Assembly (NCBI GenBank): GCA_964035575.1
Contig: OZ037835.1
Coordinates: forward strand, 1,240,001-1,304,000
From: Rhynchopus sp. YZ270_cl-10
Lineage: Eukaryota
Reading direction: 5' to 3'
DNA length: 64,000 nt
Shown here: in pieces, positions 1 through 64,000 of the stretch
Layout: each line of letters begins with the position of its first letter
How positions within the stretch are numbered: the first letter of the stretch is position 1
The notes under the pieces: model-generated
What the model saw: the letters and a program-made list of their open reading frames with translations, nothing else
Database searches by the model: none
What the model was told of the DNA's origin: nothing
Program-made: the position numbers and the translations under genes

Positions 1-71
1 AAGCACGTCCGAAACGAAGCAGAGACGAATCCCCCGAGCAAAGCCAGAAGCGACGGAGACACGCACAATGA
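1..71 (+). CDS. 3' end of a Ubl-LRR subfamily A gene (partial)
   Basis: Encodes ...ARPKRSRDESPEQSQKRRRHAQ*, identical to the C-terminus of the copies ending at 2497, 6305 and 29937; same 3' flank. Confidence 0.85.
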   Translation, partial: ARPKRSRDESPEQSQKRRRHAQ

Positions 72-1660
72 CGACGTGGTGTGTTGGTGGGAGGGCAGCA
101 CCTCCCCGAGGTGGAGTCTCTGGCAGTATGTCTGCTGCGTCCTCTGGTTCGGAGAAGAAGAGGGGCACAGTCTTGCTCACCGTGGCACAGACTACTACTT
201 GGTGCGAGAGGAGAGCTGTGCTGAGCAAGACGTTCCACACATTGTGTTCTGTTACGTTGTGTCCCCATTGTGAAGCTTTCTTTTCACTCCTCTGCCTTTT
301 TGGCTTTACCCCTTTTATGGCAAAATTTGCTGTTTTCTCACTCAATGACTCTATTTCTATTTTTCGGTGGCATGACACTTGTGACATATCGTAGGAAATA
401 TTTTAGTGTTCGCGAAGACGATTCTTGTGCTCCTCATTCTCCCCACACTATGTCAATACAACAGGTTACACCGTTTGGTCTGTGAGGGTTTGGGGTTTAG
501 TTCTTATGTCTCTCAGTTCAATGTTGAACTATTTCGAGAGAAGTTAATATATTTTTCAAAAACTACTTCAAACCCAAACCTTTGTATTTTAGTGTGATCT
601 GGTCGTGAGGAAGCGTTCCAACTTTTCTATGTCTCCCCTCATTTTTCTATTCGCGATTTCCCCCACCCGCGTTTTTAGAATCAACATAGTGTGTACGTTA
701 GGATTTTGCCTTTTTCCATGCTACAGGAGGATTGGCCACTCCAATATGCATAAAGTTGTTTACTCTTTTGTCCCGAAGGTCAACACGAGAGCTTCTGGAG
801 GCAGTGCTGAAGGAAGTTCACGTGGATGGCTCTTAATGAGTTGACTGTGGACATATTTGTGCAAAGGTACAAATACAAATAATTCCCCCAAAACAAAACA
901 AAATACTGTAGCAGTGTGGCTACACTAATGCAACCAAGTTTTCAAAATAGAAGAAAAGCATTCTGACACCTCCTGCAAAGCGTACTCCTTCTATTTGCTC
1001 TCTTTTAAGGATCCTGTGAAGAAAATGTGCCTGCTATCTAGTGATAGTAGTCTGTAAACAAACAGAATTATGTTCCGCTGTGCTGCAAAATATTCCCCAC
1101 AAAAACCCATGTCTTTTTCATTACAACGTACCTCCCCACCCAATCCCCCTCTTTTTTCTGTAATTCATCACTCTGAACTCGTTGACACGACGTGGTCTTT
1201 CACTGTCTTCTTGGTAGCTTGCACGAAGAGGTGTGCTCGGTGCTTTCGTGCATTTGTCTGGCACCTCAGCTTGTCTGTGGTTGCAGCACGAGAGCACCTT
1301 TGACGTTCTTCCTTGCGTGGGGTGGGTGGAGACAGCGTGAAGGCTGTCTGGGCTTCTTGTGCAGAACGGGGCAGGTAACGGTGCATGAGAGAGGCAGGGG
1401 CACTTGTTCATTTCATCAAGCACTGCTCTCGTCTCAGAGGCGAAACCATGCAAACCAGACACGAGATGCGCAAGTCGTCGTTGCCGATGTCGCCACCGCC
1501 TCTCATCCGCACACCAACACCGAGCACGTGTTTGTTGTACGTGGCACGCCAAGAAGCTTCCCACATCAGCAAGGTGTAGCGTTAGTGCCTCTAGAACCCT
1601 TACTTACTTTACCCAACACCCACCACACACAGAGATCAGAACACAAACCACAACAAAGAC

Positions 1661-2497
1661 ATGGACCTGAACATCAAGGGTTTCGACACGAATCAGCACA
1701 CAGTCGAGGTGGGTGTGGATGACACAGTGGAGGGCTTGCGGCGGAAGGTGGCGTCTGCAATGGGGTTGCCTGAAGACGGCTTTTGCATGAGTTTCGGAGA
1801 CGAAGCGCTGGGAGAAGGAGCGGACATGACGCAGCTGAGTGCTGGTGACACAATCATCCTGACGAAGACGCAGAAGTACCAAGCCATTGCAGAGCTTCAT
1901 GCGTTGGGTGAGACAGACCTGACCGCCGAGAGGTTGGAGAGTGTGGAGGATCCTGAGGTGGCGTGTTTGCTTCTGCAGGCGGAGGTTGCGACTGTCATTC
2001 CGATTGGGTTCTTGTCAGGCACTTCGTTGACGAGACTTGATCTCAGTGCTGAGTCCATTGTTACTCACATTGGAGACGACTTCCTGGTATACTGCACCTC
2101 GTTGACAAGTGTCAACCTCTCTGGGTTGAGCAATGTGACGGAGGTTGGTGCCAGGTTCCTTTGGAACTGCAGCAGCTTAACGACCCTGGATTTGTTACCA
2201 CTCAGCAATGTGACGCAGGTTGGTGCGGGCTTCCTTCACAACTGCAACAGCGTAACAACCCTGGATTTATCTCCACTCAGCAACGTGACGCATATTAGTA
2301 GCGGTTTTGGAGGGACGTATTTTGCTAATTACTGCACTTCGTTGACGAGCATTTACCTTTCCGGCTGCAGCAGTGTTGTGTCCAAGGAAGTGAGGAAGGA
2401 CGAGAAGCTGAGGAAGCTTGTGGTTGAAGCACGTCCGAAACGAAGCAGAGACGAATCCCCCGAGCAAAGCCAGAAGCGACGGAGACACGCACAATGA
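1661..2497 (+). CDS. Ubiquitin-like + BspA/TpLRR-type LRR protein, subfamily A, 278 aa, uninterrupted
   Basis: N-terminal ~70 aa aligns by eye to ubiquitin (MDLNIKG..TVEVGVDDTVEGLRRKVASAMGLPED..F.DEAL), with no terminal GG. Followed by 25-aa repeats CxSLTTLDLSPLSNVTxVGxxFLxx and a basic NLS-like tail. Confidence 0.9.
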   Translation: MDLNIKGFDTNQHTVEVGVDDTVEGLRRKVASAMGLPEDGFCMSFGDEALGEGADMTQLSAGDTIILTKTQKYQAIAELHALGETDLTAERLESVEDPEVACLLLQAEVATVIPIGFLSGTSLTRLDLSAESIVTHIGDDFLVYCTSLTSVNLSGLSNVTEVGARFLWNCSSLTTLDLLPLSNVTQVGAGFLHNCNSVTTLDLSPLSNVTHISSGFGGTYFANYCTSLTSIYLSGCSSVVSKEVRKDEKLRKLVVEARPKRSRDESPEQSQKRRRHAQ

Positions 2498-3929
2498 CGA
2501 CGTGGTGTGTTGGTGGGAGGGCAGCACCTCCCCGAGATGGAGGGTCTCTGGCAGTGTGTCTGCTGCGTCCTCTGGTTCGGAGAAGAAGAGGGGCACAGTC
2601 TTGCTCACCGTGGCACAGACTACTACTTGGTGCGAGAGGAGAGCTGTGCTGAGCAAGACGTTCCACACATTGTGTTATGTTACGCTGTCTCCCCATTGTG
2701 AAGCTTTCTTTTCACTCCTCTGCCTTTTTGGCTTTACGCCTTTTTTATTGCTGTTTTTTCACTCAATGACTCTATTTCTATTTTGCCTTTTTCCATGCTA
2801 CAGGAGGATTGGCCACTCCAATATGCATGAAATTGTTTACTCTTTTGTCCCGAAGGTCAACACGAGAGCTTCTGCAGGCACTGCTGAAGGAAGTTCACGT
2901 GGATGACTCTAAATGAGTTGACTGTGGACATATTTGTGCAAAGATACAAATGCAAATAATTCCCCGAAACAAAACAAAATACTGTAGGAGTGTGGCTACA
3001 CTAATACAACCAAGTTTTAATACTGGAAAGATAAGGATTCTGACACCTCCTGCAAAGCGTACTCCTTCTATTTGCTCTTTTTTAAGGATCCTGTGAAGAA
3101 AATAAAGGTGCCTGCTATCTAGTGATAGTAGTCTGTAATCAGGCAAAATTATGTTACGCTGTGCTGCAAAAGAATCCCCACCAAAACCCATGTCTTTTTC
3201 ATTACAACGTACCTCCCCACCCAATCCCCCTTTTTTTTCTGTAATTCATCACTCTGAACTCGTTGACACGACGTGGTCTTTCACTGTCTTCTTGGTAGCT
3301 TGCACGAAGAGGTGTGAGGTGCGATGACGGTTTTCCAACAAAAGGCTACCCCCCCACCTCCACCTTTTCTCACCCCCTCCAGTCACGCTTCTTTTCTCAT
3401 AGAACGGTGTTCTGCTGAGAGGGAGAGTTGATACACCATTTTTTTTGCGAAGGCGCTTTCCCCGTTGGTACATGGAGTATCTGCAAGGTGTCTTGGTCTT
3501 GCATTTCGTAGCACCCTCGCGTACTGTGGCTGCTTCGACAATGGTCTGAGTACCCAGAAGAGGTCTGTGCTCAATGTTGGCAGAATCCACTATTCTTATT
3601 GCAAAGAGCCTCAGGGAGGTATCCTGCTGCGGTGGTGTCGGTACGTCCCCTAGCCTAGCAGACGAGTAACAGGCGGCACCTAGGTGTAGTGTTGGCTCAG
3701 TAGGGATCTGGTGTGTACCTCCACAGTGTGCGACCACCTTTGTTTCACATGGTTTGCCATCCCAGCATTTTTTAGGTTTTTACGAAGTTGTCTTTCTTGT
3801 TTGTTCCGTTGTTGCGTTGTGTTGAGGATGATATTACTCTTATGAACTCCCGTCTTCCCACAGTTTGTTGGCAAGGTTCTTGAAAAGGACTGCAGGCTTG
3901 TTGTCCTCCACACCCCACCACAACACACA

Positions 3930-4615
3930 ATGGATGTACGGCCACTACACCAACGTCACTAGCCTTACTGCCATCGGAGGTTCGGTGACCAGTGGTGTGA
4001 GCAAACGAGCAGTTCTCAACAGCAAAACTGAGGAGGTACTGCGCCACCTACAGTCGCACATAGCAGCCTTTGCAGGGAACCGCCGCTCCCTCTTGTACGA
4101 GGAGACCCAGGCTTGGGCAGCCCAGTTCCGGCCGCAAGAGCATTACGCTGATGACTGGACTGAAGCCTCCGCAGGATGGCGAGGCAGAGCGACTGAAGCC
4201 AGAGCTGCAGGACGGGCCCGCCCACCTCGCACGGCCCCTCCAGACGCCAGAAAGTGCGCCAAAACCTTGTCTTGTCTGACCCACGGCAAAGTGCGATGTA
4301 ACTCGTGCAAGACGCTGCGAGCCGCTCCAGAAACCTGCTGCAGCCTACACCACACAGAAGGCGATGGCCGCGCCATTGTGATGGACTTCTGCACGAAACA
4401 TAGACTCACGAGATGTGGGGCATGCTTGCTAGACAAGAAATCATTGGCCCAGTGCTGCGGAACGTGCCACACACGCCACATCAATAACAGCACGTCAGCA
4501 CGAGGCACACTCCCCCTACATCACAGGCAAGACCCCGCGGGGTCTTCGCAGGTGACGTAGCCCCCCCCACACCTAAGGGCCATATTCTGCGCAAGAATTA
4601 CCCTCACTAGGCATT
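3930..4615 (+). mobile_element. 5'-truncated non-LTR retrotransposon (ORF2 C-terminus + 3' UTR)
   Basis: 13-bp TSD ACCACAACACACA at 3917-3929 and 4616-4628; the empty site is visible at ~20110. The ORF ending 4560 is homologous to the C-terminus of 24278-27916 (CTKHRL.RCG.C...K..L..CC...H). Confidence 0.85.
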
Positions 4616-4658
4616 ACCACAACACACAGAGATCAGAACACAAAACCACAACAAAGAC

Positions 4659-6305
4659 ATGGACCTGAACATCAAGGGTTTCGACACGAATCAGCACACA
4701 GTCGAGGTGGGTGCAGATGACACAGTGGAGGGCTTGCGGCGGAAGGTGGCGTCTGCAATGGGGTTGCCCGAAGACGGCTTTTGCATGAGTTTCGGAGACG
4801 AAGCGCTGGGAGAAGGAGCGGACATGACGCAGCTGAGTGCTGGTGACACAATCATCCTCACGAAGACGCAGAAGTACCAAGCCATTGCAGAGCTTCATGC
4901 GTTGGGTGAGACAGACCTGACCGCCGAGAGGTTGGAGAGTCACGGGCGTACGGGATTAGTATCTTTTTTTCGAGAGAACCCAAGAGCGGCCAGGTCCTGG
5001 ACAAGTACGTTGTGCTTTTAGACCTACAAACTGTCTGGGGTGGTGGGACCTCGGGGCGAAGGGTGCTTCCCGGGACCCCAATATCCTACCACAAGGAGCT
5101 CGAGTCGTGCATGGAATGCAGGGTACTCTGAGCCGATCACTTCCACAACTCCCAGATCCCAAGACCTCCACGGGGGGCAGGCCTCCACGGAAACCCGCGA
5201 CCGCCGACACCTTAGCTCCGTACTGCCTCTGTCTGTAACCTGCCGGTCCCCCACCTACCTACGCTTTTTGTGGTGTCTTTTTACGACGGTGGACCAAGGG
5301 GCTTTGCAGTGCAGTCAACGCCGACGGAGCGAGACTCGATTGTGACCGGGTGAAAAGGGAACCTTAGCCAGCGCTAACCAGCGGCAGTTTTGACTCAGGG
5401 AGGAGTTTCTCACCGCAGACTGGCGACACACCCCCACTTTTTCGGGGTGGCTGCATTCCTCTTCGGAACGGGGTGTTCCATCCTATTTTTAAAAACGTTT
5501 ATCCGCCGAGAGGTTGAAGAGTGTGGAGGATCCTGAGGTGGCGTGTTTGCTTCTGCAGGCGGAGGTTGCGACTGTCATTCCGATTGGGTTCTTGTCAAGC
5601 ACTTCGTTGACGAGACTTGATCTCAGTGCTGAGTCCATTGTGACTCACATTGGAGACAGCTTCCTGGAAGGCTGCACCTTGTTGACAAGTGTCGACCTCT
5701 CTGGGTTGAGCAATGTGACGCAGGTTGGTTCGTGGTTCCTTCAGAGCTGCATCAGTTTAACGACCCTGGATATATCTGCACTCAGCAACGTGACGCTGAT
5801 TTATGGCGGCTTTCTTTTCGGATGCAAGAGCTTAACCAACGTCCATTTATCTCCACTCAGCAACCTGACGCACGTTGGTGCGCACTTCCTTCAGGAATGC
5901 ATCTGCTTAACGACCCTGGATTTATATCCACTCAGCAATGTGACGTCGATTTTGAAGAACTTTCTTTCCGGCTGCAGCAGCTTAACAACTCTGGATTTGT
6001 TACCACTCAGCAACGTGACGCAGGTTGGTGTGGGCTTCCTTCAGAGATGCATCAGTTTAACGACCATCGATTTATCTCCACTCAGCAAGGTGACGCATGT
6101 TAGTAGTAGCGCTTTTGGAGGTACGTATTTTGCTGCGAAATGCACTTCGTTGACGAGCATTTACCTTTCCGGCTGCAGCAGTGTTGTGTCCAACGAAGTG
6201 AGGAACGACCAGAAGCTGAGGAAGCTTGTGGTTGAAGCACGTCCGAAACGAAGCAGAGACGAATCCCCCGAGCAAAGCCAGAAGCGACGGAGACACGCAC
6301 AATGA
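4659..6305 (+). CDS. Ubl-LRR subfamily A protein, ~354 aa; predicted exons 4659-4930 and 5513-6305
   Basis: Both halves are open and match 1661-2497. Removing GT..AG 4931-5512 restores ...TAERLKSVEDP... in frame. Has 3 more LRR units than the 1661 copy. Confidence 0.75.
4941..5502 (+). mobile_element. Short non-autonomous retroposon family 1 (SINE/SIDER-like), lacking its first 40 nt
   Basis: 20-bp TSD CCGCCGAGAGGTTG(G/A)AGAGT at 4921-4940 and 5503-5522; near-identical to 28110-28671; no convincing ORF. Confidence 0.85.
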
Positions 6306-7731
6306 CGACGTGGTGTGTTGGTGGGAGGGCAGCACCTCCCGAGGTGGAGGGTCTCTGGCAGTGTGTCTGCTGCGTCCTCTGGTTCGGAGAAGAAGAGGGG
6401 CACAGTCTTGCTCACCGTGGCACAGACTACTACTTGGTGCGAGAGGAGAGCTGTGCTGAGCAAGACGTTCCACACATTGTGTTATGTTACGCTGTCTCCC
6501 CATTGTGAAGCTTTCTTTTCACTCCTCTGCCTTTTTGGCTTTACGCCTTTTTATTGCTGTTTTCTCACTCAATGACTCTATTTCTATTTTGTCTTTTTCC
6601 ATGCTACAGGAGGATTGGCCACTCCAATATGCATGAAGTTGTTTACTCTGTTGTCCCGAAGGTCAACACGAGAGCTTCTGCAGGCAGTGCTGAAGGAAGT
6701 TCACGTGGATGACTCTAAATGAGTTGACTGTGGACATATTTGTGCAAAGGTACAAATAAAAATAATTTCCCCAAAACAAAACAAAATACTGTAGGAGTGT
6801 GGCTACACTAATGCAACCAAGTTTTCAAAATAGAAGAAAAGGATTCTGACACCTCCTGCAAAGCGTACTCCCTCTATTTGCTCTCTTTTAAGGATCCTGT
6901 GAAGAAAAAAAATGTGCCTGCTATCTAGTGATAGTAGTCTGTAATCAAGCAAAATTATGTTCCGCTGTGATGAATTTTACGCTGTGCTGCAAAAGAAGCC
7001 CTCAAAACCCATGTCTTTTTCATTACAACGTACCTCCCCACCCAATCCCCCTCTTTTTTCTGTAATTCATCACTCTGAACTTGTTGACACGACGTGGTCT
7101 TTCACTGTCTTCTTGGTAGCTTGCACGAAGAGGTGTGAGGTGTGATGACGGAGGCGAGTGGCTTCCGTTGTGTGCTCTGATGCACTGATTGCGTGCTTTC
7201 ACTTCATGGTGTGACTGGGGGGACTCAGGGGGAGGACGCGCTTTGCTGAGCTTGGGGTGTGGAGGGAACTCTAGTGTTGCTGTCTTGAGCTGTGGGAAGG
7301 GGTGTGTGAGGTGGTGCACAGTGTTGTGAGTGTGGGGGGTGTGGGTGTGGCGCTTCCCTGCATGGTTCTGTGGAAATGATGGGACAGCGAAAGCTGTGGC
7401 CGGCCGTGAGGTGCTTTCGTGCAATTTGTCTGGCACCTCAGCTTGTCTGTGGTTGCAGCACGAGAGCACCTTTGGCGTTCTTCCTTGCGTGGGGTGGGTG
7501 GAGACAGCACAGTGTCCTATGGGAGGCACTGCATCTTGCAGCAGGGCTGGGATGGCGGCACTCAGGTGCGTCATGGGGGTTGGGTTTTGAAGTGATGGGG
7601 GTAGGGGGAAGTGGACAACGCTGTGTGATGTGAAGGGTGCACTTAATACAACCTGGCCTGTACAGCAGCACAGTTTTCATGGGTGCAAAAGGTAGTAGGA
7701 TTGGTTGGGTTGGGTTTGTCTGGGGTTTTGT

Positions 7732-8089
7732 TAGGCAACCCATAAATGAAGGGTACTGATTTATTTATTCGTCGTGTATTTGTTGTCCGCATCCATGCTT
7801 TTTTTAAACCCCAAAATACCCCAAAAGCCCCGAAAAACCCGCGTCCTGAAGTACGGGGGAGAGGTGGAGCACAAAAGGGGAGAGGACGTAGAGGACGTGG
7901 AGGACGTAGAGGACGTAGAGGACGTAGAGGACGTAGAGGACGTAGAGGACGTAGAGGACGTAGAGGACGTAGAGGACGTAGAGGACGTAGAGGACGTAGA
8001 GGACGTAGAGGACGTAGAGGACGTAGAGGACGTAGAGGACGTAGAGGACGTAGAGGACGTAGAGGATGAAAAAGTACGAGGTAGCCCTA
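7732..8089. mobile_element. Probable MITE containing a 9-bp minisatellite
   Basis: Ends TAGGCAAC..GTAGCCCTA are imperfect TIRs; flanked by 9-bp direct repeat GGGTTTTGT (7723-7731, 8090-8098). Confidence 0.45.
7882..8066. repeat. (GAGGACGTA)n tandem repeat, ~20 copies
   Basis: Direct reading; one variant unit. Confidence 0.95.
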
Positions 8090-8739
8090 GGGTTTTGTGG
8101 GAAGTGGACAACCCGTGCAATGTGGTGAAGGTTGCAGGGCGCTGTGCAGTATGGCTCTGCATGGCCACCTGTCGCCGTGATGATATCACCTGCCTTCTGC
8201 ACGTAAAATGTGTTCGCAGGTTGATATGGGGTTTGGGTATTCTCCCTGTTGCGGTGAAGGTCTGTAGGTTGGGTTGGGTGGGGGCAGGGAGGTGGAGGTG
8301 CACAGTGTTGTGAGTGTGGGGGGAGGGTTTGGGTGTGGCGCTTCCCTGCATCGTTTTATGGAAATGATGGGACAGCGAAAGCTGTGGCCGGCCGTGGGGT
8401 GCTTTCGTGTATTTGTCTGGCACCTCAGCTTGTCTGTGGTTGCAGCACGAGAGCACCTTTGGCGTTCTTCTTATCCACAAGGCGTGGCTCTCTTGGCAGT
8501 GCGGCTGTATCGCTGCCAGGGTTGGGAGGAAGGAATGTGGGGCAGAACCTGGCCACAGCATACGAGCGACAACACACCAACCTCTGAGAACAAACATACG
8601 AACAGGGACACACATCAGGAAGATGGGATCCTGAGCGTCGAAGCCTGAAAAGGACGAGATTGCAAAGGGAATTACTGGGAAGAAGAGGCCCCGCCCAGAG
8701 GGGAAGAAACTCGAAAATACCCACCTCCTCCCATTAGAC

Positions 8740-10038
8740 ATGACAGAATACATGTTAACGATCTACAACACATTCGCCAGCACTGTTCACGTGCACAGTT
8801 GGTCCCGAAACGCAGCAGACGTGCAGTGTTGTGTCCCATCGCATTCGCGGGGGGAAGCATTTCCCTTTCCCGCTGAAGGTATTCGTCTTGAGATTGGTGG
8901 GGTGTGCACAGCACTGTCGCTTCAGGACATACAGCACAATGGCTGCGTTTCCCTCGAGCAGCACGGCACCGCAGAACCACACGAGGATGCCACTTCGTCC
9001 GTCCCCCTTTCAGCTGCTCATTCACGGACAGACGATGCACAGCACAGTCACAACCACAGACCCACTCCCATTGCTATCGAATGGACTCTGTTCACAGACG
9101 GTGTTGATCTGTTTATAGGGCACCAAATGGGTGTCAACTGGATGGAAGGCATCAGGGGGATACTTTCGCCACGTTCTCTGTGTGATGTGGTCATGCCCGG
9201 TACACATGATTCGGGTACCTATGCGATCACAAAGGAGTCGCGTATTGCGCCGAACCAGGATATCTCTGACCGGCTGAACGGTGTGCCTTTTGTTGGCCGC
9301 ATTGTGTCTGGGTGGGCGAAGACACAGGGGGGTACTGTTGCCGAACAGCTCGCCGCAGGGGTGCGGTATCTGGACCTCCGCATCAGCGAGCACAACGCAG
9401 AACACCTGTTGGTGCATACAATGCTGAGTGTGCCTGTTGGCGTGGTGCTGCGCGAGGTGCTGCACTTCGTTCTGTCGCACCCCCTTGAGGTAGTGGTGCT
9501 CGACTTCAACCACCTCTACAACATGACTGGGCATGATGTGCTGATTGAGCGCATCGTGTCTACCTTTGGCGCAAGGCTTGCGGTAGGCTTGCACCCTACG
9601 TCAACGATGCAAGAGTTTTGGGACGCAGGTGTGCAGGTTGTGGTGCTGTACGCAGCTGGCGACGTTCATCTGCAGGGGCGGCTCTGGGGGCAGAAGTGTA
9701 TTGAGTCGTTCTGGCCAAACACCACATGTGTGACAACGCTGAAGAGTCTGTTGAAAGCACACCCGCTGTCGCAGCGTGCTCCAGGAGTGCTCTCTGTGGT
9801 GCAAGCAGTGCTGACACCAACGACATCAACGGTCGTAAAGGGGTTGGTCCCTTTCGCGCCCTGTCCTGCCACACTGCATGGGCTTGCGTTGGGTGTGACG
9901 CCAGCGCTGTTGGAGTGGGTGGAAGCGTGCAGCAGGGGTGCCACGCAGGTGGCCAACATTCTGCTGTTTGACTACATCGAGATGTGCGGGGCAGTGCGGG
10001 CGGCAGTGCGGATGAACGTCAGGGCTGCGCTGGGGTGA
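8740..10038 (+). CDS. PI-PLC X domain-containing protein (PLCXD-like), 432 aa
   Basis: Motifs LCDVVMPGTHDSGTY, WAKTQ..TVAEQLAAGVRYLDLRI, HPLEVVVLDFNH and terminal NILLFDY, typical of bacterial-type PI-PLC/PLCXD proteins. Confidence 0.85.
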   Translation: MTEYMLTIYNTFASTVHVHSWSRNAADVQCCVPSHSRGEAFPFPAEGIRLEIGGVCTALSLQDIQHNGCVSLEQHGTAEPHEDATSSVPLSAAHSRTDDAQHSHNHRPTPIAIEWTLFTDGVDLFIGHQMGVNWMEGIRGILSPRSLCDVVMPGTHDSGTYAITKESRIAPNQDISDRLNGVPFVGRIVSGWAKTQGGTVAEQLAAGVRYLDLRISEHNAEHLLVHTMLSVPVGVVLREVLHFVLSHPLEVVVLDFNHLYNMTGHDVLIERIVSTFGARLAVGLHPTSTMQEFWDAGVQVVVLYAAGDVHLQGRLWGQKCIESFWPNTTCVTTLKSLLKAHPLSQRAPGVLSVVQAVLTPTTSTVVKGLVPFAPCPATLHGLALGVTPALLEWVEACSRGATQVANILLFDYIEMCGAVRAAVRMNVRAALG

Positions 10039-11044
10039 GGGGTGACGTTGTCCTGGAGAGGGGCGTACGTGGCGTGTCTCGCTTTCTGCAGTCGAAAGTG
10101 ACGGTGTTGCACTGAAATGTGCATGTTGCCTCAACTGTATTTTGCATCAAATCCACCGCCCGCCCCCTCCCCGCTCCCACCAGTATCTTCTCTCTCGGCC
10201 AGTTTTGAGAAACACGTTCACTCTAGAAGGAGATCCTTAGAACAACATATCTGTGAACCTGGACACATGTAGCCTACTGGAGAGTTTCGCAAACCCCACA
10301 AACCCCACAAACCCCGCAAACCCCGCAAACATGATCAATCTCTTTGTGAAAAAAAGCTTTTCAAACTCGGCTGTGACTTGTCTTCCTGCTTCTGTTTCTT
10401 CGTAGGGTTGGCTTGATCTGACGTGGCACTTTTCCTTTTCAATGTATTCCTCACTAGCTTGTCCGCGCTGTCCTCTGATTCTTCTTCCGACATGAAGTCC
10501 ACAAGGTCGCTCACCTGCGATGACGCATCAGATTCATTATCCGACACTTCGACATCCATGTCGCACAAGTCCTCCCATAACATTGTCGCATTGGTCCGTG
10601 TTTCTCCCGATTTTCCCGTTGCTTCCACCGACGGCTTTTTATCGTGAGGAAGACAATCGCCACCTCCAAAGCAAATGCTTTCTTCAGAGCCATATCGGTT
10701 GGGCAGAAATAGCGGATTATGAGTTCCGTTCTTGTCGACATCCATCCTTGTTCTTGAACAAGATAAAACAATAAGCTCGCGTTTCTTTTATCGAACAGAT
10801 TTTATTCTCCGCCCCGTACCCAAAACGTAAACACCACTTTGAATCAGAAAAAATATCTTCCTCTCCTTTTTTTCTTCCACACGCGCTGGTTTTTGTATCT
10901 CGCTAATTTTTATCAAAAAGCTTTCTCCTCATGTATTGCACGGGAAACAATATATATGACAAACAGGTGCAGGGTGGTTCCGTGCATATCATAGAACCTG
11001 GCACCTTGTGTGTCTTCCAAAAACCAAAAGCGTTGTGTGTGAAG

Positions 11045-11240
11045 TTTTGAAGGAAGGAAAAATAAAATTGTTTTCCAAGAAGGGCCATAATAAACGAGAA
11101 GCATCGTTCACAGATGACGCTGCTGGGGTGACACGAGATCAATGCCTCTATCAGCAAGCTGAATCCGTTCTACTCATTATCCTTGAGGTACTTCAGCATC
11201 GTCGTGATGGCGGAGTCTCCTTCCCGGTGAGAGAATAGAT
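11045..11240 (-). pseudogene. Degraded hAT transposase dimerisation-domain fragment
   Basis: LISCHPSSVICERCFS resembles the hAT C-terminal PxSxxxERxFS motif; broken by stops and a repeat insertion. Confidence 0.4.
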
Positions 11241-13349
11241 TCCAACAGAATAAATTTTGGGAAGCTGGCACAAAGGTACCTCTCCCAGAATAGAGCATGA
11301 TGCCCCTTTTTTGCGGGGGGGGGACAAAAATAATTTACTCCGAAAACACGTTATTTTAATAGTTTGGAGACTCGTCACACCTCTGGCTTTTCTCTCGGTA
11401 ACTTTTGACCTAAAGAACACTGGTAAAAATGCACGACAAAAACGGGACAAAAAATGACGCCGAGCGAATTCCTTAGATGTCAGGAAGAGTTAGGATCATG
11501 CCTGGCAACAACGTGGAAAAAATTGTTGTTGTTCCAAAAGGCAACAAGACCACCCACAAGGGGTGTTGAATTGTGCACTGTCCGGGGGAGCACAAAGTTT
11601 TTTCCCTGTACACAGTGTACACATCTTTATCACTTTGGTCCCACGGGGACACATTTGGATACTGCACGCATGCAGAAGTGCCAAACATGTCCGCACGTGG
11701 AGTGGAGTGTCCACCATGTTTTCCTGGTTTCCAAAAAGCAGTTTTCTTGCACTCACTATTTGCCCCGGTCTGGCAATAGAAGTGGCTAACATTGTAATGA
11801 GTAGCATATACATACCGTTGTGATCCAAATGAGTAAGGCCACTAACAAAGTCCTCTGGACTTTTTTGTTGTGTCGACAATCGCCGGGTAATCCCGGAGAA
11901 TTAGGGTCTGGCCGAAGCCTTTTGTACTACGGAAGGTAGCAACCTTTCAGAGCAACTATGAGTAAGAAAAGGATCGGGTTTTGGAGGTTACAGTCCTCGT
12001 TTAAAAAGTTAAAGGTAGAGGTGGGGAAACTGTAGCTATAGAAATCGTTGTTGCAGTAGTGTAGACACCCGAGGATGCACCACTATGCTTTTCTTTGGTT
12101 GTATCGATCACCTACATGAGGTAGGATCTGTACACAATGTCGCCCGAAGGCTTTGTACTTAATTGGTATTTTTTATGTTAGAAGTCGCGTTTGGGTGCGG
12201 ACGTCTTTTTTCTGTTTTCTGTTTTCTGTACGGGTCTCGGTTCGCGGTGTGGTGCGAAAAGCTGCATACCATACCATAGGTGCTCATTTCACTACCAGGA
12301 CTCGAGTCGCGATGAGCCCATACGTGCCCCCAAACAGAAACGCAAAAACGACGACCGACGCAGCGCAGCTACTAAACCCTGCCCAGCCGCAGCCGTCGGG
12401 TAGAGAGCGTGGCAGCTGAACTGGCTCAGTTCAAAAGTGAAAACGATGTGTGTCGATCTCCCCCACACCTTTTCTCCCTTTTGCGCATCTCAATGGCGCC
12501 CTTTTTTTTGCACATTGCAAATAAAATTGAGTTTTTAAAACCAATTTTAAGCAAGGGTCACTCTCCAGACTCCGCCGTGTTCCTCCCCCTCTCCGACCCC
12601 TCACAGGAAATGGAAATCGTTCACGCACACGAGTGCGTGGATGCCCATCTCGCGGGGATGATGGCGCAGGCACGCCCCGCCAACGACGCCCGTATGCCCC
12701 ATCTGCACTCGCTGCACACCTGGGCCTTTAGTACCTGGGTAGTACGCGAACACGGCTGCGCGGCACGGGGCACGTACCTGCGGCTGGCCAGAGAGATGGA
12801 GAGGAAATCCTTTTCGGATTCCCACCACTCTCGCTGCCTCGAGCAGGCTGTCCGGGCGGGGGAAGACGAGCGCAAAGATCGCAGAAGTAAGAAACGGGGG
12901 GCAGGGGCAAAAGGACGTAGACAGAGGGGCAACGAGAGGGAGGGAAACGGGCTCTGCGGACCCAAGAGCCACCAAAGTGCCTGACTTGTTGCCCTAAAAA
13001 ATAAGTTCAGACGTGCCCTAAAATAAGTTCAGGGTTGCCCTACAAAAATTTTTAGGGCAAATCTGAACTTTTTCAAAATAGGGTAGGGTAAATCTGACTA
13101 TTCCCCTTATTATTACTTTTTATTTTCAAAAAGTTCTGTTGATCATCAACAGAACTTTGTTAGGTGGCGGCCCCCCTGGAATTGACCCTACCACCGACTG
13201 ATGCTTTGTGTATCGTGGTCACCCTTCTGTTGGGTGTCCCAGGGGGTGACCCCGATCAGGGGTGTGTTCTTCGTCCTCTCTTGTCACCCACAACCTCTGC
13301 ACAAAAAGAAACCAACACAAAAGACACATCAACAATACACAAACACACA

Positions 13350-14105
13350 ATGCCGAAGCGACACGCAGACAGCACGCAGGACAAGAACCCACGAAAGAGA
13401 AGACAGCTTTCTGCAGACGAGGTCTTGGTGGAGGCTGCCAGGAACGGCGACACGACTGCCGTGCGGGCGGTCCTTGAGGAGTTCAACCCACACAGAAAAA
13501 AAGTGGCCTTCGATGCTGCGCACGAGGCATGCAGAGGGAACCACGATGAATGCCTCACACTGCTTCTTCCGTATGTTGAGACAACGCAGATGTGCTTTGG
13601 GATGCTGCTGAGTGAGTGTGTCCACGCAGACCACGTTGCGTGCACGGAGGTCCTCTTGCAGCATTGGAAGTGCGTCTGCAACAACGTGGCGTTTGTCCCG
13701 CATGAGTCCAAGCACAGCGCAGGTCAGTCAGCGAGTCTCTGTCCGGCCATGTGGTCAGACCCTGCAGTGTGTCGCGTCTTGATTGATGCAGGGGCAGACT
13801 TACGTACGAAAGACGAGTGCGGACGTTTGTCTCTGCACTATGCTTGCGATTCAGGAGCACTTGAGGTTGTAAAGATGTTGGTTGAAGCAGGTGCGGGAGT
13901 GCGTGCCACAATCAACGAAGGATGGACGTGTCTTATGCTTGCTACGTGTTCTGGACGCACTGATATTGTGCGCTATCTTGTGGGCTTGCCAGAGGTGGAT
14001 GTGAATCACCGAGACACTGACAACTACACTGCGTTGCACTTAGCAGGACAGGCAAGTTACGCAGACATTGTGCAGGTGCTGGTTGATGCAGGTGCACGAC
14101 TATGA
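13350..14105 (+). CDS. Ankyrin-repeat protein, ~251 aa, possibly C-terminally truncated
   Basis: ATG at 13350 follows a CA-rich leader like those of the other genes. N-terminal basic PRKRR; ankyrin repeats (LHYACDSGALEVVKMLVEAGA, CLMLATCSGRTDIVRYLV, TALHLAG...VQVLVDAGA); a degenerate extra repeat follows the stop. Confidence 0.8.
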   Translation: MPKRHADSTQDKNPRKRRQLSADEVLVEAARNGDTTAVRAVLEEFNPHRKKVAFDAAHEACRGNHDECLTLLLPYVETTQMCFGMLLSECVHADHVACTEVLLQHWKCVCNNVAFVPHESKHSAGQSASLCPAMWSDPAVCRVLIDAGADLRTKDECGRLSLHYACDSGALEVVKMLVEAGAGVRATINEGWTCLMLATCSGRTDIVRYLVGLPEVDVNHRDTDNYTALHLAGQASYADIVQVLVDAGARL

Positions 14106-15105
14106 TTGTAATTAAGGAGCACATGTCGTTGCGAAATTGTTGGTCACCTGAGGTCGTGCGTGCCACAACCGAAGAAGGATGCACGTGTTTTTGCCCTGCG
14201 CGTATTGTGTCGTGCTGCAAGCTGCTTGCCACATGCTGCTGTTGTCAACGTTGTTGTGCTCATCAGTCTCTCCACACACCCGCAACAGAACACGAAGCTC
14301 CACAGACCTCCCAGACAGCGTGCAAAGAGACATCCCCTGCGCCCTTGCTGCCTGCAGTCCACCTCAACAACAGAGCAGAGTTCCGACACCTCCTCCCGAA
14401 GTGCAAACCCACCCAACCATCGTTGAGCACGTCGCATCCTCGCCACACAGCTCTTCCACACTGCGCACCCATCACCATCTGCAGGGAACCACCACAACTT
14501 TCGTTCGGCAGTAGCGCAACAGATGGCTGGTGTCTCTCGTGGGGTTTGTGAGGACTCCGATCGGATCGTGATACGGAGTTTGCATGCGTGCAGCGCAGCG
14601 GGAGGGATGCTTGCGCACACGAGAGACGAGCTGAAGAAGTGCCGGGAGGCTGCAAATGACGAAATGGATGTAGGACTGCATGGTTGGGTCCACCCCGGTG
14701 CAGCTGTCACGTAAGAGTGTACCAAGGTGCACTGTTCACGAGAGGGCTGTTGTGTTTCAAGTCACACTTATAAAGAGATCAGTTGGTTGTTGATTGTTTG
14801 GGGGTTTTGGGTTATTTGTTGCAGTTGTGGTCTGTGGTGTCTGGTGGGGCTTGCCCTGAGTGTGTTTGCAGTCGGTGGTTGCCTGTTTCTGATGGTGGCC
14901 CAGTATGGTTTATCTTACAAACGTTTCTCTCTTTCCTGGGGTGATTTGAGGTACTTTTACTTCAAACACAGACACAACAATGCTACGATGTACGCGAACT
15001 TTCCTTTGCAGTCAACGCAGGGAAAGACATGTTATGGGGTGGTTCAGTGATTTGCTGTTTCTCTTTTTTTAATTTTCTGCTTTTCATTTTTTTTTTTTTT
15101 TTTTG

Positions 15106-17310
15106 TCTGATACACATACAGGATGTGTTGGTATTTGTTTGGATTGGTAGCAATTATTGCACGGAATACTTTACGTATACACGGCAGCCATCAAGACCAA
15201 GACTCTTTAGGTTACTCTTCCTCCTGGTGATCAGACATTACATCCAGTAAGGACAGAGAAAGGAATAAGAAAAAAGAAAAAAAAAACTTTTGTATTTTGT
15301 GTATTCCCGAAACAAAAAACTGAAGTAGAAGGTACCAAATGTTCACACGAACATCGGTTTCACGATATTCACCCACCATTTAAAGGGAAATCACTGAAGA
15401 TGTCCACCCTTTTGAATACAACTGTATGATTCTTAGGACTGAAACAGGGTTAATATCAGAAACCAATCTACTGAAGTTTCAACTTGTGCACGAAGCATTT
15501 TACTTTTCTTTTCTACGTTTTGCAAAACACACACCATAAAAAGAAAGATGGGACCATTTTTGTTGATCCCTCACCATATACTATCAATTTATTGATTGCA
15601 TATGATGAAAATACTTTTTATTTACAAGTGCCTCCAGACATGCTGTGAAAAACTGAGCCTCGCTTAGAGTATGTTGCGGAATGGTCTCTAGTACATTAGC
15701 CCTAAAAAGCTAAACACATAGTGCAAACTAGTTTATATTTATAGATATATTCTACTGCTGCACTATGCTTTGTTTACTCATAATTACAAAGGAGTTAACA
15801 GAAAGTCGAAGCACACAATACAGCTGTCCTGTGAACTTCGCACTACACCCCACCCCCTCCCTACCTCTTTGAAACAGTCAAAAAAGAAATCAAAATAAAA
15901 AAAAAAAAAAAAAAAACAGCAGAAAAAGAGACCAAAAAAAAAAAAAATGATATAATAACAAGGGAGAGCAAGTAGGTTATTTAAAGTAGGTTGACGACAC
16001 CGAAACCCCAATAAAAAAAATGTGTCCGTTTATGGTGTCAACGTTAAAGACTACCAGAAGCAGCTCAATGCATTCTGAAAAAAATAAGCGAGCGATTCTA
16101 GGCTATATATGTTCATGAAGCCAATGAATCTAGATAAAGGTCCTATTTCAAAGAATTCCCACAAACAAACACCACTTTTATTTTTACTTTTTTTCAACAA
16201 ACCAAATAAAAAGAAAAAAAAACTCTTTTACACCACTGGAAGGGACTAGACCTCGTACTTGACCCTTTCAGTGAGACGTCAGACCAATGTATTACATTGC
16301 CACACCCTGGGTAAGCTGTGCAGTCTGTAGGCCTACTACAAAAACCGCAAAACTTTGGAAAAAAAAAAAGAACGAAGATAATAGGTATATCGCAGTAGTA
16401 ATTTGGTCGTGGTTTACCAATGGTAATGTCCACGACGCAGTTTATATGGTTGTACTCAACGCGTACTATGTCACTAGTGATGAGTATTTTTCTCGCAGGA
16501 GCGATTTGGTCTTGGTGGGCATCTTAGCTTTCCCATTTTTTAAGGGACAATAGCCTTGAGACTAAGACTCCAGGACACATATTAAATTGTTTGCAATGCA
16601 CGTTTTGCTATCTCTTTGTACTACTCTAGTCTTTGTGTAGGTGTTTCAATACAATGGACAATGGATGATTAAACTGGTTTTAATCATTGCTTGGACGGCG
16701 AACTACTAAGTCCAGAAAATTCAGTATGTTTTTCACTTTTCTATTTTTTACTTTTATTTTATTTCTCTTTCTTGTGTGTTTGCTGAGGTTTTCTATCTGA
16801 TACACATACAGGATGTGTTGGTATTTGTTTGGATTGGTAGCAATTATTGCACGGAATACTTTACGTATACACGGCAGCCATCAAGACCAAGACTCTTTAG
16901 GTTACTCTTCCTCCTGGTGATCAGACATTACATCCAGTAAGGACAGAGAAAGGAATAAGAAAAAAGAAAAAAAAAAACTTTTGTATTTTGTGTATTCCCG
17001 AAACAAAAAACTGAAGTAGAAGGTACCAAATGTTCACACGAACATCGGTTTCACGATATTCACCCACCATTTAAAGGGAAATCACTGAAGATGTCCACCC
17101 TTTTGAATACAACTGTATGATTCTTAGGACTGAAACAGGGTTAATATCAGAAACCAATCTACTGAAGTTTCAACTTGTGCACGAAGCATTTTACTTTTCT
17201 TTTCTACGTTTTGCAAAACACACACCATAAAAAGAAAGATGGGACCATTTTTGTTGATCCCTCACCATATACTATCAATTTATTGATTGCATATGATGAA
17301 AATACTTTTT
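15106..17310 (+). repeat. Near-perfect ~515-bp direct repeat (15106-15619 and 16796-17310) in an AT-rich, hairpin-rich non-coding block
   Basis: Direct sequence comparison. Confidence 0.9.
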
Positions 17311-17411
17311 TTTTGAATATACGACATACTTGTAGCTAACTAGCCGTGGTACGTGGCGATTTTGTTTCCCAAAAGAAAGAAAAAAATCGGCCGGAAAGAA
17401 ATTTTTTTTAC

Positions 17412-18017
17412 CCAGGAAAAAAAATTTTACCCAGGGAAAAAATTTTCCCCCAGGAAATAAATTTCCCTCAGGAAATAAATTTCCCCCAGGAAATAAATTT
17501 CCCTCAGGCACTAAATTTGCCTCAGGAAATAAATTTCCCCCAGGAAATAAATTTCCCTCAGGAAATAAATTTCCCCCAGGAAATAAATTTGCCTCGGGCA
17601 ATAAATTTGCCCCAGGAAATAAATTTCCCTCAGGAAATAAATTTCCCCCAGGAAATAAATTTGCCTCGGGCAATAAATTTCCCTCAGGAAATAAATTTCC
17701 CCTCGGGAAATAAATTTGCCCCAGGAAATAAATTTCCCTCAGGCAATAAATTTCCCTCAGGAAATAAATTTTCCCTCAGGAAATAAATTTCCCCTCGGGA
17801 AATAAATTTTCCCCAGGAAATAAATTTCCCCCAGGAAATAAATTTGCCTCGGGCAATAAATTTCCCTCAGGAAATAAATTTCCCCTCGGGAAATAAATTT
17901 GCCCCAGGAAATAAATTTCCCTCAGGCAATAAATTTCCCTCAGGAAATAAATTTCCCCTCGGGCAATAAATTTGCCCCAGGAAATAAATTTCCCTAGGAA
18001 ATAAATTTCCTTCCAGG
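17412..18017. repeat. 18-bp minisatellite CAGGAAATAAATTTCCC(C/T), ~30+ copies
   Basis: Direct reading; each unit contains the dyad GGAAAT-AA-ATTTCC. Confidence 0.95.
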
Positions 18018-18409
18018 ATATGCACCTGGGGAACTGGGTTGCATCCTGTATCTTAAATTTTTTTGCCTGCGGCGCCATTTTTTCATTTTTTGCTCCGAAA
18101 AAAAGGGTTCGTTGAGTGACTCTGGTGACAGGGATTACGCTCCACGTGTGGAACGTATGGAAATCCATACGTGAATTGTTTTGAAAAGGTGGAATCCGTA
18201 CGTGTCCATACGTGGTAATTTGGGTTTTGGATTGAGGCTGGGGTGGGGTTAGGTGAGGAGTGGGGGCTCCGCCCACCTCTCACCTACCCCCCACAGAATT
18301 CTATTTTTAGAAGACAATTTTCTTCTATTTTACCGGAAAAGGAAGATGCACTGCGGCGCGAGCTTTCAACCCACCCTTCCCGCGACATAGTAGGCAATTT
18401 TAAGCGCAA

Positions 18410-18740
18410 TTTTTAGAAATGTTGCGTACCGTGGCTTCGCTAGAAACTTTTGTTTTAGCAAAATATGGAAGTAAAATTTACGGAACTGGACGATAGTTAC
18501 CAACAAAAGTGCCATTTTATGTCAACATTTTAAAGAAATGTTGCGTACCGTGGCTTCGCCAGAACCTTTGGGAAGCAATGAGGAGTGAGAAAGAAGGATA
18601 AGGGCAAAGAAAAAAGTAGCGTACCATGCGCCTGCGGCGCAAGCTTGCATTACGCCCTTTCCATGACATAGTTTGGCTGTAAAAAAAGGTGCAATTGTAA
18701 GCGCATTTTTTAGAAATGTTGCGTACCGTGGCTTCGCCAC
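18410..18740 (+). repeat. Three dispersed copies of AGAAATGTTGCGTACCGTGGCTTCGC (likely transposon subterminal motif)
   Basis: Copies at ~18415, ~18534, ~18712. Confidence 0.7.
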
Positions 18741-19185
18741 GAGTTTAACACTGAAAAGATGGGGAATATGCTTGAACGCGCTGTTGCCCTGTTTCTCAGC
18801 AACAAGCGTCACAGATTCAAGAGAAAACGGAGGTGTTCCTGCTGATGGCGGAGGAGTTGGAAAACGTCGCTCCCCCCGTATTTGTTTCCGGAATTGAGCT
18901 GCTGAGGACCTTTTTCGCGCGAAGCGCGAAAATTTTTTTTTTGCCAAAAAGAAAGAAATTGGGCGTGGAATTCTAAAATTTTTCGGGAAAAACGGCATAT
19001 TTAGCGATAAGTATGATATACGAGAATCGTCATATAAAAATAAAACTCTGTTTTTAGATAGTGCTTGCCGAATTACTCCCCAGATTCATTCACTCAGGGA
19101 CACTAATTCGTGCGATCAACGAAAAAACTTTTTCTCTTTTTTTTCCTTGTTTTCGTTTCTTTTTACTGAATACATGGAAAACAAA

Positions 19186-19520
19186 AGATCTTAGTAAGGG
19201 GAAATTTTTTTTGAGCGGGGTTTTGATATCTTCTTAGTTTTTTTTTTCCACTAAGATCTTAGTGGAAAAAAACACCAAAAAACTAAGATCTTAGTTTTTT
19301 TTCTAAGATCTTAGTTTTTTTTTCTAAGATCGTAGCCACTTTATTTTTAAGATCTTAGTTTTGTTTTTAAGATCTTAGTTTTTTTTGGTGGAAACTAAGA
19401 TCTTAACAAAAAAAAACTAAGATATTCAACACAAAACACTAAGATCTTACTTAATTTTAAGAAAACACTAAGATCTTAAAAAAACGGTGTTTTTCGCTCA
19501 TATCTTAATTAAGATCTTTT
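19186..19520. repeat. Cluster of the palindrome (C)TAAGATCTTA(G), >10 copies
   Basis: Direct reading. Confidence 0.85.
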
Positions 19521-20368
19521 GTAATCCATGTGAATATCTATCTAAAAAAGGAAGAGTTTCATTTTTTTAAAATCCTTGGTCACAATATACGCGAGCTTTC
19601 CTGCAGTCAACGCAGGGAAAGCATAATCAACGATGTGATACAGGATATGGGTGGTTCAGTGATTCCACAGAACCGACACCTTTGGTGTGTCTCAACCAAA
19701 GGCCAAATAATTTAAAAAGAGAGAATATTTGAAGTAAACGAAGAATAAGAAAGTGTCACCTACCCTTTTCATGACAACATCCTCCCCGCCCAACCCCCAA
19801 CTCCCAACATACCCGGGGCTTGGTGTTGCGAAGTGCGACGTGAATGCCCCATCACTCTCCGCTTTGAGCTTTCCCAGATTCACAGCAACTGCTCTGGTGC
19901 GGACAGCCTGCACCTTCGATGTAGTGACAGCAAAGCGAAGGCGTTGTGCGTATGATATGTGCTCATACAAGGCTTTCGAGATCGCATTCTTGTTTGTTCC
20001 GTTGTTGCGTTGTGTTGAGGATGATATTGGTCTTATGAACTCCCGTCTTCCCACAGTTTGTTGGCAAGGTTCTTGAAAAGGACTGCAGGCTTGTTGTCCT
20101 CCACACCCCACCACAACACACAGAGATCAGAACACAAAACCACAACAAAGACATGGACCTGAACATCAAGGGTTTCGACACGAATCAGCACACAGTCGAG
20201 GTGGGTGAAGATGACACAGTGGAGGGCTTGCGGCGGAAGGTGGCGTCTGCAATGGGGTTGCTTGAAGACGGCTTTTGCATGAGTTTCGGAGACGAAGCGC
20301 TGGGAGAAGGAGCGGACATGACGCAGCTGAGTGCTGGTGACACAATCATCCTCACGAAGACGCAGAAG

Positions 20369-20456
20369 GAGGGTGAAAGACAGCGCGCCGCCACGTGGTA
20401 CCCTCGGGGGGCGGCCCCCTCCGCCTTGGGGGGAGTCGCCTGCGAAAGCGCAAGTC
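20369..20456 (+). ncRNA. HDV-like self-cleaving ribozyme (predicted) at the LINE 5' end
   Basis: P1 GAGGGT/ACCCTC, P2 GAC-a-GCGC/GCGC-aa-GTC, P3 GCC/GGT, L3 GCCACGT, P1.1 CC/GG, P4 GGGCGGC../..GTCGCCT, J4/2 GCGAAA with candidate catalytic C20443. Starts exactly at the TSD boundary. Confidence 0.75.
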
Positions 20457-20486
20457 GGGCGGTCGCCAGGGAGCAATTCTGGTGCG

Positions 20487-22880
20487 ATGTGTGGAGGAGC
20501 AGTCGGGGTGGACGGGAACGGGGTCGGGGAGAAGGAGGTACTGGCGGAATACCTCAAGCAGTTTGAGCTGCGGATGAAGGAAGCCGGGGGGGCCGGAGAC
20601 TGCCAATTCAAGGCGGTCTCCATGGCAATGCACGGAGAGGCGACAGCGCACGTTGGGTTGAGGGCGATGTGTGTCGCTGAGCTGAGGAAGAGCGTGGGGG
20701 ACTGGACGGCGTTCGTGCAGGGTAGCTACCAAAGCTACTGCACCGCTATGGCGAAGCAGGGCACCTGGGGGGACCACCTCACCCTACAGGCGATGGCGTG
20801 CATGCTCGAAAAAGACATGCAGGTGTTCTCGGTACGCGACGAGAAAGTCCGAGTACTGAAGCTGCAGTCGGCAGGAGAGGGAAGGCGGGGGGCGGCAATA
20901 TCACTGGCATACCTCGGGGGGTGTCACTACATGTGCATACATGCCAGTGACAAGGGGGAGCTGTCGCTGGAGGAGCGAGCACGGAGGGCGATGTCCGGGG
21001 GGGCTCTGGAGTCGGAAGACGCGGAGTGGATGGTGCCGCAACCGAAATGCGTGGCAGATGGAGGATTCGCTCAAGGCGGAGCAAAGAAGAAGGCAACAGG
21101 GACGCTCACTCTGCTGCGGTCGTCATGGGTAGGGAAGGAACTGGTGTCGTGGGGGGAGGTAGGGGAAAGGTCCGCAGGGGTCTGCCTCGTACCGCCGGGC
21201 AAGGAGGCAGAGGCGGAGCAGAAGATACCACGCAGCCCAGGTGTGACGTGGGTGGGATTCGCCCCCTTCCCGAGATCAGGGGGGGTGAAGGTGCAGCAGT
21301 GTGCAATGGGAAGGGAAGGGAATGGGGGGGTATTTTTGGGAGCGACGAACACCACCGTCTATGTGGTGGGTGATGCCAGGCCAGGGAAGGATGGAGGGGG
21401 GAAGCGTGCAGCGGCGGTCCTGCGGATGGCGGAGATACACGTGGCGATGCGGAACGTGCAGGACCTCGCGTCGTCGGGGAGGTGCATGCGCGCTGCGGTG
21501 GAGAAGTGGGGAGGTAACCTGCGCGGCGATCCTGTCGTGCATGAGAAGTTGGTGCTCGGCAAGGCGGACGTTCGTGGCTGGGGCGCCTGGGGGGGTTGGA
21601 GTGCACCCGCATTCGCATCCGCATCCGCAGCCACGTCCACGCCCACTCCACCGCCGCATCCGCAGGCACATCCACCTCGGGCACAGCAGAAGAGGCCTAC
21701 ACCTGCGACGACGACATCACCCACACCGTCGGTCCCCACACCAGCAGCCGCACCGCAGGACGCTTCCCACCACCAGAAATGGGAGGAGCTGGAGCGTCGC
21801 ATGGGCGAAAGAGTGGACCGCCTGGTGGGAGAGCGCCTGCAGTCGCTGCTGAAGGAGACGGTGTCGTCAGTGACGGAGATGACGGCGCAGATACGGAAGG
21901 AGCAGGCAGAGCAGAGGAAGGACCAGCAGGCCTTCATGGATGGTGTCATGAGGCTGCTGACAAAAGCGGATACGACGCAACCAGCGTCGGACGCCGGTGT
22001 TGAACGGATGGAGGAGACGGTGCCCGCTAACCTGGCTGGCAAGAGAGACACCCGGAGTGGGTCTAGCGGCAGACAGAGCCCTCGCCGTAAGATGAAGATA
22101 GCGGAGCCGACACCCCCCGCCGCCTCTACCAATGTTGAGCAGCAGGGAACCGATAACGCCACCAATGACGAGGTGGGGGTGGGTGAAGATCCCGTTCTGC
22201 CGGATGGTGTCTCCGAACAAGCAGATGAAGCGTCAGACGCCGGTGATGTGCAGATGGAGGAGACGATGCCCGCTAACCTGGCTGGCAAGAGGGACACCCG
22301 GAGTGGGTCAAGCGGCATCCAGAGCCAAAGCCCGCGTCGCAGGAGGAAGGTAGAAGAGACGACAGCCCCCGCCGCCTCTACCAATGTTGAGGAGCAGGCA
22401 GACGCCATCGGTGCTGATGTGGTGGGGATGGGTGAAGAAGCCGTTCTGCCGGAGTGTGTCTCCCCAACCAGCAACGAGGACGGAGAAATGGCAAGTGCGA
22501 TGTCCTCCCCTGCACCCGTGCCGTTGTCACCCCCCTCCGATGCGATGGAAGCTGATGAGGTGGAGATCCCCCCCCCCGTCAGCATGGCAGGCAAGAGGGA
22601 CACCCGCAGCGGATCCAGTGGGATTGCACAGCTGAGCCCTCGGCGCCGTGCGAGGATTGACCTGCCCGCGCCCCAGTCCCGGACCCGGTCGCAATCACTC
22701 CCAGTGGAGTCAGAGTGGCTGCAGGAAGGCGATCTGATGGTCTACTGCGTAGACCAAATGCGGTTTGATGTGGTGGTGGTGAAGATGACCGTCGAGGGTG
22801 TGGAGATCGCGTTTGGTCCTCTCCAAGGACACCCAAACCGGACGGTACCGCGCAGCTGCTTGTTTGGCAGGACGAAGTGA
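20487..22880 (+). CDS. LINE ORF1 with N-terminal OTU-like cysteine protease, ~797 aa
   Basis: GAGDCQFKAVS...YC..M.KQGTWGDHLTLQA...LAYLGGCHY is the OTU pattern with Cys and His. Also a coiled coil and three internal repeats of AGKRDTRSGSSG..SPRR. Confidence 0.8.
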   Translation: MCGGAVGVDGNGVGEKEVLAEYLKQFELRMKEAGGAGDCQFKAVSMAMHGEATAHVGLRAMCVAELRKSVGDWTAFVQGSYQSYCTAMAKQGTWGDHLTLQAMACMLEKDMQVFSVRDEKVRVLKLQSAGEGRRGAAISLAYLGGCHYMCIHASDKGELSLEERARRAMSGGALESEDAEWMVPQPKCVADGGFAQGGAKKKATGTLTLLRSSWVGKELVSWGEVGERSAGVCLVPPGKEAEAEQKIPRSPGVTWVGFAPFPRSGGVKVQQCAMGREGNGGVFLGATNTTVYVVGDARPGKDGGGKRAAAVLRMAEIHVAMRNVQDLASSGRCMRAAVEKWGGNLRGDPVVHEKLVLGKADVRGWGAWGGWSAPAFASASAATSTPTPPPHPQAHPPRAQQKRPTPATTTSPTPSVPTPAAAPQDASHHQKWEELERRMGERVDRLVGERLQSLLKETVSSVTEMTAQIRKEQAEQRKDQQAFMDGVMRLLTKADTTQPASDAGVERMEETVPANLAGKRDTRSGSSGRQSPRRKMKIAEPTPPAASTNVEQQGTDNATNDEVGVGEDPVLPDGVSEQADEASDAGDVQMEETMPANLAGKRDTRSGSSGIQSQSPRRRRKVEETTAPAASTNVEEQADAIGADVVGMGEEAVLPECVSPTSNEDGEMASAMSSPAPVPLSPPSDAMEADEVEIPPPVSMAGKRDTRSGSSGIAQLSPRRRARIDLPAPQSRTRSQSLPVESEWLQEGDLMVYCVDQMRFDVVVVKMTVEGVEIAFGPLQGHPNRTVPRSCLFGRTK

Positions 22881-22892
22881 CGGGATGGTGTG

Positions 22893-25800
22893 ATGGTTGG
22901 CACAGGATTCGCTTCTTCGTGCGACGTTGGTGAAGGAGACGTTTTCTTCAAAACGGCCTCCCCAACAAGGGGTCAGCATCGTCCGCGTTCTACGGGCTGT
23001 ATGCTGTTGGGGGTACTGGGTAAGGGTGGTGGTGTTAGACGAAAGGTACGGCGAGGAGAGCGACGAGGGGTACGGCGAGGGGTGCGTCGAGGGGTACGAC
23101 AAGGGACGTGTCGAAGGGTGCGACGTGGGGCGTTCTTGGGTAGGGGGTCACTGCTGACATGTGGGGACGTAGAGGAGCATCCGGGTCCGTCGACCATGTC
23201 GCTTGGCACGGCAAACGTGACGTCTCTGAGGGCACACCCTGCGGTGGGGGAGTGGGATGTGGACGTTTGTGCTCTGCAGGAGGTGCGGCTCACAGAAGAA
23301 GAGATGAAGGGGGCAGCAAACGACGTAAAGGGGTATGGTGCCAAGCAGCTTCTCTTTGGTGCCCCTTGCAGACGAAGCCAGGGTTCAGACCCTCTGCGCA
23401 CGCGCACGCAGAATGGTGGAGTTGCGATCATGACGTGCGCTGACATACCGACCAGAGCAGTACCGCCACAATGTGCCCAACAAGCGTGGAACGAATGCCG
23501 CTTTACGCATGCGCAGGTGGCATATGGGAGCGGGGGACGCAACATCTCTGTGTTCTCGTTTTATGGTGTGTGTGCTGACAGCGACCGCACGGAACAGCTC
23601 CTAACAGACATTTTTGAAGAAGCAGCCAGCCTTGGGGACATACCGGTGTTCATTGCCGGAGACTTCAACGTAGAGGCTAACGAAAGTCTGGCCATTCGTG
23701 CGGCCATCTCCTCCGGCAAATGGGTTGATGCGGCAGATACCTACGCACAGCAGTTGGGTAAGGCAGCAGAGAACACATGCTACACCTCCACATCGTCTGG
23801 CAGACGTATCGACTTGGTGCTGGCGAACCACGTGGCTGCCCCTGCGATCTCCAAAGTGGTGGTCTGGAAAGAGAGCTGCCTCCCGGTACACAGACCGGTG
23901 GTGTTGACGTTAGACCTGACGCGGTACGAGCAGAAGGCACCGCAGGCACGCCCTCCCCTTTCTTTGATCGGCGACGACTGGACGAAATGGCCGGCAAAGA
24001 AGGAGAAGGAACTTGCAGCGAAGGTGATGCAGGAGAACGCTGCCCCTGAAGCTGACCTGACGAAGATGTCGGTTGAAGATCGCTGGGCACGCTTCTGCAA
24101 GATTGCGGAGGACTACCTGCTGAAGAGAGGTGCTGCAGACTCAGACCCGAAGCAACAACGCCACAGGGGGAGAGGGGAGGTGCAACCCGACGTTCTCCGA
24201 CATCGGACGGCCCGCATGGACTGCGACACGCCGGATGCTGTGAACCTGGAGCTCAACTGCAGAAGACATGTCGTCAGATGGAGCAGCTCATTGGTGATCG
24301 GAGGAAGCGCTTCGGTCAGCCATCTGCAGAATCGTTGAACGAACGGCAGCTGTGGGCGAAAATCCGCAAGAAGAAGCATCTACTGAAGAATGACACCTGG
24401 GACCTCGACCTTCCTGGGATAGAGGCGTTGTGTGGGCTCCTTGGCTGCCTGAAGAAGAGGGGTTTTGTCCTGCTGGAGCAACGGCGACGGGCCCGCATCA
24501 AGGAATGGCGCCGCACTATGAAGGAACACATGAAGGAGAACCCAGCGAAGGTGTTCTCGTTCCTGCGGAAGGCTACGTCGTCACACACCACGTTCCTGAA
24601 ACGGGAGGACGGCACGGTTACAGCTAACCTCCAGGAGATGGATGAACTGCTCATGGATGACCGTGCTTGGGGTGGGGTGTTCCGGATGTACGACGATTCC
24701 GAAGAACCTGCGTGGACGACGTTCTTTGATAGGTTCAAGGAACACATTCCTGAAGGGACCCCTTGTGTATGCGAACCCCTGACCGCCGACGACCTCCGTA
24801 CGACCATCGGCAAGATGAAGCGGAAAAAGGCGGCAGGCCTCGATGGGTGGAGGGTGGAGGAGCTGAAGGAACTGCCTTTGACACTGCTGGAGGAACTCGC
24901 GCGCTGCCTGAACCTGATCGAGGATACTGGGAACTGGCCCAGGGTGATTGCGAGGGCGTTGGTGGTGCTCATCCCCAAAGGAGAAGGCGAGGAGCCCCTG
25001 AAGCAGCGACCCATAACCATCACCAGTGTGATGTACAGGTTATGGGCGGCGACTCGACTCCGCAAAGTGGCGACGTGGCAGGAATCCTGGATTCACGAGC
25101 GGCAACACGGCTTCCGGAACAAACACGGAACCGAAGACCTGCTGTGGTTTCTCTGTGCGAAGATGGAGGAGGCTCTGATAGACGACACACCTGTCTATCT
25201 AGCCTCCTTCGACTATCAGAAGTGCTTTGACCGTGTTCCCCAAGAGATCATGTTCCAGCTCGTCGAACGGTTGGGTCTTCCCGACAACATGATGCGCCCC
25301 ATCCGGGGTATATACAAGAAGCTGGGGAGGCGTTTCAAACTTCCGGCAGGTCTTGGCAAAGAATGGTTTGCGACGAATGGTATCCTCCAAGGATGCCCAC
25401 TGAGCGTAATCTTCCTGAATGCGCTGGTGGCGGTGTGGATGAACGGGGTGGAGAAGGAAACGGGCACGCAGGGGCTGGCGTATGCTGACGACACCAACCT
25501 CCTGACGAAGACCCTCGACCAGCTGCGAGCGGGTGTCGCCTTCACCGGACACTTTGCAGACTTGACGGGACAACGCGTCCACGCGGGGAAGAGCACGTGG
25601 CAGAGCAACCGTCCTGATGAAGAGGAAACTGTGCAGATGAACGGCGCGGATCTTACTCGCGTCGAGAAGTCGGAGTGCCTGGGGGCGACGGTGCAGGCCC
25701 GACAGGCTGGGACGCCCACGCTCCCGACGAAGTTGGAAGACACCATCGACGCATGTGGACCGCTAGCAGGTAAGGTGGGATGTCTCCCGCTGACTCAAGG

Positions 25801-27916
25801 TGAGAAAGCAGGCATCATGCAGGCTGCAGTGATGTCGAAATCTGTGTACGGTATCACGGTGCAGGACCCACCTGGGAAATACGTGAACAGTCTTGCAACT
25901 GCAGTGGAGAAAGGGGTCCACGGCGTGAACAAGATGAACCGAAGAAGCGTACCGGTCATGCTGAATGTCTTCGAGAAAGGCCATCTGCTCGACCCCTCGG
26001 TGGCATTCGACTACAGAAGGATCATGACGTGGGCGGCGATGATACGCAAATCGGATGAGATCTGTTTGCTGGTCGAAAAGTGCAGGTCACGTGCGAAAGC
26101 GAAGCAGGCGAAGACTGGAGGACCCATCGGGTTGATTGCGCGAGCCCTCAGCCGCCTTGCGTGGTCATGGATAGACACGACAAAAGTGAAAACGCACGAT
26201 GGGAGCATCGTTGATGTGAAGACGGTAAGCTTGGGTAGACTGGGCCACGTTGTGCGAGAACGGATGTTCTTCATTCGACTCTCCCGTACGAAGACGACTG
26301 CGAAGGTCAATGGCAAAGGCAGAGCTAACCTGAAGGGTATTGAAGCGGGGGTGGATAAGGAGAAAACCCTTGCTCTCACCCGAAGCAAAACTTTGACGGA
26401 TTACGAGGCGGGGACGCTACGACACATTGTAGCTGACGGTGCGATAACGGGGGTGCGACTTGCGAGAGCGCGCATACGGGACTCGGCCATCTGCGTTCAC
26501 TGCGAAGCGGGGGTGGACGAAAACCATAAACACTTGTGGTGGGAATGTGAAGCATGGAGTAGCATTCGTGCGGAGTACCCCTTGCTGTTGGACATTGACA
26601 GAACGACCTGGCCAAACTGTCTCGCTATCTGTGGCATGTGCACACCGGACACACCTTTGGACTGCGCCCGTGTTGCAGACCTGCAGAAGATGATGGTGCG
26701 CATCCTCATCGCACGCTCCAAGTGGAGCAGACCGGAAGCGGCGAACCCGCGACTGCAAGAAGACCGATACCCGTGGACGTGGGCGCCGGAGTTGGACACG
26801 ACGACGCAACACGCGAACAGTTTGGTGGACTACACCCCCCTGAAAAGGAGGTGGCCGTATGGACGTGCTCTGCTGCTGGCGTTTGCCTCCTGGCTGGGTG
26901 GTTTACAGTGGAGCGACGAAGCTGGACGTGAAGTCTCCCACATGGAGCTGCTCATCGACTTCGAGGTTGCCACAGGGATGGACATCCGACCTGGGGACAA
27001 GACCGGCAGAATAGCGCCGAAGCTGAAGCAGCCGAGGGTTGGGACTGGGGAAGAAGACAACAATGGGGGGGAAGACGACGGGAGTGGGGAAGACGACGAT
27101 GATGACGACGTGGTGCCAGTAGCGCTGGCCCACAGAGAAATGGCGAAGACGACCACCTTTGGGCATATGTTGGCTTCACTCAGAACCTTTTCGGAGAGCT
27201 CTCTCCATCCGGGGAAGGTGAAGGTAACGCATGTTCTCGCTTCGTTTGGGGCGAACGCCATCACAGGCATCGACCGCCGTCCTATTTTTGCCGGCGGAGA
27301 AGAGACGTTGAAGGCATTGCGTGCGCTATACGATGCTGGTGTGGCGTACCGTCTGCAACGCAGCTCCGAAGGCATGTCTGAGGTGGAGCTCCGTGGTGGC
27401 GATAGAGCGAGAGGTACATGGATGGGGGAGTATTCTGCTGAGACGGCGTACCCCTCCACAGAAGTTAGGGGCAGGAGGGCACTACCATTCATCCAGCGGG
27501 CTGAACAGGAGACATCTGCGCATGCTCGCTACCGACACCATGAGCACGTGCGTCCAGGGGACGCACCCGTGAAGGCACCTGAAGGAGCGGTTCCGATCTT
27601 CCAGTTTGCGATATGTGTGCTGCACCGGAAGACGAAGTGTGATGCCTGCTCGAAGAACGCCCAGGCAGACCTGATGCATTGCTGCTTTGCGCACCACTCC
27701 GACGACGACGGGTTACCGATCCGACACGAAGCATGCACTAAGCATAGACTCTCGAGGTGCGGGAACTGTGTGCAAGAGAAGAGTACGCTGGATCACTGCT
27801 GCCGCCGCCACCACGACACCTCGAAGGGGCGACAGACGACGCTGGGAGGCTTCTTCAAGAAGAAGCAGACGAAGCAGAAGGATGGGCACAGCAGGGGCGG
27901 TGATGGACTTATGTAA
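22893..27916 (+). CDS. LINE ORF2: 2A-like peptide, AP endonuclease, reverse transcriptase, CCHC finger, C-terminal Cys/His domain; one frameshift near 24250
   Basis: APE motifs TANV, ALQEV, AGDFN, RIDLVL, PVHRPV. RT motifs KAAGLDG, QHGFR, DYQKCFD, GILQGCPLS, YADD. Zinc finger CVHC..ENHKHLWWEC. Confidence 0.9.
23139..23189 (+). other. 2A-like (StopGo) peptide GRGSLLTCGDVEEHPGP
   Basis: Differs from T2A GRGSLLTCGDVEENPGP only by N>H; lies immediately before the APE domain. Confidence 0.9.
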
Positions 27917-28069
27917 CATCACCTCCACGATGTATTGTATCACCTATCTCGGATAGGGGTGCATGCATCGAAAACGGACCCCCACCTCACGAAGACGCAG
28001 AAGTACCAAGCCATTGCAGAGCTTCATGCGTTGGGTGAGACAGACCTGACCGCCAAGAGGTTGGAGAGT

Positions 28070-28671
28070 CCCGACGGCGGACCGCCCCCCATAGCACATT
28101 TTTGCGGTGCACGGGCGTACGGGATTAGTATCTTTTTTTTGAGAGAACCCAAGAGCGGCCAGGTCCTGGACAAGTACATTGTGCTTTTAGACCTACAAAC
28201 TGTCTGGGGTGGTGGGACCTCGGGGCGAAGGGTGCTTCCCGGGACCCCAATATCCTACCACAAGGAGCTCGAGTCGTGCATGGAATGCAGGGTACTCTGA
28301 GCCGATCACTTCCACAACTCCCAGATCCCAAGACCTCCACGGGGGGCAGGCCTCCACGGCAACCCGCGACCGCCGACACCTTAGCTCCGTACTGCCTCTG
28401 TCTGTAACCTGCCGGTCCCCCACCTACCTACGCTTTTTGTGGTGTCTTTTTACGACGGTGGACCAAGGGGCTTTGCAGTGCAGTCAACGCCGACGGAGCG
28501 AGACTCGATTGTGACCGGGTGAAAGGGGAACCTTAGCCAGCGCTAACCAGCGGCAGTTTTGACTCAGGGAGGAGTTTCTCACCGCAGACTGGCGACACAC
28601 CCCCACTTTTTCGGGGTGGCTGCATTCCTCTTCGGAACGGGGTGTTCCATCCTATTTTTAAAAACGTTTAT
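28070..28671 (+). mobile_element. Short retroposon family 1, full length (602 bp)
   Basis: 19-bp TSD with 2 mismatches at 28051-28069 and 28672-28690; same site as 4941-5502; 5' end can fold HDV-like. Confidence 0.85.
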
Positions 28672-28863
28672 CGCCGAGAGGTTGAAGAGTGTGGAGGATC
28701 CTGAGGTGGCGTGTTTGCTTCTGCAGGCGGAGGTTGCGACTGTCATTCCGAATGGGTTCTTGTCAAGCACTTCGTTGACGAGACTTGATCTCAGTGCTGA
28801 GTCCATTGTGACTCACATTGGAGACAGCTTCCTGGAAGGCTGCACCTCGTTGACAAGTATCGA

Positions 28864-29465
28864 GGGGACAAAAACGTGAGGTGGCAGCCCCCCGGCATTT
28901 TTGCCCTGGCGTCCCCGGATATAATCTCTTGTTTGAGTGAACGAAGGCCACGCGTGGGATGGTTGCATTGCACTTTTGCAAACCCGGGCACATGATACTG
29001 GAGGGTCCAAAGCAACTGGAGGAGGTGTATGCTGGGCTTTTTGTGCCCTCAGGGATTTAAGCGACCCTGCACCTACTTTACGACCATGCACAGCTTTTGC
29101 TTTTCTTTTCTTTGCTTTTTGTAGGTGCTAACCTGCGGCAGTGGTTTGCATCAGTTGGGTGTTCCACTCACCGCAGTTTAGAGAATTAGGAGATGCCAGT
29201 CATTCGTTCCTCCCATTGGAATGACTGGTGGTTTTATTGTTGTTTATTTCTTTTGACGCTGCCAGAGTGCGGACCTTGAACTGGCTTATATACTAACCTA
29301 GGCCACCAGCGGTGGTATACGGCCCCTGTTCACTTAGGTGTCGCTTCTTTGTTGGGTATAAGTCAGCAAATGGGATCAAGCCACTCTCTGGCACACCGTG
29401 ATGCCATCCTTCCCTTTTGCTGGTTTTTCTTTTTGCGGGGGTGGATCACGTTTTTCAAGTTTATT
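28864..29465 (+). mobile_element. Short retroposon family 2 (602 bp)
   Basis: Perfect 18-bp TSD CTCGTTGACAAGTATCGA at 28846-28863 and 29466-29483; non-coding; 5' end can fold HDV-like. Confidence 0.85.
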
Positions 29466-31995
29466 CTCGTTGACAAGTATCGACCTCTCTGGGTTGAGAA
29501 ATGTGACGCAGGTTGGTGCGTGGTTCCTTCACACCTGCATCAACTTAACGACCCTGGATTTATCTGCACTCAGCAATGTGACGCAGGTTGGTCAAGGCTT
29601 TCTTTTCGGATGCAAGAGCTTGACAACCCTAGATATATCTCCACTCAGAGATGTGACGCAGGTTGGTGCGGGTTTCCTTTGGATCTGCAGCAGCCTAACA
29701 ACCCTGGATTTATCTCCACTCAGCAACGTGACGTATATTAGTAGCGCTTTTGGAGGTACGCATTTTGCTGCGGACTGCACTTCGTTGACGAGCATTTACC
29801 TTTCCGGCTGCAGCAGCGTTGTGTCCAACGAAGTGAGGAAGGGCGATCTGAGGAAGCTTGTGGTTGAAGCACGTCCGAAACGAAGCAGAGACGAATCCCC
29901 CGAGCAAAGCCAGAAGCGACGGAGACACGCACAATGACGACGTGGTGTGTTGGTGGGAGGGCAGCACCTCCCCGAGGTGGAGGGTCTCTGGCAGTATGTC
30001 TGCTGCGTCCTCTGGTTCGGAGAAGAAGAGGGGCACAGTCTTGCTCACCGTGGCACAGACTACTACTTGGTGCGAGAGGAGAGCTGTGCTGAGCAAGACG
30101 TTCCACACATTGTGTTATGTTACGCGGTGCTGCAAAATAATTCCCACAACTCATGTCTTATTCATTACAACGTACCTCCCCACCCAATCCCCCTTTTTTC
30201 TGCAATTCATCACTCTGAACTCGTTGACACCACGTGGTCGTTCACTGTCTTCTTGGTAGCTTGCACGAAGAGGTGTGAGGTGTGAGGGGAGGCGAGTGGC
30301 TTCCGTTGTGTGCTCTGATGTACTGATTGCGTGCTTTCACTTGATGGTGTGACTGGGGGGACTCAGGGGGGAGGACGCGCTTTGCTGAGCTTGGGGGGCT
30401 TGTGTGGAAACCTTTTGCAGTGAACGGCTGTCCTTGGGTGGGAGGTGGAGGTGCACAGTGTTGTGAATGTGGATGGGTGTGGGTGTGGCGCTTCCCTTCA
30501 TCGTTTGTGGTGATGATGGGAGGGGAAGCTGTGGCCGGCCGTGGGGTGCTTTCGTGCAATTTGTCTGGCACCTCAGCTTGTCTGTGGTTGCAGCACGAGA
30601 GCACCTTTGGCGTTCTTCCTTGCGTGGGGTGGGTGGAGACAGCGGAGTGTCCCATGGGAGGCACTGCATCTTGCAGCAGGGCTGGGATGGCGGCACTCAG
30701 GTGCGTGATGGGGTTGGGTTTTGAAGTGATGGGGTAGGGGGAAGTGGACAACACTGTGTGATGTGAAGGCTGCGCTTAATACAAGCAGGCCTGTACAGCA
30801 GCACAGTTTTCATGGGTGCAAAAAGGTAGTAGGATTGGTTGGGTTGGGTTTGCCTGCAAGTGGGTGGGATGGTTTTGTGGCGATGATGGCTTTGTGGTTT
30901 GTGTCTGCTGCAGTGCATCTTTCATGGGTGCTAGCATCATATTGGTTGTAGTCTTGGCGTTGGGATGGTTTTACAACCCTGTGCAAGGTGGTGAACGTTG
31001 CACAGACCTGTGCAGCATGCAAGGAACCTAGCGCCTTGATGATATCACCACAGTGTTCCTTCAAAACTCCACACAACGCTTTTGGTTTTTGGGAGACACA
31101 CAAGGTGCGAGGTTCTATGATATGCACGGAACCACTCTGCACCCTAGTTATAATACATGGAGAAACGTTTCGCACCCGAAACTGGGGCTGCACTTCATTT
31201 GCACTTTTTGTGTACTTTATGTACGTAATACAGTGGTGTGTGAAATAGGACGTGCCATGCCAAAATAAAAAGGGGTAAAACGTACAGAGGGAACCCTGTT
31301 CAGGGGAAGGGGAGAAACATTATTTTGGTGTACGAATTGCAGGGAATTCGGTTGGGGGTGGGCAACAAAAAGCCAACAGACACTATAGGTGTCGGGTACA
31401 ACAAAGTCGGGACACAGTAGGGAGGGGTGTGGGCAAGGGTAGATGGCCACTCTCAAAACAGCTGTCAGGGATGGGATGGGAAGGAGGGGGGTCGCTTCGC
31501 TCAGGTAGTGTTGTGCCACCATTTCTTATGCAACTTTCAACCGGGTTCACATCGCAGTTGGAAAGGTTGGTGGGGTAGGATGCAATTGTAAAGGCAAACG
31601 CATTCTGCATCCTTTGTATGGCAGAGTCCTGCTCGTAGTCCTTCTGAGCATCCAGGGAAGACGAGGTCCCCTCCCAACTTTCTTCGTCGCTGAATTTGGT
31701 TGATTCGCAACACTTCATGACTTTCCATTTTAAAAAAAAACATTGGAAAAATAAAGCCAATGCAGGTGAAGCCCCCCAGCGTCTTCACAGCCCATCTCGC
31801 CTTTTTGGCGTAGACACGTTATGCAGAAGAACCCAGGTGGCAACCGCATGCCTACTGCACGTATGGTCGCAGGTTGAAGTGGGATGCGTTGTGCTGTGTG
31901 CTTCATGGGGGGACAGGGAGCAGGCCTCTGGGTAATTTTTCGGCCGATGTTGGCCTTGGGGGGTGGGTGGTACCCCCCCCCCCCCCCCCCCCCCC

Positions 31996-34900
31996 CACGA
32001 CGGACTAGTTATGACCATGACAGGTGATCTTACTAGTAAAATGACAGGTGAAAATTTTTGACAGGTGGTACCTGTCATTTTGACAGGTACCACCTGTCAA
32101 AATACAGGCACCAGGTACCCAGGTGCCCAGGTACCCAGGTACCCAGGTACCCAGGTACCCAGGTACCCAGGTACCCAGTTACCCCCAATGACATAACGAA
32201 GTATCGCTTGAAAGTACCGTTCAATAACCTTTCTTGGGTGTGCATGAAGTAGGACACAAGGTATATCAAACGATAAATCAATCAGATAAACGTTACATCA
32301 TCGGAAAATTGTTGGCACCGCCGCCCTGTCTTCGTATTTATTACGTCGACAGGCCAAACAGCGTTGGGCTCAGAAGAAGCAGTGCAAAACACTGGGGATC
32401 AACATGAGAACCAACTCCCAACAACACAGGCTACCAAAGTAGCAGGTGGGGTGTTGCGGGTGTTTGGGGTGAAAGAAAATCGATTTTGGTAAGTTCCAGC
32501 AGAAAATTCTTAAGTTTGCACTAGTCGAGAGAGGCTTACCCGCTGCAGTGAAGCAGTGCACCCATTTAAGGATGGAGAAGCGTGACACGCACATACAAGT
32601 ATGTACGTTACTTCAACAAAGGCTGAATTCTGGTAATTCTAAGGGATGTGAATTCAGCCACCACGCAGGTAGTGTTTTAAGGTTCCTCGCTTTGTTCTGC
32701 ACAGCGGGCTTATGATACAAAGGAGTTGCCCCCGCTCTCTTTCGCGCAAACTTAAGAAAATTCTGAAGTAACTACAACCTGGCGTGCGGGTACAGATGCA
32801 TTGCTTTGTTCTTTCCTCAAAGTCATGTGTGATCTCTCGGGTCTGTACTAAAGTCAGTGTTTAGATAAGCATCCACTTGACTCGTTCTAACAACCGTTGA
32901 AATCTAGAACAAAACAACACACTGCCCCTTCTCACACCAAGCCGCCATGCTTCAAGAGCATGCCCTGGGCAAAAATTACTGTGACAAAAATTGGTTTCTG
33001 GGGGAACGCAATATTTTCTTGTGCCTAGTCCTCCGCAAGCAGAGGACAGACTTTCCGGATCCCGAAGTCGAATTTCTTGCACTAGCTATGCTCCCTGGGT
33101 TAAATGGCTATAGCAGTGACTGACTAAGAGTTTCATAATAATTGGGGTGGTCTCGGTCGCCACCTGATTTTGAAATATTTGCACCAGCTCGTCCGTCGGC
33201 ACTGCTTCGCTGTCACAATGAAGGGTCGTCGGTTCGGGTACCTGTTAAGAGAAATTGAGGACAAAAGTGACGTTACTAACAAAAAAAAAGAAGTTGAGTC
33301 AATGACTTGAAATACAAAACCCTCTCGTGAACAGTGTACCTTGGTACATGACCGGCTGTACCGGGGCGGACACCCAACAAGAGATAGATAGAGGAGCACA
33401 AATCTTGGTAGTCGCTAATTTGGGCGGGAAAAAATAGCTTCAATTTACATCCGGAGACGAGACGTACATCCAGAGCGGGACAATGTCGAAAAGGGGGAGC
33501 GGGGGTGGTGAAAACCGGGGGTTAAAAACATACCTCGCACTCGGTCCACTCTCCAGGTACGAGAACATCATTGGACGTACAAACCCACCACTGCGTCAGT
33601 AAATAGCTATTTCCCTCCCTCCCGCCAGGTTCGAGGGAGCACTTGAGGGAGGACAAAAAATGCCTGGTTCGCGCAGGTAGTTTTCTTACGGGAAAAATCT
33701 GGGGGGCCGGGCGGGGCCGTGTTGCTGAGAATAACTCGCACTCTGCCCGGTGTGAACAAGCCCACACCAAAGCAATGGCTGTACAAGTCGATTTTTGCAG
33801 GGGTGGGCGGGCACCCGGGCTTTTTCCATTTTTTTGGATCGGGCACCAGGTTTTTTATAAGGATTTCAGGTGATTTTTGGATTTTTCTGAGAACACGCTG
33901 CCCCCCTGCCGAAACATGTTCTCGTTTTTCCCTTTTGGGGGGATTTTTGGCCTTTTTCGGGTTTTCCGAGCATCTCCGCAAACTTTTACCCTCACTGTAA
34001 CGGGGTCATTTTGAAAAAAATGGACAAGTTCTTGGCTGATACACGTTTTGGTCGAGTTACTTAGCGGGGTTAAATTGAACTACGATTCTGGACCCACTGT
34101 AACGTGAACCGCCCCCTCGAAATTCAAGAAGGGGTCCCAAACCCGGGCGCGCTACGTGCGGCGCCGCAGGCGAAAAAAAATTAGGGTACATTGTAAAAAA
34201 TGCAGCGGGATTTTTGATGAAGAATAGTGATTTTGTGCATAAAAGGTAAATACGTCCCGAGCCCGGCGCGCGTAGCGCGCCGGAAGTTCTGGGCCTCCGG
34301 CGGAGAAACTAGAATTCCTGGCCTAAAAAGGGTCCGAGCTTTCGCACGGTGGTGGGTGGGGTGGATCTTTATGATATTCAAAGAGATGCAGAAGCTCTGC
34401 GGACACCTCCTCACTGAGGTACTCGCGGGATGGTTCTTGGCATGCAAGAGTGCATCAAGGGGTTCGTCGACAACTTGTGAGCGGAGACGTGTCTTCACCA
34501 ACTTCAATCACGAAAATTCCCGCTCATCTTCGCAAGACGAAACAGGGGGTCAGAAGGCGAGTCGCACAAACTCGCATTATCCCGTACTCCTTCTTCAGTT
34601 GCGTCTTCATCTCCTCTCTGCTTGTCCCCGGCTTCGCCGGATCCACCAGGAGCTTCTCCCCACTCCTTGTCATCTCCGAGGTCGGGTTGCAACGGAAGGA
34701 AATAGTCGGCAGATGGCTCGGGCGAGGAGGCTGGGAGGAAGATGAAAGAGGTGGGCGGCCCTTCGGGCCCCACCCCACCTCTTCAATTTTTTTATTTGTA
34801 TTTTTATTTTTTTCCAATGAAGAATTCTTCATCGGATTCTTCAGCGCGGAAAGACTGATTATGGCTTAGTACCGCACTCCCGTGTATTTGGTGCACCCAG

Positions 34901-35398
34901 ATGGTCAAACACCCGATTTTTGCGTTTTTTTTTGCATTTTTTTGCATTTTTTCGCCCAGTATTGAGGACGTGTGGGGGTGAGGACCACCGAGGGCAATTT
35001 TGTGAATTTTTTTGGGGTCAAAAATTGACTTGTCTTTCGTAAATCCCACGAAAAATCGGGTGCGCAAAATCGCGTTATAGACCCCCATAGATGCTCAAAA
35101 GTGTCAAATTTTGCTTTTAATGGCCTCAAATCGTCGAAATTCGCCCTAAAAGGGGGCAAAAAAAAAATTCGAGAGTCCCTTTCCCTGGGAGGCAATAGCC
35201 ACCGGCAAAAACACCTGTCATATGACAGGTACCACCTGTCATTTGACAGGTACCACCTGTCAAAATGACAGGTGCACCTGTCATTTTACAGGTACCACCT
35301 GTCATATTACTAGTAATATTCAATTATCACCTGTCATATTTATAACTAGTAACACCACCTGTCATATCACCTGTCATGGCCATAACTAGTCCGTCGTG
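31996..35398. mobile_element. Non-autonomous DNA transposon with CAC..GTG ends (Transib/CACTA-like ends)
   Basis: 33-bp TIR CACGACGGACTAGTTATG(A/G)CCATGACAGGTGAT; subterminal TGACAGGTG repeats; (CAGGTACC)n at ~32103-32178; inserted in a poly-C run. Confidence 0.85.
34400..34620 (-). pseudogene. hAT transposase C-terminal remnant
   Basis: KLVKTRLRSQVVDEPLDALL matches the end of the hAT dimerisation domain; frameshifted upstream. Confidence 0.5.
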
Positions 35399-35404
35399 CC
35401 CCCC

Positions 35405-36980
35405 TAGGGGCCGCAGTCCCCTAAGGAAATTATGTAACAATAATTATTTCGTCATTTTTTGGGCATCTAGTGGGCACCTCAGGGTGTGTCTGACACCCAA
35501 AATAGGTTTCCGGGGCAGTGTGACCCAGAATTTCATGGTTTGGCACCTCAGAAAGTGAAAAAAGTGTGAAAAAATAGGATTTTCAGCCTTTTTGGCCATT
35601 TGGGGCAAAATGGCCAATTTTGGCACATTTTTTGCTTTGTGGGGGTATTTGGGGCTATTTCACCCCCAAAACCACTCAGAACATGTTCTAGGCACCTATT
35701 TTCAACCACAATTACCCATACAGGGGGGTATTCCGCTCAAGAAATGGTTTTGTTGGGGTTATTTTCAGCAAATTTTCACTAAGTTTCACTAAGTTTTGCT
35801 AAGTTTCACTAAGTTTTACTAAGTTTCACTAAGTTTTGGTCAAAAAAAATGCAAAAAAAATGCAAAAAACACGAAAAATTGCACAAAAAATGGGAGGAAC
35901 CGAACAAATATGTATGGTATGGCAAAAATGTGTCCTTTTTTTTGGGTGACTGATTACCAGAAACACAAAAAAAATGGAAAATAAAGCACAAATCGGCCAT
36001 TTGGGCCATTTTGGGACAAATGACCATTTTTGACCAAATTTTCAAAAAAAATTGTAAAATTTCGACATCATGACAGCTGCTTGGACACAAAACTACCCCA
36101 GGGATGTCCCGTGAGTCTATTCCGACCTGTTTTGGACACTTTAGGTACTTTTTTTGGCCGCTTTTTGGTGTTTTGAGGTCAAAATGACCCCTGTCTACCC
36201 CCTGTCCAGGGGTCATATTCGACTCAATATTTCAAACCAAGATCGGTTCGAGGGGCCCAAAAGGGTGCAGCTCGTCGAAATCAGGCCCACAGGACCCCCT
36301 GGAGTATGATTTCCACAGGAGAGTGACCCCAAGAGGCCTCTGACGGCCCTAATTTGGCATTTTTTAGCCCAAAAACCGCCCCTGCCCCCCTCTCTGGGGG
36401 GGAGGGCAATTTTTCACTCATTTTCCCCATTTCTAGTGCTTCTAAGTCCTCCAATGGGTAAAAAAACGGTTCCGTTGGGTCCGCAGACCATTTTTTGGGG
36501 GGGTATGTACCAAAATTTGCACCATACCCTACTTTATGTGATGGCCAGGGGAAAAATCCTGGCCTTGGACAGGGGGTAGACAGGGGGTGGACAGGGGGTC
36601 TTTTTTTCCAAATTTTGGCCAAATTCACCAAAGAAAAGGCGTAAAAATGTGAAAAACAGGCGAGAATGGACTCCAAGCACGTTTTTGGGGCAAAATAGGT
36701 CTCAAATGACTCTCTGAAACATCGAATTTGGTGTTTTTTTCATGTTTTTTCATGAAAAATCGGGGTTTTGGCCGAAATGGCCAAAACCCCCAAAAAGCCA
36801 GTTTTTTGCTATTTTTTCCCATTTTTTCACATTCTAGAGTCGAATTTTCACCCAATTTTGCCTCACAGGGTGTTTCTGACCTATTCTGGGGTGGTTCTCT
36901 GCAGGTTGTGGCCACTATACGCCAAAAAGTGGCAAAATGAATTATTGTTACATAATTTCCTTAGGGGACTGCGGCCCCTA
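35405..36980. mobile_element. TAGG..CCTA TIR element (non-autonomous)
   Basis: ~40-bp TIR TAGGGGCCGCAGTCCCCTAAGGAAATTATGTAACAATAATT; internal blocks shared with neighbouring elements. Confidence 0.85.
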
Positions 36981-37006
36981 GGGGGGGGGGGGCCCCCCCC
37001 CCCCCA

Positions 37007-37396
37007 CCTCTGTACACAGTTATACAGGGGGTGGGCCGAAGAAAAATTTTTCCGACCAATTTTTGCCCACAAAAAATCGAAAAAAAAAAATTTTTTTTTC
37101 GATTCTCCTGTGTCTGTGCGTGCTGTGATGGGGTCATTTCGCGCTCAGAAATGAGTATTTTTGACCCAAAATACATGTGTCAGTTTTTACACGATTTTTG
37201 AAATTTTCAGTCCAAAACTGACACATGTATTTTGGGTCAAAAATACTCATTTCTGAGCGCGAAATGACCCCATCACAGCACGCACAGACACAGGAGAATC
37301 GAAAAAAAATTTTTTTTTTTTCGTTTTTTTGTGGGCAAAAATTGGTTGGAAAAATTTTTCGGCCCAGCCCCTGCAGCATGTATAACCGTGTACAGA

Positions 37397-37398
<2 letters not shown>
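37007..37398. mobile_element. Foldback MITE, ~180-bp inverted arms
   Basis: ~37007-37188 is the reverse complement of ~37214-37398. Confidence 0.85.
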
Positions 37399-37422
<24 letters not shown>

Positions 37423-37427
<5 letters not shown>

Positions 37428-40412
37428 TTGTAAAAAGACAGGGTCCTGGCAAAAAAGACCAAAAAAGACCATAAAAGACCAAAAAAGGCCAAAAAAGACC
37501 ATAAAAGACACAAAAAAGACACAAAAAAGACATAGAGGGACTCTACCTTGCAGAAAAAAAAGCACTCCACGCGTTTTGAACACAAATCGCAGGTTTTCCT
37601 AAAGCTGAATCTAAATTCTGAAACTAAAACTAAAACTAAAAATGGTGGCTTTTTCCTTTTGACTCCGTGGTTAACCTCGTGTGAGGTTGCGCGGAGTTCG
37701 CAGTCAGGCCAGGGAGCCACGTAACAAGGCTCGACTGCCACATAGTGGGGGGAGATCTGTGCAGCCTGTATGTTCCCCCCGATTTTCGTGGTAAATGGGG
37801 AGGCGCTTCCGTTTAACGGCAACCCACAAGAGTAGAACAACAACCAAACTTTTGAGAAACAGACGCCAATGAGACCTAGAGTCTCTCTTCTTACTTGTGT
37901 GCTACAGACAAACATGACAACGCTAACCACGACTGCCACGGCAGAGCGGGGTCCCAAACGGTTCACTGGGGGGGATCCACATAGATACAGAAAACAAAAA
38001 ATACGAAAGCAAGGAAGAAAACCAGTAAAAAAAAAAAAAAAAATGGAAAACCTTTCACCACTCAACCGACTCTTCATCTTCATCGCTGTCGTTTCCTTCA
38101 GCAGGAGCTGCCTCGACTTCAGGAGCTTCTGCTTCTGCTTCTGCGTCGCAGTCAATCACAGGTTCTCCTGGTTTGGCACCCTCGATTTCAAACCAGGAGT
38201 CACCTTTGCCAGTGCGGAGGCAACTGTGAATCTGCGTCAGCTTCGTCACTCGCGCCGAGAGGAGTCGATTCCTCCGCAACTGCGACATCCAGCCCATTGT
38301 GCTGAATTGCCGTTCGAGTTCGGCACTCGAGGCTCGGATCCCCGACACTCTGTACCCAATCCTGCAGAGCTTCACGTCTTTCTCGCTCCCTCCATCGCTC
38401 TGCACCTCCAGCAAGAATATCCTCCACCACTCCTCTGGTGTCTTGGTCTTCGCAAGATCCCACATCCCGTCATTTGCAAAAATGCCGGATGCAGTGCGAA
38501 ACTCGATCAGACACGCCGACAGTGCCGCGCCCCCCAGTTTTTTGAGGTAGGCAGAGGCGTTCTTCTTCACCTCTGCACACGGAGCCCAACCTGCCAGTTT
38601 GGTCAGCGGGTGTTTTGCTGGCAGGTCCTTTGCTTCTTTGTACACCTGTGTGATTGTTGTTGTTGTTGTTGTTGGGATCAATATGGCTGAAGTATACCTG
38701 AAAAAATGGGTTGAGAAGAGTCGCAGCGGAGAAAACACCGTCCTCGTGAGTGATGTAGCGAGAAACACGCACTTGGATTTTTTTAATAACGTTCTCCATT
38801 TTCTGTTTGTCTTCCACCGTTGCCAAAGCTGCCTTCGTCTCTTTTGCTGCACTCAGAGCTTGCTCAAGAAGCGGAATCACAAACCCAATCCTACACGAAT
38901 CCGACTGCAACAAGTTGACCACAACACCAGCCTTCTCCACAAATTTGTGAATCGCGCGAATCAGAGGCATGCTGTTGCAGACTTTAAGAATATCTGGGCA
39001 GCGGGCGAGTGCTTCCTCATCATCGGCAACAAGCAACAGAGCCTCTCGGTATTGCGCGACGAAGTCGAACAGCTTTGACGTTGTAGTCCATCTGGTAATC
39101 GCCATAAGCTTTGGCGCGTTCGTTCGCTGACTCAGTTCAGTCTGTTTTTCCTTCAAAACAGCCCTGAGGTAGTCAACATTCTTCAGAGACGCTACAACGC
39201 TGTTCAGCAACTTTGTCACGTAGTTGAATTCCTGTCCCGTTTCGTTGCCTTTGGATTTCTTGGTCCCGAGACAGTCATTCACCATGCGTTGTACAGTATG
39301 GGCAGCGCAGACAATGGTGTGCACGTCAATGTTCTTTTTTTTTAGTTCGGCTTTGAAGAGTTTGTTTGCCTTGGTAGCTGTCGTATCTCCATCTGAAATG
39401 AGTGCAACAGCTTTTTTTTGAAATTTTTCTGGTGTTTGCGTGAGGTGTGAAAGAAGCTCCTGCGCGTTGTGTTGTTTTTGTTGTAAGATCCCGCTGTTCA
39501 CGATCAATCCTGCCTGCTCCCCTGCTGTTCCGGCGCACGCAAAAACTTTTTCTGCTCGCGAATTTTTCCAGGTGTCCGACTGGAGGGAGATGTGCTCGTT
39601 TTTTGCGAGCTTATCAAACTTCGGAACACAGATGGTGGTGTGCACCTTGTCCAGCAAAGTTGTGGAGATGACGTGTCGGCTGGGTATGTGTTCTTTTTTT
39701 AGCCCTGGTCTCGTTGCCATCATGGCCTCAATAAAAAGTGGACTATCGACTACCGAGAAGGGCACCCCTGCGGCGAACACGAACTTCGCCCAGGCGAGAT
39801 GCATCTCCTCGATCTCCTTCGCGTTCGGTGCAGGGATGCAGGGGATGCGGGTTTGGCTCTTTTCGAGCTTCGCCCTCTTTGCAGCAGGCGCTTCAGCCGG
39901 TGCCGTCGTGTCGGAGCGGGATCTTTTCGCCCGCTCTTCTTCCTCTTCGATCCTCTGTTTCGCCCTGTCACTCTTCTTCGGGCAGTCCTCCACGATGTGC
40001 TTCTTCATCCGTGTGGCTGAAATGCCGTTCTTCGCCAACCTGTACCCGCAGCCCTCCCCCTTGCACTCGAGGTAGTCAACCTCGTTCTCCGTCACCTCCA
40101 CGTACTCCTCGCGGCTCCAGCAGCTCTTCCTCCCTGGCATTTTATTATTATTCCCCTGATTAGTCTGTGTTGATACTCTGTAAGTGTGGGTGTTTGTGAT
40201 GTTTGCGGGATCCCTTTTCAGCTCAGCTCCATGGGCTCATAAGCACCATAACCCCAAAAACGTGCGCTCAAAAAAGACCAAAAAAGACCGAAAATGCTGG
40301 CAAAAAAGACCAAAAAAGACCGAAAATGCTGGCAAAAAAGACCAAAAAAGACCAAAAAAGACCAAAAAAGACACATCAAAAAAGACACAAAAAAGACACT
40401 GCCACAACACTG
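37423..40412 (-). mobile_element. Autonomous hAT DNA transposon
   Basis: TIR CAGTGTTGT/ACAACACTG, flanked by G runs; AAAAAAGACC subterminal repeats at both ends; encodes a transposase. Confidence 0.9.
38055..40140 (-). CDS. hAT transposase, ~677 aa; exons 40140-38698 and 38645-38055
   Basis: BED finger (C..EGC...MKKHIVEDC), SDTW, ISDG, CAAH, RW, ATLLNP and ASSAELERQFS motifs. A 52-nt phase-0 GT-AG intron (38697-38646) joins the two overlapping ORFs. Confidence 0.9.
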
Positions 40413-40422
40413 GGGGGGGGGG

Positions 40423-41611
40423 TAGGTGGGGGCAAAACCCCTATTTTTTTGAGGCATTTTGACTTTTTTGGACTTCCGCGCAAAGTACGTACAAACCACC
40501 CCTCATACCCACCCAGAAATGGGTCAGAAACACCCTGTGACCCGAAAATCCATGCTAAGGGCGACTCAGAATATGAAAAAATGCAAAAAAATAGTGAAAA
40601 AGTGGCCTTTTGACGGTTTTGGCCATGTTGGGTAAAATGGCCATTTTTGGACAAAAAAATCAAAAAAACAGCAAAATTTCGACGTCATGACAGCTGCTTG
40701 GGCACAAACCTACCCCAGGGAGGTCCTGTGAGTCCATTCCGACCTGTTTTGGACACTTTAGGTACTTTTTTTGGCCGTTTTTTGGTGTTTTTAGGTCAAA
40801 AAATACCCTGGACTTTACCCTGGACGTCCTGGGCCGCGACTTGCGCCCTGCTTTTGGACCCACTCTGGGCCAAAAAATGGGTGAAAACCCCCGAAAAAGC
40901 ACTCCGGGAACCCAGATAGTTCCAAATATCCACCAGAAACCCACCCAAACACCTCAAAAACATGCCAGAAAAATATTTTTAAAAACACACTTTTTCAAAT
41001 AAGTCATTATGGAACCTGCCCAGATGAACTTTTTGAAAAAAGTGTGTTTTTGAAAATATTTTTCTGGCATGTTTTTGAGGTGTTTGGGTGGGTTTCTGGT
41101 GGATATTTGGAACTATCTGGGTTCCCGGAGTGCTTTTTCGGGGGTTTTCACCCATTTTTTGGCCCAGAGTGGGTCCAAAAGCAGGGCGCAAGTCGCGGCC
41201 CAGGGACGTCCAGGGTAAAGTCCAGGGTATTTTTTGACCTAAAAACACCAAAAAACGGCCAAAAAAAGTACCTAAAGTGTCCAAAACAGGTCGGAATGGA
41301 CTCACAGGACCTCCCTGGGGTAGGTTTGTGCCCAAGCAGCTGTCATGACGTCGAAATTTTGCTGTTTTTTTGATTTTTTTGTCCAAAAATGGCCATTTTA
41401 CCCAACATGGCCAAAACCGTCAAAAGGCCACTTTTTCACTATTTTTTTGCATTTTTTCATATTCTGAGTCGCCCTTAGCATGGATTTTCGGGTCACAGGG
41501 TGTTTCTGACCCATTTCTGGGTGGGTATGAGGGGTGGTTTGTGGGTACTTTGCGCGGAAGTCCAAAAAAGTCAAAATGCCTCACCCGTCCTGAAGGTTTT
41601 GCCCCCACCTA
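40423..41611. mobile_element. Foldback element, ~540-bp inverted arms, TAGG..CCTA ends
   Basis: TIR TAGGTGGGGGCAAAACC; ~40452-40995 mirrored at ~41035-41583. Confidence 0.9.
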
Positions 41612-41626
41612 GGGGGGGGGGGGGGT

Positions 41627-43004
41627 TAGGGGGTCGCATTGTCCTCACAAAAAGTGAAATAAAATTTTTTTGTGACATAGATACTCGTTTCCCGTGGAAA
41701 ACTAGACACATACCCACCCCAAAAATGTTCGGAGGATCCAATGAAACCATTTTTTTACACTTTGGTGGGCTCAGAAATACCCAAAATGGGGAAAATTAGT
41801 GAAAAATGGACTTTTACCCCAAAATGGGCAAAAGTGGTTTTTTAGCAAAAAAATTGATTTTTTTGGATCACCAGAGGTCTATTTTGGTGACTCTCCGGTG
41901 CAAATCGGGTCCCAGGGGTCCTGTGGACCTGATTTCAACGACCAACAGGCTTCTGTACCACTTGCAAATGATTTTTTTTGAGTTTTTGAGTCAAAAAAAG
42001 TGCTTGTCCACCCCTTGTCCACCCCTTGTCCAGTCCAGGACTTTTCCCCTGGCCATCACATAAAGTAGGGTATGATGCAAATTTGGGTACATACCCCCCC
42101 CAAAAATGGTCTGCGGACCCAATGGAACCAGTTTTTTACCCTTTGGAGGACTTAGAAGCACTAGAAATGGGGAAAAGGAGTGAAAAATTGCCCTCCCCCC
42201 CAGATGGGGGGGCAGGGGCGGTTTTGGGCTAAAAAATGCCAATTTAGGGCCGCCAGAGGACTCTTGGGGTCACTCTCCTGTGGAAATCGTACTCCTGGGG
42301 GTCCTGTGGGCCTGATTTCGGCCAGCTGCACCCTTTTGGACCCTTCGAACCGATCTTGGTTTGAAATATTGAGTTGAACATGACCCCCTGAACCCGTGCG
42401 TATGCGCCTCAAACACCCCCCTCACCCCTCCCCCCTCACTGCCCACCTTCTCCTACCCTGCCAGGCGTAACAAATAAAAAAACGACCTCCCCCTCACAAA
42501 AAGCGTCTGAGGATGCTGCTGAGTTCGTGAGGAGGTTCGTGGATGGGGAGCAGATCAGGGGCGTGTGTATGGCGTGTCCTGATGAAGTGCTTCAGCTGGG
42601 GCTCGAAATGCACGGCTGTGGGGGGAGGCAGAAAATGCCAAATTAGGGATGCCAGAGGCCTCTTGGGGTCACTCTCCGGTGGAAATCGTACTCCTGGGGG
42701 TCCTGTGGGCCTGATTTCGACGAGCTGCACCCTTTTGGACCCTTCGAACCGATCTTGGTTTGAATTATTTAGTCAAATATGTCAAATTCCTCCAATCATA
42801 GGCTGTATACAGTACAAAATCATGAAAACACCAATAAAAACGCATTTTTTTTTACGTTTTTTCACGTTTTTTGCCGCAAAACCCCCCAAAAACCCCCGGA
42901 AACCCATTTTTGGGGTGGCACAGGGTGTGGGTCACCACTGAAATGGTCCACCAGCGAAAAAATAATAAAAATTACATAAAAACGTTAGCCAATGCGACCC
43001 TCTA
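41627..43004. mobile_element. TAGG..CTA TIR element (non-autonomous)
   Basis: TAGGGGGTCGCATTG / CAATGCGACCCTCTA; internal block is an inverted homologue of ~36220-36600. Confidence 0.75.
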
Positions 43005-43014
43005 GGGGGGGGGG

Positions 43015-44216
43015 TAGGGGATACGACTCCAGCCATTTTGGCTGGGACCAAACGCACGGAAAATTCATTTGGCATTATCTGGCCATCTCCAAGGCAACTG
43101 CGGGTGAAAAACACCCTCAGAGTGGGTCACAGGGGGCCTGTGGGTCGAAAAACGACCCAGAAGCCACCCCAGAATACAAAAAAATGGAAAAAAATAGTGA
43201 AAAAACGGCTTTTTTCACGTTTTGGCCACTTTGGGCAAAATAGCGATTTTTCGAGAAAAAAATCAAAAACCGGGATATTTTTTGACATCACAAAGCCTCC
43301 TTTGGCACAAATATACCCCAAAAGTGGCCTGTGAGTCCATTCCAACCTGTTTTGGACATATTTGACACTTTTGGAAGTGTTTTTTTGGTGTTTTTAGGTC
43401 AAAAAAATGCCCAAGACGTCCCCAAGACATCCCCAAGACACTTTGCACACCCCCTGTTACGGTCATATTTTTTTCGTTTTTTTGCCTGAAACCCCCAAAA
43501 TACCCCTCCCGGACCCCACATAGTCCCGAATATCCATCACACACCCACTCAGAGTGAGTAGAAGCACCCCAAAAAAAATATTTTTTAAAGCCCTTCAACT
43601 TCAACATGGATGCTGCCGAAACTGAAGCACAATTTTAGGGCTTTAAAAAATATTTTTTTTGGGGTGCTTCTACTCACTCTGAGTGGGTGTGTGATGGATA
43701 TTCGGGACTATGTGGGGTCCGGGAGGGGTATTTTGGGGGTTTCAGGCAAAAAAACGAAAAAAATATGACCGTAACAGGGGGTGTGCAAAGTGTCTTGGGG
43801 ATGTCTTGGGGACGTCTTGGGCATTTTTTTGACCTAAAAACACCAAAAAAACACTTCCAAAAGTGTCAAATATGTCCAAAACAGGTTGGAATGGACTCAC
43901 AGGCCACTTTTGGGGTATATTTGTGCCAAAGGAGGCTTTGTGATGTCAAAAAATATCCCGGTTTTTGATTTTTTTCTCGAAAAATCGCTATTTTGCCCAA
44001 AGTGGCCAAAACGTGAAAAAAGCCGTTTTTTCACTATTTTTTTCCATTTTTTTGTATTCTGGGGTGGCTTCTGGGTCGTTTTTCGACCCACAGGCCCCCT
44101 GTGACCCACTCTGAGGGTGTTTTTCACCCGCAGTTGCCTTGGAGATGGCCAGATAATGCCAAATGAATTTTCCGTGCGTTTGGTCCCAGCCAAAATGGCT
44201 GGAGTCGTATCCCCTA
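43015..44216. mobile_element. Foldback element with 580-bp inverted arms and a 42-nt spacer
   Basis: 43015-43594 is the reverse complement of 43637-44216; ends TAGGGGATACGACTCC. Confidence 0.92.
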
Positions 44217-44641
44217 GGGGGGGGGGGGGGGGGGACCCACCACCCCTAATCCGTGTTGGCCTGCCTACCCCCCCAGTTAGGCTGAGGCCTGACAGGGAGG
44301 TGGAGGTGCACAGTGTTGTGAGTGTGGGGGGGTTTGGGTGCGCTTCCCTGCATCGTTTTGTGGAAATGATGGGAGAGGGGGAAGCTGTATCTGTGGGGTG
44401 CTTTCGTGCAATTTGTCTGGCACCTCAGCTTGTCTGTGGTTGCAGCACGAGAGCACCTTTGACGTTCTTCCTTGCGTGGGGTGGGTGGAGACAGCGCAGT
44501 GTGTGGCGGCACTGTGTGGTCTTGGGGTGAGTGGGACCAGTGTGCAGAGCTGTGTGTGGGTAGGGAGGACTCTCTGCTTGGGTCAGCAAGACTGCCCTGA
44601 ACGCTACAACTAACCTCTGTGAGCAAACGCACATCAGGAAG

Positions 44642-44830
44642 ATGGGATCCTGAACGTCGAAGCCTGAAAAGGACGAGATTGCAAAGGGAATTACTGGGAA
44701 GGAGAGACCCGTGGACGCAGTGGACAGCGTGGACGGGAGGACAATGCTGCACAGCGCCGTACTTGCGGGGGATGTGGAGGCAGTGCGGTTTCTTGTGGAG
44801 AACGGGGCGGGAAGGTGCCGCTGTGGTACA
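44642..44830 (+). pseudogene. Ankyrin gene remnant with myristoylation-like N-terminus
   Basis: MGS*TSKPEKDEIAKGITGK...DGRTMLHSAVLAGDVEAVRFLVENGA; a shorter copy at 8622-8690 has the same TGA. Confidence 0.55.
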
Positions 44831-45830
44831 CTGCAGCACAGGGACGCGGATGTGCGGGGGCGACTTGAGGCGGAGCTGGGGGTGCAGCAGAGATCCTTGT
44901 GGAGGTGGAGGATGCTGTGCAGGTACCTCACTGACGGTGTCGCCACAACAGGAACAACAGCAGCAGCAGGTGTGGCAGTGAAACGGAGCGGTGGAGATGC
45001 AACGAAAAACTGCAGCAACAACAGCAATGGAGGTGAAGACCTGCTGTGCTGGCTGCGTAGTCTGCCAAAGGTGGAGCCGCCGTTGGGCCACACAGACGAA
45101 CACGTGCAGCACAGCCGGGATGTTGTGTGACCTGTGGGTAGTGGTCCCTGATCCTGTGGCCAAGGTGCCTGCTGTTTGTGGCTGCGAGGTGCGCATGAAG
45201 CATCCACAAACGTTGAGCTGTGTGATTCGTGGGGTGGTCATGTGTTGTGTCCGGACAGTGTGAACCGGCGTGCTGATGTTGCAGGTTGATGTGGGGTTTT
45301 GAAGGTGGTGGGGTTTTGGGGAAATGGACACACCTGTGCAATGTGGTGAAGGCAGGTTTGTGGTTTGCGATGCTTGTCTGTTTCGACACATTAGCATTAG
45401 GCCTCCTGACTGCAGTGGTGTGGGTGTCCTGCTTGTCTGCTGGGCAGAACCCTTTCCTCACGCACTCTGTGTGCACAGCAAGGTAGTGTGCAGGGCTGTC
45501 CTTGGGTGTGTGAGGTGGAGGTGCATAGTGCTGTGAGTGTGTGGGGGGTTTGGGTGTGGCGCTTCCCTGCATCGTTTTGTGGAAATGATGGGAGAGGGAA
45601 GGCTGTGACCGGCTGTGGGGTGCTTTCGTGCATTTGTCTGGCACCTCAGCTTGTCTGTGGTTGCAGCACGAGAGCATCCTTGGCGTTCTTCTTATCCACA
45701 AGGCGTGGCTCTCTTGGCAGTGCGGCTGTATCGCTGCCAGGGTTGGGAGGAAGGAATGTGGGGCAGAACCTGGCCACAACATACGAGCGACAACACACCA
45801 ACCTCTGTGAACAAACTGTGAGCACTATTA

Positions 45831-47295
45831 CAGTCCCGCCTATTATTAATAGCGTTTTATTTTATAAAATCCTAATTAGTGACGTTCTAATTTATAAAGT
45901 CGTGAATTAATTTATTTTTCGGGGGGGAATACTAAGTTATTGAATTTATTTTCCCCGGCGGAGCCGAAGAAATTTTTTTTGCCTGCACAAGTGACGACGG
46001 GTTTGTGCGGGTTCTGTTGGAGGAATATGTGGAAAAGGAGGTGTGTAATCAGTGATACACGGAGGTAAAAAACGGTGCGGTCGGTGGTGGCTGTGCGGAC
46101 GCGCATGCCGTTCACCTCCATGGTCTATTTCGCCCACGAGATGAAAAGACCTGGCACCAGGAGTCGGTTACACCGAGGCGTGTCCCGCCTCGTCTTCACC
46201 ACCATCCCCCTCGCAAGCGACGCAAATCGGTTGGCTGCTGAACTTGCGGGTCATCCCCGTAAGGTTGAGAAACCTCTTCAGCTCCTCGGGGTTCAAAAGA
46301 GCCTTGGGTGAAGTACGAACCGCTCTCTTTTTGTGGGTTTTGTACTTGGAGATGGTGGGAGCAGAAATATGGCGTCCTGGGTGAGCGTCATTCCACCACG
46401 CCATCACATCAGCGTGCGGTCTGTCATCAGTGCCTGCGTCCGCCGATGAACGGTGAGGCTGGCACTTTCAACTTCTCTGTCATCCGCCATGGCGTTGTCT
46501 GTGATGGTGACAATCTCCGGGGCGGTGAGGACAGCCTGCTCGACGATGGTCACATCTTCGGCATATTTCTTTCATTTTTTCCGTTCATTCCGTGGTGGAG
46601 ACAGACATGATGGTCGGAGAGAAAGATGCAGATAGTCTTGTAGAGATTCAGACTGGGATTTGGGTGGACAAGCTAATTTATAAAATCTTAATTAGTGACG
46701 TTCTAATTTATAAAGTCGCTAATTAAATATTTTCAGATTTGGTCGAATTTATAAATTAGAAATTCACTACCCTCATAGTATAAATTATGTTATTGTTACA
46801 AATAAATTATTTCGGCGATTTTTATTTTTTTTATAACATTTTTGCATTTTGTTACTTTTTTCATTTTTTGGATTTTATTTTTTTGTAACATTTTTGTTAC
46901 GCCGCAGGCGTAACAAAAATGTTACTGGGGGGGCTAATAAAGCATACAGCGCGGAAACCCATGGTGTAAAAATCTAGCTTTTTACACAGAGTCACTCAAC
47001 GAACCCTTTTTTGCGGAGCAAAAAAGGGAAAATGGCGCCGCAGGCAAAAAAAAAATGAGGTACAGCCTGTATGGTGTGGTCAGCAACCCAGTTCCCAATG
47101 GTACTCCCGTGGTTCAACCATGGGCTTTTTATTTTTTCTTTGTAGCATTTGTTACTTTTTGCCCAACTGCAAAAAAACGAATAAAACATTTTATTAAATT
47201 GTTACAAAAAAAATGTTACTTTTGGGTCATTTTTTTAATAATTTATTTTTGAAAAAACATTATTTTTACTATGAGGGTAATTAGAGGCGGGACTG
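45831..47295. mobile_element. Tc1/mariner(pogo)-type non-autonomous element
   Basis: TA TSD, TIR CAGTCCCGCCT/AGGCGGGACTG; the empty TA site is visible in the paralogous flank at ~49974. Confidence 0.85.
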
Positions 47296-47458
47296 TACAC
47301 AAAGTGGCGTAGTCCGCATGAGTGCTCCTCAATGTGTACGGCTACCTACAAAGGAAGCGGCTTTGGTGAGGTGTTGTTTTTCTGTCACCGTGTTCACCCA
47401 CCACAGCCCAACTCCCACAACCCCACCGCACAACAGAGCAACACAAAAGGAAGACAAT

Positions 47459-58300: not shown

Positions 58301-61300
58301 TCCAAGATCCACAGGAGCGCGGAGTTTAAGCACCGCAAGCTGCGGGATCACTTGCAGGAGCACGCCCAGCAAGGCGACATCCTGCCTGCAGCCGACCTCC
58401 GCCGCCTGAAGTTCACGCAGTGCGTGCGGTGCGGGGACGTCCTCCCCATAAAGGCCAAGGATGGGACATGCTTCTCGTGCAGGGGGGCGACCGCACCATC
58501 CGCTGTTCCGCCCATCCGAAAGAGGTCCCAGCAGGAAGTAGACGACGATCGCCTTCTTCCGTCTGCGCATGACATCGCCGTAAGCCGCTCCCGTGTCATG
58601 GAGTTCATCCCGGACTACATGCTTCGTGCAGTGACGGAGGCGGTGAACATAGCACTCTTGGACATCGCAGCCAACGCTAAGGACCTGTCCGCGTGGAACC
58701 GGTTCGGCATGCTGTGGAAAACGCTCCTCCGCACTCGCCGAAGTGGCAAGACGAAGAAGAAGCGCATGCGAGAGAAGCGCATCGAAGACTTGGAGCGGTG
58801 GGAGAAAGGCGAGTTATCCGCACTGTGGCGGGACGCGCAGGCTCAGGTGCCGGGGAGACGAGCAGAGCAAGAGGCCCCCATATTTGAGGATCTGGAACGG
58901 GCGTGCGTCGCTGAAGCTCGGAAGGGTCGTCCCGCCGCAGCCTTCTCCCGTCTCTCTTCGTCGGGACTCGCCCCGGACTCTGAAGCCACACTGCAAGCTC
59001 TGCGGGCCAAGCACCCTCCGCCCCCATCCAAAGTGGAGTTAGGCCCGGCTTTGGTGAAGCCCGCCACCCCAGATGACTTGACCCCTGCGCAGGTGCTGGC
59101 ACTGGTGAAACGCATGCCGCGAGGCACTGCTGCAGGTCCTTCCGGCCTCCGTGCGGACCACCTCAAGCAGATGCTGAATGAGAGTGACGTCAACATCCTA
59201 CCGGCCTTGACTCACGTGCTCAACGCAGTCCGCGCAGCCAGAGTCCCCGACGAAGTCACTCCTTTCCTGGCTGGGGCCCGTTTGATGGCGCTCCCCAAAG
59301 GTGCCAACGATGTCCGTCCGATCGCAGTGGGTGAAACTCTCCGTAGGCTGGCAGCGAAATCGTATGCAGCTGATGTGAAGAAGCAAGCGAAGGACATTCT
59401 GCTCCCTGGTAAGCAGGTGGGGGTAGGGGTGGAAGGTGGCATCGAGGCAGCGACAGAGACAGTCCGGGACTTCGCTTTCCGTCACATCGGCCAGGACAAA
59501 GTAGTGCTGAAGATTGACTTCAGCAATGCGTTCAACACTGTGTGCCGCAACACCTTGCTGAATCAGACGCGCGCACACCTCCCTAAGCTGTCCCGTTTTG
59601 TGGAGTGGTGCTACGTGTATCCGTCCTCCCTGGTGTACGGTGAAGTAGTGGTGCAATCGCAGTCCGGTGTGCAGCAAGGTGACCCGCTAGGCCCCCTTCT
59701 CTTCTCTCTGGTGGTGAAGGGCTTGACGGAAACGGTTCGCGACCTGCCGGGGGTGGATCTGTCGGTTTGGTACCTGGATGACGGGACGCTCATGGGATCG
59801 CCTGCGGCAGTTGCGAAAGCCTTTGAAGTACTAAAGTCGGAGAGCCTGAAGTTGGGGCTATCGGTGAATTCCTCCAAATGCGAACTCATCCCCCTCGGAG
59901 GTGAGAAGAACCACACTGATGCCGTCCTCCAGGATGCAGGATTTGCCGTGGCGGACCTGAAGGTGCTCCGAGAGGGATTCAGCTTTCTGGGGGCCCCCAT
60001 CGGCACTAACGAGTACTGCGACGAGTTCATGGAGAGCACGATGCTTGAATTCTCGAAGAAACTCCGCCTGCTGGGTAAACTGGGAGATGCTCAGGTGGCT
60101 CTGTCTCTCTTGCGCCACTGTGAAGGATTTTGCAAAACTGTCTTCTACATGCGGGCCCTTCGTCACCAAGGGGATCACAAGTGGCTGGACAAGTACGACA
60201 AGGAGGTGGACCGGGTGCTGGCACAGATTCTGAGTTCGCCAGGGTCGGACCCGGACGCATTGATGCCGGATGCGGCTCGAGTGCAAGCTGCCCTCCCCGT
60301 GCGTATAGGGGGCTTGGGGGTGCGCCGTGCATACGACCACTGGACCGCTGCCGCTATGGGAGCTGCTAGTGGCACCTTCGATTTATGCAAGCACCTGGAC
60401 AAACACTACCGTTGGGATGCTGGAGGGTGGAGCCACACTGCCACCCGGTACAATGAGCTTGTGGACGCCGATGCCCGCGTGAACCCAGAGGAACAGCCCC
60501 AGCAAATCCTCAAACAGCGTGATCTGTCTGCCCCGATCATCACACGTCAAGTGTCTGAGTTGCGCGACACAGGGGACATCCAGGACCGTGCTCGGCTGAA
60601 TTCCCTTCAGCTGCCCTTGGCGGGGGCGTGGATTACCGCATTACCCACCCCAGAAAACGTCATCAACCCGGAAGAGTTTCGAGCAGTGGTCCGTCTCAGA
60701 CTGGGTCTTGCGGTACACAGGGACAAGGCACTATGCGAACAATGTGGTCGGCCCATGGATGAGTTCGGGATACACGCCCTCAACTGCAGCCATGGGGGTT
60801 GCACGATTCGCAGGCATGACCGGCTACGCGATCTGGTGGGCATGCTGGGTTCGAAGGCGGGCCTCGCTCCGTCCCTGGAGCCTAAGCACATCGTCCTCGG
60901 AGGGACCAAACCGGCAGACATCTTCTTCTCCATCGGAGTCGGTGATGGCAAGCCTCGAGCGGTGGACTGCGTGGTAGCGAATCCCCTCGCCAAGTCGCAT
61001 GTCCAAGGGGCGGCCCGGGCGGTGGGACACGCCGCGGTCACACATCAGACGGCGAAACGGGGCAAGCACGGCGAAGCCTGCAGGAAAGCTCATATTTCCT
61101 TCACAGCCTTTGCAGCCGAGGTCCTTGGGGGGCTAGGTCCGGAGGCAGACACGCTGTGGCGCCATCTGAACAAGATGGCTGCGGAGCGAGCGGACGGGGA
61201 TAAAGTTCTGGCATCGGTCAAGTGGAACGAACGTCTGGCCGTGTGTGTCCAGCGGGAGGTGGGCGCCACATTGCTGAAGAGAGGCGCCCTGTGCTTCAGC

Positions 61301-63163
61301 CTTGCGGTCACGCGCACAGCAGTGCCAGCGAAAGCAGTGTCCCTCGACAAAAGCTACTACGTCTCGCCAGACCCTCCCGATGACCGTTTCCCTTCGTACG
61401 TGGATGACCATCTGTACCGCTTGTCTGAGAACGACTGTGAAGTTGAAGAGGAACCTGTCGCTCCCGTCGCCCCTGATCCCCTTTATGACGTCGACGAAGC
61501 CACGGCAGCGATGGAGGCATGGCTGAGCCGACAAGCGGGCAAGGAATCCACCCATCCGTCCACCCTTGAAGTACCCTCCACTCCCTGCGAAGACCCTGCA
61601 ACAGCATTCAAGGCGCTGGAGACATGTGACCCCCCGCCGGCCCTGCCGCTACAGCTGTCCTCCCTCGGGTGCTCCGTTCCCGCGGACTTCCGCTACACAG
61701 TGGGCGACTGTTGCTTCGATGCCGTGGCGTACCAGTGCGGGAGGAGTGCGGGGTCCCTGAGACAGGCGGCGATTGCACAGGTGGTCCAAGACGAGGACTT
61801 AGCGGCTCGCGCTGAACCAAGTGTCGGAGTATGGGCGCGACAGATGAGCATCGCTGGGTGTGCGCGTCCTGACACTTGGGCTGACATGGTGACGGTTAGC
61901 GGCCTGGCCCGAGCTCTGCATTCCCTGGTGGTGGTGTTCATTGGTGGCCATCGACCGTCGGTCTTCACCCCCTCAGGCGAAGTGGGATACCGTCGGGTGC
62001 TCGCACTAGCCCACGATGGCCGCACCGCAGGTCACTTCACGCCGGTCAATATCCCCGAGAAGCTGACGCAGTTCCTCCTCATGCATGAACCGACCCCGCG
62101 CCTGCCGCCTCTCACTTGTGTGTCACGCGAGGGGCTTCTGGACTGCCCCCTGGAAGACTCACGGGCGGATTTCGGGAAATGCGAGCTGTGCTCGGCTGCG
62201 GTCCTCGGTCGTGAACGTCATTGGGAGTGTCGGGAGTGCTCAGTTTGGGTGTGTGTGCCGTGTCGTTCCCTCCCCTCAACCTGCCCGCGGGCCCTGCCAG
62301 TGTCCAGCAAGCCATGCGCGGCGAGGATCATTGCGCGCGCGCACGAGATGATTGACCCCAAGAGCATTAACTTGGTGAAGGTACAGCGTGAAGCTCGCGT
62401 GACCAGCCAAGTGGAGACTGCAAAGGCGCGGAGGGCACAGACGCAACGCAACATGAGACAGGCATCATCAGACGTCCAGGGACAAGAGAGCGGCTACTCC
62501 ACCACACATTCAGCCCTCCCTACTCCGGTCGCGTCCTCGGTGCCCCCTGTCGCACAAGCAGTTGCCCGTCCCGGCGCCTCTGCGCAGTCACACCCTGGTT
62601 CGGACGGGGCAACACAACCTCAGACCGGTACGGAGAGTGGCTTCTCAAACACCCACTCAGCCCTCCCCGTATCTTCTTCCTCTGAGGCAGTTCCCTCTTC
62701 CGTCCACCCGAGAGAGCAGCCGCCCGCCGCATCGCAGGGCAGCGAGTTCTCTATGGACCTCATCGACGAATCAGAACTCGCAGTCCCCATGTCTGACGCC
62801 ACTTCGGCCCCCAGCACGTACACGCAATCGGAGAGTGGCTCTCAACCCGCACCTACAGCCCTCCCGACCAACGTGCCGTTCTATGCCGGTATGGCGCCCT
62901 GCCCAGGATTCAACAACATGGGGTGTCCAGCGACCGCCGAGGCGTGGAAGGACACGTTCTACCCGAACACGCTTCAGCACCAGTCGCTGGCAGCGGGAGG
63001 GGATTGGCAGTCGGTGGATGACGCCCTCACCTGCCTCTACCTGTGGAAAGAAGCGAAGAAGCCGTCGATGAGCTCCGACGAGGTGGAAGAGGCTTACACC
63101 CTCTACAACCGTCTGCGGGGCCTAAAGCGGAGCAGGAACTCGCGGCCGTCCCAGAGCACTTGA
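55316..63163 (+). CDS. Retrotransposon polyprotein: OTU, zinc fingers, RT, CCHC, RLE, second OTU, Cys cluster (up to 2615 aa; true start uncertain)
   Basis: RT: KIDFSNAFN, GVQQGDPLGP, WYLDDG. RLE: CEQC..HALNC, RRHD, KPADIF, VDCVV, KRGKH. OTU1: DNCLF..WGDH..NHFDAV. OTU2: GDCCFDAV..WAD..GHFTPV. Confidence 0.9.
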   Translation: MATLGSARYRVATSVVALLMVAIAAAAEDATAATAAAATDETAKDALSATSAAVATTVAHSTPLPPPHLGRTSREGPEAVGTVDHLPPTHGCAPVGTGYAARHATGRLGRVDPPDRRGRDAEGQTKIARKRRRGGREAGFFGWKGPRAPFFLLFLSPVCFAPPLDPPPQAPNQTFHPLPFPGSKVFQPSLVQSGIRVGPFYCFPPFSPSIYRGFVPPSPAHYVQTFPLLFIFNNSQNTPDRVSVRREAGGLWFGSLPPPHPFVFKNKMWSVPELESVGRASVPPPASFIHPFAQTKKETKKVTNSKHGSLGRLGNKCGESAERVGWVGWPGLYRSFLPCFPPVHRGLRALSLHCHERALYCNPHFCTAFSPNATVLFSNELFSVFQGAREGRRQGSLVSLVVAGVSPLGSVVGCAPGAVVAGVVGGGAWSLTVGCSSSNSSYSNSSNSNSSSSNSSNNSSSNSSSSNSSNNSNNSSSYSSSSSYSNSSSSNSSSSNSSSSNSSSSNSSNNSNNSNNSSSYNSNNSNNSSSYSSSSSYSNSSSSISSNNSNNSSSYSNSSSYSNSNSSNNSNNSNNSNNSSSYSNSSSSISSNNSNNSSSYSNCSSNSSYGNNSSSNSNNSNNSSSNGYSSNIFRRVCVRRRGAEASVGQVGSWGARDVPGSVSGCGVVGPGVVWALMVCHVAALLRALLADTLSWKEPCRRRRRRRRRWIARNPWCQGLRLMCRCSLSGVRRCVAWGHCPQDNPPLAGSRRRSRALFRMRHVGRDRVGRCRHVWAGPGAMRGGNEQDAQVDAERERVDAFLSSISQGAAVRVPNSESDNCLFVSLFQAQTRNRPPPTAAECTELRELFADRAVETRAQGEVMLGGQKQLDAYVAGLRGDAWGDHFAIHLAANVWRENILVVQCGENPVVRIRATRLSTKEVARTRVITRVGNHFDAVYADNDAIELLTAGAPYSLLNPDTIAAHPLAAITADSTASCSLDPPAQGYYCPLPHCSGSKIHRSAEFKHRKLRDHLQEHAQQGDILPAADLRRLKFTQCVRCGDVLPIKAKDGTCFSCRGATAPSAVPPIRKRSQQEVDDDRLLPSAHDIAVSRSRVMEFIPDYMLRAVTEAVNIALLDIAANAKDLSAWNRFGMLWKTLLRTRRSGKTKKKRMREKRIEDLERWEKGELSALWRDAQAQVPGRRAEQEAPIFEDLERACVAEARKGRPAAAFSRLSSSGLAPDSEATLQALRAKHPPPPSKVELGPALVKPATPDDLTPAQVLALVKRMPRGTAAGPSGLRADHLKQMLNESDVNILPALTHVLNAVRAARVPDEVTPFLAGARLMALPKGANDVRPIAVGETLRRLAAKSYAADVKKQAKDILLPGKQVGVGVEGGIEAATETVRDFAFRHIGQDKVVLKIDFSNAFNTVCRNTLLNQTRAHLPKLSRFVEWCYVYPSSLVYGEVVVQSQSGVQQGDPLGPLLFSLVVKGLTETVRDLPGVDLSVWYLDDGTLMGSPAAVAKAFEVLKSESLKLGLSVNSSKCELIPLGGEKNHTDAVLQDAGFAVADLKVLREGFSFLGAPIGTNEYCDEFMESTMLEFSKKLRLLGKLGDAQVALSLLRHCEGFCKTVFYMRALRHQGDHKWLDKYDKEVDRVLAQILSSPGSDPDALMPDAARVQAALPVRIGGLGVRRAYDHWTAAAMGAASGTFDLCKHLDKHYRWDAGGWSHTATRYNELVDADARVNPEEQPQQILKQRDLSAPIITRQVSELRDTGDIQDRARLNSLQLPLAGAWITALPTPENVINPEEFRAVVRLRLGLAVHRDKALCEQCGRPMDEFGIHALNCSHGGCTIRRHDRLRDLVGMLGSKAGLAPSLEPKHIVLGGTKPADIFFSIGVGDGKPRAVDCVVANPLAKSHVQGAARAVGHAAVTHQTAKRGKHGEACRKAHISFTAFAAEVLGGLGPEADTLWRHLNKMAAERADGDKVLASVKWNERLAVCVQREVGATLLKRGALCFSLAVTRTAVPAKAVSLDKSYYVSPDPPDDRFPSYVDDHLYRLSENDCEVEEEPVAPVAPDPLYDVDEATAAMEAWLSRQAGKESTHPSTLEVPSTPCEDPATAFKALETCDPPPALPLQLSSLGCSVPADFRYTVGDCCFDAVAYQCGRSAGSLRQAAIAQVVQDEDLAARAEPSVGVWARQMSIAGCARPDTWADMVTVSGLARALHSLVVVFIGGHRPSVFTPSGEVGYRRVLALAHDGRTAGHFTPVNIPEKLTQFLLMHEPTPRLPPLTCVSREGLLDCPLEDSRADFGKCELCSAAVLGRERHWECRECSVWVCVPCRSLPSTCPRALPVSSKPCAARIIARAHEMIDPKSINLVKVQREARVTSQVETAKARRAQTQRNMRQASSDVQGQESGYSTTHSALPTPVASSVPPVAQAVARPGASAQSHPGSDGATQPQTGTESGFSNTHSALPVSSSSEAVPSSVHPREQPPAASQGSEFSMDLIDESELAVPMSDATSAPSTYTQSESGSQPAPTALPTNVPFYAGMAPCPGFNNMGCPATAEAWKDTFYPNTLQHQSLAAGGDWQSVDDALTCLYLWKEAKKPSMSSDEVEEAYTLYNRLRGLKRSRNSRPSQST
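56620..57208 (+). repeat. Compound (CAG/CAA)n trinucleotide tract, ~590 bp
   Basis: Direct reading; Ser/Asn in the long ORF frame, poly-Gln in another frame. Confidence 0.95.
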
Positions 63164-64000
63164 GTTTTTCTTTTTCATTCTTTACTTTTGTTTGGCTTTT
63201 AGCCTCCCCCCTCCCCCTTTGCCTATTGGTTTTATTTTATTTTATTTTTAGAATTAGAGTGTACAGCTAGGTAGGACCAGACGTCGTTAACAGCTATGAA
63301 CCAAAGAGGTTCTCAGTGTCGTCGGCCAAGCCCCTTCACCAAAAAAGACTACAACAAGAAAACAAACACACAGAAAAAAAAGTAAAAGAATGCCCTTCCT
63401 CAGTCCGGAAGTATCACCTCAACCGGTCACACCTGCCGTAAAATAGAGAGAGGTTACAGAATACAAAAAATAGTGAAAAAACGGCTTTTTGACGGTTTTG
63501 GCCATGTTGGGCAAAATAGCGTTTTTTCAAGAAAAAACCAAAAAAACGGTTATTTTTCGACATCACAAAACCTCCTTTGGCACAAATATACCCCAAAAGT
63601 GGCCTGTGAGTCCATTCCAACCTGTTTTGGACATATTTGACACTTTTGGAAGTGTTTTTTTGGTGTTTTTACGTCAAAAAACATACCCTGGCAATACCCT
63701 GACCGCGCTCCGGCAGCATTCCGGCATGCTGTTTGACCCATATAGGGGTCAAGAAATGGCCAAAAACCCCCGAAAAAGCACTCCGGGAACCCAGATAGTT
63801 CCAAATATCCACCAGACACCCACCCAAACACCGCAGAAACACGACAGAAAGTCGTCTTGAAAAACACACTTTTTTCAAAAAGCTCGTCAGACAGGCTCCA
63901 TAATAGCCTTTTTGAAAAAAGTGTGTTTTTCAAGACGACTTTCTGTCGTATTTCTGCGGTGTTTGGGTGGGTGTCTGGTGGATATTTGGAACTATCTGGG

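Follow-up and report, generated by a model that had tools for sequence, protein, structure and literature searches.

A likely HDV-type ribozyme fold with a variant core at the exact 5´ end of a Rhynchopus LINE

How does a LINE that interrupts a host gene come to have a precise 5´ end? For the element described here an initial annotation had proposed that an HDV-like ribozyme begins at its first base, which raises the questions whether the fold is present, whether it marks the 5´ end and whether it could cut. The window, i.e. the whole stretch of DNA analysed, comprises 64 kb (128 kb on both strands) and contains the element in the following surroundings:

20153..20368, + strand: host gene, 5´ part before the insertion, with the ubiquitin-like domain; the leucine-rich-repeat (LRR) part lies near 28700-29937
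20350..20368, + strand: left copy of the target-site duplication (TSD), 19 bp, in the host ubiquitin-like/LRR gene at about codons 66-72
20369..27984, + strand: APE-type LINE, full-length (7616 bp), in the same orientation as the host gene and lacking a poly(A) tail
20487..22880, + strand: ORF1, 797 aa, OTU-like protease domain at the N-terminus (PF02338, E 2e-12)
22893..24338, + strand: first part of ORF2, 2A-like motif and APE-type endonuclease (PF03372, E 2e-11)
24278..27916, + strand: second part of ORF2, reverse transcriptase (RT); a frameshift near 24250 divides ORF2 here
27928..27970, + strand: 3´ UTR hairpin, 19 bp, z -2.6, with 3 of 200 shuffles as good
27985..28003, + strand: right copy of the TSD, 19 bp, perfect match to 20350-68

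With an APE endonuclease, a reverse transcriptase and a flanking TSD the element is an APE-type non-LTR retrotransposon. Two paralogs of the host gene retain the empty site (4856-4874 and 1858-1876) and continue straight into the sequence found at 28004. Because of the 19-bp TSD and these two empty sites both ends of the LINE are exact, and its first base (+1) is G20369. The 3´ terminus (27928-27984) is formed by the 19-bp hairpin and a short stretch of C, with neither a poly(A) nor a tandem tail, and the hairpin is a candidate recognition signal for the reverse transcriptase.

The host gene encodes a ubiquitin-like and leucine-rich-repeat protein and belongs to a tandem multicopy family, an intact 278-aa member of which starts at 1661. 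Its 3´ half contains two stretches of ~600 bp (about 28070-28672 and 28862-29465) that are missing from the intact paralog and are either introns or small mobile elements; the paralog at 4659 also has the stretch 28070-28672, which is flanked by a near-direct repeat. Elsewhere in the window, long inverted repeats of MITE- or foldback-like appearance are clustered at 35968-44216 and 63465-64000, and the arms of those at 40423-41611, 43015-44216 and 36993-37412 are 89-98% alike.

According to the initial annotation, a nested double pseudoknot can be drawn in order from the first element base. We could confirm this: the five helices follow each other in the sequence in the order P1, P2, P3, P1.1 and P4, starting at the G20369 that is fixed by the TSD.

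20369..20456, + strand: HDV-like ribozyme fold, predicted cut between 20368 and 20369; the core ends at 20451
20369-74 with 20400-05, + strand: P1, 6 Watson-Crick bp, G1-C, enclosing P3 and L3 (20369..20405)
20379-81 with 20454-56, + strand: P2 extension, 3 bp, beyond a 1x2 loop
20383-86 with 20448-51, + strand: P2 core, 4 G-C bp, from sequence pairing
20387-89 with 20397-99, + strand: P3, 3 bp (G.U, C-G, C-G), from sequence pairing
20390-96, + strand: L3, first base G; G20390 sits where the signature U of the reverse wobble belongs
C20391, C20392 with G20407, G20406, + strand: P1.1, 2 bp, from sequence pairing
20409..20441, + strand: P4 hairpin, 13 bp, pairing drawn and modelled
20443..20447, + strand: J4/2 (C-G-A-A-A) with the predicted catalytic C20443, one A above the usual four bases

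The cut-site pair is a G1-pyrimidine pair, P1.1 consists of C-G pairs, L3 has C and G at positions 5 and 6, and J4/2 opens with the catalytic C followed by R-R-A (C20443-G-A-A) and the extra A. P1 has 6 bp, or 7 if G20375.U20399 forms at the price of one P3 pair. The sequence agrees at 12 of the 13 positions that a published descriptor fixes (PMC6326823), the sole miss being the first base of L3, where G20390 stands instead of the U of the U.G reverse wobble although the partner G20395 is present. On visual inspection we discarded a P1.1 register with C20388-C20389, in which the conserved L3 G would be lost and L3 would again begin with G. Because the signature position fails, the fold is better regarded as a variant that would work like an HDV-like ribozyme than as a plain member of the family.

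We consider it likely that the first 83-88 bases of the LINE form an HDV-type fold that would cut, though probably slowly, before G20369 and thereby free a unit-length RNA. This reading is favoured because the sole match to our own descriptor in the window (both strands, 128 kb) falls on the +1 base fixed by the TSD.

How well such a fold would cleave can be gauged from published ribozymes. Two oddities had been pointed out in the initial annotation, a P1 of 6 instead of 7 bp and the G at the start of L3, and both are indeed seen, but only the second can be taken as a real defect. A P1 of 6 or 7 bp is ordinary in R2 ribozymes (PMC3774820). By our analysis the L3 G, unlike the 6-bp P1, is a serious departure: the G.G mutant of the trans-acting antigenomic HDV ribozyme still cleaves, 470-fold slower, in a study that terms the U.G reverse wobble the family signature and describes G.G mutants as not found in nature (PMC3386971). 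The other weak points of the fold are the P2 core of 4 bp and the extra A in J4/2. One third of the R2 ribozymes are reported to carry P2 mismatches (PMC3774820), and theta ribozymes are described as tolerating a longer J4/2 (PMC10879173); in HDV, activity drops 3- to 7-fold when J4/2 has an additional unpaired A (PMC2175327), and a Leishmania ribozyme that combines a 3-bp P2 with a cut-site mismatch is barely active (PMC4035085). The fold retains the catalytic C, the equivalent of G25, the two P1.1 pairs and every helix, and the equivalent of G20395 is reported to matter for the catalytic metal (PMC13635239). The rate given for the human CPEB3 ribozyme is 0.012 per min (PMC13635239), and for a co-transcript in the nucleus even slow cleavage could be of use. 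On balance we rather expect useful cleavage by the 5´ fold of this LINE.

The alternative that survives best, although we think it unlikely, is that the fold is a decayed inherited ribozyme, that the precise 5´ end stems from an internal promoter located in the same bases, and that the fold has been kept for reasons at the DNA level or for translation. The loss of the signature U in both subfamilies, the short P2 and the extra A would fit such decay, as would the reported lack of in vitro activity in several trypanosomatid SIDER elements whose folds can be drawn well (PMC4035085). A promoter in this position would have a precedent in L1Tc, where promoter and ribozyme functions reside in the same bases, Pr77 (PMC4035085), and it would likewise yield uniform 5´ ends. 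However, decay is expected to break pairs, whereas here the helices and catalytic positions listed above are intact and the only core change between the two subfamilies preserves the cut-site pair.

That change was found in other copies. Comparing 20345-20480 with contigs of public sequencing runs, which may include the source of the window, gave 11 pieces from two studies. Five of the 11 begin exactly at 20369, and in four of these the upstream letters are unlike the host flank of the window; one flank is common to two runs, and the agreement between two contigs of run X1 is only 0.7. Since the flanks differ between contigs, the element begins with this G at no fewer than two additional insertion sites. 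The claim that the fold marks the 5´ end of the LINE thus stands, the predicted cut coinciding with the element start in the window as well as at these sites. Two pieces in run X3 represent a copy truncated at 20434, run X6 had no contig piece matching the region, and the 20368/20369 junction of the window itself is absent from the pieces. G20390 is present in the window and in all five pieces that cover L3 position 1, and in both subfamilies; judging from these sequences, the L3 G is a family trait rather than damage in the window copy.

Within 20369-20455 the sister subfamily has a single change, C20405T, which turns G1-C into the canonical G1.U wobble. It shows 8 differences in 20456-20579, 5 in 20550-20676 and 11 in 20647-20798, and the excess conservation of the core is weak (Fisher p 0.03-0.07 for three boundary choices); one of its changes, C20456A, breaks the outermost P2 pair. 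As to the covariation across copies that had been suggested as a check, the family shows a single one-sided change, C20405T, with the cut-site pair kept; a two-sided compensatory change was not seen within it.

Besides the core, the sequences on both sides of it are predicted to influence folding, the upstream side through the following segment:

20346..20353, + strand: host flank complementary to 20369-76, predicted P1 block at the window locus

In a nested partition-function model, which ignores pseudoknot energy, the probability of P1 is 0.97-1.0 without the flank and at most 0.04 with 39 nt of host flank, and in the same model seven pairs of the competing 8-bp helix 20346-53/20369-76 reach 0.93-0.99. 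Extension of the 3´ side to 20490 also refolds P1 (probability 0.03 in this nested model, again ignoring pseudoknot energy). Misfolding with upstream and downstream sequence would be in line with decay; a downstream attenuator has been described for the L1Tc ribozyme (PMC3185411). Because 14% of 300 shuffled flanks block P1 as badly, the block can be put down to bad luck of the landing site and not to design. Base -1 of the window copy is a G, reported as the slowest at this position in genomic HDV (PMC1874588), and owing to the insertion the host ORF runs into a stop at 20566. The further proposal of the initial annotation, that the ribozyme would cut the host mRNA, has therefore lost ground: with a flank predicted to out-compete P1, a G at -1 and a host ORF that is already broken, cutting of this mRNA is doubtful and would be of little consequence.

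Among distant relatives, L008 (28% ORF2 identity, in the same 100/100 RT clade) contains at its bases 56-92 the 5´ half of an HDV core, directly after an (AC)n run and at the likely element start. This half comprises a 5-bp P1 with G1.U, the same P3 as in the window, a canonical U-first L3 and P1.1; its P1 differs in sequence from that of the window but still pairs. When the first 300 bases of L008 were shuffled, a core as good occurred in 9 of 1000 cases; this test was applied to three loci. No clean 3´ half (P4, J4/2, P2) was found in L008. Retention of only half a core could reflect decay, and we take it as a hint of homology, not as proof. The full descriptor gave two matches in 16 distant related loci, both of which were judged to be chance, lying within coding regions and having long loops. 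A relaxed descriptor had no match in seven upstream regions, and a core-only scan gave four matches in 56.7 kb, of which only that in L008 is near a plausible 5´ end. In six of seven related loci no core was found upstream of the protein match; most of them are probably 5´-incomplete.

The window also contains a second, unrelated LINE-like frame of 2642 codons (55235-63163, + strand) with a reverse transcriptase (PF00078), a weak OTU match and a C-terminal tail that looks like a restriction-like endonuclease; from its motifs we take it to be CRE-like. No credible HDV-like fold was found upstream of it.

That the fold at 20369 is a chance match in GC-rich sequence appears very improbable. Our descriptor was written after seeing the sequence and accepts a P1 of 6 bp as well as any base at L3 position 1, so that its chance rates are somewhat flattering: 30 block-shuffled windows gave nine matches in total, a mean of 0.3 per window (128,000 strand positions), and none of 2000 local shuffles of 20269-20568 gave one. 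Yet the real match lies at the very base which the TSD fixes independently. In favour of chance, the nested folding energy is ordinary (z -0.48), and an Rfam covariance-model search of the window found no HDV-type family and one chance miRNA match; Rfam likewise gave no HDV-type match at 11 of 16 related loci or at the 5´ end of L008. An unremarkable nested folding energy and a missed Rfam match are common for pseudoknotted RNAs. The exact core pattern had no match in metagenome contigs, and 57 pattern matches in viral contigs included no relative.

Spliced-leader trans-splicing at the AG before G20369 is hardly credible as the origin of the 5´ end, since the host flank does end in AG (20367-68) but other flanks end in AA and no leader precedes the element at the window locus.

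If the fold is an active ribozyme, as we favour, the host polymerase would read through the element; co-transcription of genes in long groups has been proposed for diplonemids (PMC10161547). The fold would form co-transcriptionally, before 20457-90 can refold P1, with C20443 acting as general acid, Mg2+ held at G20395 and a G.G pair replacing the usual U.G. The cut RNA, with G1 first, would then be translated and reverse transcribed, so that full-length new copies begin at G1. The rate would depend on the flank: the target site of the window copy is predicted to block it to a large extent, whereas A-rich flanks elsewhere would not.

The proteins of the LINE give an indication of its relatives. 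ORF2 is unbroken in other copies, e.g. as a single 1664-aa ORF in P0079. In the family of the window LINE, P0079 included, the conserved N of the 2A-like motif (window positions about 23163-23189) is replaced by H, but the motif is canonical in the sister family P0086 and in P0005; a 2A-like motif before the endonuclease also occurs in five other clades (PMC3708506). The RT cluster of the window LINE has 34 members, and the closest named proteins are LINE polyproteins of Diplonema papillatum (39-48% identity), which makes a diplonemid-like protist the likely host. An RT tree of 36 of 37 rows (P0040 omitted), with no ingi reference among them, contains one 100/100 group in which 26 rows, i.e. 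the window LINE, Diplonema, Polarella and marine metagenome sequences, stand apart from animal LINE RTs and from the CRE-like element of the window. In this tree the LINE thus groups with Diplonema and other protist elements. Homolog searches with the window LINE returned no trypanosomatid proteins. The L1Tc/ingi clade is characterised by a single ORF with APE, RT and RNase H and by a poly(A) tail (PMC12278014, PMC3708506); unlike these elements, the window LINE carries its OTU domain in an ORF1 of its own, gave no match to RNase H and has no poly(A) tail.

A LINE encoding an OTU domain, which is of deubiquitinase type, has here inserted at the end of a ubiquitin-like domain, and OTU is also present in D. 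papillatum P0012. Because the flanks at other insertions are unrelated, this meeting is probably a coincidence. Eukaryotic LINE fragments of the same clade were also seen on contigs of prokaryotic MAGs (L011-L016), which is most simply explained by contamination.

Among known systems the fold resembles L1TcRz/Pr77, for which an HDV-like fold with a cut at +1 has been described in the 77-94 bases that open an APE-type LINE (PMC3185411, PMC4035085), as is predicted here. Sensitivity to the upstream flank and a downstream attenuator, both predicted for the window LINE, and, likely, a euglenozoan host with read-through transcription are further common traits; a 2A-like motif precedes the endonuclease in both, here with H for N. 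In contrast to L1TcRz/Pr77, it has a G start, a 2-bp P1.1 and G at L3 position 1, and the TSD has 19 bp compared with usually 12 in L1Tc (PMC6765202). With R2 it shares a 5´-terminal HDV-like ribozyme that would free the element from a host co-transcript, a P1 in the range of 6 or 7 bp and the tolerance of P2 mismatches reported there; R2, however, is rDNA-specific and has a restriction-like endonuclease and a long J1/2 (PMC3774820), whereas the window LINE has an APE endonuclease, a short J1/2, a P1 wholly inside the element and unrelated insertion sites. The helix order, the G1-pyrimidine pair, the two C-G pairs in P1.1, the C-G in L3 and the C-R-R-A in J4/2 are as described for genomic and antigenomic HDV and CPEB3 (PMC3386971, PMC6326823, PMC13635239). 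From these the window fold differs by G for the U of the U.G reverse wobble, an L3-P1.1 spacing one base shorter and a J4/2 one base longer. Diplonema papillatum P0005 and P0012 fall into the same RT clade (RT 48% and 39% identical); P0005 has the 2A-like motif, endonuclease and RT, P0012 the OTU domain.

LINEs headed by ribozymes are already known (PMC6765202), and the main text of the D. papillatum genome paper has no occurrence of the word 'ribozyme' (PMC10161547). Our literature search found no report of 5´ ribozymes in LINEs of diplonemids or related protists; a natural G.G core could already be on record. Such ribozymes have reportedly been found in further clades, e.g. RTE, in one of the studies Webb and Luptak 2011, Veeraraghavan 2011, Ruminski 2011 and Webb 2009. 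The finding thus appears to be a known principle (R2, L1Tc/ingi) in an apparently undescribed protist LINE lineage, with a variant core. Only tentatively do we suggest that a naturally active ribozyme with a G.G core is fixed in a recently mobile LINE family, and that such 5´ ribozymes are old and unrecorded across a broad clade of protist LINEs (diplonemids, dinoflagellates, marine metagenomes), separate from ingi and missed because motif searches require U.

With this fold the importance of the active-site U.G pair can be judged on a natural sequence. Good cleavage would mean that a position which ribozyme searches regard as invariant can vary, and that these searches undercount the family. 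It is also an example of a target site predicted to switch a ribozyme off, so that the landing site would decide whether a copy spreads further.

Follow-up and report, generated by a model that had tools for sequence, protein, structure and literature searches.

A Rhynchopus LINE that recurs at the end of the Ubl domain of Ubl-LRR genes and bears an OTU domain in ORF1

An APE-type LINE of Rhynchopus sp. YZ270_cl-10 interrupts a Ubl-LRR gene at the end of its Ubl domain, and members of the same LINE family are found at this site in paralog after paralog. The copy described here lies in a 64-kb stretch of DNA (the window; assembly GCA_964035575.1, contig OZ037835.1, positions 1,240,001 to 1,304,000; coordinates below are those of the window). 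We consider it probable that this is a LINE family that repeatedly hits the Ubl end, likely leaves the host transcript by means of a predicted ribozyme and has in ORF1 an OTU domain, likely inherited, whose substrates would be the proteins of the element itself. The recurrent target site is a stronger result than the convergent OTU capture that had been the focus of the original prediction.

Insertion at the end of the Ubl domain

The host gene starts with an ATG at 20153, and its 5' part (20153-20368, + strand) extends for 216 nt, exactly 72 codons, up to the LINE junction; this head matches the Pfam ubiquitin family (E=1.3e-6), and its Ubl domain has no C-terminal Gly-Gly. The LINE (20369-27984, +) is flanked by identical 19-bp target-site duplications (left copy 20350-20368, right copy 27985-28003, both +), beyond which the remainder of the gene (28004-29937, +) is split by two inserts of about 600 bp (28070-28671 and 28862-29465). 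An intact paralog matches the left flank at 212 of 216 nt and the right flank at 65 of 66. The original prediction that the element breaks the Ubl-LRR gene at about codon 72 is thus borne out by the 216 nt before the junction and by the 19-bp duplication. The window contains five Ubl-LRR genes, and the interrupted one holds three inserts. The short element at 28070-28671 has a 99.3% identical counterpart at the same site of another Ubl-LRR paralog (4941-5502), one of the two lacking 40 nt of 5' sequence, and the insert at 28862-29465 bears its own duplication; several retroposons may have a hot spot in this gene family. An Atlas search with the host gene yielded only leads below 0.9. Contig depth, which we do not take as copy number, increases toward the LINE 3' end and across the host gene.

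The location at the end of the Ubl domain had been correctly predicted and was treated as incidental, yet it is recurrent. Ten junctions, those of the window copy and of nine other records, involve three LINE subfamilies and all fall within about one codon of one site, so that independent insertions at one relative position across many paralogs, the mark of an RHS-type hot spot, are found here too. Six records (P0004, P0005, P0006, P0010, P0012 and P0013) contain full-length family-B elements behind six different Ubl heads ending at the same Lys, and their element parts are 99.9-100% identical over 680 aa. The other three (P0163 and P0381, of subfamily A2, and P0287, of the window LINE's own subfamily) join a Ubl head to an ORF2 that is 5'-truncated at three different positions. 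As identity among the nine aligned Ubl heads spans 49-94%, the insertions are independent. In the DNA reads, one contig joins 20366 to 27927; a different contig contains the last 58 nt of the LINE and the target, and continues into another Ubl paralog. The site might have been hit by chance in a large family, or the shared junctions might stem from one old insertion spread by duplication or gene conversion, as five such genes in 64 kb and three inserts in one of them could suggest, but the protein data contradict this and make it very improbable, since near-identical young elements sit in heads as low as 49% identical, three subfamilies and three truncation points are involved, and the naive probability of nine further matches within ±3 nt of the site in an 837-nt CDS is about 2e-19.

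Ten element proteins that extend upstream by at least five residues were found without a Ubl query; eight have a Ubl there, whereas in P0002 and P0008 no Ubl can be recognised in the frame concerned. This protein count is skewed to Ubl targets because these provide an in-frame ATG, and for the main ORF2 cluster the counts rest on 15 of its 34 members, among the matches listed. Targeting is not exclusive, because some short 3' pieces sit in non-Ubl flanks: in four long contigs of run X1 the LINE is represented by no more than its last 57-90 nt, with non-matching flanks. Short pieces consisting of the last 58 nt or so (27927-27984), with the terminal hairpin, are also seen in unique flanks, and they would be either extreme truncations or a SINE derived from the LINE tail. 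Separately, a contig of run X5 follows a Ubl paralog to the same site (20369) and there enters unrelated sequence for at least 255 nt; this loose end has no match in the window or among the protein records compared, and is possibly another element using the Ubl site.

The OTU domain and its relatives

The LINE is 7.6 kb long, full length but defective, and has no poly(A) tail. ORF1 (20487-22880, +) consists of an OTU, an alpha/beta region, a coiled coil and a low-complexity tail, a layout taken from the model of P0007; the frame is open from 20331 to 22880 with its first ATG at 20487, and about 186 codons present in P0002 are missing near 21573. A 2A-like peptide with the H variant of the NPGP motif (23163-23189, +; canonical N in the sister subfamily) immediately precedes the APE endonuclease of ORF2 (23241-23870, +; PF03372, E=2.5e-11). 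The frame is broken near 24250, at a place with four additional bases in other copies, and this break parts the APE from the portion of ORF2 bearing the RT (24077-27916, +; RT about 24971-25621; PF00078, E=1.5e-19), and another copy, P0293, has an intact ORF2 of 1664 aa. At the 3' terminus lies a hairpin (27928-27969, +; z=-3.3, 0/200 shuffles), which is likely an RT recognition signal. The combination of APE and RT, a target duplication and 5'-truncated copies is that of an APE-type non-LTR retrotransposon.

The OTU domain (20523-20954, +) displays the motifs GDCQF (20595), WGDHLTLQA (20766) and CHY (20922), with the Cys codon at 20601 and the His codon at 20925, and scores 47.9 bits against Pfam PF02338 (E=2.3e-12; curated cut-off 23.3). 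Its AlphaFold model (pLDDT 95) superposes on OTUD1, OTUD5 and OTUD3 with TM values of 0.83-0.88, the best Foldseek match being OTUD1 (E=2e-12, TM 0.88); in the whole-protein model of ORF1 (mean pLDDT 52), the OTU is the sole match among the matches listed. That ORF1 starts with an OTU, as first read from its motifs, therefore stands, and profile score, fold, Cys and His place the domain in the PF02338 family. Cys and His are kept in all nine members of the ORF1-OTU clade. In contrast, Asp at Cys-3 occurs in none of the nine compared with 126 of 130 other OTUs, and Asp/Asn at His+2 in none of the nine compared with 104 of 124, so the residues of canonical OTU deubiquitinases are absent from the clade. 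The LINE OTU has the fold, Cys, His and WG motif in common with OTUD1, OTUD3 and OTUD5, but its Asp is at Cys-1, not Cys-3, and it lacks the Asp/Asn at His+2. OTU-like enzymes with only a dyad are on record (PMC10318531). The OTU variants listed, five of five, fall at third codon positions.

We propose that the proteins on which the OTU in ORF1 would act are those of the element itself. A weak deubiquitinase that protects the element's own ribonucleoprotein is the role we favour, though with slightly less than even confidence, because the OTU sits in ORF1 while the 2A-like peptide serves ORF2; the deubiquitinating activity of TYMV PRO is reported to stabilise its own polymerase. A quite different role, that of a cis leader or processing protease left from ancestral polyprotein processing rather than a deubiquitinase, is a weaker candidate, perhaps one chance in a few. 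Among relatives, the slot before the APE is occupied by an OTU in P0026, P0219, P0242 and P0192, by a 2A-like peptide in others and by a ubiquitin ending in a di-glycine motif in P0279 and P0304, which suggests that these are interchangeable processing modules and hints at a processing ancestry; the reduced active site of the OTU and the cleavage role proposed for Helentron OTUs point the same way. However, the OTU of our LINE is in a separate ORF1, a 2A-like peptide is already present ahead of the APE, the fold is nearest to the true deubiquitinases OTUD1, OTUD3 and OTUD5, and neither P0002 nor P0004 contains an LxGG or LxxGG site. A broader host counter-defence is improbable, and so, to the same degree, is an inactive or purely binding domain. 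The LINE polyproteins P0279, P0304 and P0305 have their own N-terminal ubiquitin, with the di-glycine end adjoining the APE, and in P0019 and P0059 an OTU is fused to a GIY-YIG domain.

A second retroelement in the window (55235-63163, +) is CRE/SLACS-like, with an RT recognised by Pfam and motifs, read by eye, that we take to be of RLE type. A 40-nt sequence just upstream of its ORF (55219-55258, +) presumably resembles a euglenozoan spliced leader; neither Rfam nor the literature consulted confirmed this identity. Partial copies of the 40-mer lie at 12026-12050 (-) and 12154-12169 (+), on opposite strands about 100 nt apart. The element has OTU-like domains near 57700-58130 and 61650-62050 (+), both with Cys and His, which stay below the Pfam cut-off (E=0.02-0.04) and are found by a custom profile in the window's six frames (E=1e-5 and 4e-3). 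The CRE/SLACS clade is defined by an RT, an RLE and location in the spliced-leader gene (PMC12278014). It had been proposed that two retroelement clades in the window carry deubiquitinases; two types do have OTU-fold domains, the CRE ones weak; the ORF1 OTU, with its non-canonical active site, is a putative deubiquitinase.

The ORF1 OTUs form a clade (support 99/95) that includes family B, DIPPA_28703 of Diplonema papillatum, P0038 and P0094, all with ORF1s alignable over about 700 aa or more (about 730 aa for DIPPA_28703), as well as two short records and one OTU-APE-RT polyprotein. P0038, P0094, P0370 and P0372 are ORF1 homologues with an additional N-terminal domain ahead of the OTU; by eye this domain resembles an RNase H, with no Pfam support in the three scanned. 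The window RT groups with D. papillatum elements (99), and the named RT relatives are almost all from this species (best 53%), apart from one Rhynchopus-labelled transcript and one Polarella record, which, like the spliced-leader-like 40-mer, suggests a diplonemid host; no direct link was found between DIPPA_28703 and a D. papillatum RT-bearing ORF2. D. papillatum, EukProt transcriptomes and metagenomes all contain relatives of the OTU-APE-RT type. A second type of OTU heads the polyprotein in 8 of the 42 RT relatives in the tree, and it must have been gained, lost or moved repeatedly, because at least four changes are needed. In the best tree, the CRE OTUs join the polyprotein-type OTUs on long branches; the first (OTU1) resembles polyprotein-type LINE OTUs and the second (OTU2) has the signature of the ORF1 clade, a mixture that fits exchange of OTUs between elements. 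These trees left out P0339 (duplicate family), P0189 (truncated) and 13 short matches, and the careful tree included 35 of 134 other OTUs.

The original prediction read the OTUs as a host-specific convergence, in which the host's retroelements captured deubiquitinases independently against a ubiquitin-based defence, and it named an OTU tree as the test. LINE and CRE OTUs do fall into separate starred groups in the best tree, the polyprotein N-terminal OTU requires those repeated changes, and the Ubl-LRR family is expanded in this host. However, with groups named after the trees had been seen, neither one common origin for the 17 element OTUs (p=0.39) nor a union of the CRE OTUs with the ORF1 OTU clade (p=0.38 and 0.33) is rejected by AU tests, so independent capture is possible but unproven; nor is it confined to the window's host, as the same OTU-ORF1 layout is present in D. 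papillatum and OTU-APE-RT proteins in other samples. The exchange signatures of OTU1 and OTU2 and the frequency of OTUs in DNA transposons of unrelated hosts weigh against it as well, and we regard the capture scenario as unlikely. To judge from the alignments and trees, the LINE ORF1 has likely inherited its OTU from a distant ancestor and not acquired it recently.

A metagenome scan gave 31 loci, of which 30 were examined; one (L011) has an OTU, and none of the 30 has the Ubl target or an ORF1 homologue. The OTU of L011 (5801-6583; Pfam E=3e-12) lies right before the APE of a LINE that is one of several LINE copies clustered there. ORFs annotated as LINE, SLACS and R2/jockey are reported in the genome paper of D. 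papillatum, which defers rigorous classification of transposable elements; an OTU search of its supplement gave one row, a cellular orthogroup. We found no description of an OTU in a LINE in the literature searched (Repbase, most subscription journals and bioRxiv supplements lay outside the search), nor did any of the matches listed mention diplonemids. Elsewhere in the window lie a hAT-like transposase fragment (38470-40236, -; DUF659, with a score under the cut-off) and, at 40450-41583 and 43015-44216, long inverted repeats (380 and 580 nt) that are almost perfect.

The 5' end of the LINE and the in-frame fusions

At base +1 of the LINE begins a match to an HDV-like ribozyme descriptor (20369-20451, +), with P1 at 20369-74/20400-05, P2 at 20383-86/20448-51, P3 and L3 at 20387-99, GG at 20406-07, P4 at 20409-41 and a putative catalytic C at 20443. 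The descriptor, built from a consensus after the sequence had been inspected, has its sole match on both window strands here, and matched 0 of 5000 local shuffles and 0 of 200 whole-element shuffles. P1 and P4 are present in the MFE fold (nested-fold z-score 0.2), and the stems are short (6 bp for P1, 4 bp for P2). Rfam gave no match at gathering score in the window, and only a chance match at the LINE 5' end; no homologous ribozyme was found in the 30 metagenome loci, where the one internal match is likely chance. The codons under the predicted ribozyme have 21 of 27 residues common to families A and B, compared with 53-56% identity in the OTU region. On this footing, we think it likely that the sequence at 20369 is a working ribozyme; base 20369 had also been considered as an extra base, which was dropped in favour of the +1 reading. 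The ribozymes of L1Tc and ingi cleave before +1, freeing the elements from polycistronic RNA, and R2 exits its host co-transcript via a 5' ribozyme.

We propose that the APE nicks a conserved motif at the Ubl end, on the bottom strand before 20350 and on the top strand at the Lys codon, and that the redundant Ubl-LRR family offers a landing site that is both tolerated and transcribed, much like the RHS genes in the case of ingi. Cleavage at +1 would then give a precise 5' end and remove the Ubl codons from the transcript. In family B, six of eight ORF1 records with an intact start are fused in frame to a Ubl, and these Ubl-OTU-ORF1 fusions are probably by-products of a cut and a 5' end whose positions are both fixed. 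They could instead be the working form of the element, the LINE borrowing a host trans-splicing signal, start codon and Ubl; in addition to the family-B count, the first 120 nt of the LINE have no stop in the ORF1 frame, and the host Ubl weakly matches the UBXL domain of OTU1 (E=0.02). However, none of the four family-A ORF1 records is fused, fixed cut and 5' end would set the frame without selection, and none of 25 Ubl ends examined has a Gly-Gly, so the target Ubl is not an obvious OTU substrate. A Ubl-OTU fusion in the window copy was itself rejected, since its ORF1 frame differs from the Ubl frame, and the host frame reaches a stop at codon 138. Because ribozyme cleavage would detach the Ubl codons, the in-frame fusions are probably incidental, and a working fusion is unlikely. 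More doubtful still is a scheme in which the Ubl-LRR genes are ubiquitin-linked anti-retroelement sensors, the LINE homes to the Ubl/LRR boundary and removes the LRR, and uncleaved transcripts yield a Ubl-OTU-ORF1 counter-defence deubiquitinase.

Relation to known elements and significance

The closest precedent is the insertion of ingi/RIME into RHS genes. Together with L1Tc/NARTc, these elements occupy a fixed site in the 5' coding region of the RHS multigene family, making pseudogenes (PMC7563717), with a specificity that is relative, not absolute (PMC5814959). Our LINE is likewise a euglenozoan APE-type LINE at a fixed site in a protein-coding multigene family. It also resembles ingi and L1Tc in its 2A-like peptide before the APE, including the N-to-H variant described for such elements (PMC3708506), and probably in a 5' HDV-like ribozyme (PMC4035085), the Pr77 hallmark of the ingi/L1Tc clade, which is predicted by descriptor in our case. 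In contrast to ingi-clade elements, which lack ORF1 (PMC3708506), the window LINE has a separate ORF1 with an OTU, a 3' hairpin, a 19-bp duplication and no poly(A) tail, and its target is the Ubl-LRR family, cut at a domain boundary. The ingi-clade features of a single ORF without ORF1, an RNase H and poly(A) are absent from it; no RNase H was detected in P0293 or P0300, and some relatives have one. The RT tree consists solely of database relatives, and the likeness to ingi is one of features. R2 and CRE/SLACS elements also hold fixed positions in multicopy genes, and R2 has a 5' ribozyme, but these elements combine an RLE with RNA genes, whereas the window LINE combines an APE with divergent protein-coding paralogs.

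Ulp1 domains occur in NeSL LINEs and Josephin domains in Dualen LINEs, and the targets of site-preferring LINEs are mostly RNA genes or repeats. Among DNA transposons, OTU or Ulp1 domains of unproven function are found in Ginger1, Mutator and Helitron/Helentron elements (PMC2836005, PMC4067079). The LINE OTU is similarly a ubiquitin-type cysteine protease in an accessory position in a mobile element; unlike those domains, it stands at the start of a LINE ORF1, and the third residue normally found in the active site is missing from it.

In summary, the interest of this element lies in its use of a protein-coding family as target and in an OTU that extends across the clade and can be tested, rather than in a demonstrated arms race. 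With the RHS hot spot, trypanosomes provide the main protein-coding case found in the literature, and the Ubl-LRR family adds a second euglenozoan one. As one codon is targeted across paralogs as low as 49% identical, these genes form a natural target library for APE specificity, and they present a case in which retroelements prune a gene family at a domain boundary. In addition, OTUs are spread through a large, little-described clade of protist LINEs, alternating with 2A and ubiquitin leaders before the APE, and the role of transposon-borne ubiquitin proteases thereby becomes testable, also in D. papillatum.
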